Below are positions 1 to 64,000 of a stretch of DNA of 64,000 nucleotides, in pieces. The translations under genes were made by a program, and so were the position numbers. The notes beneath the pieces were generated by a model, which saw only the letters and a program-made list of their open reading frames with translations, had not been told where the DNA came from and ran no database searches. How positions within the stretch are numbered: the stretch's first letter is position 1; every line of letters begins with the position of its first letter. Source of the DNA: a virus. The stretch lies in IMG/VR virus record IMGVR_UViG_3300035681_000001, positions 64,001-128,000 of that record. One strand, written 5' to 3'.

Positions 1-90
1 ACTGTAACTTTACCTGCAGAAGGAGCAATAAATTTCTTTAGGGTGTCGAAGTTAATATCAATAGCATATTTAGGATCATGGTGACCCATA
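1..90 (-). other. Start of a probable M23 peptidase domain (cut by the window edge)
   Basis: GHHDPKYAIDINFDTLKKFIAPSAGKVTV resembles the H...YAID...APxxGKV opening of M23 peptidases. Confidence 0.55.
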
Positions 91-3000
91 ACACCTCTAG
101 CTATAGCAGACTTTATCTCAGCATCAGAAGACTTACGAGTCAACCAAATAGATCCACCGCGAGAACCTTGCAAACCGTGTATTTCAATACGCTGCTCTCC
201 CTGCCTAAAGCCTTCTTTAATAAAAGAAAAAGCATAAGTTTGCAGCAAACTAGCTTCTTGAGCTGTTTGTTGGCCTCGCAAAACATGTGAGCCACCGCGT
301 TGATTAAGACCTAGGTGAGCATGTATAAAAGAACCGCCCCTAGAGTCCCTATCATTAGTTACGTAAACGGGCCGATCTCCACCAGTACCTGACCTAAATA
401 GACCCCCTATAATATCAACTGGTGTAGTAGGACGTATAGCATCTGGACTTGCCAAGTACCTACGTCGTGTCTCCCACATCAATTCAGGACTCATAGTAAT
501 AGTTGCTCGGTTACGACCGACATGGTTATATTGACCACGACCAGAAGCATTTTTAACAGAAGCCCACTCACCGGCTAAAGCATCAATAGCAGCTCTTACA
601 TTATTGGACTTACCCCTTAAAAAAGCTGCCAGTGCAGGCTGCTTACTACCTATCATTAAAGCAATAGCAGCTCTATCTTGGTTATAGGGACTAAAAACAT
701 CAGTAGTCTTAAGACCCGCATCACGCATAGCTATTTTGAGGGTACTAGGTATAAACTGAGGAGCACCAACAGCATGGAGTCCGGCAGCTTGCCGCCTCAT
801 TACTTCTCCAAAAGTCATAGAGCTAAGGCCAGGTAAGCCTCCAGGAGTATCACCAGCATTACCTCGGTTTACTGAGTTATAGCCACCTTCGCCAGCATAA
901 ATAACTCGTAATAAAGGAGTAAAAGCACTTACTGAAGCTACATAAGCACTACCAGTAAGCTCACCTAAAGCACTACCTAAACCATCAGTAGCACCTTGAG
1001 CAAAAGATCCCACACGCCTAAAAGTTTCAGTAGCTAAACCAGTTAAGTCTTTAACACGGTCAGCAGCCCACTGAAAAAGATCCCAAGACTTTTGCTCGTT
1101 AGTCTGCCTAAAAGTTTGCTCACTAACCCACCGTTGTTGTTTACGTGTTTTTTGATAAGCGGTTTTTTGAGCAGCTATTTTACGCTTTTGAGCAGCTATG
1201 TAGTCATACATAACTTGTTCAGTAGGCTGCAGCGTTAAGTTAGAAAACTTACCTGGAGTAGCTGCCGCTGCTGAACCACCACCAAAGACAGAAGAAAACC
1301 CCCAAAGAGCTAAACCAGCAATCGCTGTACCTAGCCAAGCTGCAGCATCACCAGCTCGGGTGATCATGTTACCCGCAAATCGACTTACCAACTCAAAGTC
1401 ACGCTTACCAGCTTGAGCTTCAGGCGTATTAGCTAAAGACTCACCTTTAAGTAGTTTGTCACGGAAAGATTCATCAGCTTGAACAGCTGCTCTGACTTTA
1501 TTTCCGTAAGGTGTATCAGAAGCTATCAAACCAGCTTGTAGTACTTCTAAGCCAATAATGGCTAGATTCCCGCGTCCTACTGCACCTTCCCCTACTAACC
1601 TACGTAAACCCCTAAAACCCCCACGAGTGCTAGTAGTTGGACTGCTACTAGGACTAGCACCAGCACCACCTCCGGCATTACCACCACCCGTACCACCCCG
1701 AGGGCCGCCACCACCCTTAAAGAAATTCAACAACGCAATACCACCAGCAGCAGCACCAATCGTATTAGACACAGTACCAATATTATCGTCATCCATAGAT
1801 TCATAACCAGGTAGCTTATAAGTGCGCCAGGTTCTCATAGCTATGGAGCTAAGTTGTTTAGCTATAAGTGCCGGAGCAGCCACACGAGCTACAGAACTAA
1901 ACAACCCACCTACGCGAGCAGCAGAAAATAAAGACTGTAAACCAGTAAACAGAATAGTAGAAGTTACAGCTGCACCTAAAGCAGACACACCTGCATCCAC
2001 TAGACTTTTACCAGAATTAACCGCTTCGTCTATTACGTTGAGTACAGTTAAACCAGTACCTAATTTGCCACCTATCAACGTCTTGGCCCAACCTAAGGGG
2101 CTGGCTAGTAAGTTAACCCCTTTTTGCCATAAATTAGGAGAACCAAAACCTTTAGTAGGTCTAGCATACTGAGCTCTGAAATAATCAAAGAAGCGACCTT
2201 TAAAAGTAGACCTGGTACTATCCTGTATTATGGAGTCCCTAAAACCAGCGTCTTGGTAATTAGCCAAACTAACAGCTGCCGCCTCCCAAGGTCTTGATCT
2301 AGGGTCGTTCTGCATTAAGTAAACTTGAGTACCTGCAATAGCACCTAAACTCTGACTAACGTTAAAAGCAATCAATAGTGTATTAGCTACTGCTAGAGAA
2401 TTACTACGAAATGGAGAACGAATAAGACGAGCAGCTAAAGGCGCTAACAAAGAAGCAGCTATTAGTCCACCTGCACGTTGATATAAACCCAACTCAGCAT
2501 AACCTTGGGGGTTATATTTACCTGCAGCTTGCATACTCTGAGCAATCTGGGATGTCCTGAAAGAACGGACCGGATCCCAACTTAAAGCAGCTCCAGCTAC
2601 CGTGGACCAAATAGCCGTGCTAACACTACCCCTTAAAATAGAACCAAACAATGCATTTTGCAAAGGCTGAAACTCTTGGTCAACAGCCTCTGAACTTAGT
2701 TGCCACGCTGTACGATTTGGTTTCAGTAAACTACCGCTTAGCAAATTAGCAAGCGAAGAAGTTGCTAGTGTTAGGGTTCCAGCTATTCCAGAAAGCCTAG
2801 ACAACGCAGTTTTTGACAACCGTCTAATACCTAGGTTTAAACCTATTACCGCAGCTGCACCCAACCCAACGCGTGTGATATTCCTACGATTAGCACCTGC
2901 AGGATCTAGTTGGTCTTCTTGGTAAAACTGATCAGTAACAGCGTCAGCTAACGGGTTATCTTTGACTAAATCCTGCATTAAGAAAAACGTACCAAAAACT

Positions 3001-6000
3001 TGTCGGCTACGACCACCGGCAGCAGTAACAGCCAAACCCGCTGCGTTCTGAAAAAACTCAGAATAAGCAGTTTGGTACTGAACCCTACGTGAGTCACCGT
3101 TTAGTTGACTAACACCCAAACCAGAAGATATTAGGCCCCCATAAACAGCAGCAAAACGACCTAGTTTACCTGCTAATCCACCTACTAACTTACGTGCTGC
3201 AATAAACTTCTCATTTTGTAAAACCTTAGTTTTAAACTCCCTAAGAGCAGGGCGTATGTTTAGTACCCCAAGAAACTGTTGGACATTTTGGAAAAACTTA
3301 TCTATACCGCTGCCTACAGCACCTATACGAGTGCCTTTAAAAGCACCAAATACTCGTTTAATACCCGTTGTTCCTAAGGCACCATAAACACCATAACCTA
3401 CAAGTGCTAGAAAACCAGCCAAAGCGGGTAGTTTAAACACCCCTAAAGAATTAAGGTTGTGAACCGGGAGCAAAGGCAGCAACGCTAACAGACCTAAACC
3501 CATACCGGTGTATCTATTCTTAAGAATTCTTCTCCAAGTAGGAAGAATTCCTAAACGTTGGCTACCAACGTAACTCTTAAAACTTAAGGGTGTATCAGCT
3601 GCAGGCGTGGGCTCAGGTAAAGCTGTTGCTACAGTTGCAGTAGTTATAGGTCCCATACCAGGAGAACCAGGTCCTCGGGGACCACTAAAACCTTTAGGTC
3701 CAGGTAAGCGCACACTAGAGTCTCTAGTTACTGTTGTTACTTCAGGCTCTATATTGACACCTTCCAAATACGTCGCGTAGCCTTTTTGTAGATGCCTGAA
3801 GTACGCATACGAACCTGCACCCACAACAGTACCTGCCGCAGTAGACAAATGGTAGTCTTCTCCATAATCAAAACCCCAGTTTTTACTAGTATTGTCACCT
3901 AGGTAGTTAAAAAGACTAGTAAAAGCAAACGCACCTACACCAGCCGCTAAACCATAACGACCTACACGTGAAACTTGACTCTTACCGTAAACGTAAGCGC
4001 TTTCTTGGGGGTTCCACCTACGAGCACTATCAATACCCAACATAATCTCAAAAGTAGAAGCCGAAGCTAGCCCCAGCCCAAACTTAAGGCGGTTACGGTC
4101 CTGTTCATTTAAGTTGGCAGCAGTAGCGTAATAGTCACCTACAGCATCTCCTAATAACCACACACCTAAACCACCTAAAGCAGCACTAGGTGCTAGAGCG
4201 CCCAAAAACTTGCTGTTCTTAGAAAAACCTTTACCTAAAGCCCTAAAAGTAATGCGGTTACTAAGACCTGCAAACCTAAGACCCCCCACAGTAAACCGCC
4301 GGGTTTGGTTAGCTAACCAACTAATAGCGGGCTCAGTAGTACGGTTGGCTACTCTACCTATACCACTACCTAAAGCCTTTAGATCAGTTGTGAACTCTGA
4401 TTGACTTACTTTGTCACCTAGGGTCTTAAAGTCCCGGTATACAGTACTCGCACCGGTTAAAAACGTACCCCAATAACCTTTGTTGCTAGCTTTAGAACTA
4501 CGCCACGCCAAACCAGCAGCAGTTTGTAGTAAAGAATAGTCATAATTAGCTGGTTGGGGGCGAGTGTAATAAAAGTTAGCAGCTGTGGTGTCTACCATAA
4601 ACTGGCGCTGTCTCATAGCTGAAAGCATCAAGTTACTTACTAGAGACTGCGACCTAAAACCACCCTGGGTAAGTACTCTTTCTGCATAACCCGAGCTACC
4701 AAAATAACGAGCATCAAATTCTGGTTCTGGGTCGTATACTGACCTACCCATTAAGGCTGGGCTGAACAATGCATCGTCTAGCTCATTAGGTAAACTAGTA
4801 GCCCTAAACAACCGGCGTTTTTGCATCGTTTCTGCACGCGTATTAGCATCTTCTCCGTATTCTTCCATACGTGGTCCTTGCCAACTACTAGCTGTAGGTA
4901 GCAAGCCGGTTTGCTCTTCCATAAAAGACCTAACCGTTTCTGGCAGCAGAAAACGAGCTATAATACCAAAACCAGGTACGTTTAAGGCTTTCTTACGAAT
5001 TGCATACAGCGCAGGATCTAAGATCCGAGCGACGGTATTCAACCCACTTAAAGCAGTCTTTACCAAAGGAGCTTGACCTACCGCCGCTAGGCCAGAAGCT
5101 AAAAAGGCAGTAGTAGGCTTGATAAAGTTTTCGTTTACTGTGTCTGAAACACCTGACAAAAAGTTTTGAACACCGTTGTTGGTAATTCGATTTAGCCCTA
5201 CGTAAGTACCTACGGCTGCCAAACCAGCAAACGTAGCAAAAGTGGGGCTGGTAGACCATGCTTTACGTAACAGAGCAAAAATACCTAAACCAGCCGCTAG
5301 CTCCCCGCTCTTAGCAACTACAAAATATCCAGCTCGTGTTCGTACTGATTCACTAGTAGAGCCTAGGTAAGAACCAGCAGACAGCAGCTCATAAGCTTGG
5401 ACTAAATTAAAGTAGTCTATCAGCGTACTAGTACTGCCGGTTATACCTTCACGAACTAAACCAGAGTAACCTCTTTGCCTAAAGGTTTCATTGATAGCCT
5501 TTACTATAGTATCCGTTGGAATACTATCTGATGCCCAACGTTGAGTGCCTTTACCAGTATAACGACCCGCTAGTGACCTATCAGTTTCTTCAGTATTTTC
5601 CAAGAAACTTTCGTGTACTAGCAGAGCAGCATTAACGTAGTGGTTTAGAGCGTGCAGGCGTTTTGACTCAGCATCAAGTATCCGTGAGCCCCTCACGTTT
5701 CTTTCTAAACCGTATTGTTCAATGATGTTATTTGTACGACGCGGATCATATTCTTTGCCGTAAATCTGTTGGGCAAAGTTTTGTTGGTCCGTAGCACCAC
5801 CGTACATACGAGCCATGTCGTCTAGCAAGGTTTGTTTAATATTTTGAGGTGATAGCTGCTCGTCAGTTAAACTAAACATGCTATTTCGAGCAGTGTTATA
5901 AGCGTCAGCTACTTGAGAGCTAGCACTAGCACTAGGAACACTTACTTTTATCTGAGGATTAGTAGTACCCCCACCACTACGAAGACTAAACTCGTATGCC

Positions 6001-9000
6001 TCACCTTTAGCAACTACGTTAAAGGTAGCTGTAGCTCGACTCCTAATGTCTGTTTCTGCAGGTACATAAGGCTTAACTTTAGAAGAAGCAGCAAAAGTAA
6101 TACCAGCTAAACTAATAGCGCCTAAAGAAGCCAAACTTGCAAAAGCAAGTGTAGAAAACAACGCACCACCAAAAACGGCAGAAGGCAAAGAGCCTTCTTG
6201 AAAAGACTGAGCCGTAGCTTTTAAGGTACTAGTAAAGTAAGAGAAAAACGGGGTACGACCTAAGATTTGTTCTTGGTAGTAACCTGTGTAGTTCCCTAAT
6301 TCATCACCTGAAGATTTACCAGTAGCGTAGTCCAAAAAGTCATAGAACCCTTTCTTAAAAAGGTCTACTGAAGCTTCACCGCCTACTCGCGCAGAAAAGT
6401 TATCTATGTTAGGAAAGTAAACTTTGCCCTTTTTAGATAGAGCCTGAGCTACGTTGGTCTCATGAAGCAGACCCATCAAGATTTCTACCGGTCTTTGGTT
6501 AGAAATTCGGATTAGTTCTTGCTGCCTTACACGAATAGCAGCAGATAAACCTTGACTGGTACCTAGTTGGTTGTATTCTTCAGGTCGCGCGGCTTTTTGA
6601 ATAGTTGCAGGTTGTTGCCTAGGTACAGCACTAAAGATTGAGTAAAGAGCTGAGGTTGAATTACGACTGGTTTTATACAAAGACTGCAGTAAGTAAACCT
6701 GATCCTTAGTAACCGACAACCCCTTTATCATTGCTAGTTCTGAACCTGAAATATCTGTGTAAGCACTAGTAGCTTGCACGTAACCTCTAAAACCATTTTT
6801 AGACTCTGACAGACCTAAAGGTCCTATCAAAGAAGCAAACATATTAGGGTTGTCTTGATAAGCTCCGGTTAGCTTTTGAATATTCCAGGCACCTGTAATG
6901 GTACTGCCAGCTTGTTCCAGTAACCCCAAAATGCCTGGGTTCTGTTTAGGGACATTAGCGTATCTAGCCCGTCGAGCTAAAGCTAATTGAGCCTGCGTAT
7001 AGTTATTTTGACCACCAAAGTGAAAAATCAGCATGGCGTTTTGCAGCCAGCTCATCTCTCCTTTGGGACCTATAGTAAGCTGATTACCAGCTGCTAAAAC
7101 AGCTGCAGCTAAGCTGTAAACCGCTGCGTATTTAACACCCTTACGAGCTGCCAGGTTAAAGCGTAAACCAGCAGTCTCTACCAAAGCAGGTCTTAAAGAC
7201 TGTAGGTGTAATAAAGCATCACTTTTACCTTTAGCAGCACCCAACGCTGCTGCCAGAGTTTTTACTGATTCGTCTCCTAAACCTAAACCTCTTAAAACCC
7301 CTTTATCACTTGCGTTAAACTTACGCTCATACGCATCCCAAATACCTTTTTGGTATCGAGCTGTAGTCCCAACAAATTCAAAATTAGGGTCACCAAAACG
7401 ACTGAACTTCTCAGCCCCAGCAAACACGCCGGCCCTAGCTAAAGCTGTACCGTAGTAAGCACCAAAAAACCCACCTATGTACAACTGCCTAAAGAAATTA
7501 TCCCGCGCTACGTTACCTGCAGACCAATTAGGGTCTTGAGCTTGTGTAGCTTGAGACTCATAGATCAAAGCTAACGGATTAAAAACCGAAGAATTAGGAG
7601 AAACTAAAGAACTATACGCTAAATAAGGCAGCAAATAAGGGGCTAGTGCTCTCAACGCGCTGCCTCTACGCATAGCACCTACAGTAGGTGAGGTATCAAG
7701 TAGAGTCCCAAAGGCACCTTTTATTAAGTTAGGTGCTACCAAAGTAGGAACTTGAGCCCAAGTAATAACTCGCTTAGTCATACGACCAGCAAAACCAATC
7801 AAGTCACGGGAAACAGAACCCTTTGGGTCTGCTGCACCGACAACGTTTTGGTTTCTGACAGCACGATAAACAGAACCCAAATAGCTAAGGGCACCTACTG
7901 TTCCTAGTGCAGCGTAAGTTTGTGATTCAGGAAAGAAAGTTACTACTGAGGCTAAGTCAGCAGCTTTACCCCAAAACAGTGCTGATTGTTCATCGTCATA
8001 AAACCTAGAGTCACTAACTAAACCAGCTCTTTTTTCCAGTAACCGCTGCATACGGGTTTTAGTTGCCCCGAAACTAAAACCAAAAGGTGCCATTGGTGTA
8101 GAACCAGCACCTAAAACAGGCATAAATTGGAAGCCAGCTCCTAGAGCCGTAACACCAGTTCTAGGATCTGAACGACCTACTACAGCAAACTGGAAGATAG
8201 GTGTAGGTATTTGTGCAGCAAAACTATAAGTGATGTCTTGTCGAGTAATGTCAGGAACACTCAACCGTTTTGCTAAATCACTTAAAGTTTGAGCACGAGC
8301 TGCATAAATAGGATTTTTCCAGCGCTGAGGGTCATTATTGATAATGTCTACCAAGATACCCTTAGCTATTGCATTTTCAGGATCTATCTCAAAAGAGCTG
8401 CTTTTGTCTTTACGGTAAATAGCGTTAAACAGGTTAGCAACAAACGAGGTTGAAGCTTGAGCTATAAGTATGCCGGCTACGGCACCTACCATAGCTCCTG
8501 TTTTGGAAAACCTTACACCCTTACGTGTAGTAGTTAGAATCTTACCTTTTTCGTAACCAATTTGCTGGTATTGAAGCTCACCATCAACTAGACCCTCAAA
8601 AACACTTACCAAGCTCCCACGCGATTTACCGGTACCTGATTTACCGCCTATAACTTTCTTAGAATAAACCAACTGACCTGGTTCAGTAACCTGAGATTTA
8701 TTAAGTATAGTTTCGTCTTTTAAGTTGTACTCAAACCTATCAGTAGTACGTTTGTGCATAACGTGACCACCCAACCAACTACCACCCAGCAAAGCTAACG
8801 TAGCTATAGGTTTAGGTACCGTACCTGTAAAGTAAGTCTCATTCCATCGTGTCCATTCTGAATCTTTATTCTGAGTCCGGTAACCAAAAATCTCACCTCC
8901 TATTTGGCTGAGTAAGTCAGCGCCTTGAGGTTGCATATAGTAGTTGTCAAAAATACGGTCTAAGACCAACAATGATCCTAATTTAAAGAAACCGGAGCGA

Positions 9001-11774
9001 AACTTACCAAACGAGCTAACGTCCTTAAAGCCACTAGCACCTAACACACTAGAAAAGCCACCAGCTCTAATCAGGTCTTTTTCAGCTGCTTTTAAGCCAA
9101 GTAACTGCTCACCTAGGGTCCCGGTAGCGGCATTAGCTCGGTTGGTTACTCTGGCCTGACGTAAGAATATATCTCGATGTATCTGTAGCATCTCACGTAC
9201 AGAACCTTTGCTAGCAAAGTTTCCTATTAAGTGACCCATACGAGTCACCGATTTAGTCAAACTGGTAAAACCCGGACTTACCAAAGAACTAGCTGAACGA
9301 TCAGACCCCGGTATTACACTCGTACCACCTTGAGATATAGTACGAGTGCTGGTATTACCAAAAGCCTCTCTAACCTCAGGAATCCACAACCACGGACTAG
9401 CAAAGATAAAACGCCCTATTTGATCAGCTGAAGCAGCAAGTGCTCTAACACGATCAGCCCCAATACCTTTGAGAGTTAACTGATAAGAGTAACCTTTAGA
9501 CTCATCTAAAAGGTTTATTTGAGGTAGCTCATGAGCCAAATCCCTAGCTGTTATTTTAGCCTCTTGCATCTTACCGGTTTCAGCAGAGCCAGCTGTCATT
9601 ACATAGTTTAAGAACGGCTCTAAAAAGTTATTCCAAACACTAGAATCAATACGCCTAAACACACCTATAGTGCCTATAGGGCCTGATACAAGCCCTTTAG
9701 GCTTTACTTCTAAGCTGTTTATATCAGACAAAAAGCCTACTTGGCTGCGTTCTAACTCAACTAATTCTGAAGCTGTAATACCTGAGTGTATTTTGCCTCC
9801 AAAGCCTCTTAAGCCTGCCTGATCCAGTTCTTTCCAGACTTCACTACTAATAGGATCAAAACCGTAGCTGTTAACTTTCTGTAGCTTACTGTCTATTAAA
9901 TCGCCAAGTTGTGTTTTACCTTCACTTTGAGCTACTTGAAGAGACCTTAAAGTATTAGACTGCAGCACGTGCAGCATTCTTTTAGAAGTTTCTCCTGGTT
10001 TATCACTAACAGAAACCTCATACAACTTGTTGTACCAGCCATCTAAAAAACCACCTTTTAAGCCGTACTGAGCCATAGTATCCGCCGCACGTTGCTCAAT
10101 ATGAGCTCGTAGCAGAGTAACACCGTGGCTAAACACAAAATAACTACCAATTGCTTGAGCAGTTTGTATTACAGTTTCTTGAGCAAAACCCAAAATACGT
10201 TCTACAGGGCCTACTTCGTTTTGGGTCTTATAGGCAGAACGGTAGAGCTTTTTAAGGCTGCCATAGTCCCTACCAGCTTTAGCATCTTCTAGGTCCTTAA
10301 GCCAGTAGTAACCTGACATAGTGTCCGTGGCTCGACCTATGCCCGCACCTAACAACCCTAAGAAACCCAACCCAGGTTTGTAGACATCGGTGTTAAAAGT
10401 ACTATTTACCCAAGCACCTACACCTGGATCTGAGAGCTGACGATCTAGCTGCCTTAACCAAAACCCAGGTTGGGAGTTACTTACTAAAGAATGAAAGTTC
10501 TCATAGACACTAACTTTAGTATTAGGGTGGTTAGTAAAAAACGACTGCGGCATTCGGGTAGGTAACCGCTGTAGCATACGCCGCTCACCGGCATCTGCAC
10601 CCAGCTCCCTAGATACTGTAGTAACATCTACAAACAATAAGTCCCTGACGTTCTTAGGGAAACTACGATACGCTTTTTCAACGGCGGATTCTTTTACGTA
10701 ACTCGGAGCTACGTCTACAAACTTAGTAGGGTTATCAGAAACTTTGATAAAACCATATTTACTAAAACCTTGAAGCTCGCGGGCTAAAGCATCAGCCAAT
10801 CTACGGTCGTTCAAGTACCGAACTTTTTCTAAAGTTTTGTTAGCGCTGCGGGATGAGATATTATAGGAACCAGAAAACAACTTACTGTCAATAACTCCTG
10901 CTTTAGCGTGCTGCAAGAGTTGTTTAGCGTAGTCAGCGGGTTGTAAATAGACTTCAACCCCAGCAGCACTCAACCCAGCTAGTAGTTTACTAGTAGATTC
11001 TTGATTACCACCACCTTTTGCACCTTTAGGATTTTGACCATATACTCTAACGTCTAGACCTCGTTGTTGAGCTTGCACTAAAGCTTCAGCTACTACAGGG
11101 TCGGTCATGTAAGCTTCAGCAATATATACACGTTGCTGAGCTTTGTTTATATCTCTAACTAGTTTGTCTACAAATTGAGGTCCGGCGCCAGGACCAGTAA
11201 CAAACACTGAACCACTCTTCAAACTAGCCTGCAAACCACCTACGTTACTATTACGATTTAGACCACGCCCTATAAAATCAGCAATACGTGCATCGTCAGC
11301 CAACACCTTAGGATCAGTGCTACGTACAGCAAAGTTAAGCTGCTGTAGACGCCCCCGCTTAGAATTCAGTATAGTGTTTAAGTTACCTGTTGAGGTAAAG
11401 CTTTCTGCGCCAGGCCTAAAAACCTGTTTAAGGTGTATATTCACCAAATTAGGACTCACGCCTGGCTTATACGGACCTACGTCGTCTAACACCAAAGTAC
11501 TGCTACGAGATATAGCTTGATCTGCTCTAGCTCTTACAAACTCACGTTCACGCCGTGCACCTTTATAAGTATCAGCACCTGCATTAACGTATAGCTCTCT
11601 AAACTTATCTAAATACTGACTTAGACCGGGCTGGCTTTTAACATCATAAAAAGCACCCCTTAAAGACCTAGCAGGTGCTCGCTGGAAAAAGGCACGAGTT
11701 TGTTCACCTATGGCCTCGGGCCCATAAAGAGACTCCGTCCCTGAAGTATAAGTTCCAGACAGAGTGTCAGCCAT
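1..11774 (-). CDS. Giant tape-measure-like virion protein (at least 3,924 aa, runs off the window edge); N-terminal PLD domain, C-terminal muramidase and start of an M23 peptidase
   Basis: ATG at 11774 overlaps the TAA of the upstream gene (TAATG). Manual translation starts MADTLSGTYTSGTESLYGPE and gave no stop down to base 1. The track omits it, consistent with the absence of a stop codon. It is Gly/Ala/Leu-rich with many hydrophobic helices. Confidence 0.85.
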   Translation of the reverse strand, partial: MADTLSGTYTSGTESLYGPEAIGEQTRAFFQRAPARSLRGAFYDVKSQPGLSQYLDKFRELYVNAGADTYKGARREREFVRARADQAISRSSTLVLDDVGPYKPGVSPNLVNIHLKQVFRPGAESFTSTGNLNTILNSKRGRLQQLNFAVRSTDPKVLADDARIADFIGRGLNRNSNVGGLQASLKSGSVFVTGPGAGPQFVDKLVRDINKAQQRVYIAEAYMTDPVVAEALVQAQQRGLDVRVYGQNPKGAKGGGNQESTSKLLAGLSAAGVEVYLQPADYAKQLLQHAKAGVIDSKLFSGSYNISSRSANKTLEKVRYLNDRRLADALARELQGFSKYGFIKVSDNPTKFVDVAPSYVKESAVEKAYRSFPKNVRDLLFVDVTTVSRELGADAGERRMLQRLPTRMPQSFFTNHPNTKVSVYENFHSLVSNSQPGFWLRQLDRQLSDPGVGAWVNSTFNTDVYKPGLGFLGLLGAGIGRATDTMSGYYWLKDLEDAKAGRDYGSLKKLYRSAYKTQNEVGPVERILGFAQETVIQTAQAIGSYFVFSHGVTLLRAHIEQRAADTMAQYGLKGGFLDGWYNKLYEVSVSDKPGETSKRMLHVLQSNTLRSLQVAQSEGKTQLGDLIDSKLQKVNSYGFDPISSEVWKELDQAGLRGFGGKIHSGITASELVELERSQVGFLSDINSLEVKPKGLVSGPIGTIGVFRRIDSSVWNNFLEPFLNYVMTAGSAETGKMQEAKITARDLAHELPQINLLDESKGYSYQLTLKGIGADRVRALAASADQIGRFIFASPWLWIPEVREAFGNTSTRTISQGGTSVIPGSDRSASSLVSPGFTSLTKSVTRMGHLIGNFASKGSVREMLQIHRDIFLRQARVTNRANAATGTLGEQLLGLKAAEKDLIRAGGFSSVLGASGFKDVSSFGKFRSGFFKLGSLLVLDRIFDNYYMQPQGADLLSQIGGEIFGYRTQNKDSEWTRWNETYFTGTVPKPIATLALLGGSWLGGHVMHKRTTDRFEYNLKDETILNKSQVTEPGQLVYSKKVIGGKSGTGKSRGSLVSVFEGLVDGELQYQQIGYEKGKILTTTRKGVRFSKTGAMVGAVAGILIAQASTSFVANLFNAIYRKDKSSSFEIDPENAIAKGILVDIINNDPQRWKNPIYAARAQTLSDLAKRLSVPDITRQDITYSFAAQIPTPIFQFAVVGRSDPRTGVTALGAGFQFMPVLGAGSTPMAPFGFSFGATKTRMQRLLEKRAGLVSDSRFYDDEQSALFWGKAADLASVVTFFPESQTYAALGTVGALSYLGSVYRAVRNQNVVGAADPKGSVSRDLIGFAGRMTKRVITWAQVPTLVAPNLIKGAFGTLLDTSPTVGAMRRGSALRALAPYLLPYLAYSSLVSPNSSVFNPLALIYESQATQAQDPNWSAGNVARDNFFRQLYIGGFFGAYYGTALARAGVFAGAEKFSRFGDPNFEFVGTTARYQKGIWDAYERKFNASDKGVLRGLGLGDESVKTLAAALGAAKGKSDALLHLQSLRPALVETAGLRFNLAARKGVKYAAVYSLAAAVLAAGNQLTIGPKGEMSWLQNAMLIFHFGGQNNYTQAQLALARRARYANVPKQNPGILGLLEQAGSTITGAWNIQKLTGAYQDNPNMFASLIGPLGLSESKNGFRGYVQATSAYTDISGSELAMIKGLSVTKDQVYLLQSLYKTSRNSTSALYSIFSAVPRQQPATIQKAARPEEYNQLGTSQGLSAAIRVRQQELIRISNQRPVEILMGLLHETNVAQALSKKGKVYFPNIDNFSARVGGEASVDLFKKGFYDFLDYATGKSSGDELGNYTGYYQEQILGRTPFFSYFTSTLKATAQSFQEGSLPSAVFGGALFSTLAFASLASLGAISLAGITFAASSKVKPYVPAETDIRSRATATFNVVAKGEAYEFSLRSGGGTTNPQIKVSVPSASASSQVADAYNTARNSMFSLTDEQLSPQNIKQTLLDDMARMYGGATDQQNFAQQIYGKEYDPRRTNNIIEQYGLERNVRGSRILDAESKRLHALNHYVNAALLVHESFLENTEETDRSLAGRYTGKGTQRWASDSIPTDTIVKAINETFRQRGYSGLVREGITGSTSTLIDYFNLVQAYELLSAGSYLGSTSESVRTRAGYFVVAKSGELAAGLGIFALLRKAWSTSPTFATFAGLAAVGTYVGLNRITNNGVQNFLSGVSDTVNENFIKPTTAFLASGLAAVGQAPLVKTALSGLNTVARILDPALYAIRKKALNVPGFGIIARFLLPETVRSFMEEQTGLLPTASSWQGPRMEEYGEDANTRAETMQKRRLFRATSLPNELDDALFSPALMGRSVYDPEPEFDARYFGSSGYAERVLTQGGFRSQSLVSNLMLSAMRQRQFMVDTTAANFYYTRPQPANYDYSLLQTAAGLAWRSSKASNKGYWGTFLTGASTVYRDFKTLGDKVSQSEFTTDLKALGSGIGRVANRTTEPAISWLANQTRRFTVGGLRFAGLSNRITFRALGKGFSKNSKFLGALAPSAALGGLGVWLLGDAVGDYYATAANLNEQDRNRLKFGLGLASASTFEIMLGIDSARRWNPQESAYVYGKSQVSRVGRYGLAAGVGAFAFTSLFNYLGDNTSKNWGFDYGEDYHLSTAAGTVVGAGSYAYFRHLQKGYATYLEGVNIEPEVTTVTRDSSVRLPGPKGFSGPRGPGSPGMGPITTATVATALPEPTPAADTPLSFKSYVGSQRLGILPTWRRILKNRYTGMGLGLLALLPLLPVHNLNSLGVFKLPALAGFLALVGYGVYGALGTTGIKRVFGAFKGTRIGAVGSGIDKFFQNVQQFLGVLNIRPALREFKTKVLQNEKFIAARKLVGGLAGKLGRFAAVYGGLISSGLGVSQLNGDSRRVQYQTAYSEFFQNAAGLAVTAAGGRSRQVFGTFFLMQDLVKDNPLADAVTDQFYQEDQLDPAGANRRNITRVGLGAAAVIGLNLGIRRLSKTALSRLSGIAGTLTLATSSLANLLSGSLLKPNRTAWQLSSEAVDQEFQPLQNALFGSILRGSVSTAIWSTVAGAALSWDPVRSFRTSQIAQSMQAAGKYNPQGYAELGLYQRAGGLIAASLLAPLAARLIRSPFRSNSLAVANTLLIAFNVSQSLGAIAGTQVYLMQNDPRSRPWEAAAVSLANYQDAGFRDSIIQDSTRSTFKGRFFDYFRAQYARPTKGFGSPNLWQKGVNLLASPLGWAKTLIGGKLGTGLTVLNVIDEAVNSGKSLVDAGVSALGAAVTSTILFTGLQSLFSAARVGGLFSSVARVAAPALIAKQLSSIAMRTWRTYKLPGYESMDDDNIGTVSNTIGAAAGGIALLNFFKGGGGPRGGTGGGNAGGGAGASPSSSPTTSTRGGFRGLRRLVGEGAVGRGNLAIIGLEVLQAGLIASDTPYGNKVRAAVQADESFRDKLLKGESLANTPEAQAGKRDFELVSRFAGNMITRAGDAAAWLGTAIAGLALWGFSSVFGGGSAAAATPGKFSNLTLQPTEQVMYDYIAAQKRKIAAQKTAYQKTRKQQRWVSEQTFRQTNEQKSWDLFQWAADRVKDLTGLATETFRRVGSFAQGATDGLGSALGELTGSAYVASVSAFTPLLRVIYAGEGGYNSVNRGNAGDTPGGLPGLSSMTFGEVMRRQAAGLHAVGAPQFIPSTLKIAMRDAGLKTTDVFSPYNQDRAAIALMIGSKQPALAAFLRGKSNNVRAAIDALAGEWASVKNASGRGQYNHVGRNRATITMSPELMWETRRRYLASPDAIRPTTPVDIIGGLFRSGTGGDRPVYVTNDRDSRGGSFIHAHLGLNQRGGSHVLRGQQTAQEASLLQTYAFSFIKEGFRQGEQRIEIHGLQGSRGGSIWLTRKSSDAEIKSAIARGVMGHHDPKYAIDINFDTLKKFIAPSAGKVT
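480..905 (-). other. Lambda-R-like/GH104-type muramidase domain in the giant protein
   Basis: IYAGEGGYNSVNRG...TFGEVMRRQ...HAVGAPQFIPSTL...FSPYNQDRAAIAL...ALAGEWASV...GRGQYNHVGRNRA matches the usual E-x-G-Y...Q-F-x-P-x-T-L...F-S-P-x-x-Q-D...LAxEWAS pattern. Confidence 0.8.
10760..11190 (-). other. PLD-superfamily domain (single HKD, Nuc/Zucchini type) in the giant protein
   Basis: DKLVRDINKAQQRVYIAEAYMTDPVVAEALVQAQQRGLDVRV...QHAKAGVIDSKLFSGSYNIS gives HxKxxxxD (H289, K291, D296) plus GSxN (302-305). Confidence 0.85.
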
Positions 11775-12358
11775 TAGGTGCGCACGCGCTCTACGTTACC
11801 TAAAGCACCTACTTTATACTCTTGAAGCATGTCTAAAGTAGCAGCAGGTTCGTAGTTAACAGTCAAGTTCGTACCTACTGCCGGGCGGTCAAAACGCCAA
11901 GCCAAAGCGTTATATTCAGCTACCCAATTATCTCCACTAGAAACAGACACTACACGCCATACCTTAAGGGGCAAGGTAGGGTCTTGATCCCCTAAAGCAA
12001 AAAAGTATTGGTTTAATAAGGGCACAGAAGGCACAATCCAAGTCTGAATGTCTAGCGGCGTCCGATTGCCAACCCGAAAGAATTCAGCTTGGTAACGACC
12101 TATAGGTAAGTATTTATCTGAGGGTAACAACTGAAAGCGCAACAGCCCATCAGGAGGTACATCTAACACTAGCGAATCAGGTATGTACTGATCAGGTCCT
12201 CTACGATTAGACCTAGGTGAGGTAATGCGTAAACGGTACTTAACGTCTGTTGGATTAAGAGCTGAATCGTCAGGGTTTAAAGCCCAGGGCTTAAATTGTA
12301 TGACTATAGGGGTGTAAATCTGACTACCTGCTTGGATTAAAGTATCTGACATTATCAA
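11774..12358 (-). CDS. Hypothetical protein, probably virion structural (beta-rich)
   Basis: 194-aa ORF between terminase and the giant gene; its stop overlaps the giant gene's start. Confidence 0.7.
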   Translation of the reverse strand: MIMSDTLIQAGSQIYTPIVIQFKPWALNPDDSALNPTDVKYRLRITSPRSNRRGPDQYIPDSLVLDVPPDGLLRFQLLPSDKYLPIGRYQAEFFRVGNRTPLDIQTWIVPSVPLLNQYFFALGDQDPTLPLKVWRVVSVSSGDNWVAEYNALAWRFDRPAVGTNLTVNYEPAATLDMLQEYKVGALGNVERVRT

Positions 12359-12386
12359 TACGGTGCTAGTTCCAGCTTAGAGCAAA

Positions 12387-15300
12387 CTACCAAGTGTCTA
12401 AAGAAAACCTAGAACCACCACCTGAACCACTAAAACTACCCCATCGCTGGCGGGTACCTAAAACTTCCCTTTTGAAGTTTCCTCTAGTAGAACTAAAGTC
12501 ATCTTCTACTGTAGGAGAAAATATAGCCGCAGGTTTTGGTACCGCTAATTTCCTAGAACTAGACCAATCAGCATGGGTGTTGCCTACTAGTTGCCAGCAA
12601 ATGGCGGCGACACAATCAGCCAAATCTTTGCTGTTATGGACTATAACTCCTGCTCCGACAGCAAAGTTATCCCAAAGATCCACTGACAAATCATAAACAG
12701 GAACTGGTTCTGATAATACAACCTTAGTAGTAGAAACTAGCTTTACTAGTTTTGTCAAACACATCAACTCAGCTTTACAGGTTTCTAGGTCTTTGGCTTG
12801 TATATACTCACCGCTGCTAAGCATAAATGGATGATCTGGGGTACACCTAATAACAGAACCATTATCTAAGCCTACATCTAGCAGTTCTGTTACCTCCATG
12901 GTTTTACGACCTCTAGCTCGACCAGGTACCAAAGTACCATCTGACTTAGCACTATATAACCAAACTTCTTTTCCTACCAACTCTGAAATCATTGGTGTAG
13001 TACCATCTAATAATGGTATTCGAGTTTCCCCGACTAAACATTTATCTGGCTTATGGTCAATTTTGTTAGCATTAATCAGCTGTAAGTGTATGAGTTCATC
13101 TTTTAGTAAAGATGTAAACTCTGACATCCTAGGGAAAATAATCCGATTCTCGTGTAGCAGCTTCCTCAAACAGTCATACATATCAAGTTGTATACCTCTA
13201 CTAAAGAAAATAGTTTCAGCTCGTAAGCCGTTAGCCTTAAGACGCTGAATAGTCTCTGGAGAGTGAGCGTGATCACTGGTAACTTTAGCTAGCGGCCGTT
13301 TACGGTTAATCTCATAAATAACAGACTGTACATTAGTGATACTGACTTGAATGCCGGGCTCAGGCTCCCAAGCTACTAGACCGTCTATAACCACTAAAGT
13401 TTCACCTTGTGAGTCGCGTTCTTTATGACCAAAAGCTAAACCGTAAGCATCACGTTTAACTGCTGGATCTAGGTGTAAGTAAGTAACTATACCGTCAGCT
13501 TCAGCTACTGTTGCTTGCATCCTCACTAGACCATCACCACCACTAGTGTCTTTCACTACTTTGATCTTTGAGCTGCCCCTAAAAGCTCTTACTACTTCTT
13601 CTTTGTCCAAGAACGAATACTGCCCTGAATGGCGTATACCTTCAAACTCCAAAGCAGCTTTAATAGGATCTTCTGCATACTCGATCTTAATGACTGGTTG
13701 TTGACGACCTGCTCGTTTAGGGTTAAGGTCCCAAGATCTTAACCTAAAGCCTACCATTGAGTCGGCTACTTCAGGATCTTTACACGTCCGATAAAGCTTT
13801 TGTATAGCATCTTCGTCTTCCCAAGCAGAAGAAATAGCTACCCTCAAAGCATCTAGCCCAAAAGTAACACCTGAAACACCAATGTTAGACCAAAGCTCTA
13901 AAGCGTTAGACTCACCGTTTTCAGATTTAAAGCGAGCTACTTCATCCATTACCAGCAAGATCACACTAGATCCTACCTGAGAAGAAGACTTAGAATTACC
14001 CGCGTAGATATATAGTAATTTTTCCGGATACTTGATTTCTTGTTCACCTACTATTATTCTTTTTTGGTCTATCAACCTGCGGATTACAGGTACGTAATAC
14101 AACAACGCTCGGGCTTGACCGTAAATAGTACGTTTAGTTTGTTCTGCAGCGGTAGCCATACAAAATATGGCTATAGGAGTAGAAGCTGCTATACCGTAGT
14201 GCAACTGGGGCGAAGACTGTAAGCACAACTTGTAGAACTCATAAGCAACTATCAAAGAGCCAACCATCGTGTTGTGGTTGGTGAAGCCCTGTGCAACGTA
14301 TTGCTCACACCCAGGTACTGAGAGGTCTACACAAAAAGCTTCAGAGTCTTCAACAGACTCCACGAGATCATAAAAGTAGTCGCAATCTCGTAAGTACTTA
14401 AAGTGCTCGACGGCTTCTAGATCACTACAATGTTCCTCAGCAAACTCAATCAAAGCCGGCAAACGGTAAGCACTGAATTCTTCAGTGGAGTTTTCTTTAA
14501 TAGAATTACCTACGATAGCTCGAAACTCTAGCTTTAAGTTTCGGGTTTTAGGTCGGTCTGCATAACCAGAACCTAGTAGTTTACCGGCGGCGTGAGCTGA
14601 ACCTGGCTGCTTGCCTCTATTAGAGGGTAAAGAATCACGCAGCCTCTTCAGCCACACTTTTTGGTTAGGTATACGTTCGGTATCACCTCCGTCTCTACTA
14701 GCAGCAGCTAAATAGTCAACTAACGGTTGCTGTTTTCTTGGCAAGCCAAAACCTATTTCAACAGCAAATCTCTTAACGCTGCGTTGCCCTCTTAGGATCA
14801 ACACGTAATAATCAGTTCCTTTGACATCTTTAGTTCTTACACGACTGACTACACCAAAGTTTAAGAGCATCAGCTGTACTTCTTCGGCTAACTGCTTTGA
14901 AGCAGTAGACAAAGTAACTTCTCGACCACCTTTCTCGCAGCTACCGTCAGCAGCAAAAAGACCGGACAAAAAAGCAGCTTGTACGTCTTTAGGGCTACGG
15001 CGTATAGACCAGGGTACTTTTTTAGTAGTAACGTGAGACTCAATAACAAAACCTAAAGAGTCAAAGTAACTACGCAGCACTTTACAGCCAATTGACAACC
15101 TGGCCCCAAATTGAGACCTCTTATCTTTAGTCTCCTTGGGGTACTCAAGTCCCGTTTTAGTAACTACGTCTGTATACCAAGGAATGTCTTGTAAGTGCGT
15201 AGTAAGCTGTATTTGGCAATTACTGGTCCAACTGCCGTCACCTACCAATAAACCTAAAAGCCTGCCTAAATCAGCATCTAAGAACTCAGGGTACTGCCGC

Positions 15301-16097
15301 TGCTTAACTGACATCCCATTGCTGTACTTAGTAAGGCTAGGGGCAAAGTGTTTTATTGATACGTATTCTGTAGGAAAAAGGTTGGTAGCTCTGTGTATAC
15401 AAGCCCACTCTCCCGCCTGAATGTCCCTAAAGTATCTCCACTCAATATTGCCGTGCGTATTTAATACTTTGATTCTATGTTCAGGGGTGGCTTCCAAGTT
15501 GTAGCTACATTCTGTTAGTACCTTTTTGGTTTTGGTTTGACCTTTTACGTAAAAGTTTTCAGCAGTAGCTCTTTTATTAGTTCCCTCAGTAGCTACGGTG
15601 TGGCTTAAAGGCAAAGCCACGTCTTTTAGTTGCTGCATACCTTGTTCAAGGGTAAGCATGTTCAGGTTCTGAGAAACAGACATAGCTTCTTTAAGCAGCT
15701 CGTGTCCATAAATCATACCATACTTTTGAGAGCCTAGGAGGGTATACAGACTGTGGCATTTGCCCCCCCTACGACCACATTCTAAAATCAGAGCTTGTTT
15801 CTTACCAATCTCCATTTCTAAGGAGAAACAGAGATCAAAAGTAGTACGATCTAGTTCATACCAAGTTTGTATAATTGCTCGCTCTTCATCATTAAAAACG
15901 TAATGCCCGTAAAAGATCTTTAAAATAAGCATCTGGCGGACATCTAACTCGATGCCCCAGTCTGGGTGTATTTCTTGCTCAATAAAGTCAACTATATTAG
16001 TTACTGCTGTATCAGTAGCAAACTTGGTTTGGAGATCTGTGACTAGATCATCAAAAAAACCATCAAAATTAAAATCCAGCCCGGCCGATTTGCTCAT
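12387..16097 (-). CDS. terL: Terminase large subunit with two inteins
   Basis: Walker A ECGRRGGK|T split by an intein; Walker B ILLVMDE; nuclease motifs YLHLDPAVKRDAYGL and SKDLADCVA. Confidence 0.92.
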   Translation of the reverse strand: MSKSAGLDFNFDGFFDDLVTDLQTKFATDTAVTNIVDFIEQEIHPDWGIELDVRQMLILKIFYGHYVFNDEERAIIQTWYELDRTTFDLCFSLEMEIGKKQALILECGRRGGKCHSLYTLLGSQKYGMIYGHELLKEAMSVSQNLNMLTLEQGMQQLKDVALPLSHTVATEGTNKRATAENFYVKGQTKTKKVLTECSYNLEATPEHRIKVLNTHGNIEWRYFRDIQAGEWACIHRATNLFPTEYVSIKHFAPSLTKYSNGMSVKQRQYPEFLDADLGRLLGLLVGDGSWTSNCQIQLTTHLQDIPWYTDVVTKTGLEYPKETKDKRSQFGARLSIGCKVLRSYFDSLGFVIESHVTTKKVPWSIRRSPKDVQAAFLSGLFAADGSCEKGGREVTLSTASKQLAEEVQLMLLNFGVVSRVRTKDVKGTDYYVLILRGQRSVKRFAVEIGFGLPRKQQPLVDYLAAASRDGGDTERIPNQKVWLKRLRDSLPSNRGKQPGSAHAAGKLLGSGYADRPKTRNLKLEFRAIVGNSIKENSTEEFSAYRLPALIEFAEEHCSDLEAVEHFKYLRDCDYFYDLVESVEDSEAFCVDLSVPGCEQYVAQGFTNHNTMVGSLIVAYEFYKLCLQSSPQLHYGIAASTPIAIFCMATAAEQTKRTIYGQARALLYYVPVIRRLIDQKRIIVGEQEIKYPEKLLYIYAGNSKSSSQVGSSVILLVMDEVARFKSENGESNALELWSNIGVSGVTFGLDALRVAISSAWEDEDAIQKLYRTCKDPEVADSMVGFRLRSWDLNPKRAGRQQPVIKIEYAEDPIKAALEFEGIRHSGQYSFLDKEEVVRAFRGSSKIKVVKDTSGGDGLVRMQATVAEADGIVTYLHLDPAVKRDAYGLAFGHKERDSQGETLVVIDGLVAWEPEPGIQVSITNVQSVIYEINRKRPLAKVTSDHAHSPETIQRLKANGLRAETIFFSRGIQLDMYDCLRKLLHENRIIFPRMSEFTSLLKDELIHLQLINANKIDHKPDKCLVGETRIPLLDGTTPMISELVGKEVWLYSAKSDGTLVPGRARGRKTMEVTELLDVGLDNGSVIRCTPDHPFMLSSGEYIQAKDLETCKAELMCLTKLVKLVSTTKVVLSEPVPVYDLSVDLWDNFAVGAGVIVHNSKDLADCVAAICWQLVGNTHADWSSSRKLAVPKPAAIFSPTVEDDFSSTRGNFKREVLGTRQRWGSFSGSGGGSRFSLDTW
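12633..13040 (-). mobile_element. Intein 2 (136-aa mini-intein)
   Basis: K|CLVGETRIPLLDG...CTPDHPF...VYDLSVDLWDNFAVGAGVIVHN|S, with no endonuclease motifs. Confidence 0.92.
14271..15758 (-). mobile_element. Intein 1 (496 aa) with LAGLIDADG homing endonuclease
   Basis: Starts at Cys (GK|CHSLY), ends GFTNHN|T, and contains LGLLVGDGSW and FLSGLFAADGS motifs. Confidence 0.92.
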
Positions 16098-16909
16098 ACC
16101 ACTACTAGTTTCAACACCAACTGATAGTAAAGTTTACCAGTCCCAGTATTAGTTACTATTTCTAGATCTAACCCAGTACCTGCAGCCAACGGGCCGGTTA
16201 GGTAACTACTAGGATAACTACTAAGCAGCGCCCCGCTGGATTGAGAATAGATCCTATTGGTTAGTACGTTACTAGTAGTGGGAGTAGTAGCTCCTACTAC
16301 GGTAGCCCCAGCCCGCAAGCGAACACTACTAGCAAAACCTACAGACTTCAAATAGAGGTCTTGTATCCAAGAACTATTAGGTAAAGACAAAACTACCGGG
16401 CAGATCACAGGTGCAGTAACGTCTAATACACCACTAAAAGAATAAGTAGAAACCCGAGCCCAATCAGCTGGTCTAACAAACCCTGCCAAACCAGCACCGT
16501 CAAGCTGCTGGAAGTCTTGTGTAGCTGCTGAGGTGTAGAACGTTACTAAATTACTGCCTGAACTGAGGTTAATACCATGTATGCAATATACGGTCGCACT
16601 AGTTTGTGGGTTCCTGACATAAAGCGTACCGTTAACCACAGTTTCAACAGCTGAAACCGTAAGCCTTAAGGTACTAGCAGCTATATAAGTAATAGTGGCC
16701 GGTACTACAGTAGCTAAGATTTCTTCAGCTGCATCGTTATATACGTAAACCGCATCTCCTATATTAACGTTGTAGCACCTAAAGTCAGGAGGAGTTACGC
16801 GATCGTGGGTGTGTACGTTGTACTTACCATAAGCTAGTGTAGGGTCTTCTGTTTGTAGCCCCCCAACACCGCCAACTCTAATTTGAGGATAAGCAGCGCT
16901 ATAGGTCAT
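16094..16909 (-). CDS. Hypothetical virion protein
   Basis: 271-aa Thr/Ser/Val-rich ORF with 4-nt overlaps on both sides. Confidence 0.65.
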   Translation of the reverse strand: MTYSAAYPQIRVGGVGGLQTEDPTLAYGKYNVHTHDRVTPPDFRCYNVNIGDAVYVYNDAAEEILATVVPATITYIAASTLRLTVSAVETVVNGTLYVRNPQTSATVYCIHGINLSSGSNLVTFYTSAATQDFQQLDGAGLAGFVRPADWARVSTYSFSGVLDVTAPVICPVVLSLPNSSWIQDLYLKSVGFASSVRLRAGATVVGATTPTTSNVLTNRIYSQSSGALLSSYPSSYLTGPLAAGTGLDLEIVTNTGTGKLYYQLVLKLVVV

Positions 16910-19371
16910 TCGTCAACCTCTTTAGGAGCTGTTAGGTGGAGCTTAATACCAGCAGTTTGAGTCTGACTTATGGCTTGAATCAAACTACTGGTAGCCGGTA
17001 AGTCAAGACTAACATACCTAGTAGCTACATAATTAGCCAGAGGGTCTATAAATACCGGGCCGTCTACTACGTAAACCTCTGGGTTTCTCGGGTCATAATC
17101 TTTAGCTAAAACCCGAGGGCGGTCTCTTAAAGCTGCATTAGCAGGCAGCGGGATTTGATCAGAAGATTGTATTTGAATTCCTCCTAAGGGTAAGTGTTGG
17201 TAACGATAACCTACTGGAGGGCCAGGCTCTAAATCTAAATTAGTACTTACAGGTCTAGAATCCGAGCATAAAACCTCAGCGCCTATTAACGCTAAATCTC
17301 GATAGGGAAAACCAGCTACTGATCTAGGCTCTAGACCTAATTTGGTATTTATAGGTCTGGAATCAGAACACAAAAGTTTTGCAGAAAGCTTAAACCCTCT
17401 ACTAGGACGATACACCAAATTAAAATAGTCTTCAGCTGGAGTGTCAGGTTTAAAGGCTTGATTAGGCACAGTATAAGAATCGTAATTATCCCCTACAGCA
17501 CCTGGCAGACGAGCTGAGTAAGGTTTAGGTGTTGGGTTAGTATAAGTAGGTGTATAACCCCAAGCGTTCAGCAAAGTAGCTAAGTCTTTGGAGCCTAAGG
17601 TTGCTACTAGCAAACGTCTCAAAAAAATATCAGAAACTAAAGACCGCTGCGGTAACATCAAGGTAACCCAATCTCTCAAAGCACGTCCGGTAGCGGTAGT
17701 AGGAGCTAAGCTGGCTTGTTTGATCAAGTAACCCAAATACCAAGGGTAAGAAACTTCGGCCTCTGCTTTTAACAGAGCCCCTAAAACGCTTTGGGGGTCT
17801 TCATCAACTGAATACCCTGACCAGTTAGACCCATAAGGCCACAACCTACGTATTTCTTGAGCTGCATTTTCTACTAAAGTAGACGCAGCTTGCGACCTAT
17901 AATCAAAAGCTGTGCTCAACACAACAAAGTAAAGCACTGACCTAAGGTATAAAGCCGCTAAGCAGTCTAAAGAATAACTAGTCGCATTATTAGTTAATTC
18001 GGCACTTTCAGCTGCCAGGTTACTAACCCAACTAGGTGCTTGTGGTTGTGTCAAGTACAACCACATAACTAGGTAATCGGGCTTAGAACTCGTAAGACCA
18101 GTATGAGTATTAAAAGCTGCGCGGGTTGTTTCGTAACGATTAAAAGCTGAAGCAGCCGCAGTAGGTCGGAACTGTAAAAACCACCAAACCTGATAAGCAG
18201 CAGCGTTTAGTTGTGTGTACTTAATCCCAGCCTGAGGATCTGACCTAACTATTGTAGGATCTTGCGGGTCTGGTTGACCTACGTAATCACGACCTACAAA
18301 TCCAGAGTAGTCGGCAGACGTAACGTCTTTATTAGAATCCACCAGCACTTGGTGTAAACGAGAAGCACGTACGTGTATATCAAAATCGTAGTCTATGGAC
18401 AAATACTGGCTGAGAAATAGGTCTACTAAATAAGAACCTGCTAACGTAGGAGTCTCATAAGTAAAAAATCCGGCCTCACTACAATAAGCTGCGTATCCAC
18501 TAATAGGTGAAATCGAAAAACTACAAAACGTAGCTAAAGCCTTTACAGAAACTAAAAGCTCTTCTTGGAATTTATCTCTAGCACCATACAACGGTAAAGC
18601 ACCTACTGGATAGGTTTCTTGTAAAGCCTTAATAGCTAACACTAGAGCTAACCCCAGCAGCGCGTTAGGTGCTACTTCTTTAACTACATATTCACTAACA
18701 GGTGGATTCAAAGGAACTGGAAAGCGCTCAAAACCCCACGTAGGTTCAGTATTAACGTTTAGGGTATCAGTGCCCACAAACCAAGCTCTAGAACGAGCTT
18801 GGTATATGAATTCCTTGATAATAGATAACACTAAAGAAACTTCTTTAGCTGCTACGGCAGCCAGCAGTCCCCAAGCTACAGTCTCAGGAGGAGACTCCAA
18901 CATTGAACTACCTAGATAAGGACTTGGAAAAAAACCTCGCTCAACCCAGGGTAATAACAGTTTGTCTTCTACACCAGAAGTATCTACCGTCAGCACACCC
19001 TGCACAGACGGAAGTCTTTTGAGGTACAAACGATCACTTAGGTAGCTACCTAGTTGAGGAACCTCGATGTTGCTAGTACTACTAGGGTAAGTAATCTGTC
19101 TATATTGACGACCATCTAGCAAGGTAGTTACTTCATACGTATTTATAGGTACACTTGCACTCAACTTACGCCGCTGACTTAACTTACCTGCGCTAGAAAG
19201 TTTTAAAGCAGTGCGGTAATTATGATAAGTGGCAGTTACTACCGAGTCATTGGGGACTTTTACCGCCACTACGTTTGCTGGCCCAGTACCATGAGTAAAA
19301 TTAGGATCCAAAACAGATCCATTAAGGTCTAACCCCAAGGAGGTATAAAAAGGCAGCAAACTAAAGGTCAC
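16906..19371 (-). CDS. Putative baseplate wedge-associated protein
   Basis: 821 aa, directly after baseplate J; product inferred from position only. Confidence 0.5.
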   Translation of the reverse strand: MTFSLLPFYTSLGLDLNGSVLDPNFTHGTGPANVVAVKVPNDSVVTATYHNYRTALKLSSAGKLSQRRKLSASVPINTYEVTTLLDGRQYRQITYPSSTSNIEVPQLGSYLSDRLYLKRLPSVQGVLTVDTSGVEDKLLLPWVERGFFPSPYLGSSMLESPPETVAWGLLAAVAAKEVSLVLSIIKEFIYQARSRAWFVGTDTLNVNTEPTWGFERFPVPLNPPVSEYVVKEVAPNALLGLALVLAIKALQETYPVGALPLYGARDKFQEELLVSVKALATFCSFSISPISGYAAYCSEAGFFTYETPTLAGSYLVDLFLSQYLSIDYDFDIHVRASRLHQVLVDSNKDVTSADYSGFVGRDYVGQPDPQDPTIVRSDPQAGIKYTQLNAAAYQVWWFLQFRPTAAASAFNRYETTRAAFNTHTGLTSSKPDYLVMWLYLTQPQAPSWVSNLAAESAELTNNATSYSLDCLAALYLRSVLYFVVLSTAFDYRSQAASTLVENAAQEIRRLWPYGSNWSGYSVDEDPQSVLGALLKAEAEVSYPWYLGYLIKQASLAPTTATGRALRDWVTLMLPQRSLVSDIFLRRLLVATLGSKDLATLLNAWGYTPTYTNPTPKPYSARLPGAVGDNYDSYTVPNQAFKPDTPAEDYFNLVYRPSRGFKLSAKLLCSDSRPINTKLGLEPRSVAGFPYRDLALIGAEVLCSDSRPVSTNLDLEPGPPVGYRYQHLPLGGIQIQSSDQIPLPANAALRDRPRVLAKDYDPRNPEVYVVDGPVFIDPLANYVATRYVSLDLPATSSLIQAISQTQTAGIKLHLTAPKEVDE

Positions 19372-20456
19372 TAGCTGTTCACCGGATAGGTTACTTTAAT
19401 ATCACCTGGGACTAATAATTCTCCTACACCAGCTGCTACTGAACTACCTACACCAGTAACCACTACAGACCTAACAAAAGGACGCACGGCGTTAACTATA
19501 GCTTCAGTGTAAAAGGTCTCCCCTACCGACAACGCTCCTATAATGGTACCTACCAGAGTGTTAATGTTTTCTGTTAAAACACTCAAGTCAGCGTTCAACC
19601 CCCTAAAGGGTTCTACTATTAAGGTCAGGTTCAAGCGGCGTTGTGTTACCTGACCTAAAATAGGTACTACTCCGGCGGCCACAAAAGGACTGATGTAAGT
19701 CTTGAGTTCTTGTAGCTGACTAGGAGTTAGTAAATCTAAAGAATCAACCCATAACTCCACATACCCTCCAGCTACCGTTTTTACAAAAGCTTTAGTAACC
19801 AACGGGTACTGCTGCAGTTTTAAGGTAAGCTCTTGTTTAGAGCCAGTATTAGTTGACGCTAAATATTGACCCACACGCTGTCGATAAGTACTGTCAGATT
19901 CTGTGTCTCGACCGCCGGTTAAGTCTCCTAGATAACCACTAAGGTGGGTACTACCTACCACAAACTGAATCTCGGGTCGCTCTAAACAAAACAGCTTAGT
20001 GCCTGCTGGAACATTGCTAGCCGAACCGGACAACAGAGCCTTAACCAGCAAACGGACTTCAGTGTTGCTGTATACAGTAGCATCAGAAACTACCACTACG
20101 TATTGGTTGCCGTTAGAAAAGTCAACCAACGTAGTCTTACCTGTTAAGGTATAACTAGTCAAATTAGACTCGGCACTGATTATAGCTAATACGTAACCTT
20201 GAGCGTAGGTTTCTTGCAACCGGCTAACACCAAAGGATTCACCTATAGCATCTAGCTGTGTACCTACTGCAGTAGTAAGTGAAGCGTTTAGTTGCTGTAG
20301 TTTTAAGTCTTGACTGACAGCTACAGCAGCTACACCACGAGCAAGGGTATACACCACTGAACCAGGGTCAGTATCTAACACTAAAGAGCTACCTGACTTA
20401 GCTACAGCAATCAGGTAGTCTTGTTGTATTTCTTCAGTGGTTCTTACTTCAGGCAT
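19371..20456 (-). CDS. Baseplate J-like wedge protein
   Basis: DPGSVVYTLARGVA, GTQLDAIGESFGVSR and GGRDTESDSTYRQR are typical of the J family. Confidence 0.88.
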   Translation of the reverse strand: MPEVRTTEEIQQDYLIAVAKSGSSLVLDTDPGSVVYTLARGVAAVAVSQDLKLQQLNASLTTAVGTQLDAIGESFGVSRLQETYAQGYVLAIISAESNLTSYTLTGKTTLVDFSNGNQYVVVVSDATVYSNTEVRLLVKALLSGSASNVPAGTKLFCLERPEIQFVVGSTHLSGYLGDLTGGRDTESDSTYRQRVGQYLASTNTGSKQELTLKLQQYPLVTKAFVKTVAGGYVELWVDSLDLLTPSQLQELKTYISPFVAAGVVPILGQVTQRRLNLTLIVEPFRGLNADLSVLTENINTLVGTIIGALSVGETFYTEAIVNAVRPFVRSVVVTGVGSSVAAGVGELLVPGDIKVTYPVNS

Positions 20457-20836
20457 TAGGTAGCTACCATATTAACAGTGTTATCTAACAAATCTAAATA
20501 GGTCAAATCTACAGCTACTGAACTAGACCCTAGTGTTTTGTTAACAGACAATACTTCTATTGTAGGGTCTGCTGCCAAAGACTCTGAAACAACTTCTTCT
20601 AAAATAGACAGATCAACTTCAGTAGCCGGCAAAGAAACTAGTTCTGGTAGCTTGCTGAAATAATTAGTATCCAAGTCAACCCAACCGGCAGCTTCCTTAA
20701 CAGCTCTGGTATAACCACCTACAGGTGTAGTCAAGCGGCGCTTGATAGCTGGCGCACGATTACTTTCAACAGCTAACTTTCCACTAGCAGTCAGCTGCAG
20801 ATCCCCTGAAGGTTTAATAACTAGGTCTACCTTCAC
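20456..20836 (-). CDS. Baseplate wedge gpW/gp25-like protein
   Basis: 126 aa next to J; IKRRLTTPVG...ESLAADPTIEV pattern. Confidence 0.7.
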   Translation of the reverse strand: MKVDLVIKPSGDLQLTASGKLAVESNRAPAIKRRLTTPVGGYTRAVKEAAGWVDLDTNYFSKLPELVSLPATEVDLSILEEVVSESLAADPTIEVLSVNKTLGSSSVAVDLTYLDLLDNTVNMVAT

Positions 20837-21474
20837 TGCAAGCTAAGAGGAGTAGTACTGTCATTGTAGTTTCCATAACTGAGCAAGGCCAACCCCGGAC
20901 TACCTACAGTCCAAATAACCTCCGCACTACCTAAAGGCTGGGGTCCTTTAAAAGCCTGAACACAAAATAAGTATTCACCTGCCGGCCACAAACCAAAACC
21001 GGTTAAGGAACATTCTGTAGAACTAGCAGTTCCTACAGCTATAAACTCAGAGTCCTTAAAAAGTGACCAGCCTAAAGAAACACCTACGTAAGACTCTGGG
21101 ATGGACAACCTAACCTGCAAACTCCCACCAGCCAAGTTGGTCAGCGGTTCAGGTATAGGTAGATTAGGTACTAGCAACTTAGTACCGTATTTAACCGTTG
21201 CCGGCAAAGACAACACCACTTCAGCAGTACCTGCTAATGATTCAACCACTAGCCCACGTAGGTCCTGCCCAAACAGCAAGATATTACCTGGCACTAATTG
21301 GTTATCAGAATCCCTAACCACCACTTTTCTTGCTGTTTGTTCTAAGACTACAAAAACATTAGGGCGGATCTCGGGAGAGTAGTTGCTAGTAGCGGGTAAA
21401 TTAATGTCCATTAAATTAAAAAAGAACGGCTTAAGCGTAAAACTCACCTTAAAGGTCCCACTAACGAGCGTCAC
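20833..21474 (-). CDS. Hypothetical baseplate-region protein
   Basis: 213-aa ORF overlapping its neighbours. Confidence 0.6.
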   Translation of the reverse strand: MTLVSGTFKVSFTLKPFFFNLMDINLPATSNYSPEIRPNVFVVLEQTARKVVVRDSDNQLVPGNILLFGQDLRGLVVESLAGTAEVVLSLPATVKYGTKLLVPNLPIPEPLTNLAGGSLQVRLSIPESYVGVSLGWSLFKDSEFIAVGTASSTECSLTGFGLWPAGEYLFCVQAFKGPQPLGSAEVIWTVGSPGLALLSYGNYNDSTTPLSLQ

Positions 21475-22993
21475 CTAAGGCAGTCTTTTCAGCACGAGCT
21501 GACTTACCTTCAGGTTGCTGCAAGTAAGTAGGAGGAGTCTCTACATTAGAGTAAGGTTTTGTAGGTAAAGCAACAGGAGGTGGTGGAAGCCCACCTTCTT
21601 CACCTTCTTCACTTAAATCACCTTCTTCACTTAAATCAGCAGTTGAATCAGCTGCAGTAGTTGAATCAGCTGCAGCACTACCAAAGTCTCCAACAGCTGA
21701 TTCTACAAAAGGAGCCCCTGTAGCAATATAGTTATCTGCAGCAGTAGCTAACGCCTCTTCACCAGCTGGGGATTGTACTGAAACTACCGTATTTTGTGGC
21801 GTACTAGTAACACCTGCATAACTAGCCCAACTAGAAACTGCTGCAGCAGTTGGCCCTAAAGAACTTTTTTGTAGCATTTGAGTTACGACAGCTCTTCCTG
21901 GTCCGTCTAAAGTCTCACCTACAAAATCAGCTAATTTAGTAGGCAGAACGTCACCTAGTAAGTCTTTAACCTGACCTAAACCTAAATCAACAACAGCACC
22001 AAAAGGATCTGCAGCAAACTCAGCTACATCTTCTAGTACTTTAAGTGAATTTCCCACACCGGGCAAAGAACCAGCTATTCCTACCGTAGACACCAAAGCC
22101 CCAATAACATTTCCGTCTTTTATCTGAGTAGCTAAAGTAGCAATAGTAGCTGCGTTAGCTAATACGTCAGTAATGCCTAAAGAAGAAAGCTTGTCTAAAG
22201 CATCTAAATTCAAAGGACTGCGAGCTGCCACACCCGCAGCTCCCATATTGATGTGTACTAAGCTGCCATCTAAAGAAAGTATTCCTAGTGCAGAAACTTT
22301 AGCTATTCCCAGCGAACTTATGTTAGTAACAGCACCTGAAAGGCTCAAAGCACCGGTAGCAGACACCTGCCCCACTGCCCCAGCAGACACAGAAAAGTTT
22401 TTCTGAGCAGACATTTTTACAGCATCACCCGTAAAAACCACATCTTTAGTAGCTCGACCTACTAAGTAACCCTCAGCTTGCATATTAATAGACTCTTCTG
22501 CTTTAAGGTCATACCTACCGGCAACACCTTCTAGATCACCTGCTTCAAAAACAGATTTGGTAACTTGCAGCTTTTGGTAACCAGTAGCCTGAACAGCAGC
22601 AGCAGACTGCCTAAAATAATCTTTAGCATAGCAATAATCTTGACCTAACACAGCTCGGTGGTGTGATCCAGACTGTAAAGAAATCAGTTTACTAGCTTGT
22701 ACCCAAAAATGCTCCGTAATATTGGTACACGTAGTTAGCACTTGTTTTAATGATTTACCTTGAAAACTAATCACAGCCGAATTAACAGACAACACCGGTG
22801 TGCGGATGTCAAATTGGCTAGTAATATCAAACCTAGCTAAAGGTTGTAAAACAAACCCAATAGCAGTCGTGTTTTGGTGACTAATTCCAGTACCATAATC
22901 TTTAGCTAACACGCCAGCAGCTTTAGCCAGATCAGCTTTAAGCTCTTGCATCAAGTCAGAATAAGTGTTGAGATCTTCTTTAAGGGTGCTCAT
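21461..22993 (-). CDS. Spike-like protein with gp5/VgrG-type beta-helix stretch
   Basis: Short beta repeats (YDLKAEESINMQAEG...FSVSAGAVGQVSATGALSLSG...LSLDGSLVHIN) followed by a low-complexity acidic tail. Confidence 0.55.
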   Translation of the reverse strand: MSTLKEDLNTYSDLMQELKADLAKAAGVLAKDYGTGISHQNTTAIGFVLQPLARFDITSQFDIRTPVLSVNSAVISFQGKSLKQVLTTCTNITEHFWVQASKLISLQSGSHHRAVLGQDYCYAKDYFRQSAAAVQATGYQKLQVTKSVFEAGDLEGVAGRYDLKAEESINMQAEGYLVGRATKDVVFTGDAVKMSAQKNFSVSAGAVGQVSATGALSLSGAVTNISSLGIAKVSALGILSLDGSLVHINMGAAGVAARSPLNLDALDKLSSLGITDVLANAATIATLATQIKDGNVIGALVSTVGIAGSLPGVGNSLKVLEDVAEFAADPFGAVVDLGLGQVKDLLGDVLPTKLADFVGETLDGPGRAVVTQMLQKSSLGPTAAAVSSWASYAGVTSTPQNTVVSVQSPAGEEALATAADNYIATGAPFVESAVGDFGSAAADSTTAADSTADLSEEGDLSEEGEEGGLPPPPVALPTKPYSNVETPPTYLQQPEGKSARAEKTALGDAR

Positions 22994-24912
22994 GCTATAC
23001 CTTCACTAGTAGGTACTAACGGGCCGCCTGACAAAGTATTGTCTGCAGCAGTAGTATCAACACCATCTTTGCTGGCCGTAGTCGGTTGGTCAGCAGTAGT
23101 TTCAGCAGCGGGTTTACTAGGCAGCCAGTCTAAAACAGACTTAATAGCACTGCTTAAGTGCACGGAATCCAACAGACTAACTAAGCCTAAAGTCCGAGCA
23201 CTACTTTCTTGGCGGTAACCATATATGTCATCACGCATAGCCCGCAGTTGCATCTGGTAGTCTTGTAAACCAGGTTCAGGTAAGCCGTTAGCTAAATACA
23301 AATCGTTGTTAGATCCCCTGGGGTTAGTAGTACTTTGCAGACCAAACAACAAGTCATACGTACTCAACACATCCTGAAAACCCGTTTCTATAGTAGTAGT
23401 ACTAGTATCTGCTGGTTGAGGGAAAACAGGAACCACATTACTGTAAGACTGCTCGGTTGAGTAACTCTCAGTAGCTAAGTAAGTATCTAAATCCACTGCA
23501 GTACCTTGAGGGTCAGTAGCTACAAAAGCAACCGGGTTACTAGAACTTAACGTAACGCTGTAACTACCAACACCTCCAGTAGGAGTTAAGGTACCGGTGG
23601 CATCCGGGCCGTACAACGGAAAAACCTTACCTTCTACAGGGTTACCTAAAACATCAGTAACCTGCAAGTTAATCCGATTACCAAATTGTTTGTCTGCTTT
23701 TAATAGACGAGTAGTACCTTTAGGAGGTTGTTGTTGTAAGGATAAAAACTGCGGATCTGCAGTTTCAGCAATTTCTGTCAAACGCAGGTCCTCAGCTTGA
23801 TACCACCCGACAACATTTATACGTGTGTTGCCAGTAGCTAGAATAGAATCTCTATCAGAACCAGACAGCCAATACAACGCTAGCTGCTTTGCATTTCGTG
23901 CACTTTGAGAAGCTGTAAGTATAGAATCCCAAGTTGACTGTATGGAGTAAGCGTCATAGCTAAGAGCTAAGCTACAAGCTAGTTGGTACTTTAAATCAAA
24001 ATAAGCTGTAGAAGCATAAAAAGTATCCAACGGTAAGCGTAACACCGTTTCAGGTTGTGCATTCAAGAGTTCGACCGCTTTTAGGTAACCTTCTACAGCT
24101 GAAGCCTGTAAAATTAACAATCCACCGCTGGGTTTAGCCAAGCTCAAGCAGTTACTTAAAGCTCTAGTAATAGACTCCCTATGAGCCTCAGTTAACAAAG
24201 GAAAGCACAAGTAAAAAACAGAATCCTCATATTCACCTAAAAAGACCCTCAATGCCAGCTGATTAGTCTCTAGTGGTAGTTGCTGTCTACGTAACTGGTA
24301 GAGCTGTGTTAACGCTGCTCCACTAGTGGCTTGATTTATGGTAGTTAAAGTTGCAGGGATAACCGCTAAACCCGAAAGGTCTAACGCTGAATAAAGCTGA
24401 GTCAGCCGATCAGTAGCATTACCTACAAAGCCCAAGTCCTGCCAAACTACACCTACCAAAGAACTCAGTAGCTCAGTAGGCGTAACATTAGGGTTTAGTT
24501 GAGTTGCATAATAACCTAATGAACCCAGCACGTCAGCATACTTATAGTCTGGAGGGTGCTGAGGGTTAGGGCTACGGTAGGGCCAAATATCATCATAAGA
24601 ATAAGCAGCCCATGCTTTAGTAGAGTGCCTAGTAAGGGTACTCTTAGCAGCATCACGATACTGACAATTAACTAAACACTCAAACAACCCCTTACCTAGC
24701 AAATAATCTCGATAGTGTAAAACTGTAGGGTTAGCAGCTTTAGACCAGCTAGCTAAATACTGGCTAGCTAGACGAAATAAAGCAGAACGCCCCTTCAATA
24801 AAGCCAGCAAATACTCTCGGTTAGACTCCCACCTAGAATTCACCTCAAATCCAAGCTTGAGGTTACCTGAAGCAAAAGGAAACTCAGCTAGAGGCTTGGA
24901 TCTGAGAGACAT
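22990..24912 (-). CDS. Hypothetical protein
   Basis: 640-aa ORF in the baseplate operon. Confidence 0.65.
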   Translation of the reverse strand: MSLRSKPLAEFPFASGNLKLGFEVNSRWESNREYLLALLKGRSALFRLASQYLASWSKAANPTVLHYRDYLLGKGLFECLVNCQYRDAAKSTLTRHSTKAWAAYSYDDIWPYRSPNPQHPPDYKYADVLGSLGYYATQLNPNVTPTELLSSLVGVVWQDLGFVGNATDRLTQLYSALDLSGLAVIPATLTTINQATSGAALTQLYQLRRQQLPLETNQLALRVFLGEYEDSVFYLCFPLLTEAHRESITRALSNCLSLAKPSGGLLILQASAVEGYLKAVELLNAQPETVLRLPLDTFYASTAYFDLKYQLACSLALSYDAYSIQSTWDSILTASQSARNAKQLALYWLSGSDRDSILATGNTRINVVGWYQAEDLRLTEIAETADPQFLSLQQQPPKGTTRLLKADKQFGNRINLQVTDVLGNPVEGKVFPLYGPDATGTLTPTGGVGSYSVTLSSSNPVAFVATDPQGTAVDLDTYLATESYSTEQSYSNVVPVFPQPADTSTTTIETGFQDVLSTYDLLFGLQSTTNPRGSNNDLYLANGLPEPGLQDYQMQLRAMRDDIYGYRQESSARTLGLVSLLDSVHLSSAIKSVLDWLPSKPAAETTADQPTTASKDGVDTTAADNTLSGGPLVPTSEGIA

Positions 24913-25471
24913 AAGGAAAATAAAACTGCTGGGTTGGTAAATGACCTAAAGCTACTGGAGCATATGCCTGACCTAACAAACCAGCTAAAGAGGCAGTAGC
25001 AGAACCTAAATCTAGTATAGTGGTGTGTGTAATCCTTTGAACAGAAACTGTCAAGAAAGACAGCAAGTCTCCTGTGAGCAAACTCAAAAGCTCTGTCTTG
25101 AGAATAGGTTGTTGCTCACTAAACCAACGGACTAGATAAATAGGATCAAGCTGCTGGCTAGCATCAAACTCCGCATAACCTAGATACTCAGTTACTGCAG
25201 TAAGATCTTCACGTTGCCCTGACCATAATTCTCGCAAAGGCTCTTCAAGCTGAGCTAGACCGGGGTCTACTAAAGCTACTAGTTTTACCAAACCATAAAC
25301 ACTGTGGTTTACCCACTGCTCTAAAGCTACTACCCACTCATCTGCTTTAAGTAAACCATAACTAGTTAAAAGGCTTTCTAGTGCTAGCTGCGGGTTTCCA
25401 TTAAAGTCACCCTGACCAGGAAAAACATAGTAAAACGGAGTAGTAACACGACTAGACAAAGAAATATTCAT
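24884..25471 (-). CDS. Hypothetical protein
   Basis: 195-aa ORF; TGATG overlap with the upstream gene. Confidence 0.6.
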   Translation of the reverse strand: MNISLSSRVTTPFYYVFPGQGDFNGNPQLALESLLTSYGLLKADEWVVALEQWVNHSVYGLVKLVALVDPGLAQLEEPLRELWSGQREDLTAVTEYLGYAEFDASQQLDPIYLVRWFSEQQPILKTELLSLLTGDLLSFLTVSVQRITHTTILDLGSATASLAGLLGQAYAPVALGHLPTQQFYFPYVSQIQASS

Positions 25472-26808
25472 CAGGCCACACCTGCATCTAACCTAGGAAA
25501 TAGTTCAGGATGCACAGGAGGTAATTCTTTAGTATCTACATAAGGAGGCAATACTTGAGGAGTAGCAGGTGTGTACTTACGAGTACAAGCTTCTAGTAAA
25601 GCTGCACGACTGGTCTTTTTAGCTCCTTTAGGAGCAGTACCTAAAATCTGTTTAAGCAAACGACTAAACAAGTTCAAAGGGTCCACAGCATTCCACAATA
25701 GTAACCCTAAAGAATCCTTAGGAGCTAAAGCACTTAAATACTGACCACCTAGCCCTAATAAGGTGCTTTCAGCCGCACTAGCTGACAACGCCACTTTACC
25801 AGTTTTAGGGTCATAACTAACAGGCCCTAAACTCAAACCTGATTGATCATTACGCAGTTGTAAAAAGTCAGGAAGCTGGGCATTGGCAGTACTCAAACCA
25901 TAATCAAAAGCTTGAGCCGCCAAAGAGTTACCTACTACTTTTAGTTTCCCTACATCGAAAAAACTAGTACCTTTTTCTACGTAAATCTTACCTGTACTGT
26001 CTGTACGTACATACATACCAGGACCTAAAGCCTGCTTGTCTAAAGGTTTTATAGTACCATCTTCAGCTTTAGCTAAGTCTTTAAAAGAAACGGTTAGTCC
26101 ACCAACCCACAAGCCCTCAACACTAGACCTAACTTGTGCAAACCCAGGTTGGGTTTGATTTAAGCCCGACAACCCTGAGTCCACTAAGGTACTAAAAACC
26201 TGACTGCCTACATAAACTTCTGACTTGGAAGGATTATAACTAACACCACCTACGCCTATACTTTCAATACCCTTGCCGTCTGCAGTGCGAGAAACATTCA
26301 GCTGAGCATAACCAGGTAAGTATTTATTAATCTCACCTAAAGCTAGATCTAAACCTCTAGACAACAACGTGCCCAACAAGTCAAAGTTTTTCTTACTAGT
26401 CCCTTTTATAGCCTCTAGGTTTTGCTTAACACAAATATTTATCTGAGAGTTTCGGGCCATTTCGGCCTCAGCTGCCCACCATTCATCTTCAGCTCGCTTT
26501 AGTACTGCTTGTTGGAATTCTTTATTTTTAGGTAAAGTTTGCTCACCCCACAAACAGAATTGCGGAGGCTCTGGTCTAGGTACAGTAGGGTTTGAATCTG
26601 AAGGTATAGGTGCTACTAAGTCTTTAGACTGCTGAAGCAGTAAAGAAAACTTACGGCGGGTTTCTTGAGCTTCTGCTGAGAGCCCATTAGCGTTAGCTTT
26701 AGCAGTACGTTGTGTTATTGATCCATTAGTAACTACTTTGCAATCAACTTTTTCTACTACCGTCCCTAATGGAGTAACAAAAGTATGAGCACCAGCGTGT
26801 CTACTCAT
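25471..26808 (-). CDS. Hypothetical protein
   Basis: 445-aa ORF with repeated G-x-V-S-Y-x-P segments. Confidence 0.65.
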   Translation of the reverse strand: MSRHAGAHTFVTPLGTVVEKVDCKVVTNGSITQRTAKANANGLSAEAQETRRKFSLLLQQSKDLVAPIPSDSNPTVPRPEPPQFCLWGEQTLPKNKEFQQAVLKRAEDEWWAAEAEMARNSQINICVKQNLEAIKGTSKKNFDLLGTLLSRGLDLALGEINKYLPGYAQLNVSRTADGKGIESIGVGGVSYNPSKSEVYVGSQVFSTLVDSGLSGLNQTQPGFAQVRSSVEGLWVGGLTVSFKDLAKAEDGTIKPLDKQALGPGMYVRTDSTGKIYVEKGTSFFDVGKLKVVGNSLAAQAFDYGLSTANAQLPDFLQLRNDQSGLSLGPVSYDPKTGKVALSASAAESTLLGLGGQYLSALAPKDSLGLLLWNAVDPLNLFSRLLKQILGTAPKGAKKTSRAALLEACTRKYTPATPQVLPPYVDTKELPPVHPELFPRLDAGVA

Positions 26809-27278
26809 TCTACTAAAAAGGCTGCGTGTACTTGAGCATAACCTGAATAACCAAAACGAACAGCTTCAAGAGGTACGGTAATAGGTAAAGGCTGTAAAGT
26901 AACACCTTCTGAAACCATACCTGCAGCTGGAGCTAAAGACCGTTTAACGTAATTAGGTAAGCGCCCTAAGTGTGGCCTAAAGCTAGTTATATAAGGCCTA
27001 CCTGAATCACCACTTTCAAAAGCTACGGTTACTGCGTCTCCATAAGACAACGTAGTTTGAGTACCTATACCGTTAGTAGAAGCGTGGCTAGTGGCGTTGT
27101 TAGTGACTGTATAAGTGTAACCTAAAGCTGGAATAAAAACTTGAGCGGTGCCCGCTAAGTGATCTATAGGCGTTATTGCACACACTACACCATAATGCGT
27201 GGCATTACGTTTACCATCATAATAATCACGCTGCTCTAAATACCTAGGGCGCGAGTTTAGGTCTAGGTGTGCGCTCAT
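26805..27278 (-). CDS. Baseplate spike OB-fold protein (gpV/gp5 N-terminal-like)
   Basis: YGVVCAI...AQVFIPALG...LSYGDAVTVAFESGDSGRPYI; follows the hub gene. Confidence 0.7.
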   Translation of the reverse strand: MSAHLDLNSRPRYLEQRDYYDGKRNATHYGVVCAITPIDHLAGTAQVFIPALGYTYTVTNNATSHASTNGIGTQTTLSYGDAVTVAFESGDSGRPYITSFRPHLGRLPNYVKRSLAPAAGMVSEGVTLQPLPITVPLEAVRFGYSGYAQVHAAFLVE

Positions 27279-29209
27279 CAGAAAGGACTTAACAGTGCTA
27301 ATTCAGTGTAATAACCTTCTTCTGCGTCGTTATATAGGTGAGTAATACCCTCTACACGCCACACGTTTTCGGGAGCTGGTACAAACTGCAAAAGGTTGGC
27401 TTCATCCTTAGGCTCTTGTCTGCTAAACGATAAATTACAAAGCTGCTTAGCACCCGTGGTGTTGCCATCCACTTTAACCTCTAGCGGTTTTTTTAAAACT
27501 TCAGGGCCTTCTATAGCTATATTTCCTTTACCATCGGTGTCCTTTATTTGTTGGTCGATGCTGCTATCTATAGCCACAAAAGCATTTACTTGATTCACTA
27601 ACAGCCGACGCTCTTCTTTTAGTCGTTCAGGCTTTTGCGGATCAAACGGTACCCAAGTAGAGCCAGCAATTTGTATGGCTTCACCTGGGGCAAAAGAAGG
27701 GTCACCTACCAACTTACAACTAGCTGCTCTTAAATCCTTAGCTAGCTGCCGAGCGTACTTAATAGCTAAAGCCCCTACAGAAACCGCATCAGTAGCTGAA
27801 GGGTCTACTACTGTATAGTAAGTAGCTGGGTGGGGAATAGGGTTACCTTGATCTTGCAGCACCGGTGGTACTGAGAGTAAATGAGTAGCTAGGGTATTAC
27901 TCGAAGTGCCGTCTTTTTGGTTAGTAACGATAATATTAGTCCTTAAGCCAATAGCAGACCGTTCTTCACGGTAGCTTAAACACATCTGCCTAAGATCAGG
28001 CACTACACCATTAGGGTACATCCGGTAGTAGTAAACCCGATTGAACCTCAAAGGATCGTCAAAACCAGTAACGTCCGTACCTCTATTTACATACCAATAT
28101 TCACCTGACCGGTGATCAGCAAACATTTCTGTAGGCCAAGGCTCTTGGTTAGACAAGTACTTAATAAACTCAATAGGCACTCGCTCAGAAACCTGAAAAT
28201 TAGAAGTTATAGATCCGGGTTCATATGCTTTACGCCCACTCAAGATATTAAACTTCAGTCCAGGATAAGGTAACCGGCCGTTCTTAGTACTAGCACCTAA
28301 CAACCCCACCCACTCAGACTTAGAATCATACTTAGAATAAGCTTTCAAAGAATCATCAGGATCAGTTTGATTACGTTCAGCAGTTGACTTTAAATTACCT
28401 TCAATACCTACTCCTCGTACAAAGCTGCAAGGCCCACTTATTTCCTTATCATTAACTACAGCAGTAGAATCACGTAAGTCTCCTACAGCCCGTCGAGCTA
28501 TAGCCAGAATCACAGCTGATCTAGTAAGAGGGCCGGTGGTCTGAACACCTTCTTTTGAACCAAATGTTTCTGCTAAACCAGATGAAGTACTACCAGCAAC
28601 ACGGGTATTATCATCAGAATTGTAAGTACCTAATGAATCCATCAAGTACTTCATTCGGTCCCTAACCTGAATAAGCAGGTTTGTACCGTTACGGTTAGTA
28701 CCAGTAACAGTAATAGTATCCACGCCACCTACAAAAACCCTTAGCAGTCGGTTTTGTTCTATATCTTTTTCTGTAACAGGCCGTAAAGTATCAATGTAAC
28801 CTAAGTAAATGCAGATTTCTACAGTAGGCCTTAATGGTATTTGGTAGTTTACAGCAGCAGGCGCTTGAGCCGTACTAGCAACCGCACCTTTAGCCGTAAC
28901 TACACTTCGGTTAGCAAAACCCGCTATACCCTTAGCTGCTCGGATCGAAGGGAAACCACTCCCTAAATCGTCAGCATTAATGGTGCACTGCACTATAGCA
29001 GTACTAGAGCTCCAAAAACGATTAACGGTAACTTTGGCTTTGGTAACCAACCACTTAGTAACCCCTACAGGTTCCATATTCCTGATAAGGATCTTGCCTG
29101 CTATATCCGTAATTACACAAACAGGTATATAACCGTTGCCCTTCATGTGGCAGTTATCTCCCAACTTAGCGTCATAAGCCGGAGCCATTAAGCGTTGGGT
29201 AGCGACCAC
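27278..29209 (-). CDS. Baseplate hub (gp27/gpD-like); true start may be ATG 29188
   Basis: C-terminal ASCKLVGDPSFAPGEAIQI...WRVEGITHLY...GYYTELAL; follows the tail tube gene. Confidence 0.7.
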   Translation of the reverse strand: MVATQRLMAPAYDAKLGDNCHMKGNGYIPVCVITDIAGKILIRNMEPVGVTKWLVTKAKVTVNRFWSSSTAIVQCTINADDLGSGFPSIRAAKGIAGFANRSVVTAKGAVASTAQAPAAVNYQIPLRPTVEICIYLGYIDTLRPVTEKDIEQNRLLRVFVGGVDTITVTGTNRNGTNLLIQVRDRMKYLMDSLGTYNSDDNTRVAGSTSSGLAETFGSKEGVQTTGPLTRSAVILAIARRAVGDLRDSTAVVNDKEISGPCSFVRGVGIEGNLKSTAERNQTDPDDSLKAYSKYDSKSEWVGLLGASTKNGRLPYPGLKFNILSGRKAYEPGSITSNFQVSERVPIEFIKYLSNQEPWPTEMFADHRSGEYWYVNRGTDVTGFDDPLRFNRVYYYRMYPNGVVPDLRQMCLSYREERSAIGLRTNIIVTNQKDGTSSNTLATHLLSVPPVLQDQGNPIPHPATYYTVVDPSATDAVSVGALAIKYARQLAKDLRAASCKLVGDPSFAPGEAIQIAGSTWVPFDPQKPERLKEERRLLVNQVNAFVAIDSSIDQQIKDTDGKGNIAIEGPEVLKKPLEVKVDGNTTGAKQLCNLSFSRQEPKDEANLLQFVPAPENVWRVEGITHLYNDAEEGYYTELALLSPF

Positions 29210-29238
29210 AAAAAAAGCTGCAGGGTTAACTGCAGCTT
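29210..29238 (-). terminator. Intrinsic terminator after the tail tube gene
   Basis: Minus strand reads AAGCTGCAG-TTAACC-CTGCAGCTT followed by further T residues (T7 in total). Confidence 0.75.
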
Positions 29239-29265
29239 AGCTTATTTCACTTACCTAAGTGGTAA

Positions 29266-29988
29266 CTAGTTAGTAAAATAGCTAGACCAATCAACCAAAG
29301 CGTTACTGTTTGAGGTAACACCTAAAGAAGGAATGTTTGCGTAAGTTCGGTTGGGATCAGCCGTAACACCAGGAGTAGCACCGGCCCTGGAAAAATTATT
29401 ACCAGTGTTTAGGATGTTCTCATAGTGGTAACCTTCACACAACCCCTCAATACGAGTAGCAATAACTGACCTACCAGCCATTACACCAATAGTAACTGAG
29501 TCAGGCTTACAATTTTGCAGGTGGTACCGACCGGTTGTTTCCCGAGTGGAATGCAGCGGACGATTAGCTCCTGTTAGGTATTCACCAGTACGAGTGGCAT
29601 TAGAATTAGAGATCCCGTTAGCTTGTTCAGTACTCAGGTTAGGAGCGTAGACTTCAAAAGTAAGTTGAAGTCTAGGGCTGCGATCAGGCCGCATCTCACG
29701 ACCCATACTAGAAAAACCAAAGACATCCTGCATGATTGCAGTGTCAACCATGCCTCGTTCCAGAACCCAACCAAACTGGAATTCACCGTCTAGTAAACGG
29801 GGAATACGTTGGTTCATTTCCATATACGGTTCGGTAGCATTCCGAATTGTTAGCTGAAAACTAGCAAAACGGCCTACCAGCACTTGTCGACCAGTAGCTT
29901 GATCTAACGCGAATACGTCAGCATCAAAACCCTGCATCGGGTCAAGAATAGCGTTATTCGTAACAGTCCTATTTAAGGGTTGTGTCAT
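29266..29988 (-). CDS. Tail tube protein
   Basis: Directly after the sheath gene; GRFASFQLTIRNATEPYMEMNQRIPRLLDGEFQFGWVLERGMVD. Confidence 0.8.
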   Translation of the reverse strand: MTQPLNRTVTNNAILDPMQGFDADVFALDQATGRQVLVGRFASFQLTIRNATEPYMEMNQRIPRLLDGEFQFGWVLERGMVDTAIMQDVFGFSSMGREMRPDRSPRLQLTFEVYAPNLSTEQANGISNSNATRTGEYLTGANRPLHSTRETTGRYHLQNCKPDSVTIGVMAGRSVIATRIEGLCEGYHYENILNTGNNFSRAGATPGVTADPNRTYANIPSLGVTSNSNALVDWSSYFTN

Positions 29989-29998
29989 CTAAAGTACC

Positions 29999-32900
29999 TC
30001 AGAAACCTATAGTGGAACCTACATCTACCGAGAAGGTTTCTGAAAGGTCTCTGATAACGTTGACCTTAAAGAAATCTGCAGGGAAAACGGGTGTTACTCT
30101 AATGGTAATGTAAACCTTACCTGAAATCATATCAGACTCAGAGTTGTTCTCTGGTCCACAAATAGTAGGAGCAACTCGAATAAAATCACCATCTCGCAGG
30201 CCAGTAGCTAACCGAGCATTTACAGCTGCAGAAATACGGCGCTGCAGTTCACGAGTATTAGGCTCTGATCTTACCCACTGAAGAGCAAAGTAAAGATCAG
30301 CCATCAGTTGGTCCATAATGCGACGAACTGAACCATACCGCTTGTTGGTATCACTAGAAGTAGTAACACCATTCAGGAACTTAAAGGCCCGAATACCTGA
30401 GTCATAAATCAAAGCTTCTGCATGTCCGGCAGAAATAGTTTCCAGGTACTCACTAGTAGACTTAGTGTCTACTGAAACCACGTTAGGAACTACTACTGAA
30501 CCAGAAGTAGAAGCCAGAGAAATACGGGGCGGTCGGATAGCCATCAAAGCAGCCGCCTTGAGAGAAGAACCTACCCGAGGGTAAAGGTTACCATCTAGTG
30601 CCCTAGAAGTAGCATGACCTACTGTTAGTAGAACACGCTCAGAATCTAAACCAGTAGCCAACGCAGCAGCTTGACGAGCAGGCAAACCTGGAGCTGGTTC
30701 AAAAATACCTAACCGCAAACCTAACTGAACAGTAGCTGATTCGATGTCTGCTTTTATCCGAGTAAAAACTTCATCAAAATAACCATCTCCGTAGGTCAAA
30801 CCAGGTAGCGTTACAAAAGCTACGTCTTCGTTAGCCAGCTGCTCTGCAGCAGCCAAAAAGCCTCGCTTACGTGCTTCTACAGAAGAAAAAGTAGTAGGGA
30901 AATAGTCACTAGCTCCAGTAAGAGGAACTGAGCGAATAAAAGCCCCAGCCTGAGCAGAAACTGAAGTAGTACCAGTATTAAAAATAGAAGACTGCTGTCC
31001 CAACGGTGGTGCTTGACGCAGCGGCTGCAGCAGATAAGTATCAGCAGTGGGACTAGTACCTACAGCAGCCTCCAAAACAGGAATAAAATAAGCCCTGATC
31101 AATGAGGAATTAGCAGTAGCTAAGTAAACACCATTGCTGTCTAGATCACTGTTTGACAACCGATAGCTTTCAGGAGCACTACCGTTAACGTTGCTATCTA
31201 CTACTGAAAGATCAAACTGAGCGGCAGTAGCTGAAGTGGTCCCAGGCGTAATGGTAACCTGAATAGAATTACCATAAACACCAGGGCTAAGAGCTTGAAC
31301 TCTTAGCAAAGGACGCCCGTTAAGAGCGTAGAAATCCCGATAAGCAAAAGTAGGACCTTCAAAACCGTTTTGAAAAGCCGAGTAGACTCCATAGCTAGCA
31401 ACACCAAAAGCGGTGTCTGTAGCACCTTTAAACAAAATGTCTAGTGCAGAACTGGCAGTACCTACCGCGTAGCGTACTACTCGGTAGTAAATCCGGTTAG
31501 CTTCTATACCAATTAGCTTAGAAGTAAGTGTGAAAGAATAAGGAGGAACCAGCAGGTTGGATTCTGCATCAGCTACTAGAGAATTAAAAACAGCGTTGCT
31601 GTTAATAGCTGTTTCTAAGGAGCGCAAGATAGTAGCTGCCGAAGTACCAGCAGTAAAAGCACCTGCACCACTAGCAGTAGTAGAACCTACCGTAAGAGCT
31701 GAACGGGCAAAAGAAACAGAAAAGTGTCCGCCTTTAATCAAGGCAATAGAAGATTGAGAATCAGCACCAAACTGAATCTGCAAACCTTCATCAGTACCTG
31801 TACCAAAGTTCTCCAGCGGCAACACCGTCGCGGCTAATAACCCAGCAGAAGGAGCTGTTAGATACCCAAATCGACGGTAAGTGCCACCACCATCAACAGG
31901 TAACACTACATAAGCATCAATCGGATAAGTACTGACCGTGTCGGTGTAGCTAACACCCGAAATCGAATAGTAAGTGTTGCCAGCTGTATAAGCAGTAATT
32001 GAACTAGAGTCAATAGCTTCGTAAGCATAACCAAGGATGTAGTTACCTTTGTTAGGGTTAAAGACAGCCATACCATTTACGGTAGTAGCTGTGGTAGCCG
32101 TTACGTTACGAACTACATAAGCATCTTTGGTAGCTGAATGGTTAATAACCGGGGAGGTTACTAGGAGTTCAGTAACAGTATTAGCTGTACCGGTACCACT
32201 ACCCACACCAGTAGCAGTAAAGATAGTACCTACAGTATTAGCGGCAGCACCTATCAGAGTAAAGTTGGTGCTACCTACACTAACAATCTCGTAACTGGTT
32301 CCTACCACAAAGGAAGCGGCCGTTACGGAAGAACCTACTAACCGCAGAGAATAACCAGGGCGAATAAACGGCTTAACTACTGAGTAGTTATGACCCGTAG
32401 AGTCTGCTTTATCCAACAGCACGTATTGATAAGCATCAATAGCCGCTGCAGCTGTTTCTACCTTTACTACGTTAGTAGCAGTAGAAACTGCAGTGGTACG
32501 TGTGCCGGCGTCTACGTAATCAGTAACGTGCAGCTGCAAGTTAGCTCGACCGTTAAGAGTCGAGTGATTAACCTTAGTAACAGCACTTTTTACACGTTCG
32601 TTTAGGTCCCTGCGAACCAAAGCAGAAGAAACGTAATTAAGCTCTACTGCTAACCCCACAGTGTAGTTAGTAGTATCAGGCAGCACAGAGGTGCTAGGGC
32701 TAACACTTTCATAACCCACTACAGGCTCTAGGTCCGGATTACCTGCACCTAGATAAAAAGTAGCAGAACCGGCGGTAGACTGCGGAACAGCTCGGGCAAT
32801 GGTGAAATTAGTAGCTCCTAGGACTAGAGCATCTTGAATTTCTAAAGAAGCTGCAGAAGTACTTTCACCGTAAAGACGTACGATTTCCTCCCTAGAAGAA

Positions 32901-33034
32901 ACTTGACGCGGCTCTACAGGGCCTCGGGGAAACTCACCAATCACACCAATACGATCGCGCCACGGCCTAGTTTGTGGAGTAGGCCCGATGATTGATTCGG
33001 TGAAAGAAATATTAGGGTAGCTGAGATCTGCCAT
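29999..33034 (-). CDS. Tail sheath protein with large insertion domains
   Basis: N-terminal YPNISFTE...IGVIGEFPRGPV; C-terminal SVRRIMD...QWVRSEPNT...CGPENNSESDMISGKVYITIRVTPVFPADF. Confidence 0.92.
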   Translation of the reverse strand: MADLSYPNISFTESIIGPTPQTRPWRDRIGVIGEFPRGPVEPRQVSSREEIVRLYGESTSAASLEIQDALVLGATNFTIARAVPQSTAGSATFYLGAGNPDLEPVVGYESVSPSTSVLPDTTNYTVGLAVELNYVSSALVRRDLNERVKSAVTKVNHSTLNGRANLQLHVTDYVDAGTRTTAVSTATNVVKVETAAAAIDAYQYVLLDKADSTGHNYSVVKPFIRPGYSLRLVGSSVTAASFVVGTSYEIVSVGSTNFTLIGAAANTVGTIFTATGVGSGTGTANTVTELLVTSPVINHSATKDAYVVRNVTATTATTVNGMAVFNPNKGNYILGYAYEAIDSSSITAYTAGNTYYSISGVSYTDTVSTYPIDAYVVLPVDGGGTYRRFGYLTAPSAGLLAATVLPLENFGTGTDEGLQIQFGADSQSSIALIKGGHFSVSFARSALTVGSTTASGAGAFTAGTSAATILRSLETAINSNAVFNSLVADAESNLLVPPYSFTLTSKLIGIEANRIYYRVVRYAVGTASSALDILFKGATDTAFGVASYGVYSAFQNGFEGPTFAYRDFYALNGRPLLRVQALSPGVYGNSIQVTITPGTTSATAAQFDLSVVDSNVNGSAPESYRLSNSDLDSNGVYLATANSSLIRAYFIPVLEAAVGTSPTADTYLLQPLRQAPPLGQQSSIFNTGTTSVSAQAGAFIRSVPLTGASDYFPTTFSSVEARKRGFLAAAEQLANEDVAFVTLPGLTYGDGYFDEVFTRIKADIESATVQLGLRLGIFEPAPGLPARQAAALATGLDSERVLLTVGHATSRALDGNLYPRVGSSLKAAALMAIRPPRISLASTSGSVVVPNVVSVDTKSTSEYLETISAGHAEALIYDSGIRAFKFLNGVTTSSDTNKRYGSVRRIMDQLMADLYFALQWVRSEPNTRELQRRISAAVNARLATGLRDGDFIRVAPTICGPENNSESDMISGKVYITIRVTPVFPADFFKVNVIRDLSETFSVDVGSTIGF

Positions 33035-33125
33035 GGGCTTTCCTAGAAAGGACGTACTACGAGTTCAATGGTCAGTAAGACCCTGTCTATAAAAATACTA
33101 CGTGGGTTAAGCAAAAAGACAAATC

Positions 33126-33953
33126 TTATTTGCTGTCCTCTGTAATTATCACTTGTGGAACAGGAAAAGTATAAGGACTATCTGGCAGTGCACTAGTGCC
33201 TGAGTTGTTTAGTCCAGGTTCTTGGATGTCGTACTCAATGCACATATAAGCTGTATGAAAAACCACGTTGGATCCTTCTCGGATCCAATTACTGGTGGGG
33301 TAGTCAACGTAAAGGATATTAGGGTTACGGTGGTAAAAAGGATGCAATATAGGAATGTTTCGGATCACAAAACGTAATAACGGCATGTAATCACGTAGGA
33401 TCTCTTCACCTGGTAAGATTTGTACGTTCAGTACAGACTGTTCTGTTTGAAAGTAAACTCGATCAGGCAGCAAAGACTGCTGAGGCTCATCAGTAATCTG
33501 AACCAACTCACCGTGAGGGATGTTAGTAGTGAGGTCTGTTTGGCTTACTAAGTCAGACTTTATTTGTATAGGTGCGTTAAATACTGTGTCTTGGTAGTAA
33601 AGCTGAACTATGAGCCGTATTGTAGCTGCGACTGCAGCTTGACCTACAGCGCCTATTTGAGCAGACTTATGCTTTTCATCAAAATGCATAGATTTATCTG
33701 CTATCAACCGAGAATAAACCCCACTGCTCAGTTTATAACCTGAATGGTAAGGAAAAACAGACAGCGTCAGTCCAGGTTCTATTAGCTCTAAACCACCAAA
33801 CAACCTCCAATTTTGAATTAGTACCTGACTAGTAGGCGTAGCCTCGTTTACTATTGCCGGGTAGTAAATACCGGGGTTTTTAATCAAAGGGTGAGTAGCT
33901 ATAGCGTTAAGCAAAGCCCGACAAAGCTGCCGCTCGCTGGCATAAAGACTCAT
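33126..33953 (-). CDS. Putative tail terminator/neck protein
   Basis: 275 aa immediately before the sheath gene; assigned by position. Confidence 0.5.
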   Translation of the reverse strand: MSLYASERQLCRALLNAIATHPLIKNPGIYYPAIVNEATPTSQVLIQNWRLFGGLELIEPGLTLSVFPYHSGYKLSSGVYSRLIADKSMHFDEKHKSAQIGAVGQAAVAATIRLIVQLYYQDTVFNAPIQIKSDLVSQTDLTTNIPHGELVQITDEPQQSLLPDRVYFQTEQSVLNVQILPGEEILRDYMPLLRFVIRNIPILHPFYHRNPNILYVDYPTSNWIREGSNVVFHTAYMCIEYDIQEPGLNNSGTSALPDSPYTFPVPQVIITEDSK

Positions 33954-35626
33954 AAGTAAAAAGGATCTTCTATGGACTTAGACTCATCTAAAATAGACTG
34001 CCACAACCTGGGGGTCGGTCTTTTTACTACGTAGGCTTGTTCTTTTTTTAATACGCCGTCTACTACACCACCAGTACCGTTCAAAGGATTTTTGACTCTT
34101 ATAGATTTAGGGTTGCTGGAGTACAAAGTAAGATCCCTCATACGGTTACCAGTAGCAGTTTCTATGTCTGCTGGTACTTCTAGTATATCTAGCACTACGT
34201 GAGTAATAACCGTAGAATTACTCCACGCTATGAGTTCTACAGCAGACGTAGGTCCGGCTGCAGTAGGAGGATCATTACGTATTAAGGCTCCGGTCACCCT
34301 AGTGTTTACATTTAGCTCAGCTAGTGCGTTGAGTAATGCTAAGGATACTTGTGAATACCTATCAGCATCTAAAGCAGCTTGTGCTTCTGGGTCTGTGTCG
34401 TACAACCTAGGAATGTCTACAGTAACCTCAGTGGCTAATTCAGCTGCACTCAACGTAGGCTGCCAAGGTTGTACCCTAAAACGCAGGTGAGCTAAATCTT
34501 CTGGTACTGTAGGTTCTTTAGAAAGTACATTCCTAAAGTAAACCACCACGGGGTCGTAGTTTTCAGCTATAGAACTAGCACTACTGAGTTTGTTGTACCG
34601 CAGCACTACCATACTGCCGTTAACCGGATAAGTATTAAGTGAGCTGCCATGGTTACCCCAAATAAAAGGTGACCGGTTTACAGGCCAATCAGGAGTAGTA
34701 TCGGGCCCTGTTAACAGTAGGATTTCAACTTTAAGGTTTATTGAGTAAGCCAGCATCCCAGGCTGCGGGTTACGTGGGTAAAAGACTAGTTGGTGGTACT
34801 GAGTAGCATTAGGGTTAATAGGATTTGTTAAGTAAGGACCAGAAAGGTCAGCCGCAGCTAGTAAAGCAGTATCTGGGTTCAAAACAATCTGAGAGTTCAT
34901 ATCGTCCGCTACTGCGTTGACTATCTGCCACGTACTAACACTACCTGTGTAGTCAGCTACCCTAGACCAACTATTAGAAACCCCAGGAACCTGCCACTCA
35001 ACCCGTAAAGTTTTACCATTAGGGATGATTAAGTCTTTAGGTTCAAAGTAAAAGCCTACTGGTAAGTCTTGCTCTGATTCAGCTGGAGTCTGTACCGCGG
35101 ACTCAGACAGCTGGTAAGTTTCTACTATACGATCTAAATCGGCTAGAGCGTTTTTCTCAATTATCTGAGCATGTTCTGCTTGTTCTTTAACCTGCGACAG
35201 CTGAGCTATCAAAGTGGCGGCAGTTAAAGCAGCAGCTACACGCCTAATACCATCACTAAACAAATTACGGTTAGCTAAGCCGGTACCAGTAGGAGCTCGG
35301 GCAGCATCATTAAACATTATTTCTTTAACTGCTGCTAAACCGCCAAAAAGAGGAAAGTTATCTTTCCTTCGTTTGGCAGCAGCCAGAATCAAAGCTATTC
35401 GAGGGTCAGCTTGGCTGGTAATTATATTAAAGATTTCTAGAGTAGTCCTTCTTTGCAAAAGCAAAGAATAGGCCCGGACCATCCGGGCCATATCAGCTAA
35501 GTCTTGAGACTCTGCTTCTAAATCAGCATCAGTTAAAGACTGAGCATCAACTGCAGGCGTACCACTACCTACTCCATCAGCTGCTGGGTAAGAAAAACGA
35601 TCAGCAAAGCTAAAAGTGGTAGCCAT
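33950..35626 (-). CDS. Putative head-tail adaptor (Mu gp36-like N-terminal half) with C-terminal extension
   Basis: IRRVAAALTAATL...EKNALADLDRI helical pattern and position after the capsid genes. Confidence 0.5.
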   Translation of the reverse strand: MATTFSFADRFSYPAADGVGSGTPAVDAQSLTDADLEAESQDLADMARMVRAYSLLLQRRTTLEIFNIITSQADPRIALILAAAKRRKDNFPLFGGLAAVKEIMFNDAARAPTGTGLANRNLFSDGIRRVAAALTAATLIAQLSQVKEQAEHAQIIEKNALADLDRIVETYQLSESAVQTPAESEQDLPVGFYFEPKDLIIPNGKTLRVEWQVPGVSNSWSRVADYTGSVSTWQIVNAVADDMNSQIVLNPDTALLAAADLSGPYLTNPINPNATQYHQLVFYPRNPQPGMLAYSINLKVEILLLTGPDTTPDWPVNRSPFIWGNHGSSLNTYPVNGSMVVLRYNKLSSASSIAENYDPVVVYFRNVLSKEPTVPEDLAHLRFRVQPWQPTLSAAELATEVTVDIPRLYDTDPEAQAALDADRYSQVSLALLNALAELNVNTRVTGALIRNDPPTAAGPTSAVELIAWSNSTVITHVVLDILEVPADIETATGNRMRDLTLYSSNPKSIRVKNPLNGTGGVVDGVLKKEQAYVVKRPTPRLWQSILDESKSIEDPFYL

Positions 35627-35636
35627 AAACCCTCAG

Positions 35637-36092
35637 TTATTTGTCAGTAACTTCGACTGAAGCCCCAGAATCTTTAGTAACCTTAGCTTTAGTCTTAGGT
35701 TTAGGAGCTGCTGTCAGTGCGTTAAGTAAAACTTCACCATCAGCAGCATTTTGTTTGTAAATGTCCTCAATAGGAGCTACTGTATTAGCCGCTAGAGTGC
35801 CATCGGTTTCGACAGTTTCTGCCGGTGGGACATACACCCCGTCTTCTTTAGAAGGTACCGTAGGCAATGTCCCGTCCGAGAAAAAACCACCAGGAACAGA
35901 CTGCTCTTGAATAGCAGGTGCTGATTCTTCTTCTAGGTGCTCAATAACGATAAATTTGTCACTGTACGGACCAGCCAGAACGGTAGCCCCATCTTCATTA
36001 GAAAGAAAGGGCCGATCGCCTGCTTCTACCTTATAGCTACGACCCGATACGAAAATCGTACACGGAGCTAGAGCTTTAAGACGATAAGACAT
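35637..36092 (-). CDS. Small head-region protein
   Basis: ORF between head and neck genes; ATG 36092 preferred over TTG 36098. Confidence 0.6.
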   Translation of the reverse strand: MSYRLKALAPCTIFVSGRSYKVEAGDRPFLSNEDGATVLAGPYSDKFIVIEHLEEESAPAIQEQSVPGGFFSDGTLPTVPSKEDGVYVPPAETVETDGTLAANTVAPIEDIYKQNAADGEVLLNALTAAPKPKTKAKVTKDSGASVEVTDK

Positions 36093-36120
36093 GTTCAATT
36101 AGCAGGGTTAAAAAACAGAT

Positions 36121-37128
36121 TTACGGATTAGTCAGATTACCAGTAGCATTCAGCACACTACGAGCGGGCGAGAGCACGTAAATATTAGCTGCCGTTACCG
36201 GAGTGATGTTTACGGTCTTGGTACCCGTAGTACCTGTATAAGCAGCACCCAAAGTAATAACACCTGTGCTGGAGTTATAACCAGTAGCAGCTAACGTAGC
36301 ACTGTCAATTTGCAGCAAGTTAGTATTAGTAACAGAAGCTGCAAGGTCAGCCATAGTAGCCCGACTAGCTGCAGCAACAGTAACTGAAGTACTACCGTTA
36401 GTAAACGTAGCAGTTATAGCTTCAGGCAACACGTGGTAGTAAATGCTAGCAGTTACCAGCTCCAAAGAAGCAGAATCCCGCAGCAGCGCTTTAGAATTAG
36501 AAGAAACGTACGGGGGGTACTGATTCTCAATATAAATACGCTTTTCTACTTGCTCTACGGTAAAGTTAGCCGAGGCAACTTTAGCGATGTTTTCACCGCC
36601 CCAAGTACGGTTTTTACCAGACTGGGCAGGGCTAGCAGGAGCTTCGAACGAAGGGTCAATAGCACTCCAAGCTGTACCGTCATAACGGTAAAAAGCGGTG
36701 GCGGAGAAGTACTCACTGTAGTCAACAACTGAACAATAAGCATCACCTGCAGCTACTGCATCGCCGTTCAAACGAGTAGTAGGAGCCGAACCACCCAACA
36801 CTACTGGAATTAGTGCACGGGTAGGATTAAGGTAAACCCTACGGTTAGTAAAACCATCAGGAGCGCTAGTGGAAGGTGCTACGGACACGTTAACGCTGCT
36901 ACCCAAAGTAGCAAGCTGACCATCAAGGTAAGCAGTACCTGCTGAAAAACTTACGGTAACTGCTTGAGGGGTAGCTGAAGGGGCAGTAGCTACTAAGGAC
37001 CAACTAGCTACTAGACCAGAGTTAACAGAAGAATAGGGGTAATAAGAAAGACCACCCTGACGACCAGTAGGGTAAAGGTCCTTCCAAAACCTGAAGCCGG
37101 GAGCGCCGGTAATAGGAACAGTAGGCAT
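36121..37128 (-). CDS. Putative capsid decoration/fibre protein
   Basis: 335 aa, Thr/Ala/Ser-rich, directly after the major capsid gene, with a GGAG RBS. Confidence 0.55.
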   Translation of the reverse strand: MPTVPITGAPGFRFWKDLYPTGRQGGLSYYPYSSVNSGLVASWSLVATAPSATPQAVTVSFSAGTAYLDGQLATLGSSVNVSVAPSTSAPDGFTNRRVYLNPTRALIPVVLGGSAPTTRLNGDAVAAGDAYCSVVDYSEYFSATAFYRYDGTAWSAIDPSFEAPASPAQSGKNRTWGGENIAKVASANFTVEQVEKRIYIENQYPPYVSSNSKALLRDSASLELVTASIYYHVLPEAITATFTNGSTSVTVAAASRATMADLAASVTNTNLLQIDSATLAATGYNSSTGVITLGAAYTGTTGTKTVNITPVTAANIYVLSPARSVLNATGNLTNP

Positions 37129-37160
37129 CTAGAGTCTCCGTAAAAGGTCAGGTTAAATGA

Positions 37161-38483
37161 TCAGAATGTACCGTAGTTGACGTTAGCCTCAAGGATCAGC
37201 GAGCTGGTGAGGTCATTAGGTTCACAAACAGTCAAGTTAGCAATCCAATGGGGGTACACAGCAAAAGGCAAGAACGCGTCACCCATTTGCATAACCCGAC
37301 CCGGAGGAGAAGGAGGTGCAGCATCAGGGCTGGTACGCATATAAATGCCAGCAGTACCGTCAGGCGCTTCACCCACGCAGTGTTGAGTCATACCCAAAGA
37401 AGCACCACCACCTTGCATATCACGAGGAGCTACCAGCGCTACTTTGTTAGCAGGCCAGTAAACTTTGATGGTGTTAGTAACAGGATCACGGTACAAACCG
37501 TTAATCTCTCGAATACGCAAACCAGCAATAGAAGTCAGGCGACCACCTGGACCAAAAGTAGCCCAACCAGCAGGCAGAGCACCTTGAGAAGCACCGACTG
37601 CTGCATTACCTGCTACCGAACCAGCTTGGTTAAGTACCATCAAACCAGGTAGACCTTGGTAAGCCTTAAGGTACTCGTTAGTAGACTGAATAACAGTCAG
37701 CAACTGAGGAGACATAACAATCTCCGTAAAACGGTTTTTGTTAGTCAGCTCTAGGTATTGAGCAATCAGTTGAATACAACGAATGATGTTAGCTCGGGGG
37801 TGAGTCCAAGGTACACCAAAGCGATCATCCGAAGAAGTAAAGAAAGCAGCTTCGGTACGACCTGCATCATTAACCAAAGCGGTAGCTGCAGTATAAGAAG
37901 TACCAGCAATAGTTTGAGTAGCACCAGCAGCTACTGCACCATTCCAGCCTTTATAGCTAAAGAAATTCTGGGCCGGGATATTGGTACTTACGTTAATACT
38001 TACACCAGTACGAGGATCAGTGTAGTTAATACCACCCAACAGAGTCTTGGAACGGAAAAGCTCCTTAACGCGCATGTGGCGGTTAACGAGCTTCTGAACC
38101 CGACGAGACACAATCTCAGCAGGTGACCACTGTTGATTTACAGTGCCCGGCTGGCGAAGTTGGTTAATAAGAGCTTGTTCGATAAAGTCTTCTTCCCGCA
38201 CTGAAGCAGGAGTTACGCGCATCGAACGAGTCCGGTCGGGCTCTACAAAACCACCACCAGGAACACCAAAACGAACAATAGGCATAATGCCCAGACCTTC
38301 GATGATCTGTTCGATCACGATAGTCCGTTCGTTAATAGTAGTATCTGGGAAAAGGTCTTGTAGGCCACCAATTTCCACAGTCTCAAAAGATCGCGCCAGC
38401 ATAGTCAGCTGCAGCGAACCTAGAGAAGGAATATCACCTGTATACGCGTAAGGAGTAGTCTCAGCCTGAAACTCTAGAGCCAT
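37161..38483 (-). CDS. Major capsid protein (HK97 fold, lambda gpE-like family)
   Basis: 440 aa after the protease; LQDLFPDTTINERTIVIEQ...GIMPIVRFG pattern. Confidence 0.85.
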   Translation of the reverse strand: MALEFQAETTPYAYTGDIPSLGSLQLTMLARSFETVEIGGLQDLFPDTTINERTIVIEQIIEGLGIMPIVRFGVPGGGFVEPDRTRSMRVTPASVREEDFIEQALINQLRQPGTVNQQWSPAEIVSRRVQKLVNRHMRVKELFRSKTLLGGINYTDPRTGVSINVSTNIPAQNFFSYKGWNGAVAAGATQTIAGTSYTAATALVNDAGRTEAAFFTSSDDRFGVPWTHPRANIIRCIQLIAQYLELTNKNRFTEIVMSPQLLTVIQSTNEYLKAYQGLPGLMVLNQAGSVAGNAAVGASQGALPAGWATFGPGGRLTSIAGLRIREINGLYRDPVTNTIKVYWPANKVALVAPRDMQGGGASLGMTQHCVGEAPDGTAGIYMRTSPDAAPPSPPGRVMQMGDAFLPFAVYPHWIANLTVCEPNDLTSSLILEANVNYGTF

Positions 38484-38513
38484 TTGTTTGCCTCGAAGGG
38501 ATTAAATAGAAAA

Positions 38514-39533
38514 TCAGACTTGAGCAGCCCGAGCTTGGTTAGCAGCTATAATATGAGCATAAGGGTTTTCTTCAGCAACTCCAGCCGAATCTGCCGCAGA
38601 TTCTTGAGAACCTTTAGGCTCGCTATAAACTTGCTTGTTATCGCTAGACAAAGTACGAAGCAGACCCATTACCTGCTCAGCCTGAGGCTCAGAAAGTACT
38701 TCTTGACGAAGCATTTCAGAATACTTTTCTTTAACAGGAGCAGCTAGGTTCAGCGAAGACACTTCAGACAAACGCTGATCCAAAGCCTGAGCTTTCAGAC
38801 GAGCACGGGTTTGAGCTAGTTCAGTTTTTGTACCTTCCAGTTCACCTCGAAGGGTTTCTACTGCAGTTACTAGTTCAGTAAACTTTTCGAGATCAACTGC
38901 ACTAGCAGCGACCTGAACCGGAGCAGTTTCAGTGGCCATAACATCAGAATCAGGGTTAGCTAAAACAGAAACGGCAAACAGCGTAGGGGCTGTGCCATCA
39001 GACTCAGAGAACTGTAGGTGTTCCCCAGCCTCTACACGAGGCATACGAGTCAAGAACGGTGTGTTAGTAAGTGCAGCACCTACTAATAGAGTACCAATAG
39101 ATTCGCCAGTTTCTTTAGAGTTTGCATCACGCACAATCTCTGCAGAAGAATAGCGGAACTTCCCTTGCTTCGTGTTTTGAAAGGCCTCGTCGTCTACCGG
39201 TTCATATTCCCCAAAAAGGGTATCTGATTCTTGGTAGAGCTTATTCAAAAAGGCAACTGCCGGAGCACCACCTACAGTACTACGATCAGTAGGGTGACCT
39301 AGGTATAGAGGAGGCTCATAACCCGTTACTCGTGCATTCCAGTTACTTTGTATTTGGTCAAAGTCTTTCTGAGAAAAAGTAACCTGACCGTATTGGGGGT
39401 GCACCCACTCTCCCATAACAGCAATAGGTACTCGGATGTACCGATTACCCTTTGAATCGGAAGATTCAGAGAGCTCCCATCTGCGGTTATAAGGTAGCGG
39501 AAATTGATTCATTGGAATCTTCATCTCATACAC
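38514..39533 (-). CDS. Mu gpI-like prohead protease/scaffold
   Basis: IAVMGEWVHPQYG, PLYLGH, GAPAVA, RYSSAE and LVGAALTNTPFL, plus a coiled-coil C-terminus. Confidence 0.85.
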   Translation of the reverse strand: MYEMKIPMNQFPLPYNRRWELSESSDSKGNRYIRVPIAVMGEWVHPQYGQVTFSQKDFDQIQSNWNARVTGYEPPLYLGHPTDRSTVGGAPAVAFLNKLYQESDTLFGEYEPVDDEAFQNTKQGKFRYSSAEIVRDANSKETGESIGTLLVGAALTNTPFLTRMPRVEAGEHLQFSESDGTAPTLFAVSVLANPDSDVMATETAPVQVAASAVDLEKFTELVTAVETLRGELEGTKTELAQTRARLKAQALDQRLSEVSSLNLAAPVKEKYSEMLRQEVLSEPQAEQVMGLLRTLSSDNKQVYSEPKGSQESAADSAGVAEENPYAHIIAANQARAAQV

Positions 39534-39578
39534 AAATGTAAGGGCAAACGAAAGGAAAAAACAAGAGGTATTTTTGGA

Positions 39579-40400
39579 TCAACCAAAAGCCTTAGTTACT
39601 GAACCATGCTTTGCTCTGTATTTCGATACGTACTTCTGACGAGTGTACTCCAAAGCCATAGCAGAATCAGGGTTACTAAACCTAGTTACAGTCATGTCTC
39701 TAGCTTCACTATATAACTCAGGGTCTGCAAAAACTAGGGGTTGAGGGTTAATAACTACTGGAGCTGGTACTACTGGAGCAGGTTCACTAGGTAGCGATAC
39801 AGCTGTAGTAGCAGGTAGTTCAGTCGCTGGTGCCGGTGCCGGTGCTACTGGCGTAGGCACTACCTGTGGTGCTACAACTGGTTGAACTGGAACTACAGGT
39901 TCAGTTAGAACTTCAGTAGGCTTAGTTTCTAACTTGTTTAACAGCTCGTTGGCAGAATCAGAAAAAGCTTGGTTGGGCACTACACCAGCATCAGGCTTTA
40001 CTGATCCGTAAAGCTCAAAAGCACTACACGTATAACCTGAGCTACAAGGAAAGTCAAACTTGGTGCAGTAGCCTGCACGATCTCTACCGTAAGATTCACC
40101 ATAACTAGTCTCAAAATAGTGGCACTTGGCGCAACTCTTAGAAGGACCGTAATCGCTAGGAAGAGAACCTACCGGGTTACAGCAGCTAAATTTCCGTAGA
40201 GTTTCCTGAGACATAACACGTTGAGACATAATAGGTGTCGAGGGAGGTACCACCTCAGAAAACTGCTGGGGAGGTGCTACTTGAGGTTGTGAGTAAATAC
40301 CTGCTGTAGGTGAACCACCAAAAATAGGTTCTATAGCAGACCCGGTACTCGCAGCAGTTAGTCGAGTACTCTGATTGATAAAATCGTTCAGTAAATCCAA
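39579..40400 (-). CDS. Hypothetical protein with Cys cluster and Pro-rich linker
   Basis: SCAKCHYF...GYCTKFDFPCSSGYTCSAF. Confidence 0.6.
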   Translation of the reverse strand: MDLLNDFINQSTRLTAASTGSAIEPIFGGSPTAGIYSQPQVAPPQQFSEVVPPSTPIMSQRVMSQETLRKFSCCNPVGSLPSDYGPSKSCAKCHYFETSYGESYGRDRAGYCTKFDFPCSSGYTCSAFELYGSVKPDAGVVPNQAFSDSANELLNKLETKPTEVLTEPVVPVQPVVAPQVVPTPVAPAPAPATELPATTAVSLPSEPAPVVPAPVVINPQPLVFADPELYSEARDMTVTRFSNPDSAMALEYTRQKYVSKYRAKHGSVTKAFG

Positions 40401-40476
40401 AGGACGTTAGCCGCATTACTCTAACTTACCTTACACTACACCAGAAAAACAAAGAACACCCAATGAGGAAAAAACA

Positions 40477-41058
40477 ATGCACACCCCCAGACTAATAGCA
40501 GTAAGGACAGAGCTAAATGAAGCTCTGAAAAAAGTTAAAGAAGTTACTTTTTCAGCAGCTGAAGACTGTTTGTACATAAACCAAAAAAAGTTACCTCTAA
40601 ACGCTCCAGCCTTAAAGGATCCAGCATTTGTCAAACGCTGGGCTCTAGCTCGCATCCTACTAAATGAACCTGTCCTGAATGAAGAAAAACTAGTTGCTTC
40701 AGCGTGTATAGAACAAATAATAGAAACACAAGTAGACCGGGCACTTATAAAACAAGGTTTTGTAAGGTGGACTTGTTGGGGTAAAGCTAGGTCTTTAGAC
40801 CTAAAAGAAGCGCCTGCAGAACTTTGGTTGGTAGCAGCCAAAGCACTACAAGAAGGGTACGTACTTAAAGAAGCTGTAGGTTCGCACTTTTGGGTAACAG
40901 CCCCTTCGGGCCTACAGCATGTAACTACTTTTAGGGAGTGTAACTGTGTAGAATTCTCAAGGCGGCATGAATGTGTACACCACCAACTTGTTCTTGCAGC
41001 CCAAGCTAAGAGGAGCTTATTCCTCCAACACCAATTAATTGAACAATGCTTCCTATGA
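40477..41058 (+). CDS. SWIM zinc-finger protein
   Basis: CNC-x9-CVH (ECNCVEFSRRHECVHH); GAGG RBS upstream. Confidence 0.75.
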   Translation: MHTPRLIAVRTELNEALKKVKEVTFSAAEDCLYINQKKLPLNAPALKDPAFVKRWALARILLNEPVLNEEKLVASACIEQIIETQVDRALIKQGFVRWTCWGKARSLDLKEAPAELWLVAAKALQEGYVLKEAVGSHFWVTAPSGLQHVTTFRECNCVEFSRRHECVHHQLVLAAQAKRSLFLQHQLIEQCFL

Positions 41059-41660
41059 TTAGCGCAGAAGCTCTTAGCTTACTGAAACCTAGAATTGTAG
41101 AAATTGAACCTGGCTGGGCTCCTAGACCAGCTAACCAAGGTGATGTCGGGGCGGACTTAAAGCTGTATATAGAACCCGGAGAAGAAGAATACTACTGTGA
41201 CTGTGTATTAACTCCTAATTTAGTAGTTGATGGAAAACTAGTAGAAGACTACTCTGCCGCTCAAACTTTAATAGATACTAGTCGTATCGTAGTCTTGCAA
41301 CCTGGCCAAACTAGGATCTTCAATGCGGGCTTTAAGATTGCCGTAAATGCCGTTGCTAGTCTCGCACCTCTTATTCCTGTCTACTACATAGTTAGTCGTT
41401 CTGGGTTATCCACCAAGTTCAAAGTATCTGTCACCAATCGTCCAGGTGTTATAGATCCCGTAACGTATAGAGGTTGGGTAAAAGTCTCGCTGGAAAACAC
41501 CGGTGTGTGCACCCACGTTTTTACGCACGGTGCAAGAATCGCTCAAGGTATTTTACAGTTAGTAATTGACCAGTCTTACTGGTCACCGGAAGAACTAATC
41601 GTAGAATCTTTAGAAGAAACTGTTCGTGGTACCGGCGGCTTCGGGTCCACAGGGGTGTGA
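41046..41660 (+). CDS. dut: Trimeric dUTPase
   Basis: All five motifs present: GADL, SRSGL, GVIDPVTYRG, RIAQ, RGTGGFGSTG. Confidence 0.93.
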   Translation: MLPMISAEALSLLKPRIVEIEPGWAPRPANQGDVGADLKLYIEPGEEEYYCDCVLTPNLVVDGKLVEDYSAAQTLIDTSRIVVLQPGQTRIFNAGFKIAVNAVASLAPLIPVYYIVSRSGLSTKFKVSVTNRPGVIDPVTYRGWVKVSLENTGVCTHVFTHGARIAQGILQLVIDQSYWSPEELIVESLEETVRGTGGFGSTGV

Positions 41661-41661
41661 G

Positions 41662-42126
41662 ATGTCAATAGAATTCATTAAAAAAGAAGGATTGGGTGAC
41701 ACCTGGGCTGAGTACCAAACCAGGTTTCCGTCACTACCAGAGTTTTACTTCAAAACTCTGCAATATCCTACTAGCTGCTCTAAAGCCGAGGAGCTAGTAA
41801 GACTAATCCAACTTGAAATGAATTCTATTGATGCTCAATTCATAGAACGTCGAGTAGAACTGGAAACAGTAAACACAGCCCAAAAAGACTCAGTTACCGC
41901 AGAACACGAACGGTGGAAACTAAAAGCCTTAAGGGCAGTGAGGATGAAAGCTGCACAAATACAAATACTGCAAGCTTGGATAGCAGATAACTCAAAAACC
42001 CACGAAAGCCGCTTTACACAACTTGAGTCTGAGTTATCTGCTTTACGTAAGGCCTTACTAAAGCTGGTATCGTCAGTAGAAATCTCAGACTCAACTTATT
42101 GTGAAATTATTAAGCTGCTGGCTTAG
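41662..42126 (+). CDS. Hypothetical coiled-coil protein
   Basis: ATG 41662 follows the dut stop; converges on the portal gene with a 17-nt overlap. Confidence 0.65.
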   Translation: MSIEFIKKEGLGDTWAEYQTRFPSLPEFYFKTLQYPTSCSKAEELVRLIQLEMNSIDAQFIERRVELETVNTAQKDSVTAEHERWKLKALRAVRMKAAQIQILQAWIADNSKTHESRFTQLESELSALRKALLKLVSSVEISDSTYCEIIKLLA

Positions 42127-43567
42127 CTGGCAACCTAGCTTGACGATTAGGCATACTATTTCCAGTAGGACGACCTCTACCACCCGTACCGCCCTTACCT
42201 GTTTCATCAGCACCAGGTTTAGGTAGTAAAGGATTAATAACTACCTGTTGAATAAATCGCAAATCATCAGCATCCATCTTACGATCTGACAACCTAACCA
42301 TCTGCCTAACCATGTCCCAATCTTGCGGGTTAGTAGGGTTTAGGTAACCAGTATCAGTAAGACCTTTAACCATTTGCATGGTAGCCACGCGGTCTTCGGG
42401 ACGATCTGAATAAACCCTAGTAAAAGTAGGGGGTATCTTTGCAGAAGCTCTGCTGAAGTTCCACTCTACTAACGGCATCATTACTTTACGCAACACCACT
42501 GAGGTTAAGTTCCGGCGGTGAGAATCTAGAGCATTGTAGTAAGCTTCCATGCGGCGCTCTTTAGCTTCAGGGTCAGCTTTACTATTAGCTGCTTGGTGAT
42601 CTGAAATTAAGAAATAAGGCAGAATGTGTTTGGTTGACTCTTGGTCGGTATAGGCAATAGCATCTAAGAAAGTAGTTCCTACGTTATCAAACAACGGAAC
42701 TGAATTTACTGTAGGTTTGTTTTCTGGGCTCTGCTGAGGCAAAAACAGAAACTCAGGAGGACCTTCGATGTTCTCTAGTTGCTCCCTAACTAGATCCAAA
42801 GTAGTAATAGGTTTTTGTTCACCAGTAGAAACGTCCAGCCGTTTTTCAGGTAACTCGTAACTAGGGATAGAAATAGAAGTCATACGGGACCCAGTTTTAT
42901 CCAACGCGGCGCCCATCATGTCAATAATGGCTTCTTTTAAGCGATACCACTTGTAACTAGGAGCTATCAACGATCGACCGTAATAATTACCGTAGTCAGA
43001 CTCATTAGCTAAATAAAGGGTCTTCCACAGCGGCAGCTTTACTTCAGCTTGCAACGGGTTCAAACCTACTTGGTAAAAACCTGATTTATGGTAACCATCC
43101 ATAGTAGGCTTACCCTCTGTCAATCGCCCGTGCTTGTCTGGGTAAATCAAGCACGTTGAAGGGTGGTAGGTTAGCAAGTCATGCAAATACAACTGCCCAA
43201 ACTTGAGATCAAACATTACCTCCGTAAGAGAATATCCAGCCCAAAAGCTAGTGTGCTGGATAGTAGACAAACAGTTCTGCCAAGACCTACCGTGTTCGTC
43301 TTCTAGTTGTTTTATGTTGTCGTTTAGAAATTCAGCTATTTCTGGATCAGGGTGAGTTAGTTCACCAATAGTCCCTACTATGGAATTAACTTGTGTGTGC
43401 AGAGCAGTTTTGATAGTTAAGTCTTGTCTCCACATTCTTTCATAAAGCCTTAGCCTAGCTATTAAAGGTCGGCGTATAGCATCTGTTAAAGAAAAGCTGC
43501 CTAGTTGTGCAAACTTACCCCGAGCTGCACTCTTAGACAAATAACTTAGATCTCCAGATACAGGCAT
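42110..43567 (-). CDS. Portal protein (Mu gp29/DUF935-like)
   Basis: LYERMWRQDLTIKTAL, FWAGYSLTEVMF and GNYYGRSLIAPSYKWYRLK. Confidence 0.88.
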   Translation of the reverse strand: MPVSGDLSYLSKSAARGKFAQLGSFSLTDAIRRPLIARLRLYERMWRQDLTIKTALHTQVNSIVGTIGELTHPDPEIAEFLNDNIKQLEDEHGRSWQNCLSTIQHTSFWAGYSLTEVMFDLKFGQLYLHDLLTYHPSTCLIYPDKHGRLTEGKPTMDGYHKSGFYQVGLNPLQAEVKLPLWKTLYLANESDYGNYYGRSLIAPSYKWYRLKEAIIDMMGAALDKTGSRMTSISIPSYELPEKRLDVSTGEQKPITTLDLVREQLENIEGPPEFLFLPQQSPENKPTVNSVPLFDNVGTTFLDAIAYTDQESTKHILPYFLISDHQAANSKADPEAKERRMEAYYNALDSHRRNLTSVVLRKVMMPLVEWNFSRASAKIPPTFTRVYSDRPEDRVATMQMVKGLTDTGYLNPTNPQDWDMVRQMVRLSDRKMDADDLRFIQQVVINPLLPKPGADETGKGGTGGRGRPTGNSMPNRQARLPAKPAA

Positions 43568-44118
43568 TAGTTAAAAGCGCGGTGCATAGACTCGTTGGCT
43601 CTACCAAAGTTTAAATTAGACCCTACATTCATAGAATCTAACTTAAACTGTTGTTCTTTTTCCTGTTGAGCACGACGAACACGTTCAGCGTGCTCAGTGG
43701 TTTCTTTTAGTATCGCATCCATAATAACAGTTGGGTAGCCATATTGTTCAACCCACCAATCACTACCCAACCAGTCCTTCAAGCATACTGACCCACCTAA
43801 AGCTGTAAATTCACGTATACGGTATTTATTAGTGTAGTGCTGTAAGTGCTCTAGCTTTACTAGTTCTTTGTCCAAAATAAACTGGTTGTATTCTTGTTCT
43901 GTCCAACCAGACCAGGGGCCGAAGCCCCACCAGTCTGGGTGAACTGAAGTAGCTCCGTAAGTAGCTCCGTAGTAGTCAAACTCTAAAGATTGAGGTACTG
44001 GAGGTACGTAGTTTAAGTAAGGTATCAGTCCTGAGTTACTACCAAGGCTGAGCGAGTAGTACCTTTCGCTTTTGATTCTGGTTTCACTGACCCACCGCGC
44101 CGACCTAACTGCTTTCCC
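43567..44118 (-). CDS. -1 frameshift extension (gpT-like part of a gpGT fusion of about 408 aa)
   Basis: The -1 frame opens after a TAA just upstream of GGGAAAG and stays open to 43567. The track's 102-aa ORF is only its tail. Confidence 0.75.
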   Translation of the reverse strand, partial: GKAVRSARWVSETRIKSERYYSLSLGSNSGLIPYLNYVPPVPQSLEFDYYGATYGATSVHPDWWGFGPWSGWTEQEYNQFILDKELVKLEHLQHYTNKYRIREFTALGGSVCLKDWLGSDWWVEQYGYPTVIMDAILKETTEHAERVRRAQQEKEQQFKLDSMNVGSNLNFGRANESMHRAFN

Positions 44119-44792
44119 AGGGTCTTAGCTGACTCAGTTTGAGCATCATCAATAGTAAACATATTGATGAAAATCAAGTTAGCAACTTGAACATCCATAA
44201 TAGGCAGTGGATCTAAAATAGCCACTGGGTCTTTTTTAGCAGTACGATCAATTTCTACTCCATCAATATGCGTGATGCAAATCGACATCAGCATTTCTTC
44301 CAAAGAACACCCGTTAGTTTCAGGACCTTGGTGACTGCGATCAGCAGACATCTGAGTACCAGTGTTGGGCCTAGTAAAAGTTACTGTATGTAAGTTAGAA
44401 GGCAAAAAGTCTTTAGCTAGGGTGTAACTAAGAGTAGGGGCACCCAACGCAAGGTTTTGTGCTTGTTGTCTAGCCACTCGTGCTTCAGCAGGAGACATAA
44501 AGTAACCTTCCATAAAAGCAATCAGCAGAAACTGTTTGTCTTCAATGCTGAGGTTGCTAAGCCGGTCGATTACATCCCGAGCGTTATTATCAAATTCTTT
44601 ACCGTTAACACCTACAAAAGAAAGAGCAAACAGCAGTTCTTCTACGCTGTAACCTGGTGAAGGCTGATTCTGACCAGGGTAAGGATAACGCTTGCGGGCT
44701 TCTCTCCAATCCCCAAAAGTCGGTTCCTTGAGTAGGATAGAGAAAGACTTAGAAGGAATCTGATCCTTCTCAATGGTAATCAGCTCGGTCAT
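44025..44792 (-). CDS. Tail assembly chaperone (gpG-like)
   Basis: Two similar half-domains (LKEPTFGD...EELLFALSFVGVNG and FTRPNTGT...EEMLMSICITHIDG) and a GGGAAAG slippery site near the end. Confidence 0.75.
   Translation of the reverse strand: MTELITIEKDQIPSKSFSILLKEPTFGDWREARKRYPYPGQNQPSPGYSVEELLFALSFVGVNGKEFDNNARDVIDRLSNLSIEDKQFLLIAFMEGYFMSPAEARVARQQAQNLALGAPTLSYTLAKDFLPSNLHTVTFTRPNTGTQMSADRSHQGPETNGCSLEEMLMSICITHIDGVEIDRTAKKDPVAILDPLPIMDVQVANLIFINMFTIDDAQTESAKTLGKQLGRRGGSVKPESKAKGTTRSALVVTQD
44112..44118 (-). promoter_or_regulatory. Programmed -1 ribosomal frameshift site G GGA AAG
   Basis: Same heptamer and phase (Gly-Lys) as the lambda G/T site. Confidence 0.8.
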
Positions 44793-44853
44793 GTTCAATT
44801 TGGTTAGTTTAGGGGCCTAGACCCTACCTAATCATACACCTCTAATTTACTGA

Positions 44854-47800
44854 ATGAACCCAGAAGAAAACCTAGATCTAAATGACGAACTAGACTCTGA
44901 GCTAGGGGAACTAGGTGGCGAGGATTCAGTAAAAGACCAAATAGCAGACGAGCTAGAAGGTAAGCACGATATTGCTGACGGTGACCACCAAAGCTCAGTC
45001 AAAGAATTCTTTCGTATTTACGACATTAAGGCTGGTGATCCTTTTAAAGCCGTAGAACTAGAAAGTACTGCATTCTTAGAAAAGGTAACAGCGCAAGAAC
45101 TACAAAATGTCAATCGGCTTAATAAACAAGAAGATCAACGAGCAGCAATTAATAAAACTCTAGAGACGTACCGAGAAGCACAGTCACAAATCACACAGCT
45201 GCAAGGTAACCGCTTAAGACAGTCACTGACTGCTTACGGTCACGCTATAACAGAACGCAGCGGAGGTTACATAGGACCTCAAACAGGCCTAACGTTCAGG
45301 GCTAGAACTGAAGACTATTTAGCCTTTAGTAGATCACTAGGTACCAGCCGGCTGGATATGGCTGTGTTCCAAGTACAAAACCAAGAACTACTAGGTGGTT
45401 TTTTGCGCGGTGGTGTGCGGAAATTGCAAATAACCACTCAACTAGATGAACCTATCGCGGCCTCTAGTGAAAGTGTTAGTAAGTGGTACGAAAACGAAAA
45501 ACAGAGATTTGGTATTACAGGGCCTAACGAAGTACTAGCCAGTGCTTTTAGGAATAGCCCACACTTAGGCCGAGCTGAAGTAACTGTGAGTGGTAGTTAT
45601 ATTAAAAAACCCAACGACACCCAACGCGGCTTGATGCACGCCAAAATAGCTGCTTTGTATGAAGGAGACGAGACAAACCAAAAACTAGTAGGTGCTTTTA
45701 TAGGCACACAAAACTTTACTAGAGCTCTAGCCAACACACGTACTGAAGAAGAAACTCTGTTTATCTCCTTAAAAGGAGATCAAAAGTATCTTGACGGTCA
45801 AGATCAACTAGAACGAGGTCGCGCACTGATCAGACAAAGAATAGCTAACGAGATAGCACTAGTTACTGAAGGAATCAGAGAAAACTTTACTGAAGCTCGT
45901 ACTAGTAGGCAACTAACCACAGACATAGACCGCAAACTGCAAAGAAGAAACGTAAGCTACGGTACGCACGTGTTGCCAGTAATAGGCGAGATGCTCAGTA
46001 CCGCTGTTACTGAAAAGAGACACGTGCTGTTGAATATGCAATATATAGAAAAGTTCTTAGCTGCTGAAGGAGAACACGAAGGTAAAATCTACGGCAGCTT
46101 AGCCACACTAGCCGCCGAAGGTCGCTTAACAGTAGCTGTCTCTGAGACCAGCTTAGCTAAAGGTACAGGCTATTACTCTTTAATGGACCAAGTAAGAAAA
46201 GATACGGTCAACAACACCTTAATACAAACACTGCTACAAAAAGATGCTTTTGCAGTGCTACCAACCAGGTTCTTACACACTAAAAGCATTGCTATTTTTG
46301 GAGACTCAACGCTAAGTAACTTAGTTGAGTACGGTATAGGCTCACAAAACCTTAGTGAAGAAAAATACACCTCCGCAGAATTAAACTTTGAAACTTGGGT
46401 CCGGTTAACTCAAGGTGGTCTGCCAGGAGACCTGGAAGACGAACTAACTGCGTTGGGAGTACACAGGTCTAGTGGTCAACTAGCAGCTACAGCTAGAACT
46501 CGCTCGCAACTATATGTAGACCGCATGGGGTCTGCTGCACAAGTAGCAAACTTAATAGACAAATTGGGTGAAATGGGTGGAGCCGATACACATTTGTTTG
46601 ACACACTAGAACCTGGAAAAAGGTTTAAATACAACGTTAGGTATAAGACTCCCAGCTTGATTCCAAACCTAGCCCAAAACTCAGCCCGATCAATAGCTGA
46701 AAAGGCTATGTCTGGTGTAGATATCTACCTACCTAGTGCTAACAACTACCGCTTGAGCGCGACCATAAGTGAAGAATATACTCACGACCTTAAAAGAAAA
46801 ATGCCGGTGGTTTACCTAAACACCGGCAACCGTATCATCACAGGTGCTATCTATCGTATAGCACGAGACCTAGAAGGTCAGGTTATGCTGCCTAACGGCA
46901 AAATAGCTAAAGCTGGAGACACCATAAAACTTGGTGCTCTAGAGGTATTCCAAAGTTTTATTGAAACCGTAATCAAAGCCACTGAGTACGAACGTAACTA
47001 CCGAGCGCCGGTACTGGTACTTAGGTCCATGGGTGTTGAAAAGCTAAGTCGATTTATTGACTCAGTACCTGGAGACCCGCAGGGTAAAAGAGACTTACTG
47101 TACCAACTACTAAGTCCAGAAAATAAAGGACAGCAAGCGCAAGGTTCACTAGAAGCTATACGACTATTACAATCCGTAATACGAGCTGACCCTACCGGCC
47201 GACTGCAGCGGATGGAAGCCGGGTTTGTGTCTACTGGTATTAGAAACGTAGTATCAAATATCTCAGCTAGTTTCTTACAACCACACGAAGAACTTTACTC
47301 AGGTGGGCACCTGACAGCAATCATGCCTATATTTGGCATGGACAATACCATATTCAGTAAGCACTTTAGTGGTAACTCCGGCACCGCTTTACTAAACCCT
47401 TACAAGCTGTCTCACTACGACTTAATAAACACCGGCGGGTTGGATTTATTCCGTGGAGTACAAGATTCTACTCAAATACGTACTACTAACTGGCAAGACC
47501 TAGAAGGAGGGTTGTACCACTCAGAAGGCGGCCCTACCAAAGTAACTGACATAGCCCAGTTCATCAGATCTACTAAAAATATGGCTGTTATTAATGAACA
47601 GTCGTTAAGAGAGTCTCAAGCGTTAGGGTTGACCAGCAACATACAGCTCACACCTGGTACTAATTTATACGTGATGCCTTACGGCAAGGCAGAACAAATT
47701 TCCGCTCGCTTGAAAAACAAAAAATCAGAACGGGTACTGCTAGAACCTAGTGACGAGCTGCTGAAATTCATACAACAAGGAGGCCGGAATGCTAATAACT

Positions 47801-50800
47801 TAATCCAAAACAACAACTTAATCAGAAATGCAGTTTCAGTAGACTTACCACCTGAGCAATTTGCTATCTATCGTCAGATCCTGGCAGAACAAAGAGGTGA
47901 TACTCAAAAAACTCTAGAAATACTACGTGAAAGGCAATCCAACCCTTTAACTGCTATGCAAGGGTTGTTAGGTGCTAGTCAGTATCAAAAAGTACTGATC
48001 TCAGCCGGTTTTAGTATGCAGTCTGATTTCTCGTACTTTAATGAAAAGTATCTAGACAGACCCTTAGTAGACCAAACCATAAAGTCTTACTCTTTTAGCA
48101 GCGATAACGTAGGCTCAGCTTTAACGCTAGCCAGACAAGCTAAAGAAAAACTCCGTAAGGGTACTATATTCCTAGCCGAGGACATAGACCTAGAAGATTA
48201 CTCTAGGCTAGTAGGAGGAGAAAGCTATTCCGACGCTTTTGTAAAAGCGTACCTAGTTAAAAGCGAAAGTACTTATTCGTGGGGTGAAAACGTAGATGCA
48301 GAAACCAGAAAACAACTGAACAAAATGGTGTTTGTGGATCTTACTGATCCTGCAAAACCCATACTAAAACTTAAAAAGGGTGTTTACTACAACGACAGCC
48401 AAGAAATACTGGGTCTACAAAAGATCGGTAAAATGAACTCTACTTCTCTAACCTTTACCATTGACGGCCTAGAGGTACAAAGCAGAGAAAACCGCAAGCT
48501 CAGAACCTTCACTCTACCGCTGGATAACTCAGCTATTTCTCGTCGAGCTCACCGATCTATAGCTGTGTTAAAAGAAGATGCTATGGTCAGCCAACAAGGA
48601 CCCAACGTACGATTAGAAGCTACTTACAGTACGTTGCTGTTTGGTCAAACCGGGATGCGTACGATAGGAGCCAAAGGTCCTATCTATTCCGTGATGGAAA
48701 GTTTCTTTGAAGGACTAGCTAAAAACAGAGGTTGGGATAACAGCGCTGTAGCAGTAATAAACCCTAGTCAGATCAAAGACTATAACTTCGGAGACGGGTT
48801 CTCTAAGCTGTCTGATAAAAACCACTTTTTAAGAACTGGTGCAGCTGACGCTGACCAACTAGAGTACTTTAGGCAAGGTCTGCAATACCTAATAGACACT
48901 GGTAGGAACACTGAAAAAAACCTACTAGCACGTGGCGGCCCACTAAAGTGGGGTTGGGACATATATGAACTTTTAGGAGACTTAGAGCTTAACGAAATAC
49001 AACAAATCACCACTGAACAAGCTGCAGAAAAACTCAAAAGAGTACAGCAGTTTAGTGCAAAAATCTATGGTAACAAAAACTACTTCCAAGGCGGAGCCAT
49101 AGTATCTAACACATTAACTCGCGGTCTGAGCATACTAGCCACAGTTAGCTCTCAAGCTGAAGACATCGCCACGCAAAAAGAACTGTATTTAAGTAGAAAA
49201 AAACCGGGTGCACTAGAAACAGAAATAAACTACGACAGTGTGGCACTACAAGAATACCTCTATGACTCGCAGAACCCTCGTAACCGCACTAGGGAATCCC
49301 AAGCTTTGATCTTTGGTATAAATCTAAGGAACTTAAGAGAAAACGAATTAGCGGCAGCTTTCCAATTAATGGAAGCTACGTATGGTAACAACATAATGCT
49401 ACGAGCAAACATAGACTTGAGTTTCAGCCGGATTGCCGTTTCGATGGGCATGAAAACTGAAACCAAACTAGAAGCTGCCTACGCAATGGCCATGACTCAA
49501 AACCAGCTAAAAGCGTACACTTACCAAAAAGGCGGCGCTGAAGGCCTGCAAGGTGCGCTGGTAATGCTGGCTCAGTTAAACAATCGTGTAGTAAGCACTG
49601 ACGCCGTAAGCAGATACTACTCATTTGCACAAGAAACAAACTTACTAGAATTTGGTCTTAAAGAAAAAGCCAAAAAGTCTAAAAACTGGAGGGATCAGTT
49701 AAGAGCCAACGCGTTTGTGGCTGCTTTTACGAGTAAGTACTCCATATACTCCAGACAAGACCTGGTTGAAATAGAAGAAGACCGACAGCGCCGAGTCAGA
49801 GAGGAACCTATCAAAAGTTTGGTAGACGAATTTGAAAGAGGATTGTACAGGGACATAATCCCTAAAACTGAGCTGCTAACTGCACCTACTAACATTCTGT
49901 TAAACAGAATGGAAACCTATGGCGGCATCATGAGTTCTGGAACAGTAGAGCAAGCCGCTAAAGCAATGATCGAACAGTTAAAAATAGTTAGAGGTACAGA
50001 GTTTAGAGCAGGTATGCAGCAAAATTACGGAAAATTAGAATCAGGGAAACTCACTAGTAAAAAAGCTGGTGCTAAAAGGTTTACAGAAAGTGGCAGCTTT
50101 TATAAGGAGTGGTTTTACTCAAAAGAAGCAAAATCTGATCGTTTTACTTTTACTAAAAGCATAGAAATACCATCTAATATATTCTCTCCAAAAGGGCTAA
50201 GTGAAAACTTTTTGCAATATGCAGGGTCTTTTATAGAAGAACGGTTAGGTAAAGGAAACCTACTTAAAATTACGAATTATGTCCAACTGCTAGATACTAT
50301 AAAAAAAGCAGAAACTACTCCAAGCGGGTCGCTAACATTCAAAAGTTACTACGAAAAACGCTTCAGAGAAACTTTTGATACTCCAGAGACCTTAGAGTAC
50401 TACACAAACCTAATAACTAAAAGCCGGGAACGCATTTCTAGTAACGATGGCTCAGAATACCTAGAATCCATGCGCTCCCTGGCTCTTTATGCAAAAAAAG
50501 ACTCAACACTAATGCGCACCGTACAGCAATCTCAGTTGCTGCACCTACCTATGTTAGAAATGACTGGTAGCGGTGACTCGCTAAGGTACCACCTGTCAGA
50601 TCAAGTAGTAAGTGGTGCCAGGTACGGTCTGGACATCCTAGAGCAAATTAGCTTAGTGTTCCACGGCTACAGCTCAAACATTTTAATAGAACAGCGTAAT
50701 CTACAGTCTTACTTAACAGAAGCCATCCGCAGTGGGTTGCTAAAGAAAATAACTCAAGGGATCCAGCAAGGAGAGGCTTACCAAGGCTTAGACCTAAATG

Positions 50801-53800
50801 CTAAAGAAGTAGAACTCTATCAAAACCTAGTAAACACTTTAGGTAGTACGCCGCAAAGCATTCAAACACTGTTTGAAGCTAAAGACGTAATGCGTCAAAG
50901 TGAAGGCGACCGCCTCAAGATGTCAGGTACTACCTTTGTAGGTATTAACAGTGCCTTAGTAGCTGTTAAGGACTTGATATTAGGTGACCAAATCGAGCAT
51001 GTTTTTAACACTGGAGGCACCAAAGGTACTGAAGGGTTAGCTCAAACTTTAATAAAAGAACTAAACGCAACTAGCAAACGCGCTCAAGAAGCTACAAACC
51101 AAGCTCTAGCCATAAAAAGACTGTACTTAGTCGACAGCGGCTTTAGTGACCTACCTACCGAACAAAGCTTTAAAACACAAAGCAAAGCACTAAAAGAAAT
51201 AGCAAGCGAATGGAAAACAGCCGGTAAAGATAAAGAAGCCAGAAAAGTACACGAGCTAAGGTTCTACGAAACTATGCTAGGTCTGAGTGCCGGAGACCTA
51301 AGTACAGAAGAAAAACTAAAAACCCACACTGAGAAATTGTCGTCACTATACAGAGTAGCTAATGCAGTTCGTACTGGCGCACCTTACGGCATAGCACAAG
51401 ACTCAGCTTTGATTCCAGTACAAGTCAAGGGTTTAGACGCTTTAAAAACCGCTGGTACCACTACTGGTACGTTGTTGCAGCCAGGCAGGCACAACACCAC
51501 AGCTATGATCAGCTCTAGTTTGTCGTATATGTTTACGCAACTAGGAGACTACGACGGGGATACTTTCCAAGTAGCTTTTCCTGCAATAGTACAAGAACTA
51601 GCTAAAATAAAACTTACTCAAAACAAATTAGCCAGCCTAAAACCAGGTACCGAGGCCTTTAAAAACACTTCAACAGACCTAGTTGATTTACAAAAACAAC
51701 ACACTGAAGCCATAAATGCACTTACTGGACACCTGCAGAACATCGCAGAAATGCAAAAATCTGCGCTGCAGCGGTTTAGTTCACGTTACTACGGCTTCGA
51801 TAAAGAACTACTGCGATACATGACCAATGAAGAACTGCAGCACCTTAGCTTGCAGTTCCGGGATACTATGTCAGGTTCAGACAAAGGAGCTGAGTACGTC
51901 AATGAAAGCTGGCGGCTAATCACTAGGTTAGTAAAAGCTGCTGAAGCAGTAAATCCCACTAAGCTACTTGACTACGGAACTCTATTAGAGGACTTACAAC
52001 TCACTGATGGAGAACTGAAAAAAGACCTAGCTCAGGCTTTGGACCCTGAAAAAAAGTTCACAGAAATAAACGGATTAACTGTAAGAGAGTACATAAACCA
52101 GCTGCAAATCCTTAAAAACGCAGAATTTGCAGAAACTAACGTCCGCAGCATGTTAAAAAATAGTATGGGTACTGTACTAAGCGGCGTAGAACTAGAAACC
52201 CTAGGTGCTGTAGTAGGTACTACTGGTATGGGTATGCTCGGAGTTACCTATAATTCCGTCACACCTTTGATGGAATTAGTACAAGGTCAAGAAATGGCCC
52301 AACGGGCTTTGAGTAAGCCTGAAGGTGATTCTTTGTTGCAAGGCTTAGTCAACCAAACTCAAGCAGCACTCAATACGACAGTAAAACTAGAAAAAAACCA
52401 ATTAATCAAAACACTAGACCTACAAGTAGGCATAGCCCATAATTTCTCCTTGACCACGCAGCAATTCATGCGTGATGCTGCGCTGAAGCCTAAGCAAGGC
52501 GGAGGCATACTACAGCTAGCTGCTGAATATAAGTTAAGTGAAAAGCTAAAAGAAGCTGCTAACAGTCAAACAACAGAAGAACTAAAAAGAACTGCAGTAG
52601 AACGTACTCTAAAAACTTTCATTAATACTAAAGTAGGCTCTCAACTGGGCGTAGGCAGTGCTAATAATTACAGTGCGTTCGCAGCTCTAACACTAGTAAA
52701 TGAATACTTAGGTAGTAGACTCACAGCCGAAGAAATAATAAATGATGGTATGCTAAGCAGCTACCTACAGAACAAATGGAGAGAAAACCGAGACCTAACA
52801 GCAGACCGACTAGTAGCTACCGAAATAACAAAATTACATAACCTGTTCAAAATAGACTACGTAACCAACCACATCCTAAAAGTAGACTCTAGTGTAAACG
52901 GAGGTGTACAAAGGCTAGTAGAAGTAATTAAACAGACTGCTTATGGCCAAAGTGTTAAAAATGCGGGGTACGATGACGAAGCTTACGTTAAAGGTTACCT
53001 AGACCAGCGGTTTAACAGCAAAGAATACACCGAAGGTTCAGTAGACCTACTAATACAAGGCAAACAATTTAGTCAAGAACTCCAAAAAATAGCCGCAGGA
53101 GAAAGTCCTTTAATAGGTGCTTTAGGTAAAGGTGTTTCTCAGTACCTAGCTGCAGCTACGCTGCACAACCGTAAAGGCGGAGACCAAACCGCTCGTCTTA
53201 ACTTGATGAACCAGCTAAGAACTAGTTCTGACAACTTTTACGAGAACTTTACCGAAAACGTTACTTCTAAAAAAGAAGAAACCTACAAAGCTGCTCTAGC
53301 TATAAGTGCTGTAAGTGGTCTGCTACCTATAAAAATTGCATCAGCACTTCAAAACGCTACCCCCGAGCAAAGAGGTAAGTTCTTAACTTCACCTGAAGTT
53401 CAAAATTACATAAACGCTACTTTAAGAGAGTCAGGAACCATAGCCACTGGTGTAACAGCAAACGAGCAGCAAATGCGTTTGTTAAGGCAAGTACTAAATA
53501 CTGACACTAGTGACAGCGGTACTATTCAACTTCAAGCACTATCAAGAGGTGCGGCACCTATTTCAGGTGTTGCGGAGAACCCAGAAATTGAAGCACTGCA
53601 AAGAAGCATAGACGACGTATGGGCTAAAACAGAACCTATAATGGCAGCAGAAAACCAGCAACGAATTGCAGAATCAGAAGCTCGGATAAAAACTGAAACT
53701 ACTAGGTTAGTAAAAGCTCATCGTAAGGCTGAAATATTCTCAATACTAGCTGTACCCGCATTGTTAGCTACTTTCTCAGGACAAACCCTAAAACCAGAAG

Positions 53801-54489
53801 AAATAGGCTCTATAGCCACCAACGTATTCCAAGCTGGATTGATGGCTACCAGCTTTAACAATTCAGCAGTAGGTCAGTTCTTAGCTCCTGATAAAGTAGA
53901 CGCTAAGTCCATAAAAGTCCTAGCTGAAGCTGATCGAGCTATGCAATATACCCGGTTGCGGGAGTTTGTTAGGTCTAATGAAAACCCACTAACGGGAGTA
54001 GCCCAAGCTGCTGCTTTTGAGGCTTCAGGTAGAGCTGCCAGTCATGCCGCTGCGTTGTTAATACAACGTGCAGCTCCTAGGTTAGCTGAATCAAGCGCAG
54101 GTCGAGGTACCACTGAAGTCTTAGGCGGGTTATTAGGCTTAGCTGTGAGCGGTGTATTAACCAACCGACCTATAACTGGATTAAATGAAGGCATGGGTTC
54201 AGTAGTAACCTACGCCGCTGCGGCCCTACAAAACCTACAAATTTCACTACAAGAAGCTCAAAACCGGTATATGTCTTCTTATTTAGATCCAGAAGATTCT
54301 ACTGAGATGTCCTTAAGCATATCAGGAGATACTGATTCCAGCGTTTACCCTTCAGAGCTAGAACTACAAGCTAGGACAGGCTGGGATCCCAGAGTAGAGC
54401 TCTATGATCCAGTAGCTTTTGAAGGCACTATAGATATAGAACCCCAATTACTGGGACCTGATTCCATTGAATCTATAAGCCTCGGATGA
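44854..54489 (+). CDS. 3,211-aa single-chain two-barrel RNA polymerase (probably virion-packaged) with N-terminal double-HKD PLD domain
   Basis: Beta'-like VRTGAP (R2173) and LGDYDGD (D2232-D2236); beta-like GMRTIGAKG...AVINP (1267-1304); HAK...GTQN (262-287) and HTK...GSQN (475-499). Confidence 0.8.
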   Translation: MNPEENLDLNDELDSELGELGGEDSVKDQIADELEGKHDIADGDHQSSVKEFFRIYDIKAGDPFKAVELESTAFLEKVTAQELQNVNRLNKQEDQRAAINKTLETYREAQSQITQLQGNRLRQSLTAYGHAITERSGGYIGPQTGLTFRARTEDYLAFSRSLGTSRLDMAVFQVQNQELLGGFLRGGVRKLQITTQLDEPIAASSESVSKWYENEKQRFGITGPNEVLASAFRNSPHLGRAEVTVSGSYIKKPNDTQRGLMHAKIAALYEGDETNQKLVGAFIGTQNFTRALANTRTEEETLFISLKGDQKYLDGQDQLERGRALIRQRIANEIALVTEGIRENFTEARTSRQLTTDIDRKLQRRNVSYGTHVLPVIGEMLSTAVTEKRHVLLNMQYIEKFLAAEGEHEGKIYGSLATLAAEGRLTVAVSETSLAKGTGYYSLMDQVRKDTVNNTLIQTLLQKDAFAVLPTRFLHTKSIAIFGDSTLSNLVEYGIGSQNLSEEKYTSAELNFETWVRLTQGGLPGDLEDELTALGVHRSSGQLAATARTRSQLYVDRMGSAAQVANLIDKLGEMGGADTHLFDTLEPGKRFKYNVRYKTPSLIPNLAQNSARSIAEKAMSGVDIYLPSANNYRLSATISEEYTHDLKRKMPVVYLNTGNRIITGAIYRIARDLEGQVMLPNGKIAKAGDTIKLGALEVFQSFIETVIKATEYERNYRAPVLVLRSMGVEKLSRFIDSVPGDPQGKRDLLYQLLSPENKGQQAQGSLEAIRLLQSVIRADPTGRLQRMEAGFVSTGIRNVVSNISASFLQPHEELYSGGHLTAIMPIFGMDNTIFSKHFSGNSGTALLNPYKLSHYDLINTGGLDLFRGVQDSTQIRTTNWQDLEGGLYHSEGGPTKVTDIAQFIRSTKNMAVINEQSLRESQALGLTSNIQLTPGTNLYVMPYGKAEQISARLKNKKSERVLLEPSDELLKFIQQGGRNANNLIQNNNLIRNAVSVDLPPEQFAIYRQILAEQRGDTQKTLEILRERQSNPLTAMQGLLGASQYQKVLISAGFSMQSDFSYFNEKYLDRPLVDQTIKSYSFSSDNVGSALTLARQAKEKLRKGTIFLAEDIDLEDYSRLVGGESYSDAFVKAYLVKSESTYSWGENVDAETRKQLNKMVFVDLTDPAKPILKLKKGVYYNDSQEILGLQKIGKMNSTSLTFTIDGLEVQSRENRKLRTFTLPLDNSAISRRAHRSIAVLKEDAMVSQQGPNVRLEATYSTLLFGQTGMRTIGAKGPIYSVMESFFEGLAKNRGWDNSAVAVINPSQIKDYNFGDGFSKLSDKNHFLRTGAADADQLEYFRQGLQYLIDTGRNTEKNLLARGGPLKWGWDIYELLGDLELNEIQQITTEQAAEKLKRVQQFSAKIYGNKNYFQGGAIVSNTLTRGLSILATVSSQAEDIATQKELYLSRKKPGALETEINYDSVALQEYLYDSQNPRNRTRESQALIFGINLRNLRENELAAAFQLMEATYGNNIMLRANIDLSFSRIAVSMGMKTETKLEAAYAMAMTQNQLKAYTYQKGGAEGLQGALVMLAQLNNRVVSTDAVSRYYSFAQETNLLEFGLKEKAKKSKNWRDQLRANAFVAAFTSKYSIYSRQDLVEIEEDRQRRVREEPIKSLVDEFERGLYRDIIPKTELLTAPTNILLNRMETYGGIMSSGTVEQAAKAMIEQLKIVRGTEFRAGMQQNYGKLESGKLTSKKAGAKRFTESGSFYKEWFYSKEAKSDRFTFTKSIEIPSNIFSPKGLSENFLQYAGSFIEERLGKGNLLKITNYVQLLDTIKKAETTPSGSLTFKSYYEKRFRETFDTPETLEYYTNLITKSRERISSNDGSEYLESMRSLALYAKKDSTLMRTVQQSQLLHLPMLEMTGSGDSLRYHLSDQVVSGARYGLDILEQISLVFHGYSSNILIEQRNLQSYLTEAIRSGLLKKITQGIQQGEAYQGLDLNAKEVELYQNLVNTLGSTPQSIQTLFEAKDVMRQSEGDRLKMSGTTFVGINSALVAVKDLILGDQIEHVFNTGGTKGTEGLAQTLIKELNATSKRAQEATNQALAIKRLYLVDSGFSDLPTEQSFKTQSKALKEIASEWKTAGKDKEARKVHELRFYETMLGLSAGDLSTEEKLKTHTEKLSSLYRVANAVRTGAPYGIAQDSALIPVQVKGLDALKTAGTTTGTLLQPGRHNTTAMISSSLSYMFTQLGDYDGDTFQVAFPAIVQELAKIKLTQNKLASLKPGTEAFKNTSTDLVDLQKQHTEAINALTGHLQNIAEMQKSALQRFSSRYYGFDKELLRYMTNEELQHLSLQFRDTMSGSDKGAEYVNESWRLITRLVKAAEAVNPTKLLDYGTLLEDLQLTDGELKKDLAQALDPEKKFTEINGLTVREYINQLQILKNAEFAETNVRSMLKNSMGTVLSGVELETLGAVVGTTGMGMLGVTYNSVTPLMELVQGQEMAQRALSKPEGDSLLQGLVNQTQAALNTTVKLEKNQLIKTLDLQVGIAHNFSLTTQQFMRDAALKPKQGGGILQLAAEYKLSEKLKEAANSQTTEELKRTAVERTLKTFINTKVGSQLGVGSANNYSAFAALTLVNEYLGSRLTAEEIINDGMLSSYLQNKWRENRDLTADRLVATEITKLHNLFKIDYVTNHILKVDSSVNGGVQRLVEVIKQTAYGQSVKNAGYDDEAYVKGYLDQRFNSKEYTEGSVDLLIQGKQFSQELQKIAAGESPLIGALGKGVSQYLAAATLHNRKGGDQTARLNLMNQLRTSSDNFYENFTENVTSKKEETYKAALAISAVSGLLPIKIASALQNATPEQRGKFLTSPEVQNYINATLRESGTIATGVTANEQQMRLLRQVLNTDTSDSGTIQLQALSRGAAPISGVAENPEIEALQRSIDDVWAKTEPIMAAENQQRIAESEARIKTETTRLVKAHRKAEIFSILAVPALLATFSGQTLKPEEIGSIATNVFQAGLMATSFNNSAVGQFLAPDKVDAKSIKVLAEADRAMQYTRLREFVRSNENPLTGVAQAAAFEASGRAASHAAALLIQRAAPRLAESSAGRGTTEVLGGLLGLAVSGVLTNRPITGLNEGMGSVVTYAAAALQNLQISLQEAQNRYMSSYLDPEDSTEMSLSISGDTDSSVYPSELELQARTGWDPRVELYDPVAFEGTIDIEPQLLGPDSIESISLG

Positions 54490-54965
54490 CTTCAGCCCGT
54501 ACTGAAAACTTTAGCTACCAAACGTTAGCCTATATGGTAGGTAGGTCTTACGTGCTGGGCATAGGAAAAACTTCAAGCTGGGCTGTAGAAGCGGCACCAC
54601 CTAACGTGGATCCCTCAATAACTGAAGTTCCGGAGTTAGGATTGTTAATACCTGCTGCTTTAACAGCCGTTTATTGGGATCCTAACGGACTTATAAGTGT
54701 AAACGGCGTGCACTACTCAACAGCTAACAACCTAGCAGATATAACCACTAACCACGCTACTAGGCTTTTGGCTACAGCTACTTTAAGTCACAACAACCTA
54801 ACCCTAGCTAGCTACCGTGCGTTAGGATTGTATCTAGCTAGTCCTAGTGGTGTGGGCCCTTGGTTACCTGCTGCGGTGACTGCTAGGACATTAGTATACG
54901 CAACGTACCAACCACCTACTACAGTTACGGCTAATTTGACAGAAAACATAAAGCTGGTCTTCTGA
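54486..54965 (+). CDS. Putative baseplate/tail protein
   Basis: YVLGIGKTSSWAVEAAPP...YRALGLY resembles small baseplate proteins; tentative. Confidence 0.45.
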   Translation: MTSARTENFSYQTLAYMVGRSYVLGIGKTSSWAVEAAPPNVDPSITEVPELGLLIPAALTAVYWDPNGLISVNGVHYSTANNLADITTNHATRLLATATLSHNNLTLASYRALGLYLASPSGVGPWLPAAVTARTLVYATYQPPTTVTANLTENIKLVF

Positions 54966-55801
54966 TGCTGAACTATACAGACCAATCACTGCTGGACTAC
55001 TTCCAACCCTTAGCTGGTGAAGTTTTAAGTGCTACCACCGGTCCAGCTAGTACTCCAGCCCAGCTAAAAGCTGAAGCCGTGGCCTCGGCTGCCATTTGGG
55101 CTAAAGAATACACCACTGCTTATGACCTTACACGGCTACCACAACTAGACGCCAAAGCGCTAGCAGCTCAAGAAAAGTCCTTTGAAAAAGCTAAAATAAC
55201 AGCTCGGCAAAACAGAGATTCTGGTACCGAAGACTTTTTCAAGATCCTTTACACCAACGTAAAAGGTCAAAAGAAATCTTTCGTGTTTGCTTTGTTACCT
55301 GCCATAGACCTAAGCAGTCGGGGTGTAGGGAACTCAAACGTACCCGACCTAAAAGCTGGTGTAGTAATAAGAACTTCTATGCGTCAGAAAAACATTCCCA
55401 TACCAGGTGGTACACCCATAATTCAAACCATAGGGGTAGACAGCACTATTATGCAAGTGGTGGGGGCTTTCATCGGCAGTGAGAGAATAACTAATCCAGC
55501 TGACTCCTCACGTGGGGACCTAAGTACTATTTATACTGGCTTACAAAACCTTAGTACTGCAGAATCTTCAGAAACTAAAGCACGAGCTTTTATGTCTGAA
55601 GTTGTACACTCAGGTCGGCCGGTAGAATTCCACGCTAAGTCAGTATCCCGTACCAGTGATAACCCTAAAGCTAAAGCAGAAGGCATGGAGCTAAAATACA
55701 AAGGCGTAATAGTTAACTTCAAGTTTTATGCTGCTAGGCGTAACCGCAGCTACTACGCGATAGACTTAATCTTAAGTGAATATGACGTTAATAAAGCATG
55801 A
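54965..55801 (+). CDS. Putative tail tube initiator (P2 gpU-like fold)
   Basis: IPIPGGTPIIQTIGVDSTIMQVVGAFIG...SGRPVEF...GVIVNFKF...YYAIDL. Confidence 0.5.
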   Translation: MLNYTDQSLLDYFQPLAGEVLSATTGPASTPAQLKAEAVASAAIWAKEYTTAYDLTRLPQLDAKALAAQEKSFEKAKITARQNRDSGTEDFFKILYTNVKGQKKSFVFALLPAIDLSSRGVGNSNVPDLKAGVVIRTSMRQKNIPIPGGTPIIQTIGVDSTIMQVVGAFIGSERITNPADSSRGDLSTIYTGLQNLSTAESSETKARAFMSEVVHSGRPVEFHAKSVSRTSDNPKAKAEGMELKYKGVIVNFKFYAARRNRSYYAIDLILSEYDVNKA

Positions 55802-56766
55802 CCTTAAACGCCCGCGCTGATTATTTATTTGGTCCGTTTGGAGGCTACGAGGGCGCCTTGGAGCTTTGGGGTCTAGAAGACCTGCAAGAAATGGTGCAAT
55901 TCTACGGATATACAGCTTACCTAACACCTAGACAAACAGTGATAGAAGTACCCGTTACTGAAGGTTCACCTCCTATCACCACTATCAAAGACGTAATAAC
56001 ACCTGTACCTAATAATTCTTGGGAAGACTACGGCTGGTTGCCCGGTACACCCATACAAATTCTTAGTCGAGATTACTCACAAATCATAGAAACCGAGCTG
56101 CAACAAATACCTTACACTGACCGTTGGTGTTGGGGTGTATCAGAAGCCCAACGAGCTTGGGTAGCTTCTAAACCTCATGGTTCTAGGTGGTGGGGCAGAA
56201 TACAAACCGCTAACGGGTTTAGGGTGTTGCAACTCTTAGTAAACCTTAAAATACCAGGAGTTGCAACACCAGAGCCGCCTGCTACCGCACCAAGTAACGA
56301 GGTAATCTTGCAGTTGGGTAACTACCCTAAGATCCGGTTGCATTTAGGGTCTACCACACTAATAAAAAGTGCCGGCGAGTACGTTTACTGGAAGCCTCAA
56401 GGTAACGAGACCTTAAGTTACGAAGCTGTACTAACCAGCCCCGGTTACGATTTAGTAGGTAAAACCCTAACCGCAGCGGATACTTTACTAGTAGCTGCAG
56501 GTTTGACCCGACAACCTAACGGTTTAATCTACACTCGCACCGGAACCACAGAACTTAAAGTTACGTTAGGAGTGTCCAATAACATAATAGTTACGTCAGA
56601 AGAAGACGCTTGGGTACCACTTAATTTGTCTGCGGTTATGGGTACGGAATCTTGGAGACTAAAACAAACCGTTACCGGTAAAGCGGTATTTGAATCTAGG
56701 TCCCGTTTAAGCGGGTTAGGTTGGACACCCGCTGCTAAGGCTAGCATCACAGCTTTAATAAGTTAA
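55798..56766 (+). CDS. Hypothetical protein
   Basis: 322-aa ORF with ATGA overlap. Confidence 0.65.
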   Translation: MTLNARADYLFGPFGGYEGALELWGLEDLQEMVQFYGYTAYLTPRQTVIEVPVTEGSPPITTIKDVITPVPNNSWEDYGWLPGTPIQILSRDYSQIIETELQQIPYTDRWCWGVSEAQRAWVASKPHGSRWWGRIQTANGFRVLQLLVNLKIPGVATPEPPATAPSNEVILQLGNYPKIRLHLGSTTLIKSAGEYVYWKPQGNETLSYEAVLTSPGYDLVGKTLTAADTLLVAAGLTRQPNGLIYTRTGTTELKVTLGVSNNIIVTSEEDAWVPLNLSAVMGTESWRLKQTVTGKAVFESRSRLSGLGWTPAAKASITALIS

Positions 56767-57017
56767 CGGAACCCCAAACGTACCTTTACTTCTACTAAAT
56801 AAGTCAATAAAGCACTCAAAGCGGCTATCTGGCAGTGGTCAGGACCTACAGCTACCACGCTACTTATAATTACAATCAAGTGGTCTAAGTGGTCACCACA
56901 CGAAAGTTCATGTAAGTACTTAACGTACTGAGCTACTGTTAGGCCGCGTCGCTGGGCTGCGGCTCTAAGTGCTACAGCGGTCTGCGGATCTAAGTTGAAC
57001 GAGGGCATCAGGGGCAA
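56763..57017 (-). CDS. Small ribbon-helix-helix-like DNA-binding protein
   Basis: PSFNLDPQTAVALRAAAQRRGLTVAQYVKYL fits a strand-helix-helix pattern. Confidence 0.55.
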   Translation of the reverse strand: MPLMPSFNLDPQTAVALRAAAQRRGLTVAQYVKYLHELSCGDHLDHLIVIISSVVAVGPDHCQIAALSALLTYLVEVKVRLGFR

Positions 57018-57243
57018 CTAAAGAACAACTAGGGTACTGGGGTTCTAGCAAAGCAGTCCAAGCTTTAGTACCGTCATCACTAAGAGAAAGTACAGCAGAA
57101 GACTGCACCACTACACCTGGGTAATGAAAATACAACGCTTCAGAGTCCTTAGTAACAGACAACCCACAAGGGTGTGTTATTACTACTCGACCACCCGCAC
57201 GAGTAACGCGTAGTCTGAAAAATTGCCTTAAAAGCCAGAACAT
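56965..57243 (-). CDS. Hypothetical protein
   Basis: ATG 57243 overlaps the PAAR stop (TGATG); 92 aa. Confidence 0.55.
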   Translation of the reverse strand: MFWLLRQFFRLRVTRAGGRVVITHPCGLSVTKDSEALYFHYPGVVVQSSAVLSLSDDGTKAWTALLEPQYPSCSLVAPDALVQLRSADRCST

Positions 57244-57539
57244 CAACCTACCAACGTAGTAACAGAACCTGGTCCGGTAACCAGACCAGCGCATGAATCA
57301 GCATCACCCACTCGTATTACCAAAGCACCCCCTATAAAAGTACAGGCGGTACTGGGATACAAACTCGTAGGGTCACCGCACACCCCTAGGTCCCCAGCTA
57401 CTACTGGTACCTTACCACTTACTAAAGTAGTAACCGACCGCCCGTACACTATGCTACCCGTAGGTGACCAAGTTCCTTCAGGAGGATGAGGACAACCCGG
57501 ACAAGTTAGCGAGTCCCCCACTAGAGCTAATGGTTTCAT
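57243..57539 (-). CDS. PAAR-repeat spike-tip protein
   Basis: ALVGDSLTCPGCPH...TLVSGKVPVVAGD...FIGGALVIRVGDADSCAGLV. Confidence 0.85.
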   Translation of the reverse strand: MKPLALVGDSLTCPGCPHPPEGTWSPTGSIVYGRSVTTLVSGKVPVVAGDLGVCGDPTSLYPSTACTFIGGALVIRVGDADSCAGLVTGPGSVTTLVG

Positions 57540-58329
57540 CGCGTACCCAAAAAACCCATTCTACAAAGTAGTCTCCATCAACTATAGCAGCTAAATCTCC
57601 CTTACGACCTAAAGGCGCTTCGTAGGGACCAAACTCACCTACTACCCTTAAGTCCAACAAGTCACCAGTAGGTACCGGAGGGATACCTGTTGAGTTATAG
57701 TGAGTTTCTAAAAAGCGCTCTAGTAACACCGGATATTCACCTAGCCCAGCTTGTGGTAAACGTGAAGTATTAGCGGCACCACCTAACGACGTAACAAACG
57801 AAGGTGTTCCCGGAGCGTTGATTAAAGCAGTCACCTGAGCCCTTAAAGCGCCAACACGGTCGATACTAACTACAGACCCACCAGTAGGGTCTAGCACCAC
57901 CGGCCACCGGGCGTCCCACACTAAGTCAGAAGCTGTAGGTACGGGAATACCAGCCCAAACATACCCAGTAGTAGTACGAGTGTAGTAACCTTCAAAAGGC
58001 AACGCTAAAGGATCCGGTGGCGGGTAAACACCTCCCACTATAGGAGTAGTAACGTAAGTATACGAGTCTAAATAGAGCTCTAAGTCCACCGCATTACCTA
58101 AATGCCTAAAAGCTGCGCCGGCGGAACGAGTGTAGTTAGCTGTTAAGTAAACAGCTATGTTCTCAGGCCCTAAAGTAAATAACGGTGAATAAACTAACGC
58201 CGCAGCCATAACTGACTCAGACCGCGCCGGTACGTAAGGTAGTTGAGGGTAAATAAAACCCTCACTAACAGCCGCCAACAACCTAGAGTGTAACCCCGGC
58301 GGGTCAGTATTAATAGGGTAATAAGTCAC
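57478..58329 (-). CDS. Hypothetical protein
   Basis: 283-aa ORF overlapping PAAR by 62 nt. Confidence 0.6.
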   Translation of the reverse strand: MTYYPINTDPPGLHSRLLAAVSEGFIYPQLPYVPARSESVMAAALVYSPLFTLGPENIAVYLTANYTRSAGAAFRHLGNAVDLELYLDSYTYVTTPIVGGVYPPPDPLALPFEGYYTRTTTGYVWAGIPVPTASDLVWDARWPVVLDPTGGSVVSIDRVGALRAQVTALINAPGTPSFVTSLGGAANTSRLPQAGLGEYPVLLERFLETHYNSTGIPPVPTGDLLDLRVVGEFGPYEAPLGRKGDLAAIVDGDYFVEWVFWVRDETISSSGGLANLSGLSSSS

Positions 58330-58769
58330 GCTACCGCCGAACTAAGTAAAAACCCTAAAGAACAATGAGTCTCACTAATACCACCTAGCAAATTCATACC
58401 ACCCAACGACCGAGGGTCTGTGCTGGTGGCTAAAGCCGAATTAGCTTCGTAAACAGACTTAAGAACGGCGGTGTTAGCTGTTACTAAAGCATCCAAATAA
58501 GAACCAGCAGGTAACACACCAGTCACAGGAACCAAAGTAGTTAGTTCACTCAACAACGCCAAAGTCGCGGGCGCCCGTACACCTACACCCCTAAGGTACT
58601 CAGCCAAACGGTCTACGTTAGCATAAGACTCTTTGTAAACCCGGTCATACAACAAGTGGTGCGCGTAGAAATTAGAACCGGAGGTGTTCCAGTGCGCGTT
58701 CGAAGCCAACAACGCAAAAGAATAAACATCAGCAAACGCAGTTAACAGCTCAGACACTAGCAGTAACAC
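58326..58769 (-). CDS. dps: Dps/ferritin-like protein
   Basis: AHWNTSGSNFYAHHLLYDRVY...DRLAEYLRGVG fits the Dps ferroxidase signature. Confidence 0.85.
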   Translation of the reverse strand: MLLLVSELLTAFADVYSFALLASNAHWNTSGSNFYAHHLLYDRVYKESYANVDRLAEYLRGVGVRAPATLALLSELTTLVPVTGVLPAGSYLDALVTANTAVLKSVYEANSALATSTDPRSLGGMNLLGGISETHCSLGFLLSSAVA

Positions 58770-58905
58770 GAACGATACCAGTTTACTACGGGGCTAACCC
58801 AAAAAGAAAAAAAGAATAGCCAAAATTACGTAAAAAACCAAAACCCAAAACCCAACCCAAAACCCCCACTTAGGGTTTAAAGCCCAGAATAGGAAAACTA
58901 AGTGG

Positions 58906-59043
58906 AAAAATCCGAAATGGAAAAAATGGTGCGCGGGAAAACGTGAAATGGATTAAAGATTAAAAAATCCGAAATTTGGAAAAAATGGTGCGCAGGAAAA
59001 TCTGGTAAAAACCGAAATTTGGAAAAAATAGTGCGCGGGAAAA
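58906..59043. repeat. Three imperfect direct repeats of about 37 bp in an A-tract region
   Basis: 58906-58941, 58963-59000 and 59007-59043; consensus AAAAA(T)CCGAAAT(TT)GGAAAAAATRGTGCGCRGGAAAA. Confidence 0.9.
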
Positions 59044-59108
59044 TTAGTCTGTTATAGGTGTAACACCCTAGCGTTTCAGTCTTAGTGACTTAATCAGGTG
59101 TTAGTACA

Positions 59109-59163
59109 CCCCCCGACAACTACCTAGTCGGGGGTTTTTTTGTGGGCTTCTTACTACACCCAC
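59109..59163 (+). terminator. Array element E1: terminator-like hairpin + T7 + GTGGG/CCCAC hairpin
   Basis: CCCCCGAC-N9-GTCGGGGG-T7-GTGGG-N12-CCCAC, then GGAG RBS. Confidence 0.85.
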
Positions 59164-59172
59164 GGAGTTAAC

Positions 59173-59370
59173 ATGACCAAGACTGCTGTCTTGTTTGCCC
59201 TTGCAGCTCTCTTTGGAGGGCTGTTAATGGGAAGGGCTTCGGCCCCTCAACCTTTCAGTACCGAGGAAACTCGGTACTGCAAGGAATCCTTGCGTACTGC
59301 AAGGACGGAGCAAAAGCTCCGCAAGGCCTTAGTGGAGGCCTTGACTCCCTTAGGAGTTGAGGTCCAGTAA
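59173..59370 (+). CDS. Small protein (65 aa) with N-terminal hydrophobic/signal-like segment
   Basis: GGAG RBS; MTKTAVLFALAALFGGLLMG. Confidence 0.8.
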   Translation: MTKTAVLFALAALFGGLLMGRASAPQPFSTEETRYCKESLRTARTEQKLRKALVEALTPLGVEVQ

Positions 59371-59381
59371 CTAACTTAACT

Positions 59382-59429
59382 AAGCCCCCGGAAACGGGGG
59401 CTTTTTTGTGGGCTCTTTATTACACCCAC
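59382..59429 (+). terminator. Array element E2
   Basis: AAGCCCCCG-GAAA-CGGGGGC-T6-GTGGG-N12-CCCAC. Confidence 0.88.
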
Positions 59430-59438
59430 GGAGTTACA

Positions 59439-59615
59439 ATGACCTTCACCATCGCCGTCTATTGCCAACCCGTTGGGGCCACCCCCCAACGGAGGGGCAG
59501 CCACAGTGCTGCCTCCTTTGAAGAGGCGGTCGCACTGGGCGACCAACTCGTGGCCAACTACCACGAGGTCCTCAATACTGAGGGCTACGAGGTGTATTGC
59601 GAACTCATTGAATGA
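59439..59615 (+). CDS. Small hypothetical protein (58 aa)
   Basis: GGAG RBS; ATG 59439. Confidence 0.8.
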   Translation: MTFTIAVYCQPVGATPQRRGSHSAASFEEAVALGDQLVANYHEVLNTEGYEVYCELIE

Positions 59616-59651
59616 GTTTGAGACCTAAGCAAGTCCAGTAAACTGCTTACT

Positions 59652-59677
59652 AAACCCCCTGTGAAGGGGGTTTTTTT
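59652..59677 (+). terminator. Array element E3
   Basis: AAACCCCCT-GTGA-AGGGGG-T7. Confidence 0.85.
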
Positions 59678-59693
59678 GTTCTGTTTCATTCTT

Positions 59694-59777
59694 ATGGAAC
59701 TCTTTTTTGGTTGTTTTGCTGCTAACCTAGCAGCCGCAGGGCTGCTAGCTGTTATTTACCTGAGGTGCCTTAGGTAA
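59694..59777 (+). CDS. 27-aa hydrophobic peptide (absent from the track)
   Basis: MELFFGCFAANLAAAGLLAVIYLRCLR fills the space between E3 and E4. Confidence 0.6.
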   Translation: MELFFGCFAANLAAAGLLAVIYLRCLR

Positions 59778-59785
59778 ACTTTTTA

Positions 59786-59830
59786 CCCCCGGAAACGGGG
59801 GCTTTTTTGTACGTGGGTCACCATACCCAC
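59786..59830 (+). terminator. Array element E4
   Basis: CCCCCG-GAAA-CGGGGG-C-T6-GTAC-GTGGGT-CACCAT-ACCCAC. Confidence 0.88.
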
Positions 59831-59844
59831 ACTGCTTCAAAGAC

Positions 59845-60006
59845 ATGGCTGATTTCCAGATCGTCATCACCCCCTGGGGTGAAGCAAAAGTGGAGGCCTT
59901 AGGGTCTCCTGTTTTGCCCGGTTACACCGGACCGTTTACCTACCCGAAAGGGTGGGTGGTTGAGGGTGCCCTCCGGCACCTGAGGAGGTTGCACTTGATT
60001 AACTAG
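59845..60006 (+). CDS. 53-aa hypothetical protein (absent from the track)
   Basis: MADFQIVITPWGEAKVEALGSPVLPGYTGPFTYPKGWVVEGALRHLRRLHLIN fills E4-E5. Confidence 0.7.
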   Translation: MADFQIVITPWGEAKVEALGSPVLPGYTGPFTYPKGWVVEGALRHLRRLHLIN

Positions 60007-60012
60007 TCTAAT

Positions 60013-60059
60013 AAGCCCTCGGAAACGGGGGCTTTTTTGTGGGCCTCGTTAACACCCAC
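60013..60059 (+). terminator. Array element E5
   Basis: AAGCCCTCG-GAAA-CGGGGGC-T6-GTGGG-CCTCGTTAACA-CCCAC, then GGAGGT RBS. Confidence 0.88.
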
Positions 60060-60068
60060 GGAGGTAAC

Positions 60069-60608
60069 ATGTCTCGCACCAGCCGCGTCAACGGCCTACG
60101 CGACGGTCGTCGTGTGCCTAAAGCCCACCAGGGTTTTAGAAAGGTTCTGAGGGCCGAAGCCCTCAATCTGGATTTTCAGGTCCAGATTGAGGAGGATGGG
60201 ACAGATCACTCCTTTGAGGAGGATTGGACAGATCAGATGTACAACTGGGAGCAGTACAACTGGGAGCAGTACAAGTTATTAAACCGTGTCATTTATGACG
60301 ACGGTTTAGTAAAACTTGAGGTTGAAGCGTATATGCCTGTAAGGCAGTTATGCCTACACCTAAACTTAACTACGTGGTGGGGTAACCACTACGTAGGGAG
60401 GGATATTATTCCCCACTGCTCCATAAAAGGTGTAATCAAGGCTTTTAGAGCCTACGTTGAAGAGCTCAAGTGCAAAGAGGTAGAAATACCTTTTTGCATA
60501 TGTCCCTACGACGAAGACGGAAAAAGGGACTACCGAGTCTGTGTGTATCAGAAATTAGGGTTTGAAATAGACCCTGATGATCCAGATTTCCTAATCTTCT
60601 GGACTTGA
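60069..60608 (+). CDS. Hypothetical protein (179 aa), possibly GNAT-like C-terminal half
   Basis: GGAGGT RBS; C-terminal RVCVYQKLGF; family call tentative. Confidence 0.75.
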   Translation: MSRTSRVNGLRDGRRVPKAHQGFRKVLRAEALNLDFQVQIEEDGTDHSFEEDWTDQMYNWEQYNWEQYKLLNRVIYDDGLVKLEVEAYMPVRQLCLHLNLTTWWGNHYVGRDIIPHCSIKGVIKAFRAYVEELKCKEVEIPFCICPYDEDGKRDYRVCVYQKLGFEIDPDDPDFLIFWT

Positions 60609-60614
60609 TTTTAT

Positions 60615-60657
60615 ACCCCCGGAAACGGGGGTTTTTTTACGTAGGTCTAGTACCTAC
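60615..60657 (+). terminator. Array element E6
   Basis: ACCCCCG-GAAA-CGGGGG-T7-AC-GTAGGT-CTAGT-ACCTAC. Confidence 0.88.
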
Positions 60658-60671
60658 ACCACTAACAAACC

Positions 60672-60890
60672 ATGGCTATCTGCAAAACCTACTGGTCCCA
60701 AGTTTCTGCTTGGGCAGAAACCCTAATATGGAAGGGGGAGGTAAAGCTCCCTACTTCATATTCAGCTGCCTTGTTAAAGGCAGACCTGCTAGTTGCTTTA
60801 AAGCAATTAGCGGGCGAGAGCCCAGTTAAGTACCGCCTGCAAAGGCGGAGGGCGCCTTACCTGCACTTTGTGCTGGAAATAAGGCGGTAA
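60672..60890 (+). CDS. Small hypothetical protein (72 aa)
   Basis: Fills E6-E7. Confidence 0.75.
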   Translation: MAICKTYWSQVSAWAETLIWKGEVKLPTSYSAALLKADLLVALKQLAGESPVKYRLQRRRAPYLHFVLEIRR

Positions 60891-60899
60891 TCTAACTTT

Positions 60900-60959
60900 C
60901 CCCCGGAGGGTGCCCCTGCACTCCGGGGGCTTTTTTGTGCTTAGCAATTCAGCTAACAC
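60900..60959 (+). terminator. Array element E7
   Basis: CCCCCGGAG-N12-CTCCGGGGG-C-T6-GTGC-TTAGC-AATTCA-GCTAA-CAC. Confidence 0.85.
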
Positions 60960-60977
60960 TTAAGCCCTCGGAGGGTC

Positions 60978-61073
60978 ATGGTCAAATCTACTTTCGGCAA
61001 CTTTATAGCCGTACGTCGCCGTGAGCGGCGTAAGAAGCTGTGGGCTACCTTTAAGAGGTGGTTGCGCAAGTAA
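60978..61073 (+). CDS. 31-aa arginine-rich peptide (N-antiterminator-like motif; absent from the track)
   Basis: GGAGG RBS; MVKSTFGNFIAVRRRERRKKLWATFKRWLRK fills E7-E8. Confidence 0.75.
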   Translation: MVKSTFGNFIAVRRRERRKKLWATFKRWLRK

Positions 61074-61081
61074 CTGCCTTT

Positions 61082-61124
61082 AACCCCTACGGGGGTTTTT
61101 TTGTGGGCTATCGTTAACACCCAC
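61082..61124 (+). terminator. Array element E8
   Basis: AACCCC-TACG-GGGG-T7-GTGGG-CTATCGTTAACA-CCCAC, then GGAGGT RBS. Confidence 0.88.
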
Positions 61125-61133
61125 GGAGGTAAC

Positions 61134-61400
61134 ATGTCGAGACTACAGCACCGCTTCGCAGCACGGGCTTACAACCTGTGCTGCGAGGCGGAAGCCTACG
61201 GTTTCGTCAATTCGGGCTGGTTACCACCGGCTCGACTTGACGACGACCACCTCCAGGTGTGGGTTGCAACGCTTTTAGGGCGCTGCAACCACTTAGCAGA
61301 GTTCTTGCTAAGGGCTACTCTGGTTTATCCAGAGGCAGCACACACCCTTAACCGGGTACGTCGGCTGGTCAAAGACTACCGACGTGGCCACTTAGGTTAA
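61134..61400 (+). CDS. Hypothetical protein (88 aa)
   Basis: GGAGGT RBS; ATG 61134. Confidence 0.8.
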   Translation: MSRLQHRFAARAYNLCCEAEAYGFVNSGWLPPARLDDDHLQVWVATLLGRCNHLAEFLLRATLVYPEAAHTLNRVRRLVKDYRRGHLG

Positions 61401-61402
61401 CT

Positions 61403-61448
61403 AAAACCCCCGTAAGGGGGTTTTTTTGTGGGCCTCGTTAACACCCAC
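61403..61448 (+). terminator. Array element E9
   Basis: AAAACCCCC-GTAA-GGGGG-T7-GTGGG-CCTCGTTAACA-CCCAC. Confidence 0.88.
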
Positions 61449-61458
61449 TAAGCTAACC

Positions 61459-61833
61459 ATGTTCAACCTATTCCGTGCCGTTGCCGCTGATGCCTCCACC
61501 CCCATGGAAGCAATTAGTGCGCAACAGCAGCAGGACACTGTTGCTACCGAGGTCGCGTTGAAAGACGCGACTAAGATCAAGCAACAGGCAATGCTGCTAC
61601 GCAACGCAGCTGCAGACGCAAAACGTCTGCGGTTAGAGTTGCGCAAAGCCGAAAGGGTACAGGCTGAAGCCTGTGCTGAATTAGTTGCTGCTGAGGCAGA
61701 GGTTCTGGCTCTTCTTGATAGAGGGTTGGATAATCTTACTTTGGAGCCCCAAGGGACTCCAGAACCACAGGTCCCAGAACCTCAGTTGCAATTTGTAGCT
61801 GAAGACTTTCCTGCCCCGCCTGCACTGCCTTAA
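61459..61833 (+). CDS. Coiled-coil protein, paralog A (124 aa)
   Basis: ATG 61459; Ala/Leu/Glu heptads and a Pro-rich tail. Confidence 0.8.
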   Translation: MFNLFRAVAADASTPMEAISAQQQQDTVATEVALKDATKIKQQAMLLRNAAADAKRLRLELRKAERVQAEACAELVAAEAEVLALLDRGLDNLTLEPQGTPEPQVPEPQLQFVAEDFPAPPALP

Positions 61834-61847
61834 TTAAGTAATCAACT

Positions 61848-61894
61848 AAGCCCCCGGAAACGGGGGCTTTTTTGTGGGCTCCGTTAACACCCAC
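61848..61894 (+). terminator. Array element E10
   Basis: AAGCCCCCG-GAAA-CGGGGGC-T6-GTGGG-CTCCGTTAACA-CCCAC. Confidence 0.88.
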
Positions 61895-61904
61895 TGAGCT
61901 AATC

Positions 61905-62282
61905 ATGTTCAACTTTCGTGCCCGTGCTGCCAAGCCTACTTCCACCCCCATGGAGGCAGTGCTTGCTCAGCAAGCGGCAGATGCTGCCGGTACTGAAGCC
62001 GCGTTGAAAGACGCGGTTTCAGTAAAGAAGCAGGCCGTGTTGCTTCGCAATGCGGCAGTAGACGCAAAACGTCTGCGGGTTGAGCTATTAAAGGCTCAAA
62101 AAGTGCAGGCTGAGGCTTGTGCTGAACTGGTCTTAGCAGAGCAAGAGGTATTTGATCTTCTTAACGGAGGGTTGGATGCTCTTACTCTGCAGCAACCAGA
62201 GCAGCCAATGCCAACGCCGCCTCCACTGCCAGTGATCCAACCACTAGCAGTGGAGGACTACTTCCCTCCTAAACTTAACTAA
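61905..62282 (+). CDS. Coiled-coil protein, paralog B (125 aa)
   Basis: Shares STPMEA, LKDA, LLRNAAxDAKRLR and VQAEACAELV with paralog A. Confidence 0.8.
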   Translation: MFNFRARAAKPTSTPMEAVLAQQAADAAGTEAALKDAVSVKKQAVLLRNAAVDAKRLRVELLKAQKVQAEACAELVLAEQEVFDLLNGGLDALTLQQPEQPMPTPPPLPVIQPLAVEDYFPPKLN

Positions 62283-62294
62283 AATTAAGTAACT

Positions 62295-62318
62295 AAGCCC
62301 CTTAACGGGGGCTTTTTT
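62295..62318 (+). terminator. Array element E11
   Basis: AAGCCCCT-TAAC-GGGGGC-T6. Confidence 0.85.
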
Positions 62319-62321
62319 GTA

Positions 62322-62389
62322 AGCTTTAGCTTAACCAATAAGAGCCGTTGCTCTGGCTGTGTATCGCACAGGTTGGTTAAGTTAAAGCT
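62322..62389 (+). ncRNA. Candidate three-way-junction structured element
   Basis: 17-bp closing stem with one G-T pair (62322-62338/62373-62389) enclosing AGAGC-CGTT-GCTCT and CTGTG-TATCG-CACAG; no ATG-initiated ORF in this unit. Confidence 0.65.
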
Positions 62390-62474
62390 GCACCCCCTAA
62401 ACGTGCTAGCACATACGGGGGAAACTACTACTACTTATTAGTACACGGGGGCAAGTTTATAACCTTAACGTACA

Positions 62475-62527
62475 TCCGGAAACGGGGGTTTTTTTGTCCT
62501 GGCAATTCAGCTAGGCGTTAACACCCA
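62475..62527 (+). terminator. Array element E12 (degenerate first hairpin)
   Basis: TCCG-GAAA-CGGGGG-T7-GT-CCTGGC-AATTCA-GCTAGG-CGTTAACACCCA. Confidence 0.7.
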
Positions 62528-64000
62528 TGGTTAAAATGACCCGCACCCGCCGCCAAGCAACTGCAGCTAAGGCTGCACGCATCAAAGCCTCCCAAGTTAA
62601 AAGTGCACGTCGTGCACTCCAGTTGCAATTTGACTACTACAACTTTGAATTAGTAACTGCAGGCAAAGCTGCGGTTGCATGGAACGAATCTGGAAAAGCT
62701 ACACCTATAAAATTTGTTACCGGTACCGGTACCAGCCAAGCTTCTGGTTGGTACCAAGAAGCTTGTACCAAAGCTGCTGCGGTAGCAGCGGAAGCTGTTG
62801 CTAGAACAGCACGTAAAACTGAACAAGCGGCACGTGCTCCTTGGGAGCAGCTTTGGGTGCTGCTTAAAGCTCAATATGGGCTGCAATTCAGTATTACTGC
62901 TGCTGAGTGGGAATCCCGGCAGTTAGATGCTGCTAAAGCTAAAGCTTTAGGACTTAGGTCTCCTAAACTTTCAAAAGCCCTAGTAGCTTTAGGGGTACCT
63001 ACCTCAGAAGTCTCCTTATTGTTAGGAGCTACTAAAACGGCGGTAACAGCTGCCGCAACTAACACAGACACTTGGGTGTCTAGTGATCTTAAAGACCTGT
63101 GGGATCAAGGCAATTCTAAACACTACTCAAGCTGTCAAGCTACTGACAGCCGTGCGGCTTGGGGTGGTGATACAAATTGGTGTGACATAGCTGCAGAAAC
63201 TAAGCACCTAGGTCAGCACCTGTTCTTATGGCTAATAGGCCAGAGGATGTCCATAGATGGCACCGGTTTTACGGCACGTGCTAAATTACGCGTGCTGTAT
63301 TATGACGAGGAGGCTACCGAGATAGCTGGTCTTTACATAGACCGCCCTTACGGAGCAGCGAGTACGTTAAAAGCTGGGTTAGCTCAGCTAGCTGAGTGGT
63401 GGGCTACTCGCAGCCACACTCCTATCTTTATGCCCACTACGTGGGAACGCCGAGACGGTGCCGGCAATGACTTTCAGTACCAATATGGTGGGCTACACGA
63501 GGAAAAACTATATTCACCCTCATCAACCTCAGGCTACCAGGACACCTGCACGCAGGGTGCCGGACCTTACGACTTTATGGTGCCAGTAGCACAACACGGC
63601 AGCCTTATACGGCGTGCTTTTACCGCACGTCCCAAAGAAGGTAACGTGTACCTACTGCCCCTAGCAGCAGTTAAGTACAACCCTCAAACTGATAAGTTTA
63701 CGGTACCTAAAGTGGCTACTAGGTCAGCACGGAGGCCTATTACGGAATCCTACCGCTATGTACGTAGTTTAGCTGTCAGCCTTGGGCTAACCGACTTTAA
63801 ATATGTTGGACAACAAGGAGTCGGCTATGGCACTCCTACCACTATTTACCAAGCAGGTAGTTATAAGTTTTTCGTCAACAAGAACTTAATACAACTAACT
63901 GATGACATGGGCCACACTACATACTGTGAGTGGGAAGAAGGAAGGCTGACAGTAAAAGAAGGTAATGTAGAATTAGGCTTAGTAATATCACAATCCTTAC
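62527..64000 (+). CDS. Hypothetical protein (at least 491 aa, runs off the window; absent from the track)
   Basis: ATG 62527 (or 62536); manual translation stays open to base 64000 (MVKMTRTRRQATAAKAARIK...). Confidence 0.8.
   Translation, partial: MVKMTRTRRQATAAKAARIKASQVKSARRALQLQFDYYNFELVTAGKAAVAWNESGKATPIKFVTGTGTSQASGWYQEACTKAAAVAAEAVARTARKTEQAARAPWEQLWVLLKAQYGLQFSITAAEWESRQLDAAKAKALGLRSPKLSKALVALGVPTSEVSLLLGATKTAVTAAATNTDTWVSSDLKDLWDQGNSKHYSSCQATDSRAAWGGDTNWCDIAAETKHLGQHLFLWLIGQRMSIDGTGFTARAKLRVLYYDEEATEIAGLYIDRPYGAASTLKAGLAQLAEWWATRSHTPIFMPTTWERRDGAGNDFQYQYGGLHEEKLYSPSSTSGYQDTCTQGAGPYDFMVPVAQHGSLIRRAFTARPKEGNVYLLPLAAVKYNPQTDKFTVPKVATRSARRPITESYRYVRSLAVSLGLTDFKYVGQQGVGYGTPTTIYQAGSYKFFVNKNLIQLTDDMGHTTYCEWEEGRLTVKEGNVELGLVISQSL

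Follow-up and report, generated by a model that had tools for sequence, protein, structure and literature searches.

The locus described here raises the question of whether the RNA-binding module of a phage N protein could exist as a gene of its own. The analyzed window is the 64,000-nt stretch that comprises bases 64001–128000 of a single 189,763-bp virus record. The open reading frame (ORF) at positions 60978–61073 on its plus strand encodes a 31-aa peptide, MVKSTFGNFIAVRRRERRKKLWATFKRWLRK, which has a net charge of +11 and contains the hexapeptide RRRERR. The initial annotation had pointed to this ORF and its motif, and both were confirmed by translation. We tentatively favor a reading of sequence and structure model in which the ORF would be an early mini-gene for an N-like, arginine-rich single helix that likely binds structured RNA, with the hairpins of the surrounding array as its most plausible ligands.

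The phage genome is ~190 kb long, and the window encodes a Mu-type portal protein, an E-type capsid protein, a tail sheath and giant ORFs. The capsid protein is ~30% identical to the capsid proteins of the Microcoleus phage My-WqHQDG and the Microcystis Ma-LMM01 group, and the source phage is a freshwater myovirus that is distant kin of the Microcystis and Microcoleus phages. Near-identical DNA was present in 24 public sequencing runs, all of which were lake-water DNA metagenomes, and the phage was abundant in runs X1–X5. A cyanobacterial host is plausible; a Pfam search of the phage genome for NblA as a host marker found none. On the minus strand, the window also encodes a 1236-aa protein of the structural module, which contains both an intein with a LAGLIDADG domain and, C-terminally, a PT-HINT domain (12387–16097). 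The gene of a ferritin/Dps-like protein (58326–58769, minus strand) lies directly before the strand switch into the array, and the same layout is found in a relative of P0008.

The peptide ORF is part of an array of small cassettes. A scan for hairpin/T-tract elements detected 13 on the plus strand of the genome, all of them between 59.1 and 78 kb of the window and 12 within 59.1–65.1 kb. In each unit of the array such an element is directly followed by a G, a second (5′) hairpin, a Shine–Dalgarno (SD) sequence, and one ORF. The second hairpin is of the type GTGGGC..(G)TTAACACCCAC in seven units (family D1), and it has an AATTCA loop in three units, including that of the peptide (family D7). 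The description of the region as an array of GNRA terminators was partly right, as the loops of the ~14 first hairpins are of the GNRA type in eight elements (G[GAAA]C in six, GUGA and GUAA in one each), and the others are UACG or longer. Hairpins with GNRA caps are ~25-fold concentrated in the array, which accounts for 10 of the 24 hairpins with a perfect stem and a GNRA loop on the plus strand of the 190-kb genome. GNRA and UNCG loops are a common stability device on intrinsic terminators. Two further GNRA hairpins, which lack a T-tract, are located in coding sequences on the plus strand, one in U1 (59256–59279; 10-bp stem, GAAA loop) and one in U6 (60833–60848; 6-bp stem, GCAA loop), the latter encoding RLQRR. 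In all cassettes the stop codon is located 3–15 nt 5′ of the terminator. One cassette, at 62319–62470, has no ORF, and another mini-cassette (59696–59779, plus strand) has as its sole content a 27-codon ORF for a hydrophobic peptide, MELFFGCFAANLAAAGLLAVIYLRCLR, with a poor in-frame codon score.

The RNA of this region is predicted to be highly structured. Between 59200 and 62350 on the plus strand, nearly every 150-nt segment folds with a z-score of −3 to −10 relative to dinucleotide shuffles, compared to a genome background of −0.6 ± 1.3, and the hyper-structured block (59.2–62.3 kb) is sharply bounded. The coding sequences of the array are built of back-to-back perfect hairpins of 6–17 bp, and whole-ORF z-scores reach −8.2 in U1, −11.2 in U5 and −10.6 in U8. 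The idea that these hairpins are protected from substitution between strains was rejected, because 42 of 65 substitutions fell in paired positions, which make up 64% of all positions. Across strains of 95% identity, 25 predicted pairs were broken and 16 were kept. The substitutions are thus not depleted in predicted pairs and break more of them than they keep.

The peptide ORF is the sole cargo of a unit of ~170 nt bounded by two hairpin/T-tract elements, and it is preceded at a distance of 3 nt from the ATG by GGAGGG (60970–75), so that the ribosome binding site and the separate unit attributed to it in the initial annotation were both found. The SD spacing is similarly short in other cassettes (GGAGGTAAC-ATG). 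The upstream boundary element (60900–60936), which closes cassette U6, is terminator-like, with a hairpin (60900–60929) consisting of a 9-bp C5/G5 stem and a 12-nt loop, followed by T6. The 5′ hairpin of the peptide cassette, GUG.CUUAGC-AAUUCA-GCUAACAC, begins at the G after the T-tract (60937–60959). A CT>TC change in the alleles on contigs L005–L007 shifts its bulge and keeps the helix, and hairpins of the same AATTCA-loop type precede the large gene at 62527 and the cassette at ~64392. The segment AAGCCCTCGGAGGG (60962–60975), which holds the Shine–Dalgarno GGAGG (60970–74), is invariant in all alleles, and 11 nt of it are identical to the 5′ arm of the terminator at 60013. The downstream boundary element (61082–61102) consists of the hairpin AACCCC-UACG-GGGGUU (61082–61097) and T7, and it is followed by the 5′ hairpin box of the next cassette, GTGGGC..GTTAACACCCAC (61103–61124). 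All these features are on the plus strand.

The 31 codons of the ORF specify seven arginines, five lysines and one glutamate. The content of arginine and lysine is thus 39% (23% R and 16% K), compared to 6.8% R in the other proteins of the array. Their ordinary arginine content led to the rejection of the idea that the arginine richness is a by-product of a GC-rich, hairpin-coding region. The AlphaFold model of the peptide is a single helix spanning residues 5–30, predicted with moderate confidence (pLDDT 68). One face of this helix would be hydrophobic (L21, W22, F25, W28 and L29) and the remainder basic. Two segments of the peptide correspond to P22 N. The KSTF sequence of codons 3–6 (60984–60995) equals residues 8–11 of P22 gp24, at an equal distance from the arginine block. 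The arginine-rich motif (ARM) itself, RRRERRKKL, is encoded by codons 13–21 (61014–61040).

To evaluate the similarity to N proteins, the peptide was compared with its references at several levels. The peptides quoted in the initial annotation were correct, as lambda N reads MDAQTRRRERRAEKQAQW (NC_001416) and P22 gp24 reads ...GKSTFAGNAKTRRHERRRKLAIER (NC_002371). The patterns RRRERR and RR.ERR have one occurrence in the six frames of the whole genome, where 0.02 and 0.14, respectively, are expected from genome Markov shuffles, and 0.0003 and 0.008 from array-like sequence. Because the locus came from a scan of ~250,000 windows, in which chance motifs are expected many times, the motif alone proves nothing. 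The proposed RRxERRxKL match to P22 N is longer than had been claimed, as it extends to KSTF, which was absent from the earlier argument. BLASTP against P22 gp24 gave 11 identities in 19 ungapped positions (KSTF......RR.ERR+KL) with a pairwise E value of 4e-5. This 22.7-bit match would fail after database-wide correction, and the finding had been picked for its resemblance to N. None of 20,000 shuffles of the peptide reached the observed score against P22 N, and 1.9% did so when the arginine block was kept fixed. Among the 558 small ATG-initiated ORFs of the genome, the peptide had the highest score against P22 N (51, with the next best at 39). The comparison with lambda N gave a different result, as five other small ORFs of the genome matched the score of the peptide. 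Hence, the similarity to lambda N is at the noise level.

Profile searches pointed to the same protein family. The only Pfam family returned for the peptide was PF25694 (N_peptide, "Transcriptional antitermination N peptide"), with an E value of 0.03 and 15.3 bits, which is below the gathering cut-off of 27.9. Residues 3–23 of the peptide aligned to positions 8–28 of the 100 in the profile. When the six frames of the phage genome were searched with this profile, the peptide was the single match (11.9 bits), and in control genomes sub-threshold matches were obtained in 4 of 14, with the cut-off passed in one more. Among ~120 P22-type N genes in IMG/VR, the sequence MTVI.YGKSTFAGNAKTRR(H/R)ERRRKLA is almost invariant, KSTF included, and some of these proteins read RRRERRRKL. 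The codons that match P22 N differ at nearly all third positions, which excludes a recent transfer and would make the event old if the two are related. From these comparisons, homology of the peptide to the P22-type N module appears possible but rather unlikely, with convergence or chance accounting for the remainder; the peptide would be either a captured or a convergent module of the P22 N type.

Relatives of the peptide were searched for in several collections. An exhaustive search of 1.84 billion representative proteins returned only the peptide's own cluster. No matches to the array, the peptide or its 179-aa neighbor were found by blastn and tblastn in 50,697 phage records, and nothing was retrieved from IMG/VR in scans with the junction motif, the U12 protein or the back-translated ARM. 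There was likewise nothing in PHROGs for the peptide or its neighbors, nor in Pfam for the neighboring proteins, and a phmmer search against PDB chains gave only a chance match to BluB and no N-peptide entry. The matches to the pattern KSTF..ARM..KL in IMG/VR were all enterobacterial P22-type N genes. When metagenome DNA was scanned, TF..ARM..KLW gave 0 matches, and MxKSTFGNF gave 76, all of which were chance matches and none of which had the arginine motif. Syntenic relatives (L001, L003 and L004, with U12 homologs of 38–46% identity) have similar hairpin-punctuated arrays with other post-hairpin motifs, and in these arrays neither such a peptide nor a GAAA preference was found. In L001 (ena ERZ18628690 scaffold_854, 1200–13000; U12 homolog 38% identical) the small genes, which include those of pentapeptide-repeat proteins, are separated by C5/G5 hairpins. 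These are followed by T-rich TTTTATA(GG), not by T6–7-GTGGGC, and have the varied loops AUGU, GCAA, GUAA and AUAA. By these searches, the peptide is an ORFan confined to one phage species.

This restriction to one species bears on a doubtful but serious possibility, namely that the peptide is real and its likeness to N coincidental. It could then be a generic polycationic amphipathic helix with a target such as the hyper-structured early mRNAs, for which it might serve as an RNA chaperone, or DNA, the ribosome, a membrane or a host protein. Such an explanation is consistent with the similarity being statistically marginal given the way the finding was selected, and an unspecific chaperone would make sense for RNAs as extraordinarily structured as those of the array. 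The cassette also looks partly assembled from junction debris, as its 5′ UTR and one internal stretch resemble decayed copies of junction elements, which fits a young, de novo ORF. On the other hand, a generic helix does not account for KSTF at the spacing of P22 N, for the small fraction of arginine-fixed shuffles that reach the observed score, or for N_peptide being the only Pfam match.

The coding status of the ORF was examined using strain variation. The protein cluster of the peptide contains three 31-aa alleles, which were called independently in several metagenomes, and contigs L005–L007 are ~95% identical to the window over 59787–61136. The start codon, SD, frame and stop codon are kept in all three alleles. 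Of the six substitutions that set the most divergent allele apart over the 96 nt, three are synonymous third-position changes, two of them within the arginine motif (AAG>AAA and CTG>CTA), and three are conservative replacements (V2I, A23S and T24A); five of the six are clustered. The pN/pS ratio of the peptide is 0.29, a value derived from only these six substitutions, five of them clustered, and those of neighboring cassette genes are 0.19, 0.6 and 0.07. The ratio points toward coding but does not reach significance by itself. The codon score was best in the annotated frame among the four scored (three plus-strand frames and one on the reverse complement). The protein sequence of the motif is invariant in the three alleles, so that the conservation of the arginine pattern, on which the initial annotation had made its proposal depend, holds among alleles of 90–97% identity, while no more distant homolog was present in the collections searched. 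Because the ORF has its own cassette and ribosome binding site, a frame kept in three alleles and a coding-like pattern of substitutions, it is probably a real early mini-gene.

The same strains indicate how the cassettes vary. In them, the next gene (88 aa) is swapped for a 90-aa allele of 36% identity, and the break is located exactly after ...GTTAACACCCAC (61124/61125), that is, at the 3′ end of the 5′ hairpin box. Cassettes are therefore exchanged as units between strains, and the peptide cassette has been retained across the mosaic. The cassette is 94–99% identical across this mosaic (L005–L007 and runs X13 and X21), and these strains have a 295-aa gene further downstream that is missing from this genome.

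The alternative that the cassette is non-coding, with a small structured RNA as its product like the ORF-less cassette at 62319–62470, is unlikely. In that case the ORF would result incidentally from GC-rich hairpins, in which CGN-rich palindromes are read as arginine. The existence of one array cassette clearly without an ORF fits this explanation, as does the z-score of −3.3 for the folding of the whole unit. Moreover, the codons of RRRERR form a predicted 8-bp hairpin, UACGUCGC/GCGGCGUA (61012–61032), and a second predicted hairpin (61054–61081), which abuts the terminator, spans the last codons and the stop codon with 12 bp, four of them G-U, and a GCAA (GNRA) loop. None of the six allele substitutions falls in these two hairpins (chance ~0.035, with five of the substitutions clustered); as the second hairpin is invariant in the alleles, it offers no covariation to test. 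However, the long ORFs of this array that are proven as a rule contain hairpins too, so that hairpins are no argument against coding, and no other ORF of the array is as weakly structured as that of the peptide (z-score −1.5, compared to −4 to −11). A non-coding cassette would also leave unexplained the strong, well-spaced SD, the ATG, frame and stop codon kept in all alleles, and the half of substitutions that are synonymous at third positions with the rest conservative. A search of Rfam at permissive thresholds gave only chance-level matches and no family.

It is quite unlikely that the ORF acts as a leader-peptide attenuator, in which translation of the arginine-codon-rich sequence would set read-through into the next cassette and the peptide itself would be irrelevant. 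Five arginine codons are present within six codons, the stop codon is 8–9 nt from the terminator stem, and a predicted alternative fold pairs AAGCCCTCGGAGGG, which contains the SD, with the 3′ arm of the terminator that follows the ORF. The position of the stop codon is nothing special to the peptide unit, however, because all cassettes place it at a comparable distance before the terminator, and the context is not one of amino-acid biosynthesis. It also argues against an effect of translation alone that amino-acid identity is conserved beyond the arginine codons; the three alleles have identical arginine codons throughout, and the lysine and leucine codons of the motif change synonymously.

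To see how far the peptide fits the antitermination mechanism known for N proteins, its parts and surroundings were compared with those of lambda and P22. An N-terminal arginine-rich helix is predicted, with RRRERRKKL corresponding to RRHERRRKL in P22 and RRRERRAEK in lambda, and with KSTF as in P22. The NusA- and RNA polymerase (RNAP)-binding segments are missing, as the reading frame closes after residue 31, just before a terminator, and the flanking 72-aa and 88-aa proteins have no similarity to P22 N. Since the peptide is without the segments that load N onto RNAP, it cannot work like lambda or P22 N. No canonical boxB, meaning a 5-bp stem with a U-A-closed GNRNA pentaloop, was found in the array of this phage. 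Hairpins with GNRNA pentaloops occur at background level (54 and 42 on the two strands, with 41 expected per strand), and in the array none was found except an alternative register of one terminator. The junction loops hold CUCGUUAACA, which is identical to the E. coli boxA core at 9 of 10 positions; the phage probably has a host outside the enterobacteria. At 59410–59424, 60044–60054 and 61433–61443 (plus strand), GTGGGC..ACCCAC hairpins contain GCTCTTTA or CCTCGTTAACA in their loops, with 9 of 11 positions as in the enterobacterial boxA GCTCTTTAACA. With 22 boxA-like words in the window and 31 expected, there is no enrichment, and the boxA likeness of the junction loops was dropped as evidence. 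In the array, the GAAA hairpins have tetraloops closed by a G-C pair and form the terminator stems themselves. Binding of the peptide to them would not obviously block termination. Hence, although the ARM matches P22 N, fourteen consecutive terminators of one sense would require antitermination and a GNRA hairpin followed by the boxA-like CUCGUUAACA could be taken for a nut-like site at each junction, a true N-type processive antiterminator that modifies RNAP at such sites is highly improbable for a peptide of this length, with neighbors unrelated to N, unenriched boxA-like words and no canonical boxB.

The observations are compatible with the following course of events for an N-like helix. 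The peptide, whose translation we infer, would be expressed early from a self-contained cassette of a hypervariable array of one-gene units. The product would be a single, strongly cationic α-helix, in which residues 3–21 appear to copy the layout of the boxB-binding N terminus of P22-type N. Binding of structured RNA through this helix would be its most likely activity, and hairpins of the array's own transcripts could be its most plausible ligands. Candidates are the repeated G[GAAA]C-capped hairpins at the cassette borders and the GCAA hairpin over the peptide's own stop codon, and the outcome could be changed read-through, RNA stability or translation. The more specific designation as a minimal antiterminator is a hypothesis that we regard as improbable. 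Similarly improbable is a free-standing N-type module, consisting only of the ARM, that would bind the G[GAAA]C hairpins and the GCAA hairpin of its own mRNA and, without Nus factors, tune read-through, RNA stability or translation in a hyper-structured early array whose transcription is probably carried out by a non-canonical RNAP of the phage itself.

If this ARM-only reading were true, the peptide would be a factor-independent termination modulator consisting of a peptide only, and the first N-like element outside the lambdoid phages of enterobacteria. Should the peptide bind the GNRA hairpins of the array, the boxB-binding module of N could act as an independent gene of 31 residues, N-type RNA recognition would no longer be confined to enterobacterial lambdoid phages but would include a large freshwater phage, and there would be a handle on the reading of ~14 consecutive terminators. 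Even if the likeness arose by convergence, the cassette would offer a compact natural candidate pair of ARM and hairpin for use in RNA tethering. Were the likeness a matter of chance, the peptide would simply be a further small, basic ORFan from the early region of a phage. Shuffling of cassettes between strains and extreme RNA structure within coding sequence may make the array a more important object than the peptide.

Among known systems, the closest in layout is P22 gp24, the P22-type N of family PF25694. Both share the arrangement KSTF-x6-RRxERR(R/K)KL, located the same few residues from the start codon and predicted to be helical. In contrast, P22 N has ~100 aa with a C-terminal portion acting on the transcription complex, compared to 31 aa in the phage peptide, and its gene belongs to a lambdoid immunity region, not to a cassette array of a myovirus. 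The boxB of P22 is a U-A-closed GACAA pentaloop after boxA, and there is no such site in this phage; as read from nutL, boxA is followed by GCGCUGACAAAGCGC in P22 and by GCCCUGAAGAAGGGC in lambda. Lambda N has the identical RRRERR hexapeptide, which corresponds to its residues 6–11, the most critical ones for boxB binding in deep mutational scanning, with E9 inert (PMC12027372). The ligand class would also be alike, as the candidate ligands proposed here have GNRA-like folds; lambda N requires a GNRNA pentaloop with a U-A closing pair (PMC12027372), and the hairpins of the array are without the U-A pair. The residue aligned with Trp18 of lambda N is F25 of the peptide, and W22 is located one turn earlier. 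The regions of lambda N that bind NusA and RNAP have no counterpart in the peptide.

A short arginine-rich helix can serve as an autonomous RNA-hairpin-binding module, as in HK022 Nun, HIV Rev and BIV Tat. Nun also bears a C-terminal domain for RNAP arrest, and HIV Rev and BIV Tat are proteins of eukaryotic viruses with different RNA targets. The sequence relation of all three to the peptide is limited to composition. With regard to the array, the comparison is with terminator-rich large phages such as 201phi2-1, in which 132 terminators have been mapped (PMC11512511). The two are alike in the dense, intrinsic-terminator-like punctuation between short early genes, while in the phage described here each unit adds a conserved second hairpin right after the T-tract, together with hyper-structured coding sequences.

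Follow-up and report, generated by a model that had tools for sequence, protein, structure and literature searches.

In an array of phage modules that usually carry one small gene each, what does a unit without a gene deliver? The question arises in a 189,763-bp uncultured virus record (completeness estimate 96%) that carries myovirus-like giant tail-module genes, and of which we studied bases 64001-128000 (64,000 nucleotides, hereafter the window). On the + strand, ~59.1-65.1 kb of the window is an array of 14 modules built in a common order: a C-run/G-run hairpin, a T6-7 tract, G(T), a second small hairpin and, usually, an RBS and a small ORF. The second hairpin (~20 nt) starts at the G that follows the T-tract, or a few bases from it. 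The gene-free unit sits just ahead of a block of larger genes and at the changeover from tiny early cassettes to a conserved block that leads to the polymerase-helicase gene.

The array is headed by a divergent gene-free region that contains three ~40-bp direct repeats (window 58880-59040; core GGAAAAAATGGTGCGCGGGAAAA), which may be an early control region or origin. By analogy with Ma-LMM01, where ten early genes (gp054-gp063) adjoin 42-bp tandem repeats, the array is probably the early region of this phage; temporal transcription control in the Ma-LMM01-like lineage is unexplained (PMC5780444). A sigma-70 promoter scan over the 6 kb of the array returned one site, against 4.5 expected, and none inside the modules, which are too tight to fit such a promoter. 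The terminator hairpins of 13 modules have predicted energies of -7.8 to -21.4 kcal/mol, and that of the gene-free unit -4.2 kcal/mol; six of the array terminators have GAAA loops. One + strand cassette (window 60978-61073) encodes a 31-aa peptide that includes RRRERRKK and has a basic amphipathic tail at its end. RRRERR is likewise the core hexapeptide in the arginine-rich motif of lambda N; a phmmer search of the PDB with the peptide found no relative.

The initial annotation of the gene-free unit had described two arms that pair directly after the T-tract through 16 Watson-Crick pairs plus one G.T and enclose two perfect 5-bp hairpins with TA, GG and G as linkers. Each of these details was borne out by the sequence, with the arms at 62322-62338 and 62373-62389. 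The 17-nt core stem (94% complementarity) extends outward via GTA/TGC to give the full basal helix (Table 1), whose non-Watson-Crick pairs are one G.U and one U.G. The helix starts on the base after the T-tract (G at 62319), which is the slot of the ~20-nt hairpin in the other 13 units, and on the simplest reading the junction is an enlarged form of the small hairpin that opens every unit. We also agree that the unit is without an ATG-initiated ORF: a search of 62319-62526 turned up neither an ATG nor a credible frame on either strand. A hidden small ORF was rejected in six frames, both here and in the sister phage described below, and indels between the two shift the frames. The unit is nevertheless larger than first described, since it reaches the T7 tract, and 62319-62500 folds at z -3.95. 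The proposal that a junction takes the place of a gene as the cargo thus stands in part: there is a folded element and no gene, but a near-invariant ~110-nt tail comes after the junction, which is therefore not the whole cargo.

Table 1. Features of the gene-free unit and its borders (window coordinates).
Feature	Position	Strand	Details
Left border: terminator hairpin and T6 of the upstream small gene (61905-62282)	62295-62318	+	Hairpin -10.1 kcal/mol; T6 at 62313-62318
Three-way junction	62318-62392	+	Basal helix 62318-62338 with 62373-62392, ~21 bp, one bulged A
Variable interior	62339-62372	+	34 nt, 56% GC; tetraloop hairpin and pentaloop hairpin
Hairpin A	62341-62354	+	5 bp, loop CGTT
Hairpin B	62357-62371	+	5 bp, loop TATCG; alternative form with 6 bp and a 3-nt loop
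Hairpin P4	62393-62421	+	C5 (62393-62397) with G5 (62417-62421), small GTG/CAC tip; no T-tract after it
Conserved, mostly unpaired tail	62422-62474	+	(ACT)4, TTATTAGTACAC, orphan G5 run 62447-62451, AT-rich stretch
Right border: weak terminator-like hairpin, T7, GT	62475-62497	+	Hairpin 62475-62486, 4 pairs, loop GAAA, weakest terminator of the 14 modules; T7 62489-62495
Next unit: ordinary post-T-tract hairpin, GTTAACACC motif, start of the 613-aa gene	62498-62538	+	CCTGGC 62498-62503 with GCTAGG 62510-62515

Folded as RNA, the 91-nt junction stretch had a minimum free energy of -37.2 kcal/mol (z -5.25), and 0/200 shuffles were as good. No second copy of the stem arm is present in the genome (189,763 bp), and of the loop-spanning inverted repeats at 58-64 kb the one it forms is the longest; as the arm does not recur, a repeat or MITE family was ruled out. 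ARAGORN found no tRNA or tmRNA gene (0 in the window and 23 related loci).

We explored whether the fold is conserved in one close relative (the sister phage), which was reached via the 613-aa gene downstream of the unit (cluster P0001/P0057) and from which two contigs (L078 and L079) were read. The 613-aa genes of the two phages are 91% identical as protein, 93.7% as DNA and 90% at four-fold sites, with identity per 50 codons running from 85% to 99% in a mosaic. The sister element (L078:601-680) lies in the equivalent place, directly 3' of TTTTTTGT. Its 3' arm is identical at 17/17 positions and its 5' arm at 15/17; the two 5'-arm changes weaken the outer stem and are not compensated, and the wobble pair is kept. 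As there are just two independent alleles, the basal helix offers no pair-by-pair covariation.

Inside the arms, the sister interior (39 nt, 69% GC) has no alignable similarity to the 34-nt interior here, and other copies of either interior were found neither in the genome nor in the fetched loci. An inversion switch was excluded, as reverse-complementing our interior does not give that of the sister, which has no match in this genome on either strand. The sister element is predicted to fold into a tetraloop hairpin (CCAG) followed by a pentaloop hairpin (CGAGU) inside the basal helix, at -35.7 kcal/mol (z -3.31); its counterpart of hairpin B has 4 bp and a 5-nt loop. Because the unrelated interior again folds into two hairpins, the three-way topology is kept across a complete replacement of the interior. 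When random genomic interiors of the same length were used instead, two or more hairpins at equal or better energy were obtained in 0.15% of cases for this phage and 0.25% for the sister; composition-preserving shuffles of the interior reached the same in 0.35% and 5.4%, respectively. Structural conservation in relatives, whose absence the initial annotation would have taken as a refutation, is thus found in the sister phage. Our main new result, as read from the predicted folds of the two alleles, is that it is the shape of the junction tip, and not its sequence, that is conserved between sister phages.

Downstream of the junction, the unit tail (62393-62497, ~100-110 nt) has only two differences in the sister: the C5 run is shorter by one C, and a T to C change at 62475 converts a U.G pair to C-G and strengthens the weak hairpin. 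The 62422-62474 segment is 100% identical, where the four-fold sites of the adjacent gene give a neutral expectation of ~10% divergence. As gene identity is mosaic, the conserved tail could mirror recent recombination rather than selection. The same mosaicism could account for the tail if the element were non-functional; i.e. a decayed cassette that has lost its ORF, with a quasi-palindrome mutating by template switching and with orphan terminator halves remaining (three G5 runs but a single C5 run). The ACGGGGG orphans at 62415-62421, 62445-62451 and 62482-62488 do look like the 3' arms of array terminators, and cassettes are demonstrably lost from the array by recombination (see below). Yet in the same stem two GC-rich interiors of unrelated sequence each form two hairpins, the tail is more conserved than four-fold sites, and the element is kept beside the 613-aa gene while its neighbours turn over. 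We regard a decayed remnant as quite unlikely.

The turnover of the neighbouring cassettes is seen on both sides of the gene-free unit and the 613-aa gene with which it remains. Upstream, the sister has a gene with no relation to ours and without a homologue in our genome. On the 3' side of the 613-aa gene, the sister is without our 191-aa cassette (L080:1060-1164 against window 64369-64454 and beyond); here homology stops exactly after TTTTTTGT and resumes with the leader of the next cassette. Cassette exchange relative to the sister phage involves whole units, with T-tracts as the borders. A variant of the phage itself (L075; JGI 3300033978) has lost ~2.4 kb of cassettes, everything between two modules, at a junction that joins genome positions 123433 and 125835 (window 59433 and 61835). 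This loss is attributable to recombination between repeated terminator/hairpin modules. The PeSL cassettes of T4-type phages provide a parallel, in that small genes are flanked one by one by stem-loop modules, nearly identical to each other, which contain a sigma-70 early promoter and are where indels break (PMC2839356, PMC4122927). The array shares with them the repeated terminator borders and the indel breakpoints, but is without the sigma-70 promoter; moreover, PeSL cassettes carry ORFs rather than folded RNA.

Other assemblies of the same phage were also compared. The small flanking protein was found on 17 contigs and has no homologue outside this phage. Ten of the 17 contigs were read and showed no change in the element, which is uninformative since they are 99-100% identical. 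The only two variants among these 10 other assemblies are both in 62295-62318, with none in the junction.

To which strand and molecule does the fold belong? As RNA, the + strand gave better z-scores than the - strand in both phages (-5.25 and -2.21 here; -3.31 and -1.37 in the sister), since every non-Watson-Crick pair is a G.U on the + strand. The same pattern is seen in the 62498-62515 hairpin, which belongs to the following unit: there are two one-sided substitutions in the sister, and six pairs are kept via G.U on the + strand only. The preference for an RNA role expressed in the initial annotation is upheld by these comparisons, and the pairing patterns indicate that the element very probably acts at the RNA level. 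When DNA energy parameters are used instead, the two strands fold almost equally well (z about -5.9). A structure at the DNA level, be it the suggested T-shaped ssDNA signal or a cruciform, is thus weakened by the + strand RNA bias and is the less likely option, but given these near-equal DNA folds it keeps some probability.

A DNA-level signal would be a cruciform or a T-shaped hairpin on one strand, used as a site for recombination, replication priming or as a hairpin promoter, with N4 virion-polymerase promoters and variable-tip attC sites as models. Integron attC sites have a variable terminal structure at the tip. The arms GCTTAAC/GTTAAGT fit the attC core consensus RYYYAAC/GTTRRRY (a match with a chance of ~1% per arm, as a rough estimate rather than a computed value), and the conserved inverted arms fitting R''/R', the swapped and branched tip and the cassette-array context all resemble attC. 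However, the element is present once per genome and not once per cassette, the other 13 junctions being without it; it has no extrahelical bases; and the cassette breakpoints are at the T-tracts and not in the element. Nor did the genome, 96% complete by estimate, give a match to a PF00589 tyrosine recombinase, which removed an integron or att site from the candidates, or to a PF00078 reverse transcriptase, which removed a retron msr/msd. With no integrase, a single copy and breakpoints elsewhere, the element is not an attC site. An N4-type hairpin promoter (5-7 bp and a 3-nt loop, kept from one promoter to the next) was likewise rejected, as the 6-bp/3-nt-loop form of hairpin B is not kept in the sister and there is no second copy in the genome. 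The wobble pairs would turn into A.C mismatches on the other strand, and GC skew shows just a shallow minimum around 58-62 kb, which tracks gene orientation. Overall, a signal in the DNA is a long shot.

The explanation that we prefer, tentatively, is that 62319-62497 is a cis-acting structured RNA leader, or a stability/processing module, for the 613-aa gene. In this proposal we infer the transcription of the unit, its 5' end, the read-through and the nuclease or protein partner. The RNA would begin, or be cut, at the post-T-tract G, as in the other array units. Its first bases would be locked at once into the ~21-bp helix, and the paired 5' end would shield the message from 5'-end-dependent RNases. 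A two-turn dsRNA helix is a classic substrate of host RNase III, and the element could for that reason set the half-life of the downstream message or how it is processed. The pair of small hairpins would merely cap the helix compactly, which would leave the interior free to change in sequence while its shape is kept. The weak terminator at the end would let RNA polymerase run on into the 613-aa gene, which is what would make the unit the structured leader of that gene, and the near-invariant tail would carry any sequence-specific signal or partner site.

Several observations speak for a leader with this tentative role: the strong non-random fold, the junction kept in the sister, the + strand bias, the slot that the junction occupies, the weakest terminator of the array, the linkage to the 613-aa gene, the conserved tail, and gene-free leaders ahead of distant homologues (see below). 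Counterpoints are the two 5'-arm changes that weaken pairing, the mosaic identity between the two phages, the near-equal DNA folds of the two strands and several relatives (L053, L054 and L099) without a leader. Additionally, a capping role alone fails to explain the wholesale interior swap between 94%-identical genomes. The helix, with 21 pairs and one bulge, can be compared with the at least 20 bp of nearly perfect dsRNA that define an RNase III site; that of the sister is the same apart from two 1x1 mismatches. A phage-encoded RNase III was rejected, as none was found in the genome by a search that did find the domain in the control genome of Synechococcus elongatus.

Phage early mRNAs are known to have 5'-terminal stem-loops and RNase III processing hairpins, as in the T7 early region and the T7 gene-10 leader. 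The element resembles these leaders in placing a stable helix near the 5' end of a message and between early genes, in a length (~21 bp) that suits RNase III, and in that shape counts more than sequence. It differs in having a two-hairpin cap rather than a simple loop or bubble, a 110-nt conserved tail and an array with a terminator for every gene; cleavage or stabilisation is, here, a proposal.

We next consider more distant phages, whose 613-aa homologues are 32-47% identical. These phages have the same hairpin/T-tract/hairpin grammar, each with its own consensus. That of L054 is GGCAGGC, T8 and then ATTCTCCTACATGCTTAG, with the RBS (AGGAGAA) as the 3' arm of the second hairpin; the intergenic consensus of L055 and L056 is GGCCCTTTTATTTA. 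Two loci (L052:1-138 and L101:1-246) have in common a three-hairpin gene-free leader ahead of ~40%-identical 613-aa homologues, with at least one compensatory change (GCAG/CTGC versus ACAG/CTGT). In a 221-kb relative, a 677-nt gene-free and strongly folding stretch (L055:9258-9934) lies directly 5' of the homologue, and L056 has a 199-nt structured gene-free stretch ahead of its own; no leader was found before the homologues in L053, L054 and L099. A candidate three-way junction before the L056 homologue was rejected as too weak (-12.5 kcal/mol, with an alternative fold preferred).

The junction itself was not recovered elsewhere. A covariance model of the two alleles was run over 280 kb of related loci, with the distant relatives above and the early region of Ma-LMM01 among them, and recovered no sequence but its own; one weak match (L059:1518-1591) was rejected because it folds no better than shuffles. 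Exact-pattern scans of IMG/VR and GTDB genomes with the arm and the tail gave chance matches in coding DNA or none, a terminator/T-tract motif scan of IMG/VR gave 37 unrelated single matches, and protein-guided locus searches gave only ~35%-identical relatives without the element. In the gp063/gp062 gap of Ma-LMM01 (L102:4511-4567), we observed a perfect 11-bp hairpin and a perfect 15-bp hairpin side by side, without a T-tract.

Rather than leading into the 613-aa gene, the RNA might stand alone: a small RNA of ~175-180 nt in its own cassette, ending at the T7 and acting in trans, either by base pairing via its (ACU)4-rich unpaired tail or as a protein sponge or decoy. The borders of the unit are those of the protein-coding cassettes (T-tract and GT to hairpin and T-tract), array cassettes are gained and lost as units, there is no ORF, and the tail is single-stranded and invariant. 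Set against this are the terminator, which is the weakest in the array, and the results of the target and family searches. No significant antisense target was found in the phage genome (best, 15/16 nt, E 4.2). The Rfam search proposed as a check came back without a family at threshold: three scans of Rfam 15, including lax filters on 260 nt, gave terminator-like scores of 10-20 bits against thresholds of 41-127, and nothing covering the junction on the + strand. Nothing specific points to the protein decoy that the initial annotation had mentioned. We consider an independent small RNA rather unlikely.

The setting amongst 14 terminators raises a further explanation, that the element is a cis-acting antitermination site, either put-like (the RNA binds polymerase) or nut-like (the 31-aa peptide binds the RNA), that would allow polymerase to cross strong terminators ahead of the longer downstream genes. 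The unit is placed just before those genes, and the RRRERRKK peptide is encoded 1.3 kb upstream. A precedent is offered by the put RNAs of HK022, which measure ~70 nt, contain a pair of stem-loops and come right behind the early promoters in an operon rich in terminators (PMC9378689); EAR and Tn916 canT are related RNA antiterminators (PMC9378689, PMC11658703). The element is like put in size, hairpin number and terminator-rich early context, and a put-like action would explain expression of the genes downstream. In put, however, conserved bases contact the zinc-binding domain of polymerase and there is no long enclosing stem (PMC9378689), whereas the hairpins here are inside a 21-bp stem and differ in sequence between the sister phages. 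Antitermination is weakened because put and boxB depend on specific bases, and here it is the two hairpins whose sequence is not conserved.

In lambda nut, boxB is a 5-bp stem with a GNRNA pentaloop beside boxA. Hairpin B does have 5 bp and a pentaloop, but its loop is UAUCG (CGAGU in the sister); none of the loops (CGUU/UAUCG here and CCAG/CGAGU in the sister) is a GNRA-like boxB loop, and no boxA common to both sister phages was found. The likeness of the peptide to lambda N is, moreover, one that we presume, with no solved relative returned by phmmer. Taken together, antitermination of either type is decidedly unlikely. There is an outside chance that the element is instead a recognition or antitermination module of an undescribed phage transcription system, a branched structure in the RNA or in template-strand DNA, placed exactly at a start point that follows a hairpin/T-tract. 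Its shape might then be read by a putative phage giant polymerase-like protein or by the arginine-rich peptide, with the swappable tip setting specificity, and it might redirect transcription, away from the tiny early cassettes and towards the block with the polymerase-helicase gene.

A three-way junction is also a feature of phi29 pRNA, which varies in sequence across phages while its secondary structure is kept (PMC12670572). In both cases a helix formed by the 5' and 3' ends meets two hairpin arms. However, pRNA belongs to small protein-primed podoviruses and forms a ring via complementary loops, whereas the element is found in the early-array locus of a 190-kb phage and the loop pairs contain no 4-nt complement in either phage.

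From the sequence comparisons, the element is best classed as a variant of phage non-coding leaders or small RNAs, with a putative function, and not as a new kind of system. It identifies an array cassette as an RNA-type element, where the early region of a phage is commonly treated as an inventory of small uncharacterised proteins. A Y shape that is kept while the sequence is exchanged is a signature of structure-dependent function, caused by selection or by the mechanism that generates it. If the element does control mRNA stability, processing or read-through, it would provide a handle on the timing of expression in bloom-associated cyanophages and a new RNA motif for the catalogues. If it is merely a 5' cap-like stabiliser, it would be an ordinary, though neat, example.

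Finally, we examined the 613-aa gene that the tentative leader would serve. Its true start is probably ATG 62536, which is common to the sister, where the listed ATG 62527 is absent; no Shine-Dalgarno sequence was found before either. The 613-aa protein has no Pfam match. Its AlphaFold2 model is poor (pLDDT 56), and the only fold matches are GNAT-like at E ~0.1, which is unusable. The conserved core of the protein (residues ~120-400) is also present in T7-like cyanophages, e.g. Pf-WMP3, PP and LPP-2. In one assembly (L050/L071 compared with window 63031-63093), a 63-bp deletion is present in the gene, which is called there as ORFs of 174 and 373 aa.
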